The position numbers and the translations under genes are program-made. Positions 1-64,000 of a stretch of 64,000 nt of DNA are shown in pieces. The notes under the pieces were generated by a model. It had not been told where the DNA came from, ran no database searches, and saw only the letters and a list, made by a program, of their open reading frames with translations. Each line of letters starts with the position of its first letter. The stretch's first letter is position 1. This DNA is from Alloascoidea hylecoeti. Its lineage: Eukaryota. The stretch spans positions 620,001-684,000 of the forward strand of contig BCKZ01000008.1 in assembly GCA_001600815.1 (NCBI GenBank). Direction: 5' to 3'.

Positions 1-23
1 TTTTCCTTTCTTTAATAATATAG

Positions 24-1157
24 AATGAGTTTCCAATGCTTGATTCAGAATCCATATCAACCGTACTAGCCTATCATACAATCAAAACAATTAAAGAACT
101 CAAATTGATCGATCCTACTATAAATATTTTTGATAAATCAACTATTAAGATTATTTTTGATAATGTTGAGTTGAAATCAATTAGGCAAGATTTGAATGAA
201 TTTCAAAATCATAAGTTGTTGGTTATTGGTTTGGAGGATATTCAGTTGAAAAATGTTAATGGTGATGGTGGTGCTAAAAGTAATAATGTAAAGGATAGTT
301 GCGATCGAGCGAATAATAGGAATTCATTGAAGTTGAATGGACTTTCAATTAATGAATCAGAAATCGTCCAAAATAATAATGATGATGTCTATGGATCTAA
401 ATATAAGGATGATAAAGAAGAGGAAGTTTTGGTTTCAAACTCTCCTTTTCAAATATTGGATCCCAATTACAAAAAGCCAACGTTAAATGATAGTAGCAAA
501 CTTAGGAAAAAAGCTTTAGAGTCAATGAATTCTAATATTAATATTAACGATAAAGATTGGGTAACAGTTAAAAAATCGCAATCAGCTGCAAAAAAAGTAT
601 CAACTACTTTAGATAATGATATAATCAAGTCTAATTTAAACAAATCAAATGAATTATTCAACCAATGGTCAATTAAATATGATAACATTTTACAAAATAT
701 GGATTATAACTCATTACCAGTAGTTCCTCCACATACAACAATTGATTTACATCATTTATCTGTTAAAAATACCAAAATAATTATGAATAAAATCCTTGAT
801 ATTTGGTGGTTAAAAGAGAAAGAGAATCGAGATATTTATAAAATTAGAAATGTAACTAAACTTTTTATCATCACTGGAAAAGGGAATCATTCTAAAGATG
901 GGAAATCAAAAATTAAAACTCATGTTCAAAAATTATTGAAAGGTCTGAATTTTAGATATAATTTGACGACTGATGGAGGTTGTTTTATAATTTATGATAA
1001 ATATATTGAGCGTAACTATAAAAATAATTACAACTACAATTATAGCAACAATAATACTAGCAATGATGAGGTACCGGCTTATTATGATCAGGATGGGGTA
1101 CCGATTTATGATCCTGATTCCAGTTCATCTGATTATGTATATGACCCATGGAGTTAA
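24..1157 (+). CDS. CUE2: Smr-domain endonuclease, CUE2-like (no-go decay); last exon only, gene starts upstream of the window
   Basis: C-terminal Smr motifs TIDLHHLSV and LFIITGKGNHSKDGKSKIK. The window opens with a pyrimidine tract and TAG acceptor (21-23), followed by in-frame NEFPML. Confidence 0.65.
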   Translation, partial: NEFPMLDSESISTVLAYHTIKTIKELKLIDPTINIFDKSTIKIIFDNVELKSIRQDLNEFQNHKLLVIGLEDIQLKNVNGDGGAKSNNVKDSCDRANNRNSLKLNGLSINESEIVQNNNDDVYGSKYKDDKEEEVLVSNSPFQILDPNYKKPTLNDSSKLRKKALESMNSNININDKDWVTVKKSQSAAKKVSTTLDNDIIKSNLNKSNELFNQWSIKYDNILQNMDYNSLPVVPPHTTIDLHHLSVKNTKIIMNKILDIWWLKEKENRDIYKIRNVTKLFIITGKGNHSKDGKSKIKTHVQKLLKGLNFRYNLTTDGGCFIIYDKYIERNYKNNYNYNYSNNNTSNDEVPAYYDQDGVPIYDPDSSSSDYVYDPWS

Positions 1158-1474
1158 GTCATTTCATTTTTTTAAATTTCTTTATTTTGGCCAAGGCATA
1201 ACATAATTATGGTCATAATCTAGTATATAAGTATAAAATATAAAATAATAATTGTATTAAAGAAGGAGGTTTATAAATATATCATAGTTAGTAGGTAACA
1301 CAACCGTGACAACCGACTTGACGTATATGCAGTTTTACATCCTTCGCGTTTTCCAACATCACCACCTTTCAAAACAACACTTCTACCTATTCCCCAGATC
1401 TCCTCCATATAAGTATATATACAACATTTTTAATTTATTTGTGCATATATATAAATCCTCTTGCTTTGGATAGT

Positions 1475-3330
1475 ATGGATGCATTAAATATAGGAATCAC
1501 TGGTCGCAAAACTGGGCTCAGAATTGAAGATACTGGAGAGAGAGATGAATACGGTATGGAGCCAATGGATGCCTTTTTCTCACCAGATGTTTCTAGGGCA
1601 GAACACAAGGGGAGTACGAAGAAAGGGCTTAGTGGTTCTGGCACCAAAAGGCAAAACTCTCGTGTTGGTATGTCACTTATATATTTCAAATCTTGGTTTT
1701 ATAATTATGCGACGCGTCAACTAGATTTGGGGGATATATATATCAATTGAAAATTTCATAACTAATTAAGAATACATTATAGACGGTGCTACTCCTTCTA
1801 CTCAAAAGAAAAGACAGAAAGATAGTGATAATCTTGCAAGAATTCTTGATTTTAAAAAGCATCCTCAGAATGGTAAAGTATGTTTAAAACTATAAACTTA
1901 ATTATTTATTTATTATTATACAAGCTTATACTAACAATTTATTTTTTCAAAATTTCAGTCTCTATTTGCTTCATATTCAGGTATGTGTATTTCTAGAATT
2001 GAGAGGACTATAAAAGATAAGAAATAATAACAGTATTTTTCTAAAAGGTCAAAATGATGATGATGAACTTCCCGATACACAAGAAATTGATGAATCGGAA
2101 ACTGAACAATTACAGCAACAAAAGCAACGGAAAAAAAAAAGTGCAACACGTTTAAAAGGTCAGACTCCAATTACAAATGGTGCTAGGGGTAGATCTCATC
2201 GTGTAATTACACCTGAACCTGAGCCTGAAAATAGTTATGACGAAGATGATGATGATTATGAGTCAGAACAATCAGACCCTATTATACCAGCTGATGATAT
2301 TCCTTTTAAATTTGGTTTTGGCTCTGATGAAGAAGTTGCGAGAGGAAAGGATGCTGAAGAGGAAGAAGAACCGGTTAAACCGCTACGTAACTCTAGAGCA
2401 AAGAAAAATCCAGCTGCAACTACAACGCGTCGAACAACCAGAAATAATACAAAGGAAGTTACTAAACCTCTAAAAACAACAAGATCAACTGCTAAATCAA
2501 CAGCCCCTATTACCCGGGCTAATGGAAGAGCTAATGGAAAAGCTAGAATTACCAAGAATCCCCTTGCTAACACAACTACGAAATCTGTGACTAAACCAAA
2601 GAAACAAGATGAAAAGAAAGAAATAATCCTGGACGGTCTTCGTCGCTCCTCTCGTCGTAGAATGGAACCTTTAAAATTCTGGAGAGGTGAAAAAGTTGTT
2701 TATCATCTTGAACATGAAGGAAATATGACAATTCCAGATATAGCAGAAGTTGTTCATATCCCATCACCACCACCTCAAGAAAGAAAACCTTATAAAAGAT
2801 ATAGATATAAATCATCTAAAAATCGACGTAAATTTAAAAATGATGATTCAGATGAAAGTGAAGTTGATGAAGAACCAATTAGTGGTACGGAATGGGAAGA
2901 AGTTGGACAATTTGACGCAGAAGTTTTAGATTATCCAAATGAAGATACTAAAGTATCAAGAGTTGTTGCATTTTCTAATAAAAAAATACCTTATAATCAA
3001 GTTAAAAATGCAAATTTTGAATTGGCTATATTATTTGATGAGAATAAAGAATTTACAGCAAGTGGTATGATTAAGATTCCACCTGGTGGAGTTAAATCAA
3101 AGAAATTATCGGGAGATACATATTTTGTATTTTATGTTGTTGAAGGAAGAATTGAAATAACATTAAATGATCAAACATTTGTTTGTAGAAAAGGTGCTTC
3201 TTTTGAAGTCCCAATGGGGAATTTTTATTCATTTGATAATAAATGGAAAAAAGAATGTAAACTGTTTTTTTCACAATCGAAATATATCTTATTAGCTGAT
3301 AGTGATGGAGAAGTAGAAGGGACCCGATGA
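1475..3330 (+). CDS. MIF2: Centromere protein CENP-C/Mif2; exons 1475-1667, 1783-1877, 1959-1980, 2048-3330
   Basis: Mif2 N-terminal motif NIGITGRKTG...RDEYGMEPMDAFFS, CENP-C motif LRRSSRRRMEPLKFWRGEKVVY and a C-terminal cupin. Three GTATGT donors (1668, 1878, 1981) join all exons in frame. An MCB (ACGCGT) lies at 1712 in intron 1. Confidence 0.92.
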
Positions 3331-3665
3331 AGTAAGTATATAAAATGTTAAAAGATATAAACTAAAGTTGATTTGTATAATAAATACCATATCTTATACT
3401 AATTCTTTTAAACTACCCATATTTATAATGTATATAAAAAAAAGCATATGCACAAATATGCAGTTGAGATCAACAAATTTATGTAAAATTATACGAATCA
3501 TGCAATGTCCAAAAGATTATCCAGATTCCAGCTGCTAGTATTGTAATCATTGAAAATTTTTAATATCCGAACATCTTTAAAATTTGGAGATTCCCAACAG
3601 ATTTTCAGCCACACAACGGCACGTGTACTTCCCAACCACGGCTGGAGAATATAATGATTGACTGA

Positions 3666-4964
3666 TTATTTACTTGGCAATGGTTTAACGCCGATATTAT
3701 TGGTGTTTCTGAACATCAAAACGTGATTACCGCCATTACCACTTCCATCAGGTTCAACGAATTGACAGCTTCTTGCAGTTTTATATAAACTAACAAGCAT
3801 ATTTTCACCGTTATATTTATAATGTTTACCCATTACTTTTTTAATTTCTTTTGTTCCTTCACGGCCATTATAAAAAGGTATGCGTGATACGTAATGATGT
3901 AAAACATGGGTTTCAATGATATCATGAAAGATGTGCTTACCAATGAATCCAAAATCTCTATCGATTGTGGCAGCGGCTCCAATAGCAAAATTCCAAACTT
4001 CTGATTCATAGTGTGACATTGATGGATCAGTATGTTGTAAATAGGTAATAAAGACCAGCCAATGATTAACTCCAATCCATGGTAAAATATAATGAATTAT
4101 CATATTAGCAGCTCCAAAAGCTTCAAAACCTTTATAAACTGCATATCCATTAAGTAACACACCAATATCTGATAGAACAATATTCCAATATTCTCCTTTG
4201 AAATACAATGGTGATGATGGAACAAAATGATTAATCTTCCATTTAGGAACATTAGGATATTTTTTACCACTTGTAACGTCCGTAAATAAATACAATAACC
4301 AACCGACCAATTGTTGAGCGATTAGCCAAAATAAAGTAACTATTGGTGTATCAGCAGTAACTTCTTCGATTTTGCTTGTTTGATGATATTCTAAAAATTC
4401 TTCTCTTGTTTTAGGGACAAAAACCATATCTCTTGTCATATGACCAGTTGATTTATGATGTCTACTATGGCTATACTTCCAGGAAAAATAAGGAACAAAT
4501 AATGATGAATGTAATATCCAACCAACCGTATCGTTCAATACGGGATAATCAGAGAAAGCTCCATGACCACACTCATGAGCAAGAACCCAAATACCTGTAC
4601 CTTGTAAACCTTGGATGATAACATAAGCAGTCCATAATGCAATACGAGCAGCAACAGATTGGACTTTTGGAATGTTATAGATGGCTAAAAGACCAACTCC
4701 AATAATACAGAAAAGGTCTCTTGCAACGTAGCCTAAAGACCTTATTGCGGAACGTTTATAACATTTTGCGGGAATTGCAGAAAGAATATCCTTAATTGTG
4801 AAATCAGGAACAACGAAATCATTACCAAGAGTATCAATGTGAACAGTACCAGCAGCAGGAGACTGACCTGTTTTCAAAGCACCAGTGCTTTTTTTACCAT
4901 CGACGTTGGCATTTGGGAGGGTTTGTGAACCGGAAGCGGCACCAGTAGAGATTGCTGTTGCCAT
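3666..4964 (-). CDS. FAD2: Delta-12 (omega-6) fatty acid desaturase
   Basis: Three His boxes HECGH, HSRHH, HVLHH; PDFTIKDILSAIP motif; IPFYN. Delta-12 versus omega-3 specificity is inferred. Confidence 0.88.
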   Translation of the reverse strand: MATAISTGAASGSQTLPNANVDGKKSTGALKTGQSPAAGTVHIDTLGNDFVVPDFTIKDILSAIPAKCYKRSAIRSLGYVARDLFCIIGVGLLAIYNIPKVQSVAARIALWTAYVIIQGLQGTGIWVLAHECGHGAFSDYPVLNDTVGWILHSSLFVPYFSWKYSHSRHHKSTGHMTRDMVFVPKTREEFLEYHQTSKIEEVTADTPIVTLFWLIAQQLVGWLLYLFTDVTSGKKYPNVPKWKINHFVPSSPLYFKGEYWNIVLSDIGVLLNGYAVYKGFEAFGAANMIIHYILPWIGVNHWLVFITYLQHTDPSMSHYESEVWNFAIGAAATIDRDFGFIGKHIFHDIIETHVLHHYVSRIPFYNGREGTKEIKKVMGKHYKYNGENMLVSLYKTARSCQFVEPDGSGNGGNHVLMFRNTNNIGVKPLPSK

Positions 4965-5521
4965 TTTTTCTTCTGACGGTTGTGATTTTCAAAAAACAAG
5001 AAGAGAAAAAAAATTAGAAAAGGTGTGGAAATCCGATTTTTTATAGTAACGGACCTGTATCAATCAGAGAACAAAACAAATAAACTGTCAAGATAATAAT
5101 TTTTTTCCTCGCTCGCAATCGGAGTTATCAGGGTAAGAAAAAATATATTAACAGCCAATAAGATTTAAAGTTTACCTGGTGGAAAATTAGTCAGAATTGG
5201 GGGCAAGGTTGTATTACGAGGCTGCAGACAAACATATACGACGTAGGATGAGATTTACGTAATGCGGGATATTGTGAGCACGGTATGCACATAATTGGTT
5301 GGGAGCAAAACGTGCATAATCCCCTCTAATTAGATTTGTAGTATTAATACAACATTTATACTGTATACAAAATTATGCTGGTATTTAGACTTCTCAACTT
5401 TTCTCCCTCCGCACTCTACAAATCTCTGATTTTTGGGTTCCTTGTTCTCTCCTTAATATATTTCCACTTATTATATAATAACCTCAATTCCTCGAATTCC
5501 TCTTCCTCATCTTCTGTACAA

Positions 5522-6457
5522 ATGCCTGAAGCTTCAACTACTATAGAAAAGAAACCAATTAATTTCTCAAATATCCTGCTTGGTGCAGGCCTCAATATGT
5601 TTGAGGTTACGACCCTTGGTCAACCTCTCGAAGTCACAAAAACCACGATGGCGGCCAATCGAAATCTGTCGTTCGCTCAATCCATCAAAACAGTATGGTC
5701 TCGTGGTGGTCCTCTGGGTTTTTATCAGGGCCTTATCCCCTGGGCTTGGGTTGAGGCCTCAACGAAAGGCGCTGTACTACTTTTTGTTTCTTCAGAAGTC
5801 GAATACCATGCCAGCACTTTGGGATTAGGTGGTTTTGCCGCGGGTATTAGTGGTGGTGTCCTTGGAGGTCTAGCCCAGGCGTATTTAACAATGGGGTTTT
5901 GTACTTGTATGAAGACAGTCGAGATAACGCGATCTAAGGTTGACCTGTCAACGGGGGAAAAGCCAAAATCTACTTTTAAAGTATTTCAAGACATTTGGTC
6001 AAAAGAAGGTATAAGAGGTATAAATAAAGGTGTTAATGCGGTCGCTATTAGACAAATGACAAATTGGGGTTCAAGATTTGGTTTAGCAAGATTAGCAGAA
6101 TCTTCAATTCGTTCAGTTACAAATAAAACTAATAATGAAAAGTTAGGTTTTTTCGAAAAAATATTAGCTAGTGTTATTGGTGGTGGCTTATCAGCGTGGA
6201 ATCAACCAATTGAAGTCATCAGGGTTGAGATGCAATCAAAAACAAATGATCCTTCAAGACCTAAAAACTTGACAGTTTTGAAAACTTTTAATTATATTTT
6301 GAAAACTAATGGAATTAAAGGTTTGTATAGAGGCGTTGTACCAAGGATTGGTTTAGGTGTTTGGCAAACTGTTTGCATGGTTGGATTAGGAGATGTTGCT
6401 AAACAATGGGTGGTAAGAATTACTGGTGATACTTCAGCTGTTAAAATGGGGCATTAG
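5522..6457 (+). CDS. YHM2: Mitochondrial citrate/oxoglutarate carrier
   Basis: MPEAST..EKKPINFSNILLGAGLN, QGLIPWAWVEASTKG, RQMTNWGSRFG. The likely start is the ATG at 5522, not 5375. Confidence 0.93.
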   Translation: MPEASTTIEKKPINFSNILLGAGLNMFEVTTLGQPLEVTKTTMAANRNLSFAQSIKTVWSRGGPLGFYQGLIPWAWVEASTKGAVLLFVSSEVEYHASTLGLGGFAAGISGGVLGGLAQAYLTMGFCTCMKTVEITRSKVDLSTGEKPKSTFKVFQDIWSKEGIRGINKGVNAVAIRQMTNWGSRFGLARLAESSIRSVTNKTNNEKLGFFEKILASVIGGGLSAWNQPIEVIRVEMQSKTNDPSRPKNLTVLKTFNYILKTNGIKGLYRGVVPRIGLGVWQTVCMVGLGDVAKQWVVRITGDTSAVKMGH

Positions 6458-6909
6458 ATTTAAAATCGATATATAAAGCATATAAATTACATCGATATCA
6501 TATCTATCCATATATATATCTATATCCAACCAATGTTTACAAATGCAACGTTAACAGTACTATGTTTCCAAACCTGATCATGATAATTATGAGTGAATTT
6601 TATATTGGAATTAATATTGTTGAATTACTAAAATTAGAGTTGCATATAATAAGTAATATTATTTATTAATCTATTTATTTATTTATTTATCTATTTTTTT
6701 ATTTTTTTATTTTACGTTTAAACCTATTTCTATTCTTCATCTATTTATTTCACTGATGTGTATTTATCTAATTTTAAGTGTAAAGAGAAATTAGAAATAA
6801 AAATAGATGTGAAGATTGAAGGTTTGGATTAATATTAATATTGAGATGAGATGAGGATTCGATTATGCATATTATGCTTGTAGGATTACAGGCGCTAATT
6901 ATATATTAA

Positions 6910-7017
6910 GGTCTGACCTCCAGGTCCCAACTACGCCACCACAACCGGGGAGCTCGGGGGGAACGGGATGCCCAGTCAGCATCAGGGGCTACTCAGGGGT
7001 CTTCCAGTTGGGCCTTC
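6910..7017. other. GC-rich island with terminal inverted arms and STRE/Mig1-like G-runs
   Basis: About 110 bp GC-rich block in very AT-rich DNA. AGGTCCCAACT (6922) is complementary to AGTTGGGCCT (7006). Contains AGGGG twice and CCGGGG. Confidence 0.4.
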
Positions 7018-7443
7018 CATTAATTTAATTATAAAAACCCAATGCAAATGTCATTAATATTGTTTTCTGGTGTTATTTAATTTCAAATCTAATATTAATT
7101 TAAATTTGAAAGCTGTATCAATATTAATTTATGTATTCATAAATTTAATGATCTACATATTATATTGATATTTATACTTTCTTTTTCATTTTTTTTTTTG
7201 GCTGGTTGGTATTAATGAAATCTTATGGATATTAAATTTCTAATTCTCTGTTTATGTCTTAATGTTTAATTATTGAAGAAACAAAAAATTAGGTCCAAAA
7301 GACACAAAAACGAGGTTCTAAAACTACTTACATTCGAAAATACTGGTCTAAAATACATACGATAAAGAAAGGCATCAATACAAAAAAAAAAAAGTACAAT
7401 AAATTCATTAGTGGTTGTTTATATACAAAATATTATTATCTAA

Positions 7444-9957
7444 ATGAATATGACTCCTGAAACTCCTTATGACAAGTTTGATTACGATCATGGGTTTGTG
7501 TCTATGGTAAATCATAATCATTATCAATCTTTTTTGATTGATGATCCTTCTAATCAAAATTATTCTTCATCTTCTTCATCTTCTTCTTCATCTACTGATA
7601 CGAATACTAATACTATTACTACTACAACTACAAATTTGAATAAATTTAAAACTATTTCTTCTCCAATAGTAAGTCTACCAACGGAATTATTAAGTCAAAT
7701 AATAATCCATTTAACTATTCATGAATTCTATAATTTATCAATAACTTGTAAAAGTTTATTTGTTTTGTTTAATGATATTCATAATGATTTTGATTACTTA
7801 TTTGAAAATACAATCCATAATGTCGATCCTTTAGTCTCTGAATATAACTGGTCTGTTGCTGATAATGATATTGATGATGAGTATATTTCAAAGTGTAATT
7901 ATAAACCAAATTTTAAATCAAAGTCTAAAGCAATATCTTGGAAATCAATAGCAAAACAATATTTTAAAGTATCTACATCTTTAAACTGTCATTCAAAACA
8001 ACCTTTGAATATAATGAGAACTCTATTTAACAACAGCGATAACAATAATATTAATAATAGCAATGATGAAATAATAGAAATTAAAATGAACGATTTAACT
8101 CCTTTAAATACTTCATCATCAGGTAGAATAATTGGATCAATATTAGATGAATCAATAATCAATTATACAAACAGTACAATATATGATGAACCATTTCAAC
8201 TACCTAAAGCACAAATTATATCAAAATTTCATGATTATAAATTATATGTATTAAGACCTATAACTATTGATAATAATAATTTTATTTTTAATTCTGTTTT
8301 GGATTGTAGAACAGTTATTGATGTTAAAGAAGGTTGTATTGGTCATATTAATTCAAATGCTTATGGTAATATAAATACAACCGTAACTAATGAAAATGAT
8401 ATAGTAGAAAAAGAAAAAAAAGATTCAAATTTATTACTTAAATATTTCCCAGGTTTATATAAAGGTAGTAATTATTTAACTGGTAATGATAGATGGCATC
8501 TTGGTCTAAGTTATGTTTATCCATGGAAATTAGATATTAACAATCATCCAAATTTTATTATTAATATTGGTACTTTTGGTTCAAAATTTAATTGGAAATT
8601 TAATAAACCTTTAAATTTAGGAGTTAGAAAAGCTCCTATAATATGTACTTATGGTGATAAATTATATTGCTTTCATTTTAAAACTGAAAATGACGGTTGT
8701 TTAGTTTGTTATAGAAGAAGTGAATTTAATGAAAATGAACAAATTTTAAAAGAAAAACATCAAAACAAAAAACAAAAGCAAAAACAAAAACAAAATGAAA
8801 ATGAAAATGAAGAAGATGAAACTCCTTCAATATTACAATGGGAAACCTCATTTAAATTTAATGATTACTCATATATTACAATATTAAAAATGATACCACA
8901 TAAATACTTTATATTTGCACTTATTGGTTTAATCACATCATCAACAATTGAAGAACACATGAATAATAGTCCAGAAAATGAAATACAAGATCTTAGAGTT
9001 ATGGTATTCATAAGAAAAAATGGTAAATTTATTGGCGCTTATGATATTTATAGTGATACTTCAATATTTGATTTTTCAAAATATAGTATTGATTTAACTC
9101 CAACTCATATTTTTTTACATGAACAACAACAACAAATTGATAATGATAATGATAATGATAATAATTTAAATAATTATAACCATGTTGTTAAATTTATGAA
9201 AATTACAGACTTTTTAGGATGTTTAAATGAATATCATTTTAAAGATATCATATCAACAAATAATTATGGTTATAATTTAAAGAATAAGAGTAAAATGGAT
9301 GATAAATATATACCTATACCATATGGTGAAAGAATATTTGAAGGGATAAAACGGAAAGGTATTGATAATAATAATAATAATAATAATGGAAATTGGTTAT
9401 CATTTATAATATCAACAAATTATTTATATTCCCTAAAAACCATTATTTATAATCAATATTTTATTGCATATTTTTGGATATCCAAAACTGATTCAAGGTA
9501 TTTATCAAATTTGAATGAAAATAATCAAGAAAATCTACGAAGACCATCTATAACTTCTTTAATATCAAATGGGAATATTAACAGGAATAATATATCAGAT
9601 CTAGGTACAGAATACTGGACTATAAAACAACCACACTCAAATTCAGAAAAAAACTATAGAAATATTAATATTAATGAAAATAATAATCAATTTGAAATTC
9701 AAAATAATATTGAAAATGATGAAAATAAATTAATAAATTATTCAATAATATATAACATGGAAACAAAACAAATTAAAAAATATAAAAATTCATCATCACA
9801 TTTTAATAAAGTCACTATATTTGATGATAAGTTAAATGCATATAGTGTATCAATGGATTTTATTGATAATCTAATTAGTAATAAAAATTCTAATAATAAT
9901 AAATCTATGGAGATGGAAATAGAAATGATTTCTGAATTTAATTTAAGAAAAACTTAA
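7444..9957 (+). CDS. F-box protein, Asn-rich, divergent C-terminus
   Basis: 837 aa ORF with F-box SLPTELLSQIIIHLTIHEFYNLSITCKSL and poly-N/S/T tracts. Confidence 0.75.
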   Translation: MNMTPETPYDKFDYDHGFVSMVNHNHYQSFLIDDPSNQNYSSSSSSSSSSTDTNTNTITTTTTNLNKFKTISSPIVSLPTELLSQIIIHLTIHEFYNLSITCKSLFVLFNDIHNDFDYLFENTIHNVDPLVSEYNWSVADNDIDDEYISKCNYKPNFKSKSKAISWKSIAKQYFKVSTSLNCHSKQPLNIMRTLFNNSDNNNINNSNDEIIEIKMNDLTPLNTSSSGRIIGSILDESIINYTNSTIYDEPFQLPKAQIISKFHDYKLYVLRPITIDNNNFIFNSVLDCRTVIDVKEGCIGHINSNAYGNINTTVTNENDIVEKEKKDSNLLLKYFPGLYKGSNYLTGNDRWHLGLSYVYPWKLDINNHPNFIINIGTFGSKFNWKFNKPLNLGVRKAPIICTYGDKLYCFHFKTENDGCLVCYRRSEFNENEQILKEKHQNKKQKQKQKQNENENEEDETPSILQWETSFKFNDYSYITILKMIPHKYFIFALIGLITSSTIEEHMNNSPENEIQDLRVMVFIRKNGKFIGAYDIYSDTSIFDFSKYSIDLTPTHIFLHEQQQQIDNDNDNDNNLNNYNHVVKFMKITDFLGCLNEYHFKDIISTNNYGYNLKNKSKMDDKYIPIPYGERIFEGIKRKGIDNNNNNNNGNWLSFIISTNYLYSLKTIIYNQYFIAYFWISKTDSRYLSNLNENNQENLRRPSITSLISNGNINRNNISDLGTEYWTIKQPHSNSEKNYRNININENNNQFEIQNNIENDENKLINYSIIYNMETKQIKKYKNSSSHFNKVTIFDDKLNAYSVSMDFIDNLISNKNSNNNKSMEMEIEMISEFNLRKT

Positions 9958-10750
9958 AAAGACTTAATACATACTGCAAGTAGTTTTTGGACAAGATTGA
10001 AGATAAAGTTTTACTCGTTTATTTATCTATTTATTTGTTATATAATAATTGCATTTGGGACAATAAAAGTATAAATTTTGATTAGTTTAGCATTTATGTA
10101 GTTATAATTTTATAAATAACTAGTTGATTTGATCATGAATAGATTTAGTCATGTAATACAAATATCAATTTGAATCGTTATAATTGTGAATTTAAAGCAA
10201 ATCGACATTTGTACTGATAGGAATTCCTGCAATTGTCTATAAAATGAATATTGACCTTTTTCTTATCAGAAAAAAACGGTCAGGAAGTACAAGAACAATT
10301 CGTGTACATTTAAAATTTCGTGTAATTTGTTTTACTGTTAACTATATCTGATTATTTAGTTAACACTAAAAAACAAATACGATCATTAACTGAAATTGTA
10401 GAACTTACAAGTATTGAAATATTCATGCAGATGTAGATCTGGATATAAAGTGCTTGACAGTAAACGAATAATGTTGCAAAAGGAAGTCTAGTGAACAGAT
10501 TGTTTTCGTAATAGGTGCTAACAACAAATCGATTGTTACGCGAATTATGATAGCACCGTTGTCAATCTAATTGCATTCTATCTAGCGACTACATTATACT
10601 CTCGTCAATTGCATTGGCATTCTTATAATAATAAGGATTTAAAGAATTTTATTTTATATAAATAATACTAATGTATTTGTTTATTCTATTTCCAATATAT
10701 AAAAATTTGCTAATTCAATGAGAACTATTAATTGTTAATAGTATCTTGAT

Positions 10751-12058
10751 TTATCTTGGCCCAAGCTTAGTCAAAATACGTGCACCCTGTTCTTCCCACT
10801 CTTGTTTTGAAATCCACATTTGATCTTTATCACTCATAATGTTAGCTAATACAGCTCCACCTAAGAAAACCATATGTCGTCTTCTTGGAGGATCCTCAAT
10901 TCTAACTTTAAATTTGTTTAACCTTGTTGGGTCTCCATGTAAGATTTTGGTTAACCATAGCTGTTTAAGTTCCTTCTCTAGTCGGGAGGGAAGACCGGGA
11001 TACATACTAGATCCACCACTTAAAACAATGGCTTTGTATAAAGAAGATCGAACATCGACATCTGCTGCCTGAATTGTATTAAATAACAATTCCGCAACAC
11101 CGGGTTGTTCTACATCAACAAGACTTGGTTGAAATAAACATTCTGGAGCCTCGTATCTCTCGGGTCCAATTTTAACAGTTCTTCCATCAGGTAATTCATA
11201 AGTTTCAACAAGAACAGTTGTCTCTTCTGCTAATTTCTTATCTAATTCCAAGTCGTAAGAAACATAACAGCACTTCTCTTTGATTTGTCTTATAGTCTCA
11301 AAGTCCGCAGTTCTATTGAAGGCGTATCCACGTCTTAGTAATAGATTGATCAATTGCTTTGTAACATCTCTACCGGCTACATCTAGCCTTCTAGTCAAAT
11401 GGTTTAGAACAACTGATTCGTATACAGGTACAACGTGTGTAACACCATCACCGGAATCCACAACAACACCAGACGATAACCCTTGAGCATATAAAGCTAA
11501 GACAGCCTGAATTGCAACGTATACGCCACCAAACCCATATCTGTCAAACATAACCTCACACATTTGTTCTCTATTCTTGAGAGGGTTCATTGGTGGTTCA
11601 GTTAAGAGAATTTTACGACCACGAGGATCTATCTTCATTCTATCAAAAAAAGCATAGTCCCAGAGATGGGTCATATCTTCCCAATTCTTGATGATACCAT
11701 TTTCCATCTATCCGACTTGTTAATAATTGATATAAAGCCACTGTATTAATCATAAACTAGTTTACTTACAGGATATGATACTTGAAGCATATTACGGACC
11801 GCACTGGCCTCATCACCACACATTATATCTTTAATTTCGACATCTCCGCTTCTTTCTTCTGCTCTGAGAATTGGACGGCCTACAAGTGAAGGGAAGGTAT
11901 GATCAGGGAAGTTGGTCCCGCCACGGCCGATTTTAACAAAACCAGTACCTTGATCAAGAACTAGAAGGTATGTTAGATCCAAGACAGAATAAGACTATTA
12001 GGGTGATGAAGACATCAAACATTTAGTTAATTGACCTACCAATTGGTTGTTCTGCCAT
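10751..12058 (-). CDS. ARP2: Actin-related protein 2; exons 12058-12040, 11960-11770, 11707-10751
   Basis: [18 protein letters not shown]...YP/MENGII and [14 protein letters not shown]. Donors GTAGGT (12039) and GTAAGT (11769). Confidence 0.96.
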
Positions 12059-12315
12059 ATTTAGTAGAGATGGTTTAATAGTGATGGTGCTGGCAGGAAA
12101 GGAGGTGACTTTTTGAGGCCGGGTAAATCGATTGATTAATGATATAATTACACACACAAAAGGGAAAAAATATATATCTTATACAAATGTTAATATTAAT
12201 ATCAGTTAAAACCTTCTGAAAAATCCTGTGAAAATCATTACAATTATCTTCATCAATATTAGTTATAACAGCGAAGTTATAGCAGCCAGTATTAGTGCTG
12301 GTGTTGGTGCTAATA

Positions 12316-12881
12316 CTAATATAGATCCGTCTTTGAAAAGTCGGAAATGAGTCCTAATTTTTTAAATTTTTTATTCTTCAATTTCTCTTTTGCTATTCTT
12401 TCCTCATTCTTTTCTTTGCTTATCTGTTGAGCTTGTTCGAAAGGTATTTGTGTTAATGAATCCAATGGCTCATCTTCTTTGTCAATATCAACTTCTCCCA
12501 TCAATGCAACATTTTCTCCCCGAATTAAATATACTCCTCTGTATATTTCTCCATAACTCTTATCACAGTATATTCTCTCCGTTGCATCCTGTAAAATTAG
12601 ATTTGCTGAAGTAGTTTATGTAAGTTAACATGCTTTCGTTATTTAGTAGATTACACAAACATACCATATTGATCGAAAGACCGTAGCGCACCGAATAAAT
12701 GACGTCCATCCCGTAGCAAGACAAATATTTTCTCTAGAGATCAAATTCAGTTAGCATCAATGCAAGTTCGGGTTAAAGAAAGAAAAAGCGTACTATCAAC
12801 AAATCCAACGATCGCAGCTACAGTTGTAAAGGCATACGATTGTAAATTGAGATCTTCAATTCCCTGGTTCACTTGATCCAT
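12316..12881 (-). CDS. LSM1: Sm-like protein Lsm1; exons 12881-12794, 12733-12665, 12605-12316
   Basis: Spliced product AFTTVAAIVGFVD/KKIFVLLRDGRHLFGALRSFDQY/ANLILQD...YLIRGENVALMGEVDIDKED. Donors GTACGC and GTATGT. Mostly missed by the ORF track. Confidence 0.93.
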
Positions 12882-13070
12882 TTGATATAACCTTTTATTT
12901 ATTTACGTTTGTTATTTATCGCGGTTGACAATGTTTTGTTGTTCAATGCAGTTTTTAATAAGAATAAATGTTCTGATGGTGGGTGTACGGGTGTGTGATT
13001 TGTGTAGATAGGTTGTGACGGGGTAACTGAGAACTTACCAATACTGTATTCACTCCATATTCATAGTCAG

Positions 13071-14364
13071 ATGAGGTTCTCAAATCCCATGTTGTGTTTT
13101 CTGATTGTTATCCTTTATGCTACCGCAAGTCAAGCTCTACGTGAGATAACAATGGAGGATATGAATAACATCAATTTTAATATAGAAAAAATCAAACAGT
13201 CCATGCTTATGGCCATTTTTTCGGATGATATTGAGCTTTGTGTAAGTATCATATGAATATACTATAGCGCTCATAATTAATAATTGCATTAATTGATAAT
13301 TTTTAAAAAAAAGTTGCAAGCTTTGGAGAATTGTTACTGTCATTCAAGTCCATATATTAAAAAGAATATTGTTGTTGAAGAAGATCATAATTACTGTGAA
13401 ATATCTGCGTGGTGTATTAAAAAGATTGAAGTGAGTCTAACCTACCTATCATAATTTGGAACCTCAATTAATAATCTAGAACTATCTAAGTTTCTATATA
13501 TTTTACACATTCAAGTAAATTAATAACTAATATAATTAGGCTCGATTAGAAGAGAGTGTCGTTCAAGATCTTTTATTTGATTTGAAAAATGGTTTTATTG
13601 AATGTCCTAGGTCCATCCATACTGATCGAATGCAATTTAATGAACATATTCTGAAACTAAAAGAATCATATGTGACATTATCTGAAATAAAAAGTGATAC
13701 CAAATTTCAATTCAATTCAGAATCAAAAACGGACGATGAGAAAGAAAAAGGATCTGAAACTTTGCATCATGCTATGATTAAAAGAGATCTAGAGAAATTT
13801 GAAGATAATACCTCAACTGCTGATAAGGATATTGAAACCAATTCTAATGGAAGTCCATATGATACCGATTATGACCAACTTGATATCGATTATGATCAAC
13901 CTGATTCCAATTATGAAGATAATATTAATATGAAGGAATCCAAAAGTATTATCGATAATGAAAGTCCATATGACACCGAATATGATCAACTTGATTCCAA
14001 TTATGAAGATGATATTAATATGAAGGAATCTGAAAGTATTCTCAATCGTGAAACTGAGATACCACGTTCTGAAATTCAATCTAGGTATTCAGAATGTTCT
14101 TCCACCATAACTTCTAATATTATCACCACCACCGCTACTACTTACAAGTACAGCCCTCCAGGTACTTCTCAATACATTTATAAGCATACTTCAAGTTTCA
14201 TGTCATATATTTCCCCACCTCATGGAGGTAAAGCGAGACCAAAACCAAATCCCAGGCCTACATCGGGGTCTCTTGGGTATGAATCTTTTAAAAACCTTAC
14301 CAAGCTCAACGTTCTTGCAACTTTCACCACTATTTTGATCGCAAATATTTTGTTTTACCTTTGA
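13071..14364 (+). CDS. Orphan secreted, probably GPI-anchored surface protein; exons 13071-13241, 13314-13430, 13540-14364
   Basis: N-terminal signal peptide, Cys-containing domain, acidic tandem repeats, S/T-rich stalk and hydrophobic C-terminus (VLATFTTILIANILFYL). GTAAGT and GTGAGT donors join the exons in phase 0. Confidence 0.7.
13846..14046 (+). repeat. Intragenic tandem repeat (111 + 90 nt units)
   Basis: NGSPYDTDYDQLD(IDYDQPD)SNYEDNINMKESKSI versus NESPYDTEYDQLDSNYEDDINMKESESI; near-identical DNA. Confidence 0.9.
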
Positions 14365-17300
14365 ACTAATACTCCTTATAATAATTATTACCCGTGGCCT
14401 ATTGTAATATGTTTATATTATAATTAGTTTCGATGCTTTTTTGAAATCAAGCTATATTTATATAATCATTAAAAATTCGCTTATATTGAATTATTTGTCT
14501 ACCAAACTTTCGTTTAATATAGTTAACATTAATCTAGCGCTACCACTCTCTCGAATATAACAAATATTAATGCTAACATTTTCACAAGTGTTCTAACTAA
14601 AAACTCCGAAGCTGGTCTCCGCTACATCATTTATATAAAATAATTGTAGTCAAATCCCCAAACCTTCTTGATATGGGATCGATCACATACTTGTTCTCTC
14701 CGCCTCCATCGTCTCGATCTCTATAATCTCCTCCAATATATAATATAGACATATAAGTTTATCCTGCCTCATTTTCGTATGAGATTATATTCCAGTAATT
14801 TATGCTGGAATCGGGTATCCTCATTGAGATCTAGCATGTTATGTATGGCATTGTATGCCCTTATGATCAAAAAAAGTTTCTTGGGAGAATCTTTATTATT
14901 TAAAACGTGTTGCTCAACAGTAAACTAAGACAATAAAGTAAAGTATCAAGGTATGAAGATTAAATTATGTAACTAATAAGTCTGAAGTTATATCTCCTGT
15001 ATCGACCAAATATAAGCATTTTGCTAGCAATATGGGAACTAATATTAATTATATTAATTAAATAATGGCATTCGCAGTTTAGCGCTTGTAAATAACGCAA
15101 AATTGATTGAATTCATATGTATATAAGTTATATATAAATCTAAAAAGGAAGGATCGGAGGAAGACCCATTTATATGTCTTTATCAATAAACAGAGTAAAT
15201 AGAAAACCAAGTAGGAAATGAGTGGCCAAATCATAATGGCGGACGATTAACTGCAATGATTAATATTGGGTATAAATTTAGAGGTTTTAAGAATGGAACA
15301 AAAGGGGAAAATCTGGGAAAAGGCCCGTGCCTACAAATCTCCTGGAAATTGATGATAAATTTATGAATGGACCAAGAGACAAATGGAAGACCAAGAAGCA
15401 TAAGATTGATTGTGTGAGTATTTCTTTGTAATGTAATATATCCCGTATATGGTATATGCATAGAAAGCATATAGATAATGATAACGATCCTATATAGCTA
15501 GGATATCACGATCAGTAAGGCTATGATACAACTATAGTAGCTATAGCTCTAGAGCTAGTCAAAACCAAATACACAAATATTAACATTCACTTTAGCAAAC
15601 AACCTTATATAAGAATTAATTTTAAATTTAGTATATAAAAATCATGATCGTATTCATATAATTAATTTAATTATGCACATACATGACTATTATATATTTG
15701 GCTTCTTATAATCATTTGATCATAATAGCTGTTTATGTTTCGGGATATTTACCACATTTACACCAATATATAGATACTTTAACCACGTATACCGGTACCG
15801 GTACCATATAGCAAATCATAGATTATAGCGATAACCTTGTTTGATACCTTTATCAAAATAAAATCTATTTAAATGATTATTTATATAACTTTGGGCATTA
15901 TGCTTACAATCATGAAGATCATTATTATGAATCTATTTATGATCACGATCCGAAGGAGAGGGGAGGAGGATCAACATTTCAAAACCCCAATTGCATGCTT
16001 TAACTAATTTATATTCCCTTATTCCCTTACATTTCTAATATTTCTATGTAATTGTACTAGCTCTTCCGGATGAAAGTAGTCCGTGGCTATCCTTCAGCTA
16101 ATATGTCTCACTTGTATTAATTATTGTAATTGATAATACAGGAAATTCTGTTATTGTAGCTAGAGCGATAAAGTTGAATTCTAAATCAATAAATTGTGGT
16201 GATTCGAATTTTACATAATATAACCATAAAATATAGTATTATAGAGTTTTAATTAAGGCAATATTAATATATATATATATAGGTACTTATATAAGGCCTT
16301 ATAGCAATTGCTTTGCAAATATTACTATTTGCTATTAAAATCCTAAAATTTATATCTAAAGTATCATGAATGGTTATTAGAACTTATTACTAGTTATAAA
16401 ACAAATTCTTTAATTTTATATATTAATTATTATATAATTACAATTAGCACTCTCTTTTCATTTGTTTATATTTCCTCCACTAGATCTTCATTATAATTAC
16501 AAATGCCTTAATTACTTGGAATCCTGATAACTAGTATTTGCTGCAATTTTAAAAACAAAAAAGCCTTAACTGTAGAAAATTCTTCAGACCTAGTTAAATA
16601 ATAAATATATATTGTTTAGATTTCCATTTTTAAATCCCTGGACGATAATGTGAAGGAAGGAATAATACGTTTAGAAGTGATTGCTCTAAAAATAACACTC
16701 ACATAATTAATATTATATCGCGATTGTAATATATAGCTAGTAAAAAAACAACTACATGTATAGCTAAGTAATCAGTATACATTCAATAATTAAAATCCAA
16801 ACATTCTTAAAGTTTGTAATTGAACCTATATTATAAATTTGATGGTGTAAGTCTCCTCTTATACATTGAAAACTAAAACTTACCTTCTCTATTTCATTGG
16901 GATCGGGGTTATTGCGCTTGTGTCAAAAGTTATCAGATCCTTACACTGTGGCTTGAATGTATAGTTATTAAAACAAGGTATAATTATTTGGTCTCATTCA
17001 ATTCTTCCGGCCATAATTCCACGTGTGCTTGGGTCGCAATTGCAATTAACTTTCATCCGGATTAATATTTTTCACGATCGATATAAACTTTATAGCTAAA
17101 ACACTAGTTGTAAATTATCCTATTTGGTCGTGTTTGAGTACATGAGTGAAAATTTCTCTAGGGAAATTGCGCTTAGAATTAATTATATACCCATAAATAT
17201 TTATAATTAAGCTCAAGAACTTTCATATCCCGATTACCATATTCTTAATTATATTAATATTATTCTGTCAATGTACCCTCTTCAGCTTATCTCCTGATAG

Positions 17301-20270
17301 CTACACTAAGGTGCTTAGTTGCAATAGTAACAACGGATAGATCATTTAACCATATAGGGTATCTTTATGCATATATATAACTTTATAACATTAAAGAGCG
17401 CGGCTTTCTTCCTTGCGTATTTTTATTAATTATAGATGGTTACAATTGGTCATACAACATTGCCATTTATAACTTTATAACCATTACCAAGATTCTTATG
17501 TATAAATTTAAAGGATTTTGATAAACATAGAAGAAAATGCAATCCAAAATGTTTTTAAGTTTGCGTATTAACATCGTTTGCATAATTTGGAATTTGTACA
17601 TTATATGTTGTAATTTTTGTATTAGCTTTGACTATAATTATATTAATCAGAAGTGGCTAACTAGCTGGCTATTTGGTATTGTAAGGTTAGGTTATTAATT
17701 AATATTCATCTCGAATGTAAATACTACTGCTGCAGGGATGGTCCAAATGTTTCAATTGCAACTAATAATTATGGAAGGTAACATTAAGAATTTAAGATAG
17801 AAATATTACAGCTACTACCAGCTAAATATATGAATGCTCCATTCATGTTTGTATTTTGTGATCGTATTTTATATAATTATAATGTTTTTATTATATATGA
17901 TATATAATGCTGGAAAAATTTTAAGTTTGTTGAACTGCATCTTGAGCTTTTCAAAACTAAATTTAAAAGAAATATTTTCTTTCTTAGTAATATTGATACT
18001 TTAATATAACTTATAATTATATGTTGTCATATTTATGTATATTGTATAGACTATAATTTTGATGTAATTACTAATGAAATTGATTTTAAGAATATAAGTT
18101 ACATGATAGATATCGATATCGACTATATGTAGGTCCTTAAGCTCCTCAACTTTAATTTACAGTATTATATTTTATATCTATAGATTAATAGAAGTTTCAA
18201 TCGCAGTACTAATGTTAGCTTACTATGGCTATAGAAACTAACCATATTAATATCAATGTAACAAGACTTATAATAAATAAAATTTGTGATATAATTAATC
18301 GCGACAAAATATTATATCTATCTATACCGGCGCTTAGCGTAAATAACGGATTATAATTAAAATACTTGTATGAAGTTACGTTACCAGTATTTTAAAAACT
18401 TACTATGGCTTGTTAAATGTTTCAATCAGATATCAACAGATTCAACACTCATTTTCAGGCTTATAATATCAATTAACTATAAACTACTCGTTAATGTTAT
18501 AAAATTATTATGCATCATATGCATTTATATCATTTGAAACTACATGATCTACATCTGCAACTGAAAAGATATATCGATCGATAATGATTTTACAGCTAAT
18601 TATATTATTTGAATTCGAATTACAGCTCTGGTTGTAAATATCAAACATTAAGATCCAGATGAGATGCTTTTGTTTAATCCAAGTGGATGAAACATGATGA
18701 GATATAATTCGAAGTGCATTTTTTAGTGGGTGAAAAAAAGCATGGTGAACATTAATGCACCCTAGTTATACATTTACCGGTAACGGTAGTAAATCATAGT
18801 TGAATACACAACGTTAACCATGGCAAGATATAGTCTACAATTAGTGTATGGATCTAGAGTTATCTGGATCGAAATGATAGATCTCATATAAAGTGAGATG
18901 GAGTGCATGTGTGATAAATTGATAATTACTATTAATTAACTATAGCTCACGTTATTGGGTCGGATTGCTGCTTCTTGTGTTTAAATCTATATTACATTTT
19001 TAAATATTGTATACATATCAATATTATATTAACTAGAACTAATACGATTGGAACTTGAAAGCTTATACTACATGTATATAAATTATACTAAAGCTGAAAT
19101 ATTATATTCAATTAAGTAGTAAAGATTGCAATCGATTATATCATACGCCTAGGCGGAGTAGGCGTATTAATAATTTTATTTGTATCTACCCGTATACATT
19201 TCAATCTAAATAGATAATTAATGTATATATTTTATTCTTTACTTTTATAATTTTAAATGCTGAGGATATACGATAAATAAATACACAAGGTAAAACTATT
19301 TTTGGGCCATGAATATGGATCCTAATAATTTTCACATAATACCCTATATTTATTATATAATTGAATCTACATTTATAAATTTAGCTGTAAAGTGTAAACC
19401 AATGGCCACGGTAACTGAAAGGAAGAATATGGTTAGTTGTGTTAAGTTATCTATAACCTTATAAGTTTTGCACCCATAAAAATTTCATAAGAACTTAAAA
19501 CACACACACACACAATTGCTAAGAGAGAGCTCAGCTAGTATTCATATATGGCTGCGAATAAACACATCCGATCCTGATACGGATTTATTAGCAACATATT
19601 AAATACAAAGGCTAATCTTAATTCAATAACTCCTATCTCTAATAACGTAAAAACAACAACATATAACTTCCGTATTATTAATCTTAATCAGAATGTTACG
19701 ATTTTTCTGAGAATCTGAACTTTTTGATTCTAGTTCAACAAAACAACAATCATAAACCAATAAATCACCTAATTGATAAATTAAGGTTAAAAATGAACAC
19801 ATAGAAGGAATAATCAACTATATCGCGAATTAAAATTAAAGAATATAATAGAAGAATAGCGGATTAATTCGACAGCAATTAAATACGATACTGCAATCCT
19901 AGTAGCTTAATTTGTATATATTATACCGGTATATATAGATCTATACCACCAATTATCTATATAAATTTATATATCTATATTATACTGTGATTAGTTGCAA
20001 GTGATTCCAGCTATAATATATATTCACTATGCCGACTATTTGCAACTTGTATCTGGTTTAAAACATAGTTATAGCAAATTACTATATATTCTAAATACCT
20101 GCACATATATATATGCATTAAATGGAGAGCTAAGTAGCAGGAATGTGAAAAATGGCTTTTTGTAAACCTATAGTTGAAGATACTAGATAATAACTTCTAG
20201 AGGTAAATACTAACTATACATTTTAAGTAAAACATCCAAGTTGGCGTTATACAACAAAACTTACAAGTCA

Positions 20271-20908
20271 AACCTCATTATGATCGTCTCAATTGCCCTA
20301 CTGCAAGATTAATTATTTGGAAAGAACAATTTTTTTAATGTTTATTTAAAGGAAATTAATGAACAATGATTCTCATAGCTGAACTTCAAAATAAAATTTT
20401 CAAATGTAGCAATTTCTTACAAGATGCATTTGAGTGAGATGAAGTAAGACATCCTATTTGGCGCTCTGGCTAGTAGAATATAAGGCCTTATATCCAACTT
20501 CATGATGATCATTTAAATTGACCTACCGCAATATTAATATTTTAGAATGGAAATTTTTTTAATGTTGATTTAATATTGATTTAATATTGATTTAATATTA
20601 ATTCTCAATTTCTCATGGCTAAACTGCAAAATGAATTTCCATGTGTATGATGCGTTTTATCATGTAAGATCTAACATATATAACTTATGGTATATCTGCC
20701 ATGAGAGTGTGAAAAATATAGAGAATAGTACTCAAACTTAGTATGGTATAGACAGCATTAGACGCTCTAGATATAAACCTTTATAGTGTGTACGGAAACA
20801 ACACCTTGGCAATGGCACAATAACCTGCAAACTAAAGGTTTTAAACCAATCGTTCATGATCATGAATCAAGATATTAATCTTTTGTAAGATGCATTTGAC
20901 TGAGATGA
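20271..20908. repeat. Degenerate ~225 bp tandem repeat in the gene desert
   Basis: AACCTCATTATGATCGTCTCAATTGCCCTACTGCAAGATTAAT (20271) aligns with AACTTCATGATGATCATTTAAATTGACCTACCGCAATATTAAT (20496). AAGATGCATTTGA.TGAGATGA occurs at ~20422 and ~20887. Confidence 0.7.
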
Positions 20909-22276
20909 GCATGCAGACCCTGACCTTTTCTTAAGTCATCGCATTACTTGGATTCTAGAACTGGAGCTAGATATAGCCTATATAGAATTATAGCATGCGG
21001 TATATATTTTGAAAATTTGAACGGTACTTATGAGGACTGGAAGGTGCTAGAGCCGCTAGACTTTTTACAGATATTATTTCGGTATTGTACTGTTGTGATG
21101 AGAAGTCTGGCCAAGTTACGAGTCTCATATACGTAACTTGTCGAATGTTGTCCTAGAGTTTTCTTTAAATTGAAAATGAATGGCGCTACTTATACAATAA
21201 GTTACGTACCGACCGTGTGGGATCAACCGTGTCTTCTAAAATTTGTGCCTTTTATAGTTTCTGGGCCTTTTGGTTTTGGTATATGGTGTTTGTTATGGAG
21301 CTAGGTATTTTAAAAAGTTAAGTTTTACGGGGTATGAAATTTCGAGATTATTTTATGAACTCACGGTTGGAGCAAAGCTCACACGATACATTTGGTAATT
21401 ATCTGACATACTACGTTAGGCTCGAGAAACTACTGAGCTAGAAAAGGCTCTGATATATAAGTTACATAGAATAGATATTCCATGTAGTGGTATTTCTCTC
21501 GCGATGGATACTCTAGATCTTATAAAACCTTATACTGATTCGTAGAAGGCTTAGGTTATCTACAATGCAGTTATTAATTTCAAGGGTTTTACTGACAGGA
21601 TCCTGTTGTCTAGAGGTATTGGAAATACTCTTCAAACTTTTTATACTTAGTTAATTCTCTTTAAATTTGTCATATATTTAAAGGCACAGACGGGGTCGAT
21701 TCCACCACCAGATGCTCTAGAACTAAAGTAAACTGAATGTATACAACTTACCTGATCATGATGATATGTTGGCGATGTTTTATGAGATGTTACATTTGCA
21801 TATATATTATTTATTTGTTAATATATTATTTATTTTTTAATATTTTATTGATTAGAACATCTTTAAGTTACAGCCATTGGAAAAATATATGCAAAAATAT
21901 CTCTGGTAAGTGTATTAAATAATATATATAATATGGCAATGAAGGAGAAATTATAATTACTGTAGTTCCTTGCAGTTGTTTTTATAATATAATAAAGAGA
22001 AGGATTACGGTCATGAAATACAATGGATCTGCAGCAGCAAAATACAATCCAAAAGAAGAGTCTAGACAGCAGTCTGCGCTGGTTGTCCAGACACCCGACG
22101 AACCCGGAAAGGCGGCATCCCATTCTGCAATGCTGCAGCTGCAATGCTCTATCTGCACACCTGCATGTGGCTTCCCATTACAGTTTCCTACATTATAGTA
22201 TGATGTATAAAACGCAAGCGATTCCCTTCTCTTTCTTTTGATCCATCAATACACTCACATCTCAAATCACTCCACA

Positions 22277-22912
22277 ATGACCAACCACAACCGAACAGCC
22301 GGGTCTCAGCAAAACCTTGTAGATGACGACCCTACCAGAATCACTGTTTGGTACTGTTGTATGTGTGCTCAATATCATGGCGACCCTCCAAATAGATACG
22401 ACTGTTTAAGATGCAAACACATGATGTGCCCGTATTGTTTAAAGCAAAGAGCTGGTGACAAAATATCCGTCAATACCCCTTCTACACATCTACCTTCTCC
22501 ACTGGAACACCAGGATTACGAGTATAGTTATGGGGCAGGCTATTTCGCCTATTATACCGACCACTATCGTGCCCACGATGCTGCTGCTGCTCTAATAGCT
22601 AACTATACAAATACAGCTACAACTACTACGACCTCTAATGATATAAATGGACCTATGCAATACATGTTAACTTCTGGATCATCCTCCCTTTCAGTTAATA
22701 CTGATTCAGGAAGTGAAAATCAATCTTCGATAAGAGATTTTTCTCCCATTCCCTCTCCTTTAAATACGCATAGTCAACTCACTCAGGGAAGTAGAACAAA
22801 TATAAATCCCAGCATCAACAGGTCTAGAAGAAGATCCGAAATACACCACAACCTTGAGAATGAGGAATCAACTAAGGATCCAGCTATATTCTCTGGAATG
22901 ATACAGATATGA
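22277..22912 (+). CDS. Small Cys-rich putative zinc-binding protein with a disordered S/T-rich tail
   Basis: WYCCMC-x11-CLRCKHMMCPYC motif. TATA (TATAAAA) at ~22206; ATG at 22277 in an ACA-ATG context. Confidence 0.75.
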   Translation: MTNHNRTAGSQQNLVDDDPTRITVWYCCMCAQYHGDPPNRYDCLRCKHMMCPYCLKQRAGDKISVNTPSTHLPSPLEHQDYEYSYGAGYFAYYTDHYRAHDAAAALIANYTNTATTTTTSNDINGPMQYMLTSGSSSLSVNTDSGSENQSSIRDFSPIPSPLNTHSQLTQGSRTNINPSINRSRRRSEIHHNLENEESTKDPAIFSGMIQI

Positions 22913-25900
22913 GAAATGGTTTTGAATTTCTATTAATGAACCTTTTTAATACAACTATTGCTATTACTATTATTACTACGAAACAATGCAAAGGCTTAGC
23001 AATATTTCTTAATATCAATAATTAATCTTGAACCACTGCTATCAACTTGTCTATAACAATATTGATCTTTTATTATTATCATTATTATATTACTATCATT
23101 TTTTTACAAATTGTTAATTTATCTTGTGGGGCGCATACAAATAAAAAGAAACTTATGAATATGAGTAATTTTGCAAAATTACCTTAAACTTGTTTAATTT
23201 GACTTTTCACATCTTTTTTTATTATGATGTCTATGGGACTTTTTTTAATTTTTTCTTTTGAATCTTTTATATTTTTATCATCAATTACATCTACAATTTA
23301 TCGGCATGACTGTCTTCCTATAAAATCATTTGCATAGCTGTTTTTCTTTCTTATTTTTTTTTTCTTTCATAATTTTTACCCCTGTTATCTTGAACATCAA
23401 ATTTTCTAAAGTTAAATTACAAACTGTAATTAGTCAATCAATTCCGTTCCAATCTTAAAAAGATATTATTAGAACTACATGTATAGATTTATTTATTTTC
23501 CTTTCATCTCATTTGTTGTTGTTGCCGTTGTTATTGTGTACACCTTGGATTACATAGAGATTTTACTTATAAATATATCTTCCATCATTTTTTTAACTTT
23601 TTTGGAGTACTGTAATCGAAGACTCCACGTGATTGCCACAATTAGGTAAGCGGACTGCTATTACATTTGAATGTGATGCATGTTTTCCTTTTTGGATGTT
23701 TAGGGTTCTGGGCATGTCTAGGCCTAAGACTAGACTTTGGGTGTAAACGAGCGGCATCCCGATCGGTTCAAAATTAAATAATTGTGCACATTGCACAAGC
23801 AATGCTTTTAGGGGTCATGTGATCTATTTGAGTAAGTAATAGCTAAGTATTCTATCTATACCTGGTGTTCTTTCTGAATGTCATAATATTCAACAACATT
23901 TTAAATATAACTATTCAGATTCAAATTTTATGTTTTTCATATATTGTAAGGATATTTTTAGCCTAGCTTGCAATTTTACTTTTCTCTCCTTCTATTTTCA
24001 AAAAATGCAAGTGAACGAATCTGTCAAGCATAACTGTGGAGAATATTAAAATATATTTCAATATAACTTATTGTTAATCGCATAATATTAACATTACATT
24101 CACACATAGAAAAATATTGATATTATGAAAAACATATGTAGTCGTAATAAAATTGGCTCAAATTTGCAATTCTATTATTTTTATTCAAATTTACATAATT
24201 ATCGATATCTGTCAGTGAAATATGTTTTAATTTGTATTGTTTCGTTTGACATATTAAACTGGTTGAACTTAAGGTATTTCTAACTTACCTACGTTATATA
24301 CACGTGCACGCCCTAGGCATTGATAACATTTCCCCCCTCTTAATTACATTAATTATTAATTATTAATATATAGGCCTATATGTGAAAACTTTTCAAATAT
24401 ATGGTGATTCTTTTTCTCGGGCCAATACAAATATATTAATATTATTATGTATGGGTGTCCCTTTGCATATATTCAGAATTATACTATCCTAAAAAATTTA
24501 AAAAGAATTGTCATTAATATATATACTCTTCTAAAGTTGACATTATAAAGTAGTATTAATGTTGATCAAATGCTGGAATATATTCATTTTACACTACAAT
24601 TATATAGTTTATTAATATCATTCGTTAATAGCCTTAAGCTTGTATAGCTAGATATATAACTAGCTAGACAATATTTGTAAAAGATTGATAATTTCAACTA
24701 GCACAAAAAAATGGTAACTTGGAAGGTTCTAGCTGGATCAATGCCATACTGTGACCGAATGAGCTTAAGTTCAACAAAGCCTAGACTGTATAACAATTGT
24801 TGCGCCTGAGCTTCAAATGTTTTTGCTTTAAAGGATGCTCGTTGCCAGAAATGACTTTTTCACGGACATTATTGGTGGATATACGCCTAGCTAGAATATG
24901 GCCGGTTTAAACTTAAATTTAATTTGAAACGCAAGACAGATACCGATGTCTCTCTGCCAAACACCAAAACGCCTAGTCTTTGATAAAATCCCTCCTTATA
25001 ATTAATCTACAACCTGTCTCGGTTATCGTTGCAATTATATTTTACAATCCCAAAAGGAACTGCAACTGGTTAATTAATTATAATGCTTGCAATTGTTGTT
25101 CCATTACTGGTACTAAACATATATATAAACCCACAGACTTAAATGGATATATAATTGCATACCTGATATTTTCAATTGGTGATTGTTTCGAATTCTTTGT
25201 ATACTGGTATATTTTTCCAAGCTAAAATTACTCTAGACAACTATCCAATATCAATTCTGTATATATTATGGAAAAGATATTTTGAAATAATAACTCATAT
25301 CTTAATATATCCGAGATCTCAATCGTATAACATACATAACATACCCATATATATGTCCCTACTTACATTGCTATACCTATAGGCCTATAACAATTTCAAA
25401 TATCAATCGTGCACGTACCCGAAGCTATAGACACAGTATATTATATAAGTTACTGTGGCTGATTATCTTTGCAATTCCAATATGCTACAAATATACACTA
25501 ATCTAGCTAATTGGGGAGTGTTAAACTTGGGTATGGGCATCATATGGCACTCTTGTCTCTTGGGCAGTCGACAATTGCTTGCAAGAGGTCGTGCGACTTT
25601 TTGGCATAACTGGTTTCAATGGGCACTTTATTATTAATAAATTAAATAATATCAGAAGCGAAATGGTACGATCCTTAATTTATCTTCCCATTTTATCACC
25701 TCCGCGTCAACTCGGCCACGGAAAAATTATTAATATAGTTTTGGCTAAATTTGTACGTGTAAATAGAACAATCTCCGATTGAAAATGTGAGGTTATATAT
25801 ATCGGTATGATTACACAACTTGCAATTGATATAACTATCAATATTAGTAATGGATTTATAATTAGATACAGAAATATGAAATGTGTCTGAGTCAGGCACA

Positions 25901-26543
25901 TAACTGACATTTAGAAAAATATGCACCTATGCCATATATTCGTATATATGTCCGTAATACGTATACTTGTAAGTTAAGAGCAGTAGTAACATTGAAAGCA
26001 GATTATCTGTCAAACTAGCCATCGTACGTGTCTATTAAAATCAATTCTTGTAATTGCCTGTAATGTTCTAGATATGCTTTAAATTTTGCCATTGAAATTA
26101 GAATTGTTCAAATACAGTACCGTTTCAAAACGATGCGATGCGATATATAAGCTTATATAATATTTTAATTTCTATAGGTAAAGGATCCAAAACGATCTTA
26201 AGTATAAATTTATTGAAAATTTGAAATTGCTTTATTACTTAATGTTCATGAATACTGTGATGAATAGATCTAGAGAGTTGTGACTCAATTTGAGACCTTA
26301 AAGATTGTTTCATTAATGAGAGATGAAATGTTTATAGAAAAAGAATCGATCCTATAGCTATAGGTTGCAATTTCAGAGATTTAATAGAACGAGCTTCCTC
26401 ACGAAGAGGAACAGTTTTTTTATATACCTATACCTGATCCGGTTAATATTGCTTTACATAGTAATAATGTGGTTGGACAGACTGCACAGACGTGCCGCGG
26501 TCACGTGAGCGACTAACAACCCGTGAAAAAAAGTAAAAATAGA

Positions 26544-26628
26544 TCTCCTGGGGGTGAATCGAACACCCGATCTCAAGATAAACTTTTCCATTACAGTCTC
26601 GCGCCTTAGCCAACTGGGCCACCAGGAG
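26544..26628 (-). tRNA. tRNA-Tyr(GUA) with an 11-nt intron (26590-26580)
   Basis: CTCCTGGTGGCCCAGTTGGCTAAGGCGCGAGACTGTAA[tggaaaagttt]ATCTTGAGATCGGGTGTTCGATTCACCCCCAGGAGA forms a full cloverleaf and closely resembles yeast tRNA-Tyr. Confidence 0.96.
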
Positions 26629-26964
26629 TCACTTGTCTGGGAGAAATTTTATTGTTCAATTAGTATTTTCAAGTATCTCTTTCGTTTGTGTGTCGGATAG
26701 AAAGTTAAAGTTAAGATTCAGAGTATAATAAAGAACTCTGTTTATAAATAGCTTTCACTGATTTCTTATATTTAATCTTCAATTCAGACTAAGTTCTTGT
26801 TTAGTTTTCTTGGTTATAAGCTTATTAACCTAATTATGAAATCAGTGATCTGTTGTAAGTTAACAACATATAAAATAGGTATTTGGTTCAACCTCTTACT
26901 TTTTCTCATTTTTTACCCAAATATATTGATATAACCTCTTTTGTGATCAAAGTTTTTAGTATAA

Positions 26965-29330
26965 ATGAATAATTTCAATCCTTTTGAATCGACTTTAAAT
27001 CATCCTCATCCAAAATTTGGAAATGATAGCTATTCTAAGCTGTATTCTAATGGATCATCAAATTTAACGGATCAACCCCATCTAACGGCGTTAAAGACAT
27101 CTAACGCAAATTCTCTACTTATCGGAAACGGAAAGGAAAACATTCAATCAACATCTTTACTTTCTCCGAATGATAATAATAATAATAATAATAATAATGG
27201 ATTCTTTCTACCTTTCAAATTTTCTACTCCCTGTGATTTTAACACTAGTACAAACACAAATCTAAAGCTTGATAATTTCCATAATTGGCCCTATAACTAT
27301 AAGTTGAAGCAAAATAAGATGCCCCTTTTCACTAATGCTGATTTAAATTTGCCGTCCCCGTTTGTTCCCTCGTTAGGATCTCTTCTTTCAAATTCAACAC
27401 CTACATTTTTAACCAATGATCTTGACAATATCCACCCAGATCCTCAAAACGGTCTTGTGTCTTCTATTCCCCAATCAGACAACTTTACATCAAGAGTTAT
27501 AAAACTTACAAATTTTCCTTTAAAATTTGATCCTATTGTTCTTCATAATATTTGTTCTAATATTGGAGATGTTGAATCTTTAGAAAGACACAAAAAGAAT
27601 AATATGGGACAAGCAATTATAAGCTGGTACGATATAAGGGATAGTGCTAAATGCCATTCAAATATCGGTTTATTATTTCAAGATGTCCCTGGAATTGTAG
27701 GTGAATATGTTGGTACAAATAATGATAATGTACCATTGTTATGTGATGCGACTTTATCCAAAATTGAAATTCATTTTAAAAGAGAATTTACATCCAAACT
27801 TTTTCCTGATATTAAAGTACTTATTTCAAAATTGTCGGAGTTTGGTGATATCCAAAACTTGTCTTTTAAAAGTAGCTCTAAAAAATCATATGTTTGCGAT
27901 TTTTTTGATACCAGGTCCAGTGCAGCGGCGATTAAATACTTGAATGGATCTATTATTGATGTGAGTAAATGGTAATTCATATTTAACAGCTATTATTCAA
28001 TAATAAATACCCTTCAACTGATTTTTTGCTAACTTGAATAGAACTTGGTTGCCGAAGTATATCCTTTTGGGAAAAGAAAATTAGATTCCACAACTTCATT
28101 TCCTACTCCAGAAAATACATTTAGCCCGGAAGTTGCTTACCCTGTTCCATCATATAAAGGAGTATCTTACGATTCAGCGAAGTATTCTAGAAGTAGTACT
28201 GACACCGATTTGAGATTAATGGGATTCTCTAAAATTAATGATGCCAAGCTTGAAACTTCCAAGTCCATGACTGGTGTTGCTACGTTGGCACATCTTCCAA
28301 AAAGGAATACCGTTGATCTCACTAGAATATCCAAAGGATTGGATACACGAACTACCATGATGATTAGAAATATACCCAATAAAGTTGGTCAAGATGTCCT
28401 ACAAAAATATATTGATGTTACCAATAAAGGAACCTATGATTTTTTATGTATGAAATGAAATGAATTGAGCTACTAATTGATCCAGTATAATACCTAAATC
28501 GTTTATTCTAATATTTCTCCTTTTTTATTTTTAGATTTGAGAATTGATTTTGCTAACCGCTGCAAGTATGCCTTTCCTTCGACCCCCAATTTGTTCCAGG
28601 GGATGATTGCAAATTTTAACTTTCATATCATTTAATTAAATTTAGTGTTGGTTATGCATTTATCTCTTTCATTGTACCAGAACACATTATTACGTTTGTC
28701 AAAGCTCGAGTTGGCACCAAATGGTAAACAATACCCTTTTCTTCAAATACATTTTCTTACTTTAAAGTTACTAATTAATAACAAAAATATTATTAACAAC
28801 AGGCGAAATTTTAATTCTGATAAGATTTGTGATATCTCATACGCTAATATATAAGTATTCAAACAACTTATTTTACAAATTTTACCTCTATCTAACTTTC
28901 ATATCATTTACTCAAGGCAAAGAGTCACTAATAGAAAAGTTTAGAAACTCTAGTATTATGGAGCAAGGCAAGTTTATATTATGTACTCTCGGTCAAATTA
29001 GCATTGGCTTTTACTAACTAATTCCCACACAGATAAGAGTTATAGACCTAAGGTATTTTACAGTGATGGGCCCATGAAGGGGCAAGAGCAGGAATTCCCG
29101 AAGCCCAATAATATTGGTAGGAAAAACCGCTCAATTGCGACAATAAAAGAGCTTGGTAAGGAAATAAAATTTTGCATTTTTCTTCTTTTATATCGTTTAC
29201 TAGTAACTAATATTTATATGTAGGTTTATTTGCTCCGGAGCGCGACAAAAAGAATGAGTCCAATTGCAGCAATACAACTAATAATCTTACAATAGCTAGA
29301 TGGATGGAGGAAGATTCCAAATTTAAATGA
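26965..29330 (+). CDS. mei2: Mei2-like RNA-binding protein (RRM1, RRM2, Mei2-type RRM3); exons 26965-27960, 28042-28447, 28535-28565, 28646-28723, 28803-28850, 28912-28967, 29033-29155, 29224-29330
   Basis: Spliced RRM3 reads GLDTRTTMMIRNIPNK...GTYDFLYLRIDFANRCNVGYAFISF...VGTKWRNFNSDKICDISYANIQGKESLIEKFRNSSIMEQDKSYRPKVFYSDGP...GLFAP, the Mei2 family signature. Confidence 0.9.
28851..28911 (+). other. U2-type AT-AC intron (mei2 intron 5, 61 nt)
   Basis: ATAAGT...TCTAAC...CATTTAC. This is the only junction that restores YANIQGK; the nearby GT (28855) lies after an in-frame TAA. Confidence 0.85.
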
Positions 29331-29830
29331 ACTAATATACCAATAGACAAAAAGTTAGAAAAACTCTGTTTACCCATTATTATATTTTTGAGTTGATAAA
29401 TTAAGATGAGAAACTCTTAGCAGGACATTTTATTTAATAATTGTATAACCCAACTAAAAGTAAATATTTTATAATAAATAACCTTATAGAATCCGGAGGT
29501 TCCTTGAACCAGCAGATCTAGAAAAATTAAGAAAATACACCTCCAAAACATATGCGATGCGTAAAACTTACTTTCTTTTAACGACAACTCATCAGAGTCA
29601 TCACCATACCAAGAGCGAACCTTAATTTACAGGGTTTAAATTTGTTTGTTTATTTTTGAATTCTTGGAAATTTTTGAAAATGTCTTGATCTTGATTTTTG
29701 ATTTTCCAAAGGACCTCCACAGATATGCGGGATCTACAAAATAGGCTACTACATCCAGACATCTTTATCCTATCAAAAACCGCAATTGTGAATCTTTCAT
29801 TATAATTGCCCCAATATATGCAACCTGAAA

Positions 29831-31699
29831 ATGTTAGATTTTAGTTCGGATAATGGGAGGAAGCAACGTTTATTAAAAAAAGAAAACGGGGATCGAAGGA
29901 GTAGATTGAATGTTTTGGTTTGGGGTGATGATCATTTTAGCCCTAATCCACCGTTTTGGGAACAAACAGTTACAAATCTTAAGCGACTGTTATCGCCATA
30001 TTATGTTGTAGCCATAATTGATACTAAAACAATTAAAGAGGAACCATGGATGGAAACAACAGCAATGTTAGTTTTGGTTGGTGATCATGATTCTATACAC
30101 GGAAAGACAGCTTTGACAATTGCAGATAAGATTCAATTATACGTTACGAGAGGAGGTAAATTCTTAGGAATTGGAGCAGGCAGTTATTTTGGCAGTGAAT
30201 TGATAAGAGGAGCAAATTATGAACATGGTTGCTCCGATTATAAATTGAAGTTTCCTCTTGGCCAGAGTAGTATTTTTAAAGAAAACGATTATCGCAAATT
30301 AGGAGAAGGAGAAATCGTTTTAAGTAATTTTCATCCAGAATTTACTCCAAATTCTCAATCTTTAAATCAGACTACCAACCAACAATCTAGCAATAAACCA
30401 GGAAATGAAGATGATAAACTATTACAATTAATATTTAAACAAATGTTGGAAACCCTTCATTTGGAGGTAAATAATACTGATGATTCAAAAATTCCAAAAC
30501 TTACCCACTTACAGATGTCTTCAAATAATGCCAATATTCTAAAAAAATTGATTAATAAATTAGAGGGGAGTGTTGGTTTCACTGGTACTAACAATGATAT
30601 CTTGGTGGGAACAACTAATAAGTTTAAACTTTATAATGTCGACATCAATGAAGGGGCTTCTGAAATATATGAAGGGCAAGAAAAAGACGGCTCTGATACA
30701 ACATTAGGACTAGAAATTTATTCATCGGGAATTCCAAGTCAAACTCGAACACCCTATTTCAATCATGGAGAATATTTTGAAAATTTAAAGAAATATCGTG
30801 AAAGGTTTCAATTTAATGGATCGTGGGGGGATATTCTGATTTATGGTGAAGTCATATCGTCAACCTCTACCATTCTTGAGAAGAATACCAATGTTCTTTC
30901 AAACCTACCGGATGGAGTTGTTTGTAGTGCAACAATTCAATGTGGTGGTCGAGGTAGAGGTGGTAATGTTTGGGTTTCCCCACAAGGTTTGCTTCCAAAT
31001 ACAGGAGTTATAAGAATGAAGCCTTCAGAAATCAAAACGGCGCCTCTGGTATTTATTCAATATCTTGGTTCTTTAGCTATGGTAGAGGCTATTAGAAATT
31101 ATGGGGAAGGATATGAGGATATCCCTATAAGATTGAAATGGCCAAACGATATATACGCTCTTAACCCCGATTTTATCAAATCAAACAATTTAGATGAGAC
31201 AAATGCAGCTAAATATTTGAAAATCGGAGGCTATCTTGTAGGAGCTAACTATCTTGACAATGAGTATATTATTACACACGGTATGGGTATAAATGTTGAT
31301 AATGAAGCCCCTACAACATCTTTAAATCAGATTTTAACAGCATTGAATAAGATCCGCTCTCGAAATGGAAAACAAATTTTAGAGCGTTTCACACTTGAAG
31401 GATTATTATCCGCCTACTTAACAATGGCTGAGAAGATAATGTCTAAGTTTAGAGTTGAGGGGTTCAAACCTTTTGAATCTTTGTATTATTCTCGATGGCT
31501 ACACAGTGGACAGATTGTGCATCTAGAAGATTTTGAACACACAAGAGCTAAGGTATTAGGAATTACTTCTAATGGTATGCTTTTGGTAGAAGAATTAGAA
31601 GAATTCAATGACAATGGTAGAGCTATTGTATATGAATTACAGCCTGATGGGAATTCATTTGATATGTTTAAAGGGCTTATCAAGAAAAAAATAACATAG
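29831..31699 (+). CDS. BPL1: Biotin-protein ligase (holocarboxylase synthetase)
   Basis: QCGGRGRGGNVWVSPQG, LKWPNDIY, KIGG, YELQPDGNSFDMFKGLI, plus an N-terminal BPL_N-like region. Confidence 0.93.
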   Translation: MLDFSSDNGRKQRLLKKENGDRRSRLNVLVWGDDHFSPNPPFWEQTVTNLKRLLSPYYVVAIIDTKTIKEEPWMETTAMLVLVGDHDSIHGKTALTIADKIQLYVTRGGKFLGIGAGSYFGSELIRGANYEHGCSDYKLKFPLGQSSIFKENDYRKLGEGEIVLSNFHPEFTPNSQSLNQTTNQQSSNKPGNEDDKLLQLIFKQMLETLHLEVNNTDDSKIPKLTHLQMSSNNANILKKLINKLEGSVGFTGTNNDILVGTTNKFKLYNVDINEGASEIYEGQEKDGSDTTLGLEIYSSGIPSQTRTPYFNHGEYFENLKKYRERFQFNGSWGDILIYGEVISSTSTILEKNTNVLSNLPDGVVCSATIQCGGRGRGGNVWVSPQGLLPNTGVIRMKPSEIKTAPLVFIQYLGSLAMVEAIRNYGEGYEDIPIRLKWPNDIYALNPDFIKSNNLDETNAAKYLKIGGYLVGANYLDNEYIITHGMGINVDNEAPTTSLNQILTALNKIRSRNGKQILERFTLEGLLSAYLTMAEKIMSKFRVEGFKPFESLYYSRWLHSGQIVHLEDFEHTRAKVLGITSNGMLLVEELEEFNDNGRAIVYELQPDGNSFDMFKGLIKKKIT

Positions 31700-32619
31700 A
31701 TTTACTCTCACATTTTATCAAACAGAGAAAATAGAGACTATTACCTCAATATTTGACCTGAAAATAAACCAATATGCTAATCTTTACATATTCGCACAAA
31801 CATAAATTAATCATAAAAGTTGAGCTACACATTATATTAATTAACACATTAATATTCCCTGTTCTACTTTAACTCCATGTTCTTAGCCCCTGTTTCAGCT
31901 TGACCCCTGTTTTACCTTTTCAGGGCCTTCTAATAAATAAAAGTCCATATAACATGTATATGTAATCTCACACATCATCATGATCAGCAACTTAGCAAGT
32001 ATACCGGTACCATGTATGTGCCAATCTCTGTCGTTTTTCCTAGATTTACGTACGCGGTACAGTACAGTCGACTCTCAACAACGCGACTTACACAATTGCA
32101 ACATGTGCTCTAACATGGGTTATAATCATATAAGCAATAAAACTTGAAGTAGTTAAATTGGTTTTTTTAATATCTGCTAACAAATTCAGTACTTTTGATC
32201 ATATTTTTCATTTGAATTTGGAAGTTCAGCTTAATGGTGATAAAGGAACATTATAATTAAGTTTATATGTGGTTTGAAAATTCAAAGCGTTTCCCAAAAT
32301 AGAAGTCTATAGACAAATTTACCTGCAAATCAATAACATATGCATTAAAAAGTATACCTTTTTAGAAAATAGAGTTTTGCTCGTCAGGTTTCAAATTGGT
32401 ATAATGTTTGTGAAAGGATATAATCATTAAAAGACATGAATGGTTATAACCTCAAGGGGAATATTTAATATCGATTCCTAGTATCTTCTTAAACAACTCA
32501 CATCTTGTTTTTTTCAATTTTTCATATATTAGATTATATATTGAAAAGGCTATAGCTATATTGCTAACCATTCTTATTCTTATTCTTATCACATCATATT
32601 ATGCTAAGGAATTATAGTC

Positions 32620-35600
32620 ATGTTTAAATCAGAATCTATCAAAATGAGAAGCAATAAATCATCATATACAGGTGAGCTAACCCGAACTGGTTCAACTGCT
32701 AAAGTTATATCTGCTTTCAAGAAAATCTCAATCACCGGGAGCAAAAACAGTAGAGATGAGAAAATTCAATATCGATTACCTGGTGAAAGACCCAAACCAA
32801 AGCCAGCACCAATTACCAATTCAAGCTTGATATTAAATTCCATTACAATGAATTCTAAAACTACATTATCTTCTATAGTTCCAAATATGAAATCAAATGA
32901 ACCAAAAAGGATTATATTGCCATATAATAGTCATGATAGTTTTGGTGATAGTGATATTACTTTAGATTCATATGATCTAGCTTTACCAAAAATGAAAAAA
33001 AAGTTTATGTCTAAACCAATCCCAAGTTTCCCCGAACCAAAACGAAGTAATTCATTCAGCGCTTTTTCTGAGCAGTCACTGGATGGATTTCTTGATGATG
33101 ATTTAGATGATTTTTATTCAAATAATGAACCAGATCATCTGCCAGAACTAATTAATAGAAATAATACCAATAAAAGATTTAATGGACAAAAATGTTGTTT
33201 TTGCGAGGAGGAATTTGAAATTATAAGCTCAGAAAGATTAATTGAACTGACATGTGAACATATCTGTCATGAGATTTGTATAATGGAGTTTTTACTGTTT
33301 GAATTGGATGGGAAAAATGGTGATCAAAGCATATTCAATATTAATACAAAAGAATTTTTTTCTATTGAACCATTTTTACCCCAATGTCCTACTTGTAATG
33401 AAAAGGCATTACCATTTGATCAAGATACTTTTGCTAGCCTACTACGCAACTTTATTGAAACTCTAAAAATCAAGGACTCAGGTTTGAATTCGGATGTAGA
33501 TGAATCTGAGCAAAAAGAGCAAACAGATTTAGAAGAAGCGGAACTATTTATAAAACCGAAAGAAAATTTTGAACATCAGGAATTTCTAGTTACAACACCA
33601 AGAGATAACGAAGATATTGAGTTTAAATTAAAGGACAAAGGGATTGATAGAAACAGTGAATCAAACGAAGAAGAATTCAGCTCAACACTCTATACAGTAG
33701 TTGAATATGAAAGAAGCTCAGGTCTCTCTGACTCACATACCCCCACATCCTTAGCCCGCAGATTTACCTTGTCCGAATATTTAAATAAGACTCCATTACC
33801 ATCCTCACCTTTGCCAACTCTTTTATTTCCTCGAGGATCTAGATCTAATAAGAAAGTTCATTGGGATAAGTCTCCGAATAAAGACATGAATCAAGTTTCA
33901 TCACCTTCATACCAATGTTTATCACCTCCATCAATTAGAATAAATCCTAGAGTGTCATCTTTTCGGCTTTCCACAGAAACTCCAAATAAAAGGAACATTT
34001 CTTATCTTCTTGAAATTAAATCACCTCAAGAATTTTCAGGTGGAACGCCCGGTTTACAATGTTCAGACGGACTACTAGGTCAAGGTGCAGATGTTGTGAT
34101 TATTTTACCGTATCATGGATTAAGCGCCAACAAATTTAAAAGTATAAGAAAGGCATTGTTTTTAGTTTTATCAAAATTAGGTCTAAATGATAAATTGGGA
34201 TTGATTTTCCATGGCGAAGATAAGGTTGTAAAGTTTCATAAAAGAGACTGGAACCGATGGGAAGAAGTCATTAATAGTTTTCAACCCAAAACAGAAAAAG
34301 AAGAGCCTTCATATGAAACCCGTTCTAAGAAGGAATTGTTTTATATGACAAAGAAAGGTAAGTCATTATTGAAGTTTGAAAATAACCGTTTTAAAGAACT
34401 AACTCATACTTATTTAATAGCGTATAAACTTTTCAAATCAATTCCCAACGACGATAGAAATCCAATACAATCATTATTTATAATATATGATTATAATATA
34501 GATAAAACTACATCTTTCGAATTACAACAAATTAATTCTAAATTCTTATCATCAAAAACAAATTTAAATATTTCTACACATTTCTTTGGAATTGGAATAA
34601 AACATTTACCTGATTTATTATTTTCATCAGCATCAAAATCATTATCGACTTATTATTATTATATTAATAATTGGGATATATTAAAAGATAAATTTTCAGA
34701 AAAATTAATTTATGAAAAATTTACACATCATGATTTAAAAATTAAAATTATTTCGACAAATAATACTACTAAAATTTCTAAAGTTTTAAATAAAAATAAT
34801 ATAATTAATAAATCTTGTGAAGAAGAACAAATAGTTGATTTAAAAGATCAAATGATAACAATTGGTAATTTGAAAGCTGGTGATGAAAAAAAATTCATTC
34901 TTGAATTCAATGTATATCAAGATAAATTGTTTGAACTATTAGATCTTACTGGTACTACTGCTAATGATATAAGTAATGTAGATACCGAAATTATGCTATT
35001 TGAATTAGAAATTTCATATTCTGAATTTACTAAATCAATTTCATTAAATGGAATATCAAAAGATAAAGAATTAATGGAATTATCACAATTAATATCTTCA
35101 GAACATATAAATCCTGTTCCGGAAATCTATACAGAAATGATACCTGGACCTTTTATTTCTTTACAAGTTCCAAAAGCTAAAAATTTGGACTTAAAATCTA
35201 CGGATTTACCTATATGGGATAATCATAATATAAAACAATTACTTTTGGATCATAGGTTCTTAAAATATTATGATTCTAACTATAGCGTTTCCAATAATAA
35301 CTCAAATAACTATGCAATAGTGTTTGATTTCACATTGGGAGGATTAATTGAAATATATTCCGAGTATAAAATGTCATATGGAAATAATGAAAACAAACAA
35401 TTACATCAAGATATCTCGACTAAGGTTATAGCAATAACCGATTATAACACAGATTCATTTGTTAACATTATCAAGTCAATAGATTCACCTATGTTGCTAA
35501 CCAAGATTAAATTTGTTATCATAGCCGCTCTGAATGTTTTAGTTGGATTATTGAGAAGAGAAAATTATGGGCATGCAGCACAAAAAGCACATAGTACAGC

Positions 35601-35811
35601 AAATTTGATTTATGGGGTATTAAAATGTGTTGATGTTGATAACGATAAAACAAATGAAAATGAAGGCATTGGGTTTCTAAAAATAATGGCTAAACAGTGT
35701 GAATATTTAGCGCAAGTTATAAGAAATAAAGATCGGGACGATCCTAAATCGATGATGTTGATGAGAGAAGGACTCATTAGGTGGACAATGGAGAGGATAA
35801 TAAATGTGTAG
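32620..35811 (+). CDS. Far1/Ste5-family RING-H2 + vWA scaffold-like protein
   Basis: RING-H2 CCFCEE...ERLIELTCEHICHEICI...CPTC and vWA start ADVVIILP...KFKSIRKALFLVLSKLGLNDKLGLIFHG. Far1 versus Ste5 cannot be resolved. Confidence 0.7.
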   Translation: MFKSESIKMRSNKSSYTGELTRTGSTAKVISAFKKISITGSKNSRDEKIQYRLPGERPKPKPAPITNSSLILNSITMNSKTTLSSIVPNMKSNEPKRIILPYNSHDSFGDSDITLDSYDLALPKMKKKFMSKPIPSFPEPKRSNSFSAFSEQSLDGFLDDDLDDFYSNNEPDHLPELINRNNTNKRFNGQKCCFCEEEFEIISSERLIELTCEHICHEICIMEFLLFELDGKNGDQSIFNINTKEFFSIEPFLPQCPTCNEKALPFDQDTFASLLRNFIETLKIKDSGLNSDVDESEQKEQTDLEEAELFIKPKENFEHQEFLVTTPRDNEDIEFKLKDKGIDRNSESNEEEFSSTLYTVVEYERSSGLSDSHTPTSLARRFTLSEYLNKTPLPSSPLPTLLFPRGSRSNKKVHWDKSPNKDMNQVSSPSYQCLSPPSIRINPRVSSFRLSTETPNKRNISYLLEIKSPQEFSGGTPGLQCSDGLLGQGADVVIILPYHGLSANKFKSIRKALFLVLSKLGLNDKLGLIFHGEDKVVKFHKRDWNRWEEVINSFQPKTEKEEPSYETRSKKELFYMTKKGKSLLKFENNRFKELTHTYLIAYKLFKSIPNDDRNPIQSLFIIYDYNIDKTTSFELQQINSKFLSSKTNLNISTHFFGIGIKHLPDLLFSSASKSLSTYYYYINNWDILKDKFSEKLIYEKFTHHDLKIKIISTNNTTKISKVLNKNNIINKSCEEEQIVDLKDQMITIGNLKAGDEKKFILEFNVYQDKLFELLDLTGTTANDISNVDTEIMLFELEISYSEFTKSISLNGISKDKELMELSQLISSEHINPVPEIYTEMIPGPFISLQVPKAKNLDLKSTDLPIWDNHNIKQLLLDHRFLKYYDSNYSVSNNNSNNYAIVFDFTLGGLIEIYSEYKMSYGNNENKQLHQDISTKVIAITDYNTDSFVNIIKSIDSPMLLTKIKFVIIAALNVLVGLLRRENYGHAAQKAHSTANLIYGVLKCVDVDNDKTNENEGIGFLKIMAKQCEYLAQVIRNKDRDDPKSMMLMREGLIRWTMERIINV

Positions 35812-36298
35812 AATTATTACCCGTTGTTGGGTGACGCATGCGTCCATATTTTATATAAATTAAAATAAAATTTGCGGGATATTGTTTTAAATCTGAGGGT
35901 AAAAAGTTTTGTTGGATATCCGTTCTAGCTAGTGTTAATTATAGTCTAAAGTATAAAAATCGTGAAAGTAAGAGATCGCGATCAATGTTATATGTGTGTG
36001 TTTTCGTTTCTTGCTGGTTGGTGCATTTGAAGCTGGTGTTACAATGCAACATTTTGGAACTCCGAGAATTAAGGCCGAAATTCCGGGCATGCATGGTTTA
36101 TAACTACTGTGTATATGTTGCATATTCTATATTTTATTTACGCGACATTGTAGATAATTGGTTATTAATTAACTATCTACTTATTGTAACATATTAATAT
36201 CTGTAAAATCTATATCGTCTTCTATTTGTATACTGGAAGATTAAAAGAAGTACAAGTCAAGTCAAATGAAATTTAAGGAACCTCAAATGAGAAATGGT

Positions 36299-37595
36299 TT
36301 ACTCTAGATCATCTTCAATCATTTCAGGTAATTTAATCATATCAGCACCATTATAAACAATTTGATAGGTAGCTTCAAATAAAGGAAATTCTTTTAATAA
36401 CTTTTTATTCTCTAATAAATCATGAACTTCTTTTGCTGTAATGATACCTTGAGCACTTTGCCCATTAAGTAATTCAATTTCTAATTGTCTTGCAGTTTTA
36501 CCAGTTTTGGCCATTTCTCTACCAATTTTAACATTTCTACCACCATAAGATGTTGTGATTAAATCAGCAACACCACATGATTCTTCAGTAAAAGTTTTTT
36601 GTTGAGATTCTGGGAAAAATAAGAAACTAAATTTAACAGTTTCGACAAGACCTCTTCTCATGATTGCAGATTTTGCATTATCACCCCAACCAAGACCTTC
36701 AACAAATCCAGCTGCTAAAGCAACAACGTTTTTCAAAGCACCTGCTACTGAAACACCAGAAACATCTTCAATAACTCTGACATGGAAGTATTTTCTGTGA
36801 AATAATGCTCTCAATACAGAGTGGTTAACGTCACCATCAAAGTAGTCTGCTGGTAAACGATAAGCGATCGTAGTTTCCGAGTATTTCTCACGAGCAACCT
36901 CTGGCGCCAAATTTGCACCAGATAAGGCACCACAAGTAATTCCTAAATGTGTATGGATATAATCTGATAGTAAATGAACACCATCTTTTTCAACCTCAAG
37001 ACCTTTCAAACAAGAAATAGCTCTTGCCTTTAAAGGAACATTACCCTTCAATTGCTTAACAATATTTGGTAAAAATTGATGAGGAATATTAAAAATGATG
37101 ATATCGGCATCCTTAACGGTATTAACAATACTAGGATCGGCAATCAAATTTCTTGGTAATTTGACTTCAGGTAAATATTTAACATTTTCATGTTCGGTAT
37201 TGATAATGTGGGTTAAAGGTTTTCCATTAATTTTTTCCTCAAAAACCCACATGCGGACCTCTTCTTCAAACAAGTTTGGTTGCTCGAAAGTGTTCTCTGA
37301 AACGACTTTAGCTATCGTTGTGCCCCTGTTGAAAAATATGATTAGTACCGGACCCAACAATTTGCAGCAGGCTTTGACAGATTTGGCAGATTTGCAGATT
37401 TTCAGGGTGCAGATTGCGGTTATAATTAATTAGTGTAACTTACCAGTTTCCCGAGCCAATAACGCACACTCTGAACGGTTTTGAACGGGCAGCCGAGGTT
37501 TTGTTGAGGGCGACCGAGGACAGAGATCTTTGTGTAGAGCCAATGCCCATGTTGAGCAGTCTGTTCTTGGCGGTTTGCAGTGCGGACGAAGACAT
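36299..37595 (-). CDS. GPD1: NAD-dependent glycerol-3-phosphate dehydrogenase; exons 37595-37444, 37325-36299
   Basis: KPFRVCVIGSGNW/GTTIAKVV, LSGANLAPEVA, GALKNVVA. GTAAGT...TACTAAT...CAG intron at 37443-37326. Confidence 0.95.
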
Positions 37596-37867
37596 TCTGT
37601 GACAGCTGACTGACAGTTTTGGTTTCGAGATGACAGGAAAAGACAAAATGAGAAATTTCCTCGACTTAACGTTTTATAAAGTTTTGCAGCCAACAAATAT
37701 GCATATGCATGCACGACCCCGGAAGAAGCAGGGCGCATAAGTGCTGAGGTTGCTGTGTTGTTTGGGTAACCTCCGTGCACCCCTCTTGCTTTTTTTCTTC
37801 CAGTCGACAAAACACAAAAAAGTTGTTTTATTATTATTTTATTGTTTGTTCTGTTTTGGGATGAAAA

Positions 37868-40800
37868 ATGAGTTTCGGAATCAAACCCTCACCACACCCA
37901 CACACCCAGCACGTGCAAGGGTCGGCCCACGTCCACCTCCCCTCCGACGTAGATCAGCTCCAGGTGCTCGTGCTCAGATATAAAGAGCTCGTCGCTGCAA
38001 AAAGTTTGGTGCCAAAGGTCCCTCATGGAATTCAGGTCCCATTTGGCGATACTCCTCTGGACCAGGAGCTCATTTCAATCAAACGTGTTTTGGATAATCT
38101 CGTCTCAGCCCAGAAATTATACGAATCGAAGAGAGACAAAATCTGCAAAATAAAAGAGTCTAGGAAATTGAAATTGAAGCTGAAATCTACCGCGAATCTG
38201 AACTCAGACAAAAATGGAGTTGAACTACTGGGATCTCAACTTTACGCGTTTGCTCTTTTGAGTCATGATATGGATGTTCCAGATGAGACTCTTCAATTCA
38301 TTCAGAAATCTACCATTGACGCTAACTCTCCTACCTTGAATGCCACACTTAGTGATATTTGTGTCCCGTTCACTACGAATTTTGATGGTCGTGTTGAAAT
38401 GGCTGGTCTACCAAATGAAACGAAATTAAAATCAAAATCAAAACCAACTTCTCAAAATTCCAAAGATTCTATAAATAGCTTTGAAATTGCTACTGCTACA
38501 GGCGAGCAACTAATTTCTTTGAAAGTCAATAATCGTATAACATTACTAGAAAAAATCCCATCAAATATTACTACTTTTGATGTGTCTCAAATCGATTTTA
38601 ATCCTCCTGATGAATCCCATAAGTTTGAAGACATTTTAAAAACAAGAGCGCTAACAGAATTAAAATCTCTTCGATTATTAGCAAAACAAAAATTAATACG
38701 TCAATCTTTAATTTTTGGAATAGCTTCAAAACCAAATTTAGAAATCGGTAGTATTATAAATAGATCTTTAAATCAAAGATCTAAATTACATACACCACAA
38801 GTAGCAAGACTTACTGAACAATTAGAATTACAACAAACTTTAGAAAGAGAAAGGAAAGAATCAGCTATTCATAGAAAACAAATTCGTGTAATAACTAATC
38901 ATTCTGCAAATGTTCGTGAAAACTCTCAGTTAATTCGAAATAAAATTGCAAATTTAAGTAAAACTGCCATACAATATCATATTCAAATTGAAAAAGAAGA
39001 ACAAAGAAAATTAGAAAAGACTGCAAAACAGAGATTACAGGCTTTAAAAGCAAATGATGAAGAAGCATATATTAAATTATTAGATCAAACAAAAGATACA
39101 AGATTAACTCATCTATTAAAACAAACAAATGCATTTTTGGATTCTTTAGCACAGGCTGTTAAAGTTCAACAAGCAGAAGTTAGAGATGAAGATAATTTTA
39201 GAGAAGGTTCCTTATTAACTGAATCACATCATGGTGGTGAAGATGATGATGAAGAAAAAGAAAAAATTGATTATTATAAAGTGGCTCATCGTGTTCATGA
39301 GGAAATTAAAGTTCAACCATCAATTCTTGTTGGTGGTACATTAAAAGAATATCAAATAAAAGGTTTAGAATGGATGGTTTCATTGTATAACAATCATTTA
39401 AATGGGATTTTAGCTGATGAAATGGGTCTAGGTAAAACAATTCAATCAATATCATTAATATCTTATTTAATTGAAACTAAAAGACAAAGAGGTCCATATT
39501 TAGTTATTGTACCATTAAGTACTTTAACAAATTGGACTTTGGAATTTGAAAAATGGGCTCCAAGTATTAAAAAAATTGTTTATAAAGGTGCTCCAGCAAT
39601 ACGAAAATCATTTCAAAATGCAATTAGACAAGGTGATTTTCAAGTTTTATTAACAACTTATGAATATATTATAAAGGATAGACCAATTTTATCAAAATTA
39701 AAATGGATTCATATGATTATTGATGAAGGTCATCGAATGAAAAATGCTCAATCAAAATTATCTGCAACTTTAACAAATTATTATCATTCACAATATAGAT
39801 TAATTTTAACTGGTACTCCTTTACAAAATAATTTACCTGAATTATGGGCATTATTAAATTTTGTATTACCAAAAATTTTTAATTCCGTTAAAACCTTTGA
39901 TGATTGGTTTAATACACCATTTGCAAATACAGGAAGTCAAGAGAAATTAGAATTAACTGAAGAAGAAACATTACTTATCATTAGACGTTTACATAAAGTT
40001 TTAAGACCATTTTTATTACGTCGTTTGAAAAAGGATGTTGAAAAAGATTTACCTGATAAAGTTGAAAAAGTTGTTAAATGTAAATTATCCGCTTTACAAT
40101 CAAAATTATATGAACAAATGTTAAAACATAATGCAGTTTTTGTTGGTGATGGTGTAGCTGGTACATCAAGAGGTATTAAAGGTCTTAATAATAAAGTAAT
40201 GCAATTGAGAAAAATTTGTAACCATCCATTTGTTTTTGAAGAAGTTGAAAATGCTATAATGCATAATAATCCTTATGCAACTGATGAATTATGGAGAGTT
40301 TCTGGTAAATTTGAATTATTAGATCGAGTCTTACCAAAATTTAGAGCAACAAATCATCGGGTTTTAATGTTTTTCCAGATGACTCAAATTATGGATATAA
40401 TGGAAGATTATCTTAACTTAAGAGGTATGAAATTTTTAAGATTAGATGGTGGTACAAAATCAGATGATAGATCCGCTTTGTTAAAAGAATTCAATGCTCC
40501 AAATTCAGAATATTTCTGTTTCTTATTAAGTACAAGAGCTGGTGGTCTTGGTCTTAATTTACAAACTGCTGATACTGTTATCATTTATGATACCGATTGG
40601 AATCCTCATCAAGATTTACAAGCACAAGATCGTGCCCATAGAATTGGTCAAAAAAATGAAGTTAGAATTTTAAGATTAATCACTGAAGACTCAGTTGAAG
40701 AAGTTATTTTAGAAAGAGCACATAAAAAATTAGATATTGATGGGAAGGTTATTCAAGCAGGTAAATTCGACAATAAATCAACTGCTGAAGAACAAGAAGC

Positions 40801-41767
40801 TTTTCTTAGATCATTACTTGAAGCTGAGGAAGCAAAACAAAATCAAAATGGAGAAGATGAAGATGAAGATCTTGATGATGATGAATTAAATGAACTTTTA
40901 GCTAGAAATGATGATGAACAAGTTCTTTTCAAAAGAATGGATAAAGAACGATTGGCCGATAAGTCACAACCTATTAATCGACTAATGACATACGATGAAT
41001 TGCCTCCTGTTTTTAAAGAAGATATAAAACAACATTTGGAACCAGTTAAAAATGAATCATTGGGTAGAGGAGCTAGAGAACGTAAAAAGGTTTATTATGA
41101 TGATGGCTTAACTGATGAACAATGGTTAAATGCTATTGATGGTGAAGAAGAGGATGGGATTGAAAAGGCAATTGAAAAGAAACAACGGTCGATCAAAAAG
41201 AGAAGGAGCAATAAAACACAGAGAGATGAATCCGAAAGTAATAACGTTGTGGATGAGTCGAGGGATTCAAGTCTTACTCCGATAGAAACATCAACTCCTC
41301 CAAGTAAACGAAAAAGGTCAAACACAATAAATACCCCATCAATAGATGATAATTTCAAACAGGATAGATCAAATAAAAAGAAAAAGCATAAGAAAAATAG
41401 TCTTTTACCAGATTCTAATAAGAAATTAATGGAAGAATTCAATGATATTATTAATGGTATTACAAATCTTACAGATTCAAATGGTTATATGGTGGCAGAT
41501 TTGTTTTTGGAATTACCAGATAAAACTCTTTATCCTGATTATTATGCTTTAATTAAAGAGCCTATTTCTCTTGATCAAATTCGTCAACGTTTAAACAATT
41601 CCACTTATAATTCAACTAATGATTTTGAATCTGATTTTAAATTAATGTTTAGAAACGCAAGAATATATAATCAAGAAGGAAGTATTGTTTATGAAAATGC
41701 TGGTGTTATAGAAGAATATGTTGTCGAAAGAATTTCTCAATATAAAAATATTATTGGTGAGAACTAA
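37868..41767 (+). CDS. STH1: SWI/SNF-family chromatin remodelling ATPase (RSC Sth1/Snf21-type)
   Basis: HSA region, GILADEMGLGKTIQ, DEGH, QAQDRAHRIGQ and a C-terminal bromodomain (YPDYYALIKEPI...NARIYN). STH1 rather than SNF2 is inferred from size and N-terminus. Confidence 0.85.
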   Translation: MSFGIKPSPHPHTQHVQGSAHVHLPSDVDQLQVLVLRYKELVAAKSLVPKVPHGIQVPFGDTPLDQELISIKRVLDNLVSAQKLYESKRDKICKIKESRKLKLKLKSTANLNSDKNGVELLGSQLYAFALLSHDMDVPDETLQFIQKSTIDANSPTLNATLSDICVPFTTNFDGRVEMAGLPNETKLKSKSKPTSQNSKDSINSFEIATATGEQLISLKVNNRITLLEKIPSNITTFDVSQIDFNPPDESHKFEDILKTRALTELKSLRLLAKQKLIRQSLIFGIASKPNLEIGSIINRSLNQRSKLHTPQVARLTEQLELQQTLERERKESAIHRKQIRVITNHSANVRENSQLIRNKIANLSKTAIQYHIQIEKEEQRKLEKTAKQRLQALKANDEEAYIKLLDQTKDTRLTHLLKQTNAFLDSLAQAVKVQQAEVRDEDNFREGSLLTESHHGGEDDDEEKEKIDYYKVAHRVHEEIKVQPSILVGGTLKEYQIKGLEWMVSLYNNHLNGILADEMGLGKTIQSISLISYLIETKRQRGPYLVIVPLSTLTNWTLEFEKWAPSIKKIVYKGAPAIRKSFQNAIRQGDFQVLLTTYEYIIKDRPILSKLKWIHMIIDEGHRMKNAQSKLSATLTNYYHSQYRLILTGTPLQNNLPELWALLNFVLPKIFNSVKTFDDWFNTPFANTGSQEKLELTEEETLLIIRRLHKVLRPFLLRRLKKDVEKDLPDKVEKVVKCKLSALQSKLYEQMLKHNAVFVGDGVAGTSRGIKGLNNKVMQLRKICNHPFVFEEVENAIMHNNPYATDELWRVSGKFELLDRVLPKFRATNHRVLMFFQMTQIMDIMEDYLNLRGMKFLRLDGGTKSDDRSALLKEFNAPNSEYFCFLLSTRAGGLGLNLQTADTVIIYDTDWNPHQDLQAQDRAHRIGQKNEVRILRLITEDSVEEVILERAHKKLDIDGKVIQAGKFDNKSTAEEQEAFLRSLLEAEEAKQNQNGEDEDEDLDDDELNELLARNDDEQVLFKRMDKERLADKSQPINRLMTYDELPPVFKEDIKQHLEPVKNESLGRGARERKKVYYDDGLTDEQWLNAIDGEEEDGIEKAIEKKQRSIKKRRSNKTQRDESESNNVVDESRDSSLTPIETSTPPSKRKRSNTINTPSIDDNFKQDRSNKKKKHKKNSLLPDSNKKLMEEFNDIINGITNLTDSNGYMVADLFLELPDKTLYPDYYALIKEPISLDQIRQRLNNSTYNSTNDFESDFKLMFRNARIYNQEGSIVYENAGVIEEYVVERISQYKNIIGEN

Positions 41768-41802
41768 CTAATCAATCAACTAACTAATCAATCAACTAAC
41801 TA
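41762..41802 (+). repeat. 16-bp minisatellite at the STH1 stop codon
   Basis: AACTAACTAATCAATC repeated about 2.5 times. Confidence 0.8.
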
Positions 41803-42385
41803 TGAAAGATATTTATTAACAAGATATAAAAAAGAAACTACTCAGCTTCCCAATGAAAAGAAAAGAAAAAAACAAAACATTTATTTATATTTATTTACTA
41901 TTTTTCCATTTCAAGAGAATGTTTTCGTTTTAATTTTAATCTTTTGAATATTATTCTATTGTGTAATTATATAGTATGGTATATATATAAATATATATTT
42001 GCTTTAATAAATAAGCTAATTGTATAGAATTTATTTTGGAGTGAATATTTATTCAAAATCCTTTATTCATATTATAATCATACAAGTTACATGATATATC
42101 ACGTTTGTTTCGCGGGGACGTTACGTAATTAACAAGCATGTGCTGAACTGTAAAATTTAAAAATTAAAACTTTTGAATTTTTTGATTCCTAAATTACACT
42201 AAGAAATAAAATACCTATAAAAGAAACATATACATTTTTCAATTGCAAATATTTATTGTTTATTTTTTCTTTTTTCTTTAATTGATTTGATTCGATTTGA
42301 TTGATTTTGTTGTTTCGCCAAAACATGACTCATCCTTCAATACTTATTAGTTACAAGTTCTTTTTCATGAATGACAAGTGTTAAT

Positions 42386-43354
42386 TTACTCTTCAAAAAC
42401 AGCAGCCTCTTCTCCAATGTATGGCAATTTATATAACCATCCAGAAACCCTTTCATAGACAGTAAATGTAACGGCTTGACCAGGAGCAACTCTCATAATT
42501 CTTGGTGTAATACCCTTATATAAAGCATGGATACCTTCTTGTTTTATAAGCTGGGCACCAATTCTTGTCATTCTTGCTAAGCCAGATTCACTTGACTTAC
42601 CTGCCTCACGTTGCATACGTGTCTTAATAGTATCCAATGGAGCGTTTGATAGTGGACCTAAAGCACCAGAAATCAAACCGATTAAGGATGTTTGCCATGA
42701 TGGTAAAGCATTGACAGATCCGTGGTATTCTTGTAATTTTGCTTTTAGGACTGAATAAACTGTAAAATTAACACCCTGGTTTGAGGCTTGTCTTGCAGCT
42801 GTCAATGTAACACCTCTGTACATTGCTCTTAAACCTTCTTCACGAACAACGGTGTAAGCACAATGTGGGGCATTTCTATATTTAGGTACATCAAGAGGAT
42901 CGGCCATTGAATGATGTTGGGCTTGCAGCCTAATCTTAACAACCTCCATTGGATTAACAACAATAACAGCTTCAGTAATACCAGCACCAACACCAGCAAT
43001 AAAAGTTTGAGGGATTGTAATACTACCATCTGGATTTCTTAATAACGATCTATACCATTCGTATGTGGAGAATCTGATACCCATTTTTGGTACAATACCA
43101 ATCACCACAGCACCGAGACCTTTATATAACCCCAATGCGGTCTCCCGTTTCGCGATCTGGATACCGGTTTTGACAAAACCGAGTTTTGGTAACGGTTTAC
43201 CATCTGGACCAAGAGCACCTTTTTTAGTAAGTTGCATTCTAACCTTGATTGTATCAAGTGGATGACAACATAGGGCTTCGAATAAACCTGCTGTACCACC
43301 AGCAATTAAATCAACGGCTGGATTTATCTTTTTCTGTTTTGTATCTTTGGACAT
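42386..43354 (-). CDS. SFC1: Mitochondrial succinate-fumarate carrier
   Basis: NPAVDLIAGGTAGLFEALCCHPLDTIKVRMQ, YKGITPRIMRVAPGQAVTFTVYE. Confidence 0.94.
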   Translation of the reverse strand: MSKDTKQKKINPAVDLIAGGTAGLFEALCCHPLDTIKVRMQLTKKGALGPDGKPLPKLGFVKTGIQIAKRETALGLYKGLGAVVIGIVPKMGIRFSTYEWYRSLLRNPDGSITIPQTFIAGVGAGITEAVIVVNPMEVVKIRLQAQHHSMADPLDVPKYRNAPHCAYTVVREEGLRAMYRGVTLTAARQASNQGVNFTVYSVLKAKLQEYHGSVNALPSWQTSLIGLISGALGPLSNAPLDTIKTRMQREAGKSSESGLARMTRIGAQLIKQEGIHALYKGITPRIMRVAPGQAVTFTVYERVSGWLYKLPYIGEEAAVFEE

Positions 43355-43596
43355 TATTTATATGACTGTATTTGTATTTCTATGTATTTCAATGTCTTTG
43401 AAGCAAAACTTGAGGAAGGATGAGCCAAAGAAAGTACAAGAAGTAGAGTTGATACAAGTATCGGAATTGAAAAACTGAAGAAGAAAGAAAGAAAGAAAAC
43501 TGTAAAAAAGTCTGGGGTAGAAGGTATTTATATTGAAATATTTAGGTCTCACCGATTTGTCGGCTTGTGTCTCCTGATTACCCGGCCGTGCTGGCC

Positions 43597-43648
43597 CCGG
43601 AGAAACGGACAATCAAAATGTATACCGATTTTGTTGTCCGGAGAAACG
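43597..43648 (-). promoter_or_regulatory. Two CSRE-like (Cat8/Sip4-type) elements upstream of SFC1
   Basis: CCGGAGAAACG at 43597 and 43638. The first reads TCCGTTTCTCCG on the minus strand, one mismatch from YCCRTTNRNCCG. SFC1 is CSRE-regulated in S. cerevisiae. Confidence 0.5.
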
Positions 43649-43983
43649 TTATAATATCACTCTTGAGTCTTGTTGCGGGCCCGAGATCCGTTCGCTTTTG
43701 ATCGTTACTTTGAATCTGAATTTATTGATTTTATGTCTTCAAATCAGATATTACCGATAAACCTCAATTAATAGAATATGGGGAAACCCAACCTTATTTC
43801 TTAAGCATATGATAAACTCCGGTCCACAAAACTAATATCAATTGTTTCATCGGACCATATATAGGGAAACAGAAAGAAATACAACTATAATTACACACGG
43901 CTCTTGGAGGTCTAACGTTCATGTTGGGTACTTACTACTTACCATTAAAGATATATAAAAATAAATATATAGTAATAATTTCT

Positions 43984-45521
43984 TCATTTAAGATAACTCC
44001 TTTTTGGTTTACCTTGTCTGCCATAGAAACCCCAGGCATATTGCTGGGCTTGGAATAAAGTGACACCTAAATCATCGGCCCAACTCCAAACTAAACCTGG
44101 ATTTCTTAAGAAGAATCTGCCAACCATAATCATATCCAGACCTTCTTTGAGTAATTCATCAGCAACCTTGGCGTCATTAATTCTACCAACAGCACTAACC
44201 AAAAGCTTGTCACCGACCACTTCCTTGATTTCTTTAGAATATGGAGCTTGATATGCCATACCTCTACTGTTGGCAAACAAATTCTGATCCTTATTGTTTC
44301 CTAATGAAGAGATATCAATAAGATCAACTTTACCGCCATCAGCAAATTGTTTAGCTAACTTCTTTGAATCTTCCATTGTCCATGATTCTGGATATTTATC
44401 TTTCATATGTTCTAAACCTTCGGTTGCTGAAATACGAACAAATAAAGGCGTTGTTTCTGGAATAACCTCTCTAATTCCATCAATTAATTCAAACAATAAT
44501 CTTGTTCTGTTTTCATAAGAGCCACCATATTTATCTGTCCTTACATTTGTAGCAGGCGACAAAAACTCAGTATTTAAATAACCATGAGCTGCATGAATTT
44601 CAATTACATCAATACCGATATCTGTAGCTCTCTTTGCAGCACTGATAAAGTCTTTCTTCAATTGATCGATTTCTTCTAAAGTTAATTCCTGTGGATTAGG
44701 ATAACGCTCACCGAACTTAATAGCAGATGGTGCTTTAACTTTATCAGGCCACCCACCAACTTCTTCAACAGCAACATCAGCAAAACTAATCCAAGGAGTA
44801 ACAGTACTTGCTTTTCTACCCGCATGAGCTAATTGAATACCACAATATTGACCTTGTGAATGAATAAAATCAACAACTGTTTTTAATGCAGCTGCCTGTT
44901 CATCATTCCATAAACCAAGATCTTCTGGTGAAATTCTTCCTTCAGGAGAAACTGATGTAGCTTCGAAAATGGTTAAACTAGCGCCATGGATAGCAAATGA
45001 TCCATAATGCATTAAGTGCCATGGACTGGCTAGACCATCTTTGGCAGAAGCCATACACATTGGTGGGACCTATATGTGTATTAGTAAACGAGAAAAGGAA
45101 GAATGATAGAAAAAATACATACAGCTATCCTGTTATGTAGTGTGAGACCTCTGATTTTTAATGGTTGGAAAAGAACGGGGACATTCTCGGCATCGGGATC
45201 AACAATTGAACCAATTGGGCCAACTACTCATTATTACTGTTAATAACATTGTATGAAGCAATTGAAAAATCTAATAGCTATAGCTATAAGGAAGCACATA
45301 ACAAATTTCCTACCTTGTTTTGGAGTCCAGTATGATAACTACATCAAAAATAAAATGGGTTGTTAATAAATTGAATATAAATAACAGTTATTAGTAAAAA
45401 TATTAATGATATTACCTACCTCTCCTTCATAACCGGGATTTTCAAGAACAGGAAGTTTTTCAGTTGTATGAGCAACTTCTTTACCGCCCATACCTTGAAT
45501 TGATTCATCACCAGCAGCCAT
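43984..45521 (-). CDS. NADH:flavin oxidoreductase / old yellow enzyme (YqjM-like class); exons 45521-45420, 45338-45314, 45223-45123, 45069-43984
   Basis: LFQPLKIRGLTLHNRIA/VPPMCM, IQLAHAGRKAS, EIHAAHGYL, NVRTDKYGGSYENRTR. Three introns are in frame, including a 25-nt microexon. Confidence 0.9.
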
Positions 45522-48500
45522 TTTGAAAGAAAAATATGTGTATACTTTAAATTGGAATAAGATCGAAAATCTGACGAATCCACAATGACGAGATCTTGAT
45601 AACAAGGGATCAGGAAAGCCTTTTATACTATTTTACTTCCCTAATTAGTAAATACGATCTTATAGCGATATATTATATTATAGGCTAATTATAAGTTTTT
45701 ATTCTTTTTCATTTTTAATAAATAATAATCATCGTATATAAACGTTTCCTTTATATTATTACTTTGTTATAAAGTAGTTTGTATGCATCTACCAATATAA
45801 TCAGACCTAGGTGATTCTCATAACTAAGTAATATGTACCGACAGTACCGTATATATTAGATCTGAAAATTACTTTTAATCTTTTCACGCCAGCGGCCAGT
45901 GTATCATACATCAGGCGTATGTTTAGCACTTTGAAATTATTAATAATAACACTGGCTAACCCTAATATATAAAACCTCCCCTAAATTAGGCTAGGTTTTA
46001 ACTGTTCTATAGGTGCCATTTCTCATGTACAAACACATTAATATATTGGATCTTGAGACAACACCTAATAGTCTTCTTAATACCGCGATTGTAGCAATAA
46101 GCTCTCCTACTCAGGTCAGGACTGGTTAGCTTTCGTATGATGATCTACGTAATTAATATATCTAATACATAATTTATGAACATGATCGATTAAGATGTAC
46201 ATGTAATTACAATTGGACGATTGTGTTAATATAATCAATCGATCTTGGAAAATATAAATTGTAGGGTTTATAAAGTCAGATCAAATCATCTTTAATTAAC
46301 AACCAACAGTTAAATCACTAGTTGATTTTCAATTATATACCATGGCTAATGTTAGCCAGCTATAGTAGCATATATCAAATAGTTATATCGGGGTAAAGAA
46401 GTAGAAAAAGATTATAATGATGAATATTCTCGGTCTTTATGATATATTTGAAATTATTTTATTATTAATGGACTTTAAATCACGTCCAAATTATATTCAC
46501 GTGAAACACGCGTTTTCACATACATTGCGCTTACGTAAGACCCCCACCCCACACTCACTCCTAAGATGCTCACCTAAGTCGTTACTAATATTGAGAGTAG
46601 AATGCGATTCCTGGGCTTAAAAAAGGTGTTAGCCAAAATATGCATATGTGCAGATGCATCGGAAAACGTTTGGACGTGTTATTTGCTTTATTGCACTTAA
46701 TTAATTAGAGTTGGTTTGCAGATGTATAATATGCACTGTTATGCAGAATATACAAAAAATTAATATGGTGCACGTCACTTAAAATGAACAACTTTTTTCT
46801 CGCGCGAAATTTTAGGCTCCAAAGTTATGCATGCAACTGTACATACTACGCCATAAGGAAATATTTCAGCATACATATTGATGCACTCATCTAGATAAAG
46901 TATTATTGCAGTTTTGCACGTGATGGATGTAATTTCATGCAAACGTGTCCTAATTGTATGGTACTTAGTTAAGAAATAGGGACAATTCATTTGATCACAG
47001 AGAAGTGCAAAAGTTAATTTGATGAGGAAACATTTAATTTGGTAGTTATCTACCTTCGATCGTCTTTAATATATAATTATAATGAAAGTGATTTTGGTGG
47101 TGTGGTGACATTTTCTGCGGAGGGTGTTTAAATTTTTTGATTTTTTTGAAAGTTGTTCATTTTTAGTGACGCACACAATATAAGGAATCTAAACTGATCT
47201 ATTATCGTATATATTATCTATATTGTGTTTTTTTGCTATAAACACTGGACAGGCTTTACCTAAAATCACCCAATATTAATGTTGTTGATAATACAATTGC
47301 AATATTTGCAAAGTGTTACTTGACAATTCATAAGATTAAGTATAATGCTTTGTTTGTGATTAAGCAAGTCCAAATGGAAACGTACAGTTTTGAACTTGTT
47401 TTGAACTTGTTTTTCATTGTTTTCAAAATGAAGAGGTAGTATTGGCTGTGAAATTTTTTTTTGTAAGAAGCTCTTGGAACAGTAGTGTTTTCCTTTGTTA
47501 AGTATTTGAAAATCATACTCGAGCTCTTCTTTTGGATATTTGATCGGTTCTTGCTTTATGATAAAAAAGTGAAAATCAGTTCTCTTCATGTATTGAAATT
47601 TACGTATAATCGCAATAATAATACATGTACGTATGAGGTATAAAATGCTATGAATTTAGCATTGAATAAGTATAGGGTCTATAATTGAAAATCATACATA
47701 TATAAAATGAATATTGGTAAATTTGATTTAAAATAAAATATGGATGCCATAGTAATAAGCATAACATGTAAAACATTTTTTTAAATAGGCAATTATTAAT
47801 TAATAATAAAATCATCTTATGATGATATATTTCAACAGATCTAATACAAAATCTTTTACTCAATATTAATGTGACCATGGGGAATCAAAGGAGATTCACC
47901 CAACTATCAAACACATTATCTGAGGTCGGGCTTAATATGATTTATTACTGTTACATAATCAATGCTGGAAATTTTTTGGAAAGAACTTTAGTTTACATAT
48001 AGCACTGGATTTACCCAAGATTTTGAGAGACATATTATCAGACTTAAGGACGCTTTAAACATTTGGGACTGTTATCATACGTCAATTAATATCAAACGGT
48101 CGAGCACTACTCAAAAATTGCCACAACGCTACCTCGTTTCCAAACTCCCATATAACTAAAGATGATTAACCTTATACTTAGAGTAATCGCCCATACTCCA
48201 ATAATGAAAGAGATTTCCATTTGAATATTTAACTATTGAACGGTTTTCCTAATCAATTAACTTTGAAGTCAGTTTGGAGACACTTGCTTTCTCGTAGAAG
48301 TATCCTGTTAGCTACATAATTGCTTTATTGATTCCCGAATAACATATATTTTTCATTATTAAAACGAAGATAAATATATTTAGACTGCAGCTGATTGATA
48401 TTAACTCTAATGCCTGTAGGAAAAACCTTATATTATATATAATCAATATTAATCTCATTTTGATTGAGAACGCCCTCTAGAATAGAATATTAATTGAGCT

Positions 48501-48871
48501 TTGATACCTTAAGCCCTTTAGGATACCGAAAGTTGATGTCATACAATAAAGCTGGACTTCGACTGGTCACGGCTCATGTGAATCACCATCCAGAAAATGA
48601 AAATTTATATCAAAATTAGTACCAATTGCAAGGTATTAATAAAAAAAACTTTTGGATTATCTACACAGCTATAGTCCTTAGCGATTTAATTTCTGATTGT
48701 ATCCAAGTAACTATAGAACCTGAAGATTAATATTTTATATAGCCATATATAGATAAGAAACAACAACAACAAAAAAACAATCAACAAATAAATTAAACAA
48801 TTATGATTATTATAAATATATAAATATGCCAGAGTTTCTATATTACTCACACTCCATCGATGAATCTGGTT

Positions 48872-50677
48872 TTAAGGGAAGTTATTAGGAAATGTTTGTT
48901 TGAATAGGCATCTGCCGTTACTATTCCGGACATTGACATCAATTTCTTCAAGTAATAGCTCTTTAAAAAGAGTTTGCCACTCATAAATATAAGCAGGTAA
49001 AGAAGTAGAAAACTGTCTGAGATTCGAATTAATAGACGTTTCTTCATAGTATTTAGTTAAACGACTGAGGATTGAGATATTAGTTGTTATGTCATTATCT
49101 TCCAACGATTTAATAGGCAATTCATAATCAGCATCTTCAATATAAGGGAAATAAGAGATATTATTGCTCGGTTCAGAAAGAGTAAACGTTATAGACTTGA
49201 ACTTCTTTGATTTCGAAAGAATTTTCATTAAAATGTAGAATGATGTGGAGTATTTTAAATCCAGATGAGAGGTGAACTCTTGCATACTATTATCAATGAA
49301 AAATCCAGGTGTCCTATGCATATTGCTAATTCTTACAATTTCTTCTCTCCATTGATCTATCTCTGGTTGTTCATTTTGAACGTTGGTTAATTTATCAAAT
49401 AAAAGTCCCCTTGAAATAAAAGAAACATTGCTTAAGGTTAGATTTGTAATATTTGGAATTTTGGTGATATATATAAAATAAGGAATTAAACCAACAAATT
49501 TCGAAAGTGGATAAGAACCAGACTCGAAAGATGTAAATATACTTCCATCTGTAAGGAGTTGATCTGGCAAAATTGTAATTTCTCCATTCCTTAAGTTATT
49601 TTTAGTTGCAAATTTGGTAAACGTATTCTCAGAAACAAGGGTTAAAGCGTTAGTAAGATCAGATTGCAGATAACATCCCTCAAATATTGAGGAACCTAAA
49701 TCTACTTCCAGAATTTCCAATCCAACAAAGCACGATGGAATAGCAAGATCATGTACATGTGTTAAAGATTTCAACTTTAAAGTAGTCAGCTCTGTGAAAT
49801 AATTTTGCAGTCTCTTCCATCCATTAGATGAAACAGTACATCCTGCCAGAGTTAAAGAATTTACTGGTGAGTGTGTCTGCGTCTGTGTCTGTTTATGCTC
49901 ATGATCTAACGAACGAAATTGCCTTAAAAAACTTAGCCCGGCGGCTGCAGGAGATGAAGTGATTAGATCTTTTATAGCTTTATTCGGTATCTCGAAAGAT
50001 TCACCATCGATGACAACATTCGTAAGATGTAATTCCTTAATATCACCAAAGGGATATACTAAATTAGGTCTTAAAGGAATATTCCAGCCATATTCAGATG
50101 AGAGCCGTAAGATTTGAAAAGAATTTGCACCTGTATGTAACTTGTTAATTCTTTTCAACGCTGCAGCTGAAAATTCAAACCTGGGCGAAATATCAGTGAG
50201 ATTGGCTGACTTTAAATTTTTAAGTCTCAATAATAGTTCCAATACAATATCAACGTAAGGAGGTTCTTGTGTTACTGCTGAATATGAATAACCTGTTTTC
50301 CCAATCTCAAAATCTTTATTTGCATCAGCGACGGGATGAACGAAAATTATTTCCAATACCATATTAGAAAGCGAGGATGACTTTGAAACGGTTTTTAGAA
50401 ATTTAATCATTTTATTTTTATTTTTCAACTCTACAGATCTGTAAAGATAATCTTGTGTCAACAGGTTATTTAATCCCACACATGTTTCGGCGAGGCTGAA
50501 TAGATCCCTTTTTGATAAATGGGGAAGAATCTTTTGTAGCACCTCTAGAGGCAAGCCAGGTAGAGTATTAAACGTATAAGAATTCGTTGCAGATGGTGTA
50601 AAAGATTTTTTTCTGATCCTTCGCCCTAAAGGAAAAGAAAAAGGGATTTTTTTCGAAGTTAAAGCAGCTGTTTGCAT
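48872..50677 (-). CDS. F-box protein with an LRR-like region
   Basis: LPGLPLEVLQKILPHLSKRDLFSLAETC...YLYRSVEL; LxxLxL repeats. Confidence 0.75.
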   Translation of the reverse strand: MQTAALTSKKIPFSFPLGRRIRKKSFTPSATNSYTFNTLPGLPLEVLQKILPHLSKRDLFSLAETCVGLNNLLTQDYLYRSVELKNKNKMIKFLKTVSKSSSLSNMVLEIIFVHPVADANKDFEIGKTGYSYSAVTQEPPYVDIVLELLLRLKNLKSANLTDISPRFEFSAAALKRINKLHTGANSFQILRLSSEYGWNIPLRPNLVYPFGDIKELHLTNVVIDGESFEIPNKAIKDLITSSPAAAGLSFLRQFRSLDHEHKQTQTQTHSPVNSLTLAGCTVSSNGWKRLQNYFTELTTLKLKSLTHVHDLAIPSCFVGLEILEVDLGSSIFEGCYLQSDLTNALTLVSENTFTKFATKNNLRNGEITILPDQLLTDGSIFTSFESGSYPLSKFVGLIPYFIYITKIPNITNLTLSNVSFISRGLLFDKLTNVQNEQPEIDQWREEIVRISNMHRTPGFFIDNSMQEFTSHLDLKYSTSFYILMKILSKSKKFKSITFTLSEPSNNISYFPYIEDADYELPIKSLEDNDITTNISILSRLTKYYEETSINSNLRQFSTSLPAYIYEWQTLFKELLLEEIDVNVRNSNGRCLFKQTFPNNFP

Positions 50678-51314
50678 TATAGATCATTCAAACTTTTGGG
50701 ATTAAAGGCATCCGAAAGAAAAAAAAATATTAATTTTATTTCTAAACAGTAAGATTTAAAAATTAAAGAGCAACAGAGAGAATTATAAAGATAACACAAA
50801 TTAATTTTTCACCTGACAGATAAGGAATATTAGTATATTTATGTTTGTGGGAGTCTGGAACACCGATGCACGGCGCGGCTAAATTGTGGCTTGCGGTGGC
50901 TTCTGCAAGCCACTTCGGAATCTTTGAACCTAATTTTGAGACTAATGAGGCGGAAGAAGACATCACTGTTTTGTGTATACAATGGGTTTGCCCTGGAAAT
51001 TCTGAAATCGTACTCTCTCTTTGACAAGTCATGTTTGCTATTATTATCAGATGCAGATCTAGGATCCTAACATTTAACTTCGGGCTTTGTTGGGTTTACG
51101 GTCATAATAAAGTTTTATTGTGTAAATTGTTCTTTAGAATTTATCAAATACGAGAGAATCATTATTACTATGATAATTATGAAAACTTTTATTCTCTACT
51201 ACACAATACACAGCAAGACACTTAACATGATAATGCAAATTTATTTGAGAATATAGTACAAGGACTTAAAAGATATGAGCAAAAAATAAGCCGTAAATTA
51301 AATCATTAAATAAC

Positions 51315-51707
51315 TTAGTAAACGAAACCAATGATTTTACCACCAACGTGCTTTCTTCTAGCTTCTTCATGGTCCATAATACCAGCAGATGTGGTTAAAA
51401 TGACATAACCAAATTGACGGGCTGGCAATAAATTGTTAACCCATTTTTCAATATCATCAATCTTGACGTTGAATCTTGGTGAAATGACACCACATTTGTT
51501 CAAACGTCCATTAAGTTTAACAACAATCTTTCCTGATCTGTGGTCGTCAACATATTCAAATTCATCAATGTATCCATGCTTTTGCATAACTGATAAAAAT
51601 TTGATGATAACCTTTGAAGATGGTCTAATCAAAACTTGTCTTTTACCGGTCTTCTCGGCATTGTAGATAGACTTTAAAGCGTCAGCAAGAACAGATGTGC
51701 GGGCCAT
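51315..51707 (-). CDS. RPS22: 40S ribosomal protein uS8 (S22/S15a)
   Basis: [14 protein letters not shown]...[18 protein letters not shown], full length. Confidence 0.98.
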
Positions 51708-51715
51708 TGTTAAAA

Positions 51716-51950
51716 CTATGATAGAAAACTGTTAGTAAATCGTTCCTCATGAGTATCCTAAAGGAGTCACGGGATGAGAACTACGCTCTCATTTAAAGAA
51801 AGCAACGAGTATAGGCGCAATTCTGAATACATTCGATTGTTAAGAAAAAGAAGATTTGCCTTAATTTTTGCAAATGTTCTCCCGTTAACAAAGACGATCA
51901 AGCGCACCCATTTCGAAACTTCCTTTTCACAAATTTAACTCATAACTTAC
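51716..51950 (-). other. 5'UTR intron of RPS22 (235 nt, structured)
   Basis: GTAAGT (51950)...TACTAAC...CATAG (51716), ending 8 nt before the ATG. Confidence 0.85.
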
Positions 51951-52039
51951 ATTAGTTGATGAATAACTGTTGTTGATAATGAAGGAAGTTATTAGAATGA
52001 AATTGATATTTATTCATACCGTGATGAAATATACACTAG

Positions 52040-52047
52040 CAGTCACA
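52040..52047. promoter_or_regulatory. Homol-D box in the RPS22 promoter
   Basis: Exact CAGTCACA about 90 bp upstream of the 5'UTR intron donor. Confidence 0.55.
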
Positions 52048-52393
52048 TAAATCAAGAATGGAAACATTTTCACTTTTAAGGTTTGTGCCCTGGTTTTAGC
52101 TTATTTGGCAAACCTACAGAAGGTAATTTCGTGGTTTCCCAACTACTATATTTCAGTACCTATAGTATTAAATGATCTACATTGAACGCTTTTATTAATT
52201 CTGGTTATAATAAAAAGAAGAAAGAAAGAAATTTCTAAATATATAAATAAAAATAGACTAAACTCACCATAAGTCAAATCATGATAAATATTCTTCAAAT
52301 GCATTTTCCTATTAGCATAAATGAGACCCTAAGATTTTTCGTTTAAGGTTCAAATTGAAGAAGAGCTAAGTCTATCGCAAACCAATGACAATA

Positions 52394-54307
52394 TCAGTAC
52401 TGATGAGTAGGTTCTCTTCTGTTATTCACTTTCAACATTGGCCTATAAGTTGGATTCCACATTTGTGTTTTAACCCATGTCAAACACTCATCAAAATCTA
52501 CTGGAACTTTAACATGTTCACGGGTTCCTGGTACGATCTCTTTCTGGACTTTAGTCACCCCTTCTTTCACAGCAGCTAAAACAACAGCGGTTGCAACTCT
52601 AGCACTAACTTCACGAATATCAGAAATATCAGGTAATAATCCACCCTTTGGATCCTTCAAAATTGGCGAGAGGTTTGCTAGTTCTGCAACTGCAGCCGCG
52701 ATCATTTTATTAGTTATTAATGTAGCTCTGGATAATACAACTCCTAGTCCAATACCAGGGAATGTGAAGCAATTGTTATTTTCTGAAATGACTTTACCAT
52801 TGACCGGTGCAAAAGGTGATCCTGTTGCTATAAGGGCATCGCCATTTGTCCATTTTAACAAGTCTTCAGGAACAGCTTCATGTAATTCAGTTGGATTACT
52901 TAGTGGGAAAATGATTGGTCTAGGAACATGTTGATACATTTCCTTTACAATTTCTTCAGTGAATGCTTTAGGCTTCGTTGAACACCCAATTAAAACATGA
53001 GGTTGAACATGTTTCACCACTTCGAGTAAGCTACTTCTATCAACTCCTTCCCATTCGGCATCATCGCATGCAAATAAAGCTTGATCACTAGAAATCAGAT
53101 CCTCGTCTGATTTTAAAAGAACACCCTGTCTATCCACAAGCCAAATTTTCTTTCTTGCGTCTTCTACTGACATTCCATTTGCAACCAAGTTATCAACGAT
53201 TTGAAAAGCAATACCTAAACCAGCACTACCTGCACCAAAAATAACAACCTTTACATCCTCCAATTGCGCATCGATAACCTTTAAAGCAGCAGTGATTGAA
53301 GACATTACAACTGCACCTGTACCCTGAATATCATCATTAAAACATGCCAATTCATTTTTATAAGTGTTTAAGATTTTTCTAGCATTCAAAACACCGAAGT
53401 CTTCAAAATGCAAAACAGCGCTTGGGTATTTTCTTTTAATGACCTGGATAAAATTATAAATAAATCGGTCATATAAAACACCGCGAACTCTTTGTACTTT
53501 GTTTCCCAAATATAACTCACTTTGTAAAAGAGCCTTATTATTAGTACCTGCATCCAATGCTATTGGAATGCCTCTTCCTGGATGAATACCACCACAAACA
53601 GTCATTAATGCCAATTTGGCACTAGCAATTCTTATACCAGCTGTACCTTGATCTCCTATTCCTAAAATACCCTCGCCATCGGAAACCACGATATAATCAA
53701 CATCCTCATCATCTCCAAACGGTTCCAATGCTGCTTCAATATCTGCTTGATCTGGAGCTGTAATATCCAAGAAACAACCTTCTGGTTTTCTAAAATGTGT
53801 TGAATAGTTCATAATTGCCTCACCTTCAGTTGGTGTATAAATAATATGAAACATATCTTTAATATACCTCCTTACCAATTCAAAAAACAATACCTTATTT
53901 TGAACTCTCATGCTGGTTAAAAAATCATTTTTCGCTAAATCAGATTCTAATGATGAAAATTGTTGGAAGGCTCTTTGAATCTGCTGATCAAGAGTGTTTA
54001 CACCAGCAGGCAATAAACCAACTAATCCGAAATTCATTCTTTCACGATAGGTGAATGCAGAGCCTTTATTGTATAAAGGTGAATTAAGAAGTGCAAATCC
54101 AGTTAATGAACATTCGATAGGACCTTGGTTCGATAATCTTGTGGTTTTTTCATATTCAAGTTTTGTTAATATCTCATCGATACGATCTTGACGTGTTTGA
54201 GATCCAGAAATATATCTTTTGGATGACGTGAGTCCATTTAAAGGTTTAAAACTGGGAATTAGTATTGCAGTGCTTGCTGTTTTTCTTCTGATAGTCTGAG
54301 CTAACAT
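52394..54307 (-). CDS. MAE1: Mitochondrial malic enzyme
   Basis: LLNSPLYNKGSAFT, DGEGILGIGDQG, FNDDIQGTG, GAGSAGLG, PLSNPT, plus a basic presequence. Confidence 0.95.
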   Translation of the reverse strand: MLAQTIRRKTASTAILIPSFKPLNGLTSSKRYISGSQTRQDRIDEILTKLEYEKTTRLSNQGPIECSLTGFALLNSPLYNKGSAFTYRERMNFGLVGLLPAGVNTLDQQIQRAFQQFSSLESDLAKNDFLTSMRVQNKVLFFELVRRYIKDMFHIIYTPTEGEAIMNYSTHFRKPEGCFLDITAPDQADIEAALEPFGDDEDVDYIVVSDGEGILGIGDQGTAGIRIASAKLALMTVCGGIHPGRGIPIALDAGTNNKALLQSELYLGNKVQRVRGVLYDRFIYNFIQVIKRKYPSAVLHFEDFGVLNARKILNTYKNELACFNDDIQGTGAVVMSSITAALKVIDAQLEDVKVVIFGAGSAGLGIAFQIVDNLVANGMSVEDARKKIWLVDRQGVLLKSDEDLISSDQALFACDDAEWEGVDRSSLLEVVKHVQPHVLIGCSTKPKAFTEEIVKEMYQHVPRPIIFPLSNPTELHEAVPEDLLKWTNGDALIATGSPFAPVNGKVISENNNCFTFPGIGLGVVLSRATLITNKMIAAAVAELANLSPILKDPKGGLLPDISDIREVSARVATAVVLAAVKEGVTKVQKEIVPGTREHVKVPVDFDECLTWVKTQMWNPTYRPMLKVNNRREPTHQY

Positions 54308-56525
54308 TGTATATATTTAGAAGTTGAGTTTGGCAGATGAACGGAGAGGATAACAAATGGAAAGAAGGAAAGCGTATGGTTCTAAATAGTTATATATATT
54401 AAATTGAGTTTGAAGTGTATAATCCTGAAATATGAATGTGAGGATTAATGTTAATGTGTGACGCGAAGGCAACTAGTCACTGAAGTATAATTGTCATCCA
54501 CCAAATTTTCATTAGTATAATGACTATATCTGCAACACTCTCGTTATTTATATCCTTTGTACTTGAAAGTATCTCCACAGCAAGCCTGGGCATTGCGATT
54601 GCAATTACCTGTGTAGCAATAACTAGTTGTGCCGCAGACACGGATGTAACTTATAATATAATATATAGTGCTCTTAATTAAGATACAATATACTCTTTCT
54701 TTGGTAACATTGGAATTGCCTCTATCTGGAATTCTTAAGGTCATAGTTCGGCTCTATCTGATAGTACCTTGACTTATCATAAGGTCATTACATTGAAGTT
54801 TAAAGTAACATCAAAGGTCAACATAAGCCATAATGTAAATCATGGCCATAACTATAAATTTCAGTGAATTCCAGGGTCGTATAGGGTACCTTATAGCTAG
54901 AACTTATAACACATATGTCACCTTTTCATTTCAATCTTGTGGAAGCTGGGATTTTTAGAACATTCTCAACTGATAGTTAACTACAGCTGTCATATATTGC
55001 TACTCTTCAAGGTTATATATTATTTGAATACAATAAAACTTGTTCAGCTACATTCGAATTATAGTTCTACGATTGTGTAAAAGTTGCGATTTCAAACAAA
55101 GCTCATCACTCCAAATTCAATTCACCATGCCAATAACAATAGTAATTATAATTAAGTTGGAAGTGTTCGACACCCTCTTAAGCTTATATTTTCCATAAAT
55201 CCGATTCCCATATTTTATGTGATGCATATCCTTTTATATCGGAAAACCTCGTCCATCCCACATCTTAATATTAGAACCTTTAATATATAGGGCCTGTATG
55301 TTAGGAAGCATTTAACTGAATAATTTAACAGTGTAACTGTAAGAGTATTGAGCAATACTTTAGAAGCTTAAGCTGAGCTATTGTTACCTATATCCAGAAA
55401 TGTTACAGCAATCCCAAATTCAAGATATTTGCATGTTAACTTACAAATTTCAGTTAAGCCGGAATATATAGGCTAATTATGAGGAAAACTTAGGTAAGTA
55501 TTTATTATTATCAAGATCAGAAATCGCCGGCTATCTGCTCAAGCTTAACTCCCCACATATTTTTTAGATTAATCAATCTATAATTCCTTTCTATCATCGA
55601 ACATTTTCTATATGCGTACTCCACGTAACAGATATTTTCTATGTTTATACTTATAAATTATAATTATGATGTACTTTCAGAGTGTTTTTTCACTGTTTTA
55701 TATGTGGGGAATCACTGGGGAATTCCTTAAGTCCACAATTGGAATATTACTTTGATTTCGGTAATTGGACCAAAATGTTTCATGGTTGGTGACAATTTAA
55801 TAGCACAAATTCATTCCTAAATTGCTTGATTTAAATATTCGGTCAAATTTCAATAGAAAATTAGTATTCAAAGTTCTGATAATTTTTACTTAAGAACGAT
55901 CACTCTCATAGCTATAGCGAAAATTACGCAAATGACGAATAATTCTATATTTTCTATGCATACTGAAATTTGACCAAATAATCAAATCATATTTCAGAGT
56001 TCATTTTACTAAAAAAGATATACCTAGATCTATTAGATTTAAATTTCCAATAAATTAATATAACGATGTAGATATTTATCCACGATAGAATGCTTTAAAT
56101 ATTAATCTATATTGTGGCATTATTTCCTCGATAATTTTAACGAGATTAACCAGAAGCATATATGGTTCTATTAGTACGAACAGATCCATAAAATGACCTG
56201 TCTAGAACCAAATCCGATATTAACTCCATCTAAGTAGCTAAAAGTTGAAATATACCAAACTGGTAAAGTGAAATGTGTGGGAAAGATACGGTTACGTATT
56301 TATAAAGAGCTTGTAAGATACGTTAGGTAGTAAACATTAGATATATTAAAGATTATCAAATAACTACTATTTCGTTTATCTCTTTCAAATTATTTTATAC
56401 ATTGAAAATAATAATATTTGGAATTACAAGTATAGTTCGCAGTTTCAAATTATACCAGTCAAAATAATAAAAAAATACAAAAGTAGAATTTGATAAGACC
56501 TTCGTAAAACCCAAAGGAAAAACAT

Positions 56526-57069
<544 letters not shown>

Positions 57070-57321
57070 CTTGTTGTCAAATTAATGTATGCTGATGTCG
57101 TGGAGTTAGGAATCAATCAATTTTTGTGACATTAACGTCTGCTCTGCGCGCAGCGTGACTCAATTTACCCTTAATATATTCGTTCCGGGGTTTAGCCCTA
57201 TGGTACGTCACATGGTATAATAACATCCATACTTCTATAATATTAATGAGAGTTTCGAACTGAGTGCTCTCTAAATATAAATAGGAAATTGTATTAATTA
57301 TATACAAATCTATATATCTAA

Positions 57322-59214
57322 TTATAATCCTAAATCTTTTTCTACCAGTGATCTACAAATAGGATGATATCCACTTTTATATTTTTCAAAAGTTTCCTTT
57401 GCTAGATTTATATCAACGGATTTTAATAATAAATATCCTGGTCTAACAAACTTCATTCTACCAACTGTACCTAACCAATCTGCTAATCTTTGAAAGTTTT
57501 CAGTAACATGTCCTAAAATATTAAAGCGCAACCAACGGAATATAACTTCAGCATTATTAGATTCGGGATATGATGAATAAATTTTATTGAAGGTACGAAC
57601 AAATTCAGTATACTTAGACCATGATGGATATTCAGCCAAAGTATCAAAGAATACAACCGACTGATTAGCTGTCCATGACTTAATATCTTTTAGATTGAAT
57701 TCGTTAAATAAATCCGATGTCGAAGTATTTGATTCAGTTGCCTTTGTCCATCTCGCAGCTAAATCGTAGCATTCATCAACTAATGTTGTATCGAAATCAG
57801 GTTTTGGTGGTAAACCTGGTTCATATAGCCAAAGATCCCAATCAATTGAGTCTAAAATTTTCTTTGATTCTGCATCATTAAAAAATTCATATAATGTATC
57901 AAGAAATTGATAAGTATCTAAAGATTTATACTTGAATTTATTGAAATAATATGGAATAAATGGGTCGAATTTCTCTTTACCTCCCAATTTCGTTTCAATA
58001 TGATATAGCAAATTGAAACCACGCTCATAGGGAACCGTACTAAAAGCATCATCAGGATCCTTATTATCCTTTAAATCTTTAACTAATGGTGTAAAGGCTT
58101 CATATTCAGTTTTATTTTCTTTGAACTTCTCAACTGTTTGAACCAAATCAGTCCATCCGATAATGGCAGAGAACTGTCTATAAGGTTCACCATGAATTGC
58201 ACCTATAATTCTCCTTTCCAAATAGACAGTCCATCCCTCGTTAAGCCAGAAATGTTCCCATGATGAGTTGGTAACAAGATTACCACTCCAAGAATGAGCC
58301 AATTCATGTGCAATAACATCAACATTTTCCCTATCCCCTGATATCAAAGTAGGTGTTGCAAAAGTAATATTTGGATTTTCCATTCCGCCATAAGGGAAAG
58401 CAGGAGGTAAAACAAGAACATTGTATTCCTTCCATTCATAGTTAAAAATAATTGATTCAGCAGTTTTGATGAAGTTCTCAGTATCTGCTTCAAATTCATA
58501 CTGACATTTTTTAAGATCTAAAGGTTCTGTAAAAACAGAAGACCTTGGACCAATTGAAGCAGAGGTGATATCACCACTTGCAATTGCAAAAAGATAAGAA
58601 GGGATTGGGATTTTTTGGTTGAATTTGTAAATAGTACTTCCCTTTGAAGCAGATTCGGATTTAGACTCAGCTAATCCAGTAACTACCACAGGGTAAATAG
58701 AATCAACAGAAATTGAAAATGTAGACTTGATTGCCGGAGTATCAAAACATGGAAATAATGAACGGGCATGAATTGGTTCGCATTGTGAAAATAAATAAGG
58801 ATCTTTTAATCCACTTGTTTGTTCTGGTGCTAACCATTGTAGAGCCGTGCATTTTTCAGTGGTTGCAAACTCAAGAGACAAAGAGGATTGTTGATTTGCC
58901 TTCACGTCAATAGATTTGATGAATAAAGCAGACCCCAATGGTTCAACCCTTGGTTTTATAATAAACTCAACATTCTCATCGTTGAATTGAGCTTTAGTGA
59001 TGGACAAATATGAAGAATCAAGAGTGATCTCATTGATATCTTTATTTGGAATGAGGGTAAAGGTAACTGATCCTGTTAGGACTTTAGCATCAAAATCAAC
59101 CTCCAACTTAATGTCTGTATGCTTAACAATAAAATCAAGATAGTTCGATAAAGTTGAAGGATCGCATTCGGGTGATGTTTTTGGTCTTTTGGAGCTGAAG
59201 ATTTCAGAAGGCAT
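57322..59214 (-). CDS. LAP2: Leukotriene A4 hydrolase homolog / M1 leucine aminopeptidase
   Basis: DPSTLSNY, FPYGGMENP, HELAHSWSGNLVTN, WLNEG, GRMKFVRPGY. Confidence 0.95.
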   Translation of the reverse strand: MPSEIFSSKRPKTSPECDPSTLSNYLDFIVKHTDIKLEVDFDAKVLTGSVTFTLIPNKDINEITLDSSYLSITKAQFNDENVEFIIKPRVEPLGSALFIKSIDVKANQQSSLSLEFATTEKCTALQWLAPEQTSGLKDPYLFSQCEPIHARSLFPCFDTPAIKSTFSISVDSIYPVVVTGLAESKSESASKGSTIYKFNQKIPIPSYLFAIASGDITSASIGPRSSVFTEPLDLKKCQYEFEADTENFIKTAESIIFNYEWKEYNVLVLPPAFPYGGMENPNITFATPTLISGDRENVDVIAHELAHSWSGNLVTNSSWEHFWLNEGWTVYLERRIIGAIHGEPYRQFSAIIGWTDLVQTVEKFKENKTEYEAFTPLVKDLKDNKDPDDAFSTVPYERGFNLLYHIETKLGGKEKFDPFIPYYFNKFKYKSLDTYQFLDTLYEFFNDAESKKILDSIDWDLWLYEPGLPPKPDFDTTLVDECYDLAARWTKATESNTSTSDLFNEFNLKDIKSWTANQSVVFFDTLAEYPSWSKYTEFVRTFNKIYSSYPESNNAEVIFRWLRFNILGHVTENFQRLADWLGTVGRMKFVRPGYLLLKSVDINLAKETFEKYKSGYHPICRSLVEKDLGL

Positions 59215-59260
59215 TTTTTACAAAACAGAAAGGTGGTGTGCTGGAACCAATATTAATATA

Positions 59261-59981
59261 GTGCACTATTTCCATTGTGAATTTGTTATTTTGTAGGGTA
59301 GTATTCGATGTGTAAATGTGTGTTATTTCGGAGTAAGGAGGGTTTAAAGTTCGATATTCAGGTAATACTTTTTTCGTTCTAATTTCACCGTTTGTCTACG
59401 TAGTCCGTTCAGCTTTAATTCGAATGGATGTATAAGCTTATACGAAGGTGGGAATTCACCCAATCCCGTTATCATATCGAAAAATATTATTTATGAGTAA
59501 TGAGAATGAAATATTACATAACTAATTCTACTTTAGAAAGTGGCGAATGAATAGTTTTCCAAATGGAGAAATACCAAAATACTCATTTGACATAATGATT
59601 AAAAATAAAATGACGAAGTGTTCCCACTTTGATATAGATTATATTCTAACAAATGGTGAATTTATCTTCACACATGTTAATGTGTGGAGTAAATATATCA
59701 CAAGGTTTAGCCCTATAACGAAATTGCTGGTCGTAAAATAATCAATATTTATTGTTAATTTTCTAAGCACATACTGGTGTAGCGAAAGCTTGCCCTGGTA
59801 TAACCAAATTTTACTTAAATGAACCACGAATTAAAACCAAACAGACCACGTAAATTAGAGATGATATTGAAGCAAAATATGTATCACCTGGTCATCGAAC
59901 TATAAATTCTCCTCACGCCGAAATAACACACACTTACACACCGAATACAGCCCGGCAAAATACAGTGGAAATCATGTGCCC
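59261..59981. repeat. Long degenerate inverted repeat (arms ~59261-59422 and ~59827-59981)
   Basis: GTATTCGATGTGTAAATGTGTGTTATTTCGGAGTAAGGAG matches the reverse complement of the right arm, GTATTCGGTGTGTAAGTGTGTGTTATTTCGGCGTGAGGAG, and the match continues over ~150 bp. Confidence 0.85.
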
Positions 59982-60348
59982 CCATGGAGATTTAAGGGTT
60001 TTGCAGTTTGATATGAGATGAAAGACCTTTAATTAATTTCTTCAGCTTGCGAAGAAAGAATATTGATGTTATTTTCCTTCTAGTTATAAAAAATCATAAA
60101 AAATACTAAAAAAGTTAATAAGTTGAAGTTAAAATTTTACACCGCTTAATGCTTAGTCAAACAAATAAACCCCGAAGCTATCAATACTTCCAATTGTCAC
60201 TCTGATTCGGTTAAAAATACTAGAACTTATCCATTAATTATAATAACCGGTGCCTAGGTTGATCATATGACCACCTGATTAGAGGATCAATAAAATTATT
60301 TTACCACCAACTCTCACGTACTTTCTTAATCCATTTCCACTGTAATCA

Positions 60349-61056
60349 ATGTTTAGAAAGGAAATACAAAAATACATTTCTGCATTTATGGGACTATGGG
60401 CTCTATCAGCAGTTTTATGTATGCTAGGCTTGGCCAAAAGAAGTAAGCACTATGGAGATATTAGACATCTAATCCATTTCATACAAATCTTTTCATTTAT
60501 TGTTGGAGGTATTTTGCTTATTGTATCATGGATTGCAGCAGTTGGTAGCTCTAATGGTGAAATACTGGACCTGAAATTTAAACAGGAAGAGCTTCTCCAC
60601 AAAATACGATTAAACAAAAATACGCATAGCGATATATCAGAAAATTCAGAAGGAGGAGTATCTACATCAGTACCAGATCCAGATAAGTATTACGAGTATA
60701 TGAGTGAAAAGGAAATGTTGGATGCAAAATTAAAGATCATGGAACTTCATAAGGTAAATTCAAAGGCTGTGATATTTAAGCTTGGCTGGTGTTATTTAAT
60801 ACTATCACAACTATATATCATTCCTCTATTTTCAGACAAGGCCCAATTATATGTTTCTGTAGGCCAAAAATACGTGGGGATCGTTGGCGTTTTCTTATTT
60901 CCATCAATTGTATTGGTATTACTTTCCATAGATTTGATAAAAAGTCATAGCGATTCTGGCTCGCCAAAGGCAAATGACTATGATCGATTGAACGAAGACA
61001 TCAGCGGTGTCTCTGTACAATGCACCAATCTAGTGACCGATGATCATTCCCGATAA
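60349..61056 (+). CDS. Orphan multi-pass membrane protein (about 4 TM)
   Basis: 235 aa ATG-initiated ORF with two pairs of hydrophobic segments; no family recognised. Confidence 0.6.
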   Translation: MFRKEIQKYISAFMGLWALSAVLCMLGLAKRSKHYGDIRHLIHFIQIFSFIVGGILLIVSWIAAVGSSNGEILDLKFKQEELLHKIRLNKNTHSDISENSEGGVSTSVPDPDKYYEYMSEKEMLDAKLKIMELHKVNSKAVIFKLGWCYLILSQLYIIPLFSDKAQLYVSVGQKYVGIVGVFLFPSIVLVLLSIDLIKSHSDSGSPKANDYDRLNEDISGVSVQCTNLVTDDHSR

Positions 61057-63037
61057 ACACAACTTTAGTATGAACAACATATCTTGGTATAAATTCTCGT
61101 GAATTTCAATCTTTTGATCGCGAGCTTTCTATTGCTATTGGAGCCATCTAAAAATCTGAAAATATATTCCATTCCTCGTTTATGTCTTGATATAAGTGGA
61201 CCACCGATTATAACTGTGTTACTTAGGGATTATATGATAGAGCTTTTAGATAGCAATAAAAATTGATTTGTTTCTTTGAATTTATTTTACCCAGATTGTC
61301 ATTAATTAGTTATTCCAAGCCGCTGTGGTATATATTATTAGAATTGGATATGTTACTCGGGTATATTATACCTATTTATTCAATTAATTAAAGACCAAAG
61401 GCTCATATAATATTTCTAGTCTGCAATTACAAAATCATTCACCAGAAATATTTAAAATTGGTTCTATATGTAAGTTACACATCAAAATCTGGAGTTAAAA
61501 TGAGACTTTATTGCTCGGGTTAATTCTACCCTATCTCCAGATCTAGGGAATAAATAAAATAGAGTGTAAGACAAGTTTAAAGCGCTTATTCTTGAAATTG
61601 TACGTTTTGCGGAATTTGAAAATATACACCGTTGATGTTTTTAGCTTTATGGTCTGTCAAAGTCATATATATTATTATACCTTTTTTTAAGTTCAAATTT
61701 AATGAAAGATAGTGTATTCAATGTATGACCAAAAGTAGATTTTTTAGATCAGAAATGGATTCTTGCGGTTCCTTGATGCTGAGATGGGTTTTCAACAAAA
61801 TGGGGATTCTACTATTTAGATATTATTTAACTGTAGGCGTTTGCACCTTGCGATCACAACTGTCGCGCCGCCAATCTTATAATCACATTTATACATATCC
61901 TGTGAAATATGTGGATTTTACGAAGGAAAACAAACATATATATATGGTAGAAATAATTTTAAATCAGTCAAATATACCGTATTCATTTGATTTTTTAAAA
62001 AGATGATGAAGTTCCAACTAGAAATTGTAATTGCATTATCATTAAGGGCTAGATTATTGCAGATACAATTAATATGTTAATTGATGAGGTAATTTGAAGA
62101 TTATAAGGATATAGGGGCCCATATTGCAATTGTGCCTTGAAGAATTTATCTGATGCATAAAACTTTATACATTTCCTGTTCAGATCGCAAATTAGTACGA
62201 TACATGAGTACAAGATCTTATATCAAAGTCAATATTAATGCCGGCATCACTGTCACTATCACTATTGCTTAAGCTTAAAACTATATTCAATATTTAACTA
62301 CCGAGTAATCGATGTTACCATTTTGAATTCCGGGCCGGGCGGTAACAAGATTAATGTCAGCTGCATAATAACACTAACATTCTTATACAATCTCTCTAGA
62401 TATATTTTTATAGTGATCTTATGATTATGGCCTAGAGTAAAGTAGTCATAACATCGTATAAGTGAAAGGTAAATTAGTTTAGCCTAGAGTTATTGCAATT
62501 ACTAAAGTTGTAGTTATTCCTTTGAATTCATAATTATTAAAGTGTACGTGATAATAGAAAACATGTTTAAACGTTGGTGTTTTATTAAAAAAATCATTAA
62601 TTGCAATTGAAATCGCATTATATTATCAATTGAGTTCGATCATAAATGGTAATTTATATGTATTATCTCGAACTCACCATGAAAGTTGTATACAAACTTG
62701 AATTCATAGGCAATATCTGAAACTTATAGCTGTACCTTTACCTTTACTACCTTATAAGTAATTAACGATCATGGTTAATTTCAAAAACCGTAATATCTTA
62801 TCAGTAGTTACTCTTAAATATGTGCTTTCTCCCTATAGTTTACTTGTCTATAATAATAAATCAGTAAAGTTACATTTTAATATATATAAGTAAAGTTACA
62901 AGTTAATATATAAAGTAAAACTTTATAACTTTTTGACAGTATAAGAAAGAGTTCAATACAAGATTGATCATATCATACCGATGCGTTTGTTAATCGACGT
63001 CGTAAAGCACTACCAATTCATTTATTCTAAAAGTACA

Positions 63038-64000
63038 TTACTTTGAAGAATTCAATCTATCTTTCCGATGCTTATTAGTTTCCCATTCCTCCATATCGAC
63101 TAATTCAACATCTTCATCTTCCGGCATATTAGTTAATTTCATTTGAAGTTCTGACCCAGATAACTTTTTGCCAATTTCATAAGTACCACCTTGAATTAAA
63201 TCTTTAGCGACAAGTTCCCTCGTTCTACCCAATGATTCGATAGCAGATACTCTATCGCAAGTTTCATCCAGTAGTTCATTGAACCCAGGCATTGCTGCTA
63301 TTTCGTGGAATGCTCTCATCATGGGTACAGAATCAGCTTTTACTTTGGAATCAGAATTGATTGTAAAGATGTTTAAATCATCGTAAACCTGAATATAATC
63401 AGGACGAGTCATAATTTGTCGCGCTCTCCATAGTGGTAACTCAGGAAGTTTATGATCGAATAGCTTATCATTATTCTTAGAAGCATAAAAGCGAGATAAA
63501 GGTGCATTTGATTTATTATCCATATCAACCAATTCTTTTACCAATAGCATAGCAGAAGTTGAGAATTTCCCACTTTCCATTACATCGTCATCCATATTTG
63601 TACCTAATAGTGCAGCTTTGTTTAATAACCATGTTTTTTCCTTCTCAATAACTCTGTGACAAGCAAGAATTACATCCTCCTGTTTTGAAACCTTTGCTAA
63701 ATGCTGAGGTCTACCACCTATTAAATCGTAAACCTCATTTGCCTGTCTATCAGTTAATCTAAATTTCGGATCATGAAACCAATATCTTCTTGATCTTTGT
63801 AAAACTTGAATTGCCTGTTTTCTACTGAAATCATAGAAATTTACAACTTCTAATCGAGTTGCCATTTTTCTTAGTCTTTCATATAACCAATAGTCATCTG
63901 AATTAAAGATAATAGTCACTAATTTACTACCACTTAAGGATTCGGCCTTCTGTTGTAACAATTCTATTAGATCCTGACCTTCTTCATCATTTCGAATATA
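63038..64000 (-). CDS. Conserved fungal P-loop/AAA-like protein with a winged-helix-like C-terminus (5' end outside the window)
   Basis: Frame is open to the window edge (YIRNDEEGQDLIELLQQKAE...). Motifs IIFNSDDYWLYERL, LIGGRPQHL, AIESLGRTREL. Confidence 0.55.
   Translation of the reverse strand, partial: YIRNDEEGQDLIELLQQKAESLSGSKLVTIIFNSDDYWLYERLRKMATRLEVVNFYDFSRKQAIQVLQRSRRYWFHDPKFRLTDRQANEVYDLIGGRPQHLAKVSKQEDVILACHRVIEKEKTWLLNKAALLGTNMDDDVMESGKFSTSAMLLVKELVDMDNKSNAPLSRFYASKNNDKLFDHKLPELPLWRARQIMTRPDYIQVYDDLNIFTINSDSKVKADSVPMMRAFHEIAAMPGFNELLDETCDRVSAIESLGRTRELVAKDLIQGGTYEIGKKLSGSELQMKLTNMPEDEDVELVDMEEWETNKHRKDRLNSSK

Follow-up and report, generated by a model that had tools for sequence, protein, structure and literature searches.

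U2-type AT-AC introns have been described with the 5′ consensus /ATAAGT, which PMC5029451 sets against the motif of U12-type introns. The class is characterized by Sheth et al. (2006, PMC1557818) as having a good U2-type 5′ splice site except for the terminal dinucleotide, and 24 such introns are reported there among about 610,000 introns of five model species. In S. cerevisiae, an engineered AT-AC intron was spliced (Parker and Siliciano 1993, as cited in PMC5029451). In S. pombe, according to bioRxiv 10.1101/226894, an AT-AC intron of lea1 was confirmed by RT-PCR and is removed without a minor spliceosome. A pan-eukaryotic survey reports no convincing minor introns for Ascomycota, together with the loss of most minor snRNAs there (PMC10639083). 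Our literature search returned no report of a coding AT-AC intron in Saccharomycotina, the only AT-AC event found for this group being a minor by-product of S. cerevisiae RPL30.

The window analysed here is the whole stretch of 64,000 nucleotides, with a G+C content of 31.7% and 20 ORFs of at least 200 codons. It contains a Mei2-like gene whose fifth intron, at 28851–28911, is very likely a genuine spliceosomal AT-AC intron that would be removed by the major (U1/U2-dependent) spliceosome. The best named protein matches of the window are those of Saccharomycotina (Lipomyces, Dipodascopsis, Sugiyamaella, Trichomonascus, Tortispora and Saccharomycopsis), and the host is without a close annotated relative. 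The Sth1/Snf2 ATPase domain, at 79–84% identity to many orders, places the host no more closely than as Saccharomycotina-like. The gene lies on the + strand at 26965–29330, and joining its eight exons by coordinates gives 614 codons followed by a stop codon at 29328–29330. Exons 1 to 4 of the gene model, all on the + strand like those that follow, occupy 26965–27960, 28042–28447, 28535–28565 and 28646–28723. Exon 5 (28803–28850) and exon 6 (28912–28967) are supported by the alignment with homologues. Exon 5 encodes (W)RNFNSDKICDISYAN and the first two bases of an Ile codon, and exon 6 supplies the third base of this codon, then QGKESLIEKFRNSSIMEQ and the first base of an Asp codon. Exons 7 and 8 of the model are at 29033–29155 and 29224–29327. 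The numbering in the first-pass annotation, with exon 5 immediately before the AT-AC intron, agrees with this eight-exon model.

The assignment to Mei2 comes from the alignment with annotated Mei2 proteins and from Pfam matches obtained exon by exon. Exon 1 matches RRM_1 (E 8e-5), while the Mei2-type C-terminal RRM, RRM_2/PF04059, is matched by exon 2 (E 5e-10, profile positions 1–33, 39.8 bits) and by exon 4 (E 5e-6, profile positions 45–69, 27.1 bits), the cut-off being 25 bits. The N-terminal 332 residues, with exon 1 as the query, gave no relatives among longer proteins. Within exon 1, an AAT repeat at 27171–27200 encodes a run of eight Asn. A tRNA-Ser gene (anticodon CGA, 85 nt) is located at 26544–26628 on the − strand, roughly 340 nt ahead of the Mei2 start codon. 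The Mei2 gene has seven introns, whereas most other genes of the window look like single long ORFs.

Intron 5 is 61 nt long, lies on the + strand in phase 2 and contains 21% G+C. Exon 5 ends in TAC GCT AAT AT (28840–28850) and exon 6 opens with T CAA GGC AAA from 28912. The intron between them begins with AT (28851–28852) and ends with AC (28910–28911), directly before the T of exon 6. Its 5′ splice site, ATAAGT at 28851–28856, is GTAAGT with A at position +1, and apart from that position it is a good U2-type site, to be compared with the GTAAGT, GTAAGG and GCAAGT of sister introns. The 3′ end reads TTTAC (28907–28911). A CTAAC at 28892–28896 is a putative branch site of the host type at the usual 3′ distance, the predicted branch A being at 28895, 16 nt before the 3′ end. 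The order ATAAGT...CTAAC...TTTAC described in the first-pass annotation is thus found at these positions. The internal signals, TAAGT at positions 2–6 and the branch motif, sit where the six sister introns have theirs. The composition agrees with these introns as well, and their lengths are 65–87 nt against 61 nt here. A rough estimate from base composition puts the chance of TAAGT and a well-placed CTAAC occurring together at about 5 in 100,000. From these signals we infer the splicing of intron 5, its major-spliceosome type and its branch point.

Exact excision of 28851–28911 yields ...CDISYANIQGKESLIEKF... across the junction. With the flanking exons fixed, every GT-AG, GC-AG and AT-AC pairing within 28810–28960 was enumerated. 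Only three of the 23 GT-AG and GC-AG pairings are open and in frame (28829/28916, 28843/28924 and 28843/28939), and each of them deletes 7–12 conserved residues. The sole pairing that rebuilds SYANIQGKE is 28851/28911, which gives ...NSDKICDISYANIQGKESLIEKFRNSS... as the product. The GT at 28855 had been set aside in the first-pass annotation as lying behind an in-frame TAA, and this holds: the TAA is at 28852–28854, and in all seven AG pairings of this donor the stop is retained or the frame is shifted. The frameshift expected there from joining the AT donor at 28851 to the AG at 28915–28916 was likewise obtained, as a shift of 5 bases. Upstream AT donors at 28847 and 28849 shift the frame when joined to the AC ending at 28911. 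A TA-CT junction (28852–28912) would encode the identical protein, but it corresponds to no known splice type.

The residues at the junction are strongly conserved. When 1.84 billion representatives were searched with HMMER, exon 2 retrieved 361 proteins at E ≤0.001, and the motif [Y/F][A/G]x[I/V/L/F/M]QG is contiguous in 79 of the best 150 of these 361 homologues. Among the fetched homologues with the motif context, 178 of 181 have Q at the junction. The RRM3 stretch of the model, 157 residues long, aligns without gaps to ten annotated Mei2 proteins at 59–75% identity; it spans six junctions, and at none of them does the alignment show a gap. The same gapless stretch is 68% identical to P0026 (748 aa), which from its length and sequence we guess to be an S. 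pombe-like Mei2. The homologue P0285 matches 6yyl_A, ‘Meiosis protein mei2’, with an E value of 3e-61 across the junction. Crystal structures of Mei2 RRM3 (6yyl, which is S. pombe Mei2, 7eio and others) are contiguous over the junction stretch. Since these structures cover the junction, intron 5 interrupts a folded domain, and its retention would truncate that domain. The claim that the intron is needed to build RRM3 of Mei2 is supported by the gapless alignment, the failure of the canonical alternatives and the position of the junction inside the RRM3 of 6yyl. Judged from the sequence, the AT-AC fit is more than chance, because only 28851/28911 rebuilds SYANIQGKE, Q is present in 178 of the 181 homologues, and the internal signals resemble those of the sister introns.

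The splicing of this intron may be pictured as follows. Positions +2 to +6 of ATAAGT would be the part read by U1 and U6, and CTAAC would serve as the branch site through pairing with U2. The G-G contact usual in the second step would give way to one between the A that opens the intron and the C that closes it. The AT at 28849–28850 would then be joined to the T at 28912, by which the Ile codon and the invariant SYANIQGK of the third RRM would be restored. When intron 5 is read through, ATA (28849–28851) is followed by the in-frame TAA at 28852–28854. Translation of an intron-retaining transcript would therefore end at TAA 28852 and leave RRM3 without its final third. Three wood-decay metatranscriptomes yielded no reads for the gene, a result that speaks neither for nor against splicing. 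That the splicing of intron 5 is rate-limiting is a conjecture.

The seven introns of the gene span 61–87 nt and contain 20–35% G+C, and every one of them carries a CTAAC-, CTAAT- or TTAAC-like motif before its 3′ end. Introns 1, 2 and 7 open with GTGAGT, GTATGA and GTAAGG, respectively, and each closes with TAG. Intron 3 (28566–28645, + strand) runs from GTATGC to TAG, and intron 4 from GTAAAC to CAG; intron 5 itself ends in TAC. Intron 6 (28968–29032, + strand, 65 nt) is of the GC-AG type, which the first-pass annotation had overlooked, with the arrangement GAG CAA G|GCAAGT...TACTAAC...CAG|AT AAG. The GT at 28972 was also considered as its donor, and with the sole workable acceptor a stop results. 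The AT-AC ends of intron 5 and the GC-AG ends of intron 6 make two consecutive non-canonical introns in one gene.

Introns 3 and 5 have an exact 18-mer in common (28617–28634 and 28893–28910), which lies within the 3′ part of intron 3. Besides simple repeats and a local duplication near 13900–14013, it is the only repeated 18-mer of the window. The two introns can be aligned over 38 columns (28607–28634 with 28873–28910) with a single gap of 10 nt. Of 5000 shuffles, 4 reached the local score of 19.5, a figure uncorrected for the 21 possible intron pairs, and the pair of introns 5 and 7 has a local score of 18. The likeness of introns 3 and 5 could stem from intron duplication or gene conversion, or from chance in AT-rich sequence.

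Traces of the intron were sought in related yeasts. The comparison with close relatives is one of proteins only; some of these are ORF fragments that read through introns and so report some of the intron bases. For instance, P0369 (149 aa) is an ORF fragment from a relative, on a contig equal in length (6577) to that of P0004, and its intron-derived part closes with ...LIFTQGKECLIEKF. The T in this ending stands for ACN and places AC before the last base of the Ile codon; the counterpart in the window is ...ISFTQGKE. When P0369 is back-translated in the +2 frame, WNRFNSEKICDxSYAN[I/L] is allowed at 17 of 17 positions. After the AT of the Ile codon only A is allowed, followed by C or T, and 64 nt further on AC stands before N-CAR-GGN. 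These constraints point to a second species with A[T/C]...AC at the same site, where the second intron base may be C instead of T. Similarly, P0394 reads ...SYANIYANK, which fits AT|ATATGC. Since Ile rather than Met is encoded, no G follows the AT in P0394, although its first intron base may be T or C instead of A.

Three further annotations have defects at the junction. In P0338 of Yarrowia sp., 13 residues are missing there and the protein reads ...KKWGSTQGKE, with a T (ACN) before QGK. In P0287 of Limtongia smithiae, 16 residues are missing exactly at the junction. P0011 of Trichomonascus vanleenenianus (XP_076542436.1) reads SYANIYGKE, with Y where 178 of the 181 homologues have Q; this is compatible with the product that a predictor restricted to GT-AG would make from AT|ATATGT...AC|N CAG GG. 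The defects of P0338, P0287 and P0011 are probably errors of gene prediction, and as mis-annotations the three agree with an AT-AC intron without proving one.

The AT-AC state is not universal at this site. P0023 and P0032 read ANMQV, so that G follows the AT, and these two proteins imply either a GC-AG intron at the site or a GT-AG intron 4 nt downstream. Annotations from Lipomyces, Ascoidea, Pachysolen and Saccharomycopsis are normal at the junction. In the comparison with orthologs put forward in the first-pass annotation, made here with proteins, P0369 and P0394 fit non-GT/non-AG ends, and P0023 and P0032 have another state. The relatives also differ in intron content, introns 3 and 4 being absent from P0394 and introns 2–4 from P0023 and P0032. 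P0004, a match to exon 2 with 68% identity to the window across 60 residues, and P0017 both read through a short in-frame intron 2.

On the evidence of these proteins, the same non-GT/non-AG intron appears to have been inherited in related yeasts. A further-reaching reading is that it is an old Mei2 intron, selectively kept as AT-AC across several Saccharomycotina lineages, namely the host, the species of P0369 and P0394, Trichomonascus, Yarrowia and perhaps Limtongia. It might act there as a slow, regulatable step gating full-length Mei2 at the entry into meiosis, or might record an intron shift through a non-canonical intermediate. We hold this extended reading to be unlikely.

More distant fungal loci give a different arrangement. 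A metagenome scan gave 80 Mei2 loci, none of them from a close relative, and a pattern script located the junction region in 50 of these; the junction pattern was not found by the script in the other 30. Among the 50 loci, 28 have no intron at the junction, 11 have a GT-AG intron, and in 11 only the downstream motif was seen. The loci with a GT-AG intron are L001, L002, L005, L006, L010, L018, L035, L038, L060, L064 and L080. Their introns split the codon that follows YA in phase 1 (GCN A|GT...AG|AY ATH CAA GG), 4 nt upstream of the AT-AC position of the window, and form with it a near-coincident pair. Because these 11 loci are not from close relatives, they neither share nor explain the AT-AC ends.

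Other explanations of the junction can be set against an AT-AC intron. The AT-AC ends might not be used at all, and GTGATA at 28829, a weak donor, might be paired instead with the AG at 28915–28916. This would excise a canonical, in-frame intron of 88 nt and give ...NSDKICKESLIEKF... in the product. The pairing 28829/28916 is indeed the only open and in-frame one of the GT-AG type, and the same CTAAC stands about 20 nt before its AG. However, this splice would cost the protein DISYANIQG, a segment inside the solved RRM3 that most homologues share without change. The 27 bases that would become intronic match codons for the conserved residues throughout, in the exon 5 frame, and GTGATA is the poorest donor in the gene. 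We consider the use of this donor highly unlikely. An equally small likelihood is given to a dead intron, in which a G-to-A change of the donor would have left a decaying pseudogene or a gene that makes only the protein truncated at TAA 28852. G1-to-A mutations block splicing in standard model introns, which speaks for such a loss. Against it, a second coincidence would be needed to explain the matching C at the end of the intron, none of the eight exons is damaged and conservation continues downstream of the site, and the relative represented by P0369 has the same A...AC ends. That same independent fragment also bears on the notion that assembly or sequencing errors at 28851 and 28911 mask an ordinary GT-AG intron. 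Two independent errors would be needed at exactly both terminal positions, and the pattern would have to recur in P0369, so that an error of this kind is extremely improbable.

A U12-type AT-AC intron, removed by a minor spliceosome, would share the AT-AC ends. The U12 branch motif is TCCTTAAC, and it was not found near the 3′ end, where the only candidate, ATCTAAC, is loosely like it. The Rfam search of the 64-kb window, a small sample, found no snRNAs and one tRNA only. The 5′ splice site is ATAAGTAT (ATAAGT) and not ATATCCTT, the U12-type site with which the U2-type consensus is contrasted in PMC5029451. Ascomycota have no convincing minor introns and have lost most minor snRNAs, according to the survey in PMC10639083, and we regard the U12 assignment as having a negligible probability. 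The first-pass annotation had already held that the donor departs from the U12 consensus, and ATAAGT proves to be the published consensus of U2-type AT-AC introns. Its broader proposal, that a yeast gene here carries a naturally occurring AT-AC intron whose signals are those of the major spliceosome, is likewise supported by the gene model, the alignment, the failure of the canonical alternatives, the 5′ consensus and the protein traces in relatives.

An AT-AC intron at this position would account for the mis-predictions of yeast Mei2 in public annotations, in which residues are missing or replaced exactly at the junction. These mis-predictions suggest that gene finders for yeasts should allow AT-AC introns. 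As a coding and apparently inherited case, the intron would also be a natural substrate for studying the pairing of the first and last nucleotides in the second catalytic step.

The intron of the Mei2-like gene is very probably a further case of the known and very rare class of U2-type AT-AC introns. It resembles the animal U2-type (‘type II’) AT-AC introns, as described for human SCN4A and SCN5A, in having AT...AC ends and a good U2-type 5′ site, and it matches the published /ATAAGT consensus of the class at six of six positions. Unlike the animal type II introns, it is found in a Saccharomycotina-like yeast, has a length of only 61 nt and carries a yeast-style CTAAC; its dependence on U2 is predicted from these signals. 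The lea1 intron of S. pombe (SPBC1861.08c) is likewise reported as a natural coding AT-AC intron in an ascomycete yeast that has no minor spliceosome, and lea1 too was earlier mis-annotated. The two differ in gene and in subphylum, and the lea1 intron was proven by RT-PCR and RNA-seq, whereas the Mei2 intron is known from sequence. In budding yeast, the nested AT-AC intron of S. cerevisiae RPL30 (PMC5029451) is the comparable event. As described there, it is a side product of 1–2%, its 5′ site is unlike /ATAAGT, and it is dispensable for the protein. In contrast, the Mei2 intron has the consensus 5′ site, and its removal would be required for a conserved domain.

Follow-up and report, generated by a model that had tools for sequence, protein, structure and literature searches.

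The window analysed here, a stretch of 64,000 nt, carries on its forward strand a mei2 gene of eight exons at positions 26965-29330, whose joined exons comprise 1845 nt and encode 614 amino acids with one terminal stop. Judging from its sequence, this is an intact member of the Mei2 family of RNA-binding meiosis regulators. The C-terminal RRM of the family (Pfam RRM_2, PF04059) is matched by exon 2 (profile positions 1-33, E 5.3e-10) and by exon 4 (profile positions 45-69, E 5e-6), and a canonical RRM lies upstream at the end of exon 1 (RRM_1, residues 290-331, E 8.3e-5, 22.8 bits versus a cutoff of 20.7); the two domains by which the family is recognised are thus both present. Pfam gave no match to a first RRM at E 0.01, and the N-terminal half of the product is poorly conserved. 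S. pombe Mei2 (P0023) and fungal Mei2-like proteins have in common with the window protein both the upstream RRM and a C-terminal RRM3 that aligns gap-free (YDFLYLRIDF...NVGYAFI.F...ISYANIQGK...KFRNS...YRPK). The parts of the gene are as follows, with a slash marking a splice junction.

26965..27960, + strand: exon 1, 996 nt (332 codons); the ATG directly follows an in-frame stop; encodes the N-terminal region and most of an RRM
27961..28041, + strand: intron 1, 81 nt, GTGAGT...AG, phase 0; branch-like TGCTAAC 9 nt from the 3' end; same position in the related locus L001, with donor GTAAGT
28007..28014, + strand: Mer1-type motif ATACCCTT in intron 1, from intron position +47; fits AYACCCUY
28042..28447, + strand: exon 2, 406 nt; ends ...TYDFL plus 1 nt; start of RRM3
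28448..28534, + strand: intron 2, 87 nt, GTATGA...AG, phase 1; position common to L001
28535..28565, + strand: exon 3, 31 nt, encodes (Y)LRIDFANRC; the L001 counterpart is also 31 nt
28566..28645, + strand: intron 3, 80 nt, GTATGC...AG, phase 2; same position (TGC AA/GT) in L001 and in locus L003
28646..28723, + strand: exon 4, 78 nt, encodes NVGYAFISF...GTK(W); Pfam RRM_2
28724..28802, + strand: intron 4, 79 nt, GTAAAC...AG, phase 2; position TG/G also in L001 (donor GTACGT) and L003 (donor GTGAGT)
28731..28738, + strand: Mer1-type motif ATACCCTT in intron 4, from intron position +8, just 3' of the GTAAAC donor
28803..28850, + strand: exon 5, 48 nt, encodes (W)RNFNSDKICDISYAN(I)
28851..28911, + strand: intron 5, 61 nt, AT-AC, AT/ATAAGTAT...TCTAAC...CATTTAC/T, phase 2
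28912..28967, + strand: exon 6, 56 nt, encodes (I)QGKESLIEKFRNSSIMEQ
28968..29032, + strand: intron 6, 65 nt, GC-AG, AAG/GCAAGT...TACTAAC...CAG, phase 1; same position in L001, as GT-AG (GTAAGT)
29033..29155, + strand: exon 7, 123 nt, encodes DKSYRPKVFYSDGP...IKEL
29156..29223, + strand: intron 7, 68 nt, GTAAGG...AG, phase 1; L001 has no intron here
29224..29330, + strand: exon 8, 107 nt including the TGA stop at 29328-29330

Joined in this way, the product aligns over all junctions with zero gaps to Lipomycetaceae proteins, S. pombe Mei2 and a plant Mei2-like protein, and for each intron no other GT-AG or GC-AG pair within 30 nt on either side keeps both frame and length. A first-pass annotation of this DNA had listed seven donors (GTGAGT, GTATGA, GTATGC, GTAAAC, ATAAGT, GCAAGT at 28968 and GTAAGG), and all of them recur in the eight-exon model. 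The small 3' exons of 31-123 nt that it described correspond to internal exons 3-7 (31, 78, 48, 56 and 123 nt), and its claim that retention of intron 1 yields a tail ending in DVSKW and a stop holds, with read-through giving ...IIDVSKW and then the stop. The same fate would await the other retained introns: whichever of the seven is kept, translation stops within 1-23 codons, before or inside RRM3.

The AT-AC pairing of intron 5 was not part of that annotation. Its ATAAGT donor pairs with an AC acceptor (...TTTAC/T), and reading exon 5 through past the donor gives ATA TAA. The sole GT-AG alternative that keeps the frame (28829-28916) costs nine conserved residues. Only AT/ATAAGT...CATTTAC/T (28851-28911) restores the near-universal ISYANIQGK, and therefore intron 5 is read as an AT-AC intron. 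The donor ATAAGTAT keeps seven of the eight intronic positions that pair with U1, and its branch site is TCTAAC, which lies 16 nt before the 3' end and contains the same CTAAC as neighbouring GT-AG introns. The donor consensus of U2-type AT-AC introns is quoted in PMC5029451 (citing Sheth et al. 2006) as /ATAAGT, and the donors of intron 5 in the window and in L001 are identical to it. We predict that intron 5 is a U2-type AT-AC intron. Such termini are scarce, at 0.019% of annotated fungal introns in Table 1 of PMC7072748, a frequency from which the chance of finding one in a gene of seven introns computes to about 0.13%.

Intron 6 is the GC-AG intron that the first-pass annotation had claimed (AAG/GCAAGT...CAG), and it does keep the frame; no other GT-AG or GC-AG choice leaves the length unchanged. 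Its donor has AAG before the GC and a perfect AAGT after it, 8 of its 11 positions agree with the ideal, and its acceptor is AG. GC-AG introns make up 1.009% of annotated fungal introns (PMC7072748, Table 1), from which the chance of one in a seven-intron gene is about 7%. In its flanking bases, AAG before and AAGT after the GC, intron 6 is typical of fungal GC-AG introns, and the orthologous intron of L001 is GT-AG. The best U1-pairing matches among the seven introns belong to the two that lack GT, introns 5 and 6 (8 of 11 positions each); the strong donor context of these two is the usual compensation.

How far these features extend beyond the window can be judged from 80 metagenome loci with Mei2 relatives, one of which, L001 (GC 40%), is yeast-like. 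L001 has introns at window positions 1-6, its exons 3-6 are identical in size to those of the window gene (31, 78, 48 and 56 nt), and its donors are, in order, GTAAGT, GTATGT, GTGAGT, GTACGT, ATAAGT and GTAAGT. The off-consensus donors are not conserved in L001, the AT-AC pair excepted. At position 5 this locus reads AT/ATAAGTAT...GCTAAC...CTTAC/T, with GCTAAC about 11 nt from the end, and among the 80 loci it is the only one with the ATAAGTAT donor context there. The RRM3 of L001 is 67-68% identical to that of the window, both have closer matches among Lipomyces or Trichomonascus proteins than in each other, and the two loci have no neighbouring gene in common. Given that the AT-AC pair has been kept despite this low identity, it has survived a deep split. 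The window RRM3 is itself 65-73% identical to proteins of Lipomycetaceae, Trichomonascus and Blastobotrys, and no named yeast protein exceeds 64% identity to the window malic enzyme. From these protein comparisons the host appears to be a deep-branching budding yeast (Saccharomycotina) that has no close relative among named yeasts.

Intron positions 3 (TGC AA/GT) and 4 (TG/GT) are identical in a Pezizomycotina-like locus, L003. Since these two positions are exactly common to L003, the presence of the introns needs no regulatory explanation. Deposited proteins tell of a further position: 13 of the 24 homologous proteins found first, those of Trichomonascus ciferrii and Blastobotrys adeninivorans among them, have YDFLC... 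followed by divergent sequence, as would be expected from read-through of a T/GT junction at the position of intron 2. Several mei2 intron positions thus appear, on sequence comparison, to be ancient and common to other Ascomycota. A separate observation concerns the vicinity of intron 5: ten Pezizomycotina-like loci were inspected here, and in nine of them a GT-AG intron (GCN A/GTRAGT) lies 4 nt upstream of where the AT-AC intron sits.

The same junction is irregular in several deposited yeast proteins. The Mei2 protein of Lipomyces arxii lacks equivalents of exons 5 and 6, that of Limtongia smithiae lacks the equivalent of exon 5, and YANIYGK replaces YANIQGK in 2 of 95 motif-matching proteins (L. 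tetrasporus and Trichomonascus vanleenenianus). These oddities, seen in protein sequences only and not in DNA, fit a non-canonical intron that annotation pipelines cannot model.

Whether the mei2 donors are weak depends on how strength is scored. As the first-pass annotation had stated, none of them is GTATGT or GTAAGT, the commonest donors nearby. Exact matches to either hexamer number 0/7 in mei2 versus 7/9 in neighbouring introns anchored by homology (Fisher one-sided p=0.0031), and versus 9/13 once introns supported by motif only are added (p=0.0043), in a neighbour set that is small, curated by hand and partly by eye, and thus biased toward consensus donors. The nine anchored introns come from genes for Mif2/CENP-C (three), an actin-related protein (two), an LSm protein (two), glycerol-3-phosphate dehydrogenase (one) and an old-yellow-enzyme type reductase (one), and four further introns with motif support only bring the set to 13. 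Hand curation was used instead of ab initio intron scans of the window, which were too noisy for a census. The broader statement that the mei2 donors are mostly weak stands only in part. The deficit of exact consensus is real, but complementarity to U1 is equal to that of the neighbours, with a mean match to CAG/GTAAGTAT over 11 positions of 7.0 in mei2 versus 7.15 (Mann-Whitney p=0.35), and six of the seven donors are one position off a consensus hexamer. The most deviant donor, and the only plainly poor one, is GTAAAC of intron 4, with A at +5.

In its layout, mei2 is an outlier in the window. Its seven introns (61-87 nt each, 521 nt in total) fall at 54, 76, 78, 82, 84, 88 and 94% of the coding sequence, six of them in its last quarter. 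Neighbouring genes have 0-3 introns each, all in 5' UTRs or near gene 5' ends, and the long open reading frames of the window (600-1300 codons) are intron-free. The S. pombe mei2 gene is not known to contain introns, unlike the window gene with its seven. The crowding of introns into the 3' part of mei2 is the opposite of the pattern that cDNA-mediated intron loss leaves behind.

Several explanations for the odd ends and donors can be weighed against these observations. One is that they are mutational damage in a decaying gene that no longer makes protein. Two of seven introns lack GT, one donor has A at +5, and many budding yeasts have no Mei2 match in our homologue lists, which were not counted systematically. 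We nevertheless regard decay as very unlikely and reject it: the spliced reading frame is intact over eight exons and 614 codons, RRM3 still has its conserved residues, the GC donor has no other flaw (AAG/GCAAGT), and the two ends of intron 5 have changed together to A...C, with the same pair kept in L001 at 67-68% protein identity. Errors of sequencing or assembly could also have produced apparent AT-AC and GC-AG ends, for which substitutions of one base each (G to A, G to C, T to C) would be enough. This is extremely improbable, since the AT...AC pair recurs in L001, an independent metagenome contig, and requires two coordinated changes 61 nt apart; on these two grounds it too is rejected. 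Scarcely more credible is the reading of intron 5 as a U12-type intron removed by the minor spliceosome, to which its AT-AC termini and a branch-like site near the 3' end might point. Its donor ATAAGTAT has neither the /ATATCCTT nor the GTATCCTT box and equals the U2-type /ATAAGT of PMC5029451, where yeast is also described as having no minor spliceosome, and its CTAAC branch site is that of neighbouring GT-AG introns. With no U12 donor box and an ordinary branch site, we reject this assignment.

A more serious contender, if still a rather unlikely one, is regulated splicing, a concrete form of the multi-step lock that the first-pass annotation had proposed. At least one mei2 intron would be poorly spliced during growth and would need an activator induced by meiosis or starvation, such that full-length Mei2 with RRM3 would appear only on sexual differentiation. 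The candidate activator would be a KH protein resembling Mer1, which would bind ATACCCTT and bring in the U1 snRNP. In S. cerevisiae the Mer1 enhancer has the consensus AYACCCUY (PMC3082912); in the targets of Mer1 it occurs alongside 5' splice sites that depart from the consensus, within 25 nt of the site in three targets, and homologous KH domains of Debaryomyces and Pichia, which lie outside the Saccharomyces family, have been aligned (both PMC3082912). Intronic AYACCCUY is present in mei2 introns 1 and 4, at +47 and, directly after GTAAAC, at +8. The copy in intron 4 is thus close to its donor, and that in intron 1 lies between donor and branch site, as described for SPO22 in PMC3082912. 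Two of the six AYACCCTY matches in the window fall within the 521 nt of mei2 intron, where about 0.022-0.024 would be expected (Poisson P ~2.4-2.9e-4), though the motif was sought post hoc, after the sequence had been inspected. The absence of exact-consensus donors and the early stop that follows each retained intron also speak for a lock. Against it, the introns 1-6 of L001, read by eye, contain no AYACCCTY, so that conservation of the motif does not extend to this relative, and the weak-donor pattern is not conserved there either. The U1 complementarity of the mei2 donors is not below that of neighbours, and the other four motif matches lie outside any recognised intron, including the ACACCCTC match at 47120 on the minus strand, around which no intron is recognisable.

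The comparison with the Mer1/Nam8 regulon of AMA1, MER2, MER3 and SPO22 is nonetheless suggestive, given that a meiosis-related gene, non-consensus 5' splice sites and a nearby AYACCCUY are all seen in mei2. However, Mei2 is not a known target of that regulon and is not among the four named genes, and the motif is absent from the L001 introns. In its most specific form, enhancer-dependent splicing of the Mer1/Nam8 type would gate full-length Mei2, with a meiosis-induced KH protein at ATACCCTT in introns 1 and 4 rescuing poor 5' splice sites, a regulon older than the Saccharomyces family, and the AT-AC intron adding a slow second catalytic step; we consider this a long shot.

A purpose-built lock is a less likely reading than an ancestral layout. 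Taken together, gene structure, splice-site sequence and conservation suggest to us, with a probability of roughly 0.55, that an ancestral, intron-dense Mei2 gene has been kept as a rarely expressed gene, that the major spliceosome removes all seven of its introns, and that its donors have been drifting. The old intron-rich layout would never have been erased, there having been no cDNA-mediated intron loss. If mei2 is seldom transcribed in growing cells, selection on splicing efficiency would be weak, and the off-consensus donors may have drifted within the tolerance of the major spliceosome. Intron 5 would stay workable through its paired A...C ends in place of G...G, and the conserved C-terminal RRM3 would be encoded only once seven short introns, five GT-AG, one GC-AG and one AT-AC, had been removed. 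In three metatranscriptome runs of a related study, only three tiny, unrelated pieces fell on positions 18000-37999 and cover on mei2 was zero; a search of the window against Rfam returned tRNA only. Three observations count against drift of an ancestral gene: the exact-consensus deficit (0/7 against 7/9 or 9/13) is unlikely by chance, mei2 has two Mer1-type motifs in 521 nt of intron against an expectation of about 0.02, and seven introns where neighbours have 0-3 could mean selection for keeping them.

Removal of intron 5 by the major spliceosome would have precedents. Like the U2-type (type II) AT-AC introns of animals and plants described in PMC5029451, it has AT and AC ends and an /ATAAGT donor and lacks U12 boxes. 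Unlike them, it lies in a budding-yeast lineage, is predicted to be essential for the frame, and is kept in two distant yeasts. For S. cerevisiae, PMC5029451 cites an engineered AT-AC intron (Parker and Siliciano 1993), which indicated that the yeast major spliceosome accepts A and C for the first and last G. Together with the nested AT-AC intron of RPL30 (PMC5029451), it makes the removal that we propose for intron 5 a known capacity of that machinery. However, the engineered intron is artificial, and the RPL30 event is, according to PMC5029451, a side product of 1-2% with an atypical donor, whereas removal of intron 5 would be the sole productive route to protein. According to PMC5029451 (2016), reports of an endogenous AT-AC intron in yeast were lacking until its own minor RPL30 case. 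Our literature search, at the level of paper listings and cited passages, found no published description of the present intron. The solid new finding, as predicted from sequence, is that a budding-yeast Mei2 gene contains, next to a GC-AG intron, a U2-type AT-AC intron that is deeply conserved and essential for the frame.

There are consequences for annotation. Among the deposited Mei2 proteins of yeasts, several end at the position of intron 2, omit what corresponds to exon 5 or have an unusual residue at the junction, which suggests that pipelines that assume GT-AG introns mis-build mei2. If splicing of this gene is regulated, a master regulator of meiosis would be controlled at the level of splicing, and if Mer1-type gating were true, the regulon would be older than the Saccharomyces family and would act on the master switch of meiosis. 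From the perspective of spliceosome function, a conserved, frame-essential U2-type AT-AC intron would be the natural budding-yeast counterpart of the engineered first-base/last-base pair, and mei2 intron 5 would offer a simple system for the tolerance of the major spliceosome toward A...C ends.

Four deposited yeast Mei2 proteins (P0008, P0020, P0014 and P0145) have anomalies at the junctions around intron 5 of mei2, the AT-AC intron at ISYANI|QGK. The Limtongia smithiae protein skips the equivalent of exon 5, that of Lipomyces arxii skips the equivalents of exons 5 and 6, and those of L. tetrasporus and Trichomonascus vanleenenianus read YANIYGK in place of YANIQGK. These anomalous proteins are probably mis-built gene models at a non-canonical intron.

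Departures from the consensus donors (GTATGT or GTAAGT) are not confined to mei2, given that the neighboring LSm and actin-related genes also have some. The features of the window considered here are as follows.

12793 (-), off-consensus donor GTACGC, LSm gene
12039 (-), off-consensus donor GTAGGT, actin-related gene
1668-2033 (+), three introns close together in the Mif2/CENP-C gene, all with GTATGT donors
1959-1980 (+), 22-nt Mif2/CENP-C micro-exon enclosed by GTATGT introns
35712-35944 (+), candidate second GC-AG intron, GCAAGT...AG, 233 nt
26544-26628 (-), tRNA-Ser, anticodon CGA

The third Mif2/CENP-C intron lacks an obvious CTAAC-type branch site. The candidate GC-AG intron, a possible second example of its kind, would link a 1067-codon ORF (32608-35808) with a 112-codon ORF (35859-36194).

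Between the tRNA-Ser gene and the start codon of mei2, which is encoded downstream on the other strand, there are 336 nt. Farther upstream, a region of about 7 kb (14400-21850; GC about 27-32%) has no ORF of at least 90 codons on either strand, and contains only a pair of short AT-rich tandem arrays, at the right end.

Pezizomycotina-like Mei2 loci in metagenomes (L003, L018, L027, L038, L039, L058, L065, L073 and L075) carry an intron with GT-AG ends that sits 4 nt upstream of where the yeasts have the AT-AC intron, in the junction context GCN A|GTRAGT ... AG|NN ATY CAR GG. This GT-AG intron could be either the yeast AT-AC intron after a 4-nt shift in position or one of separate origin.
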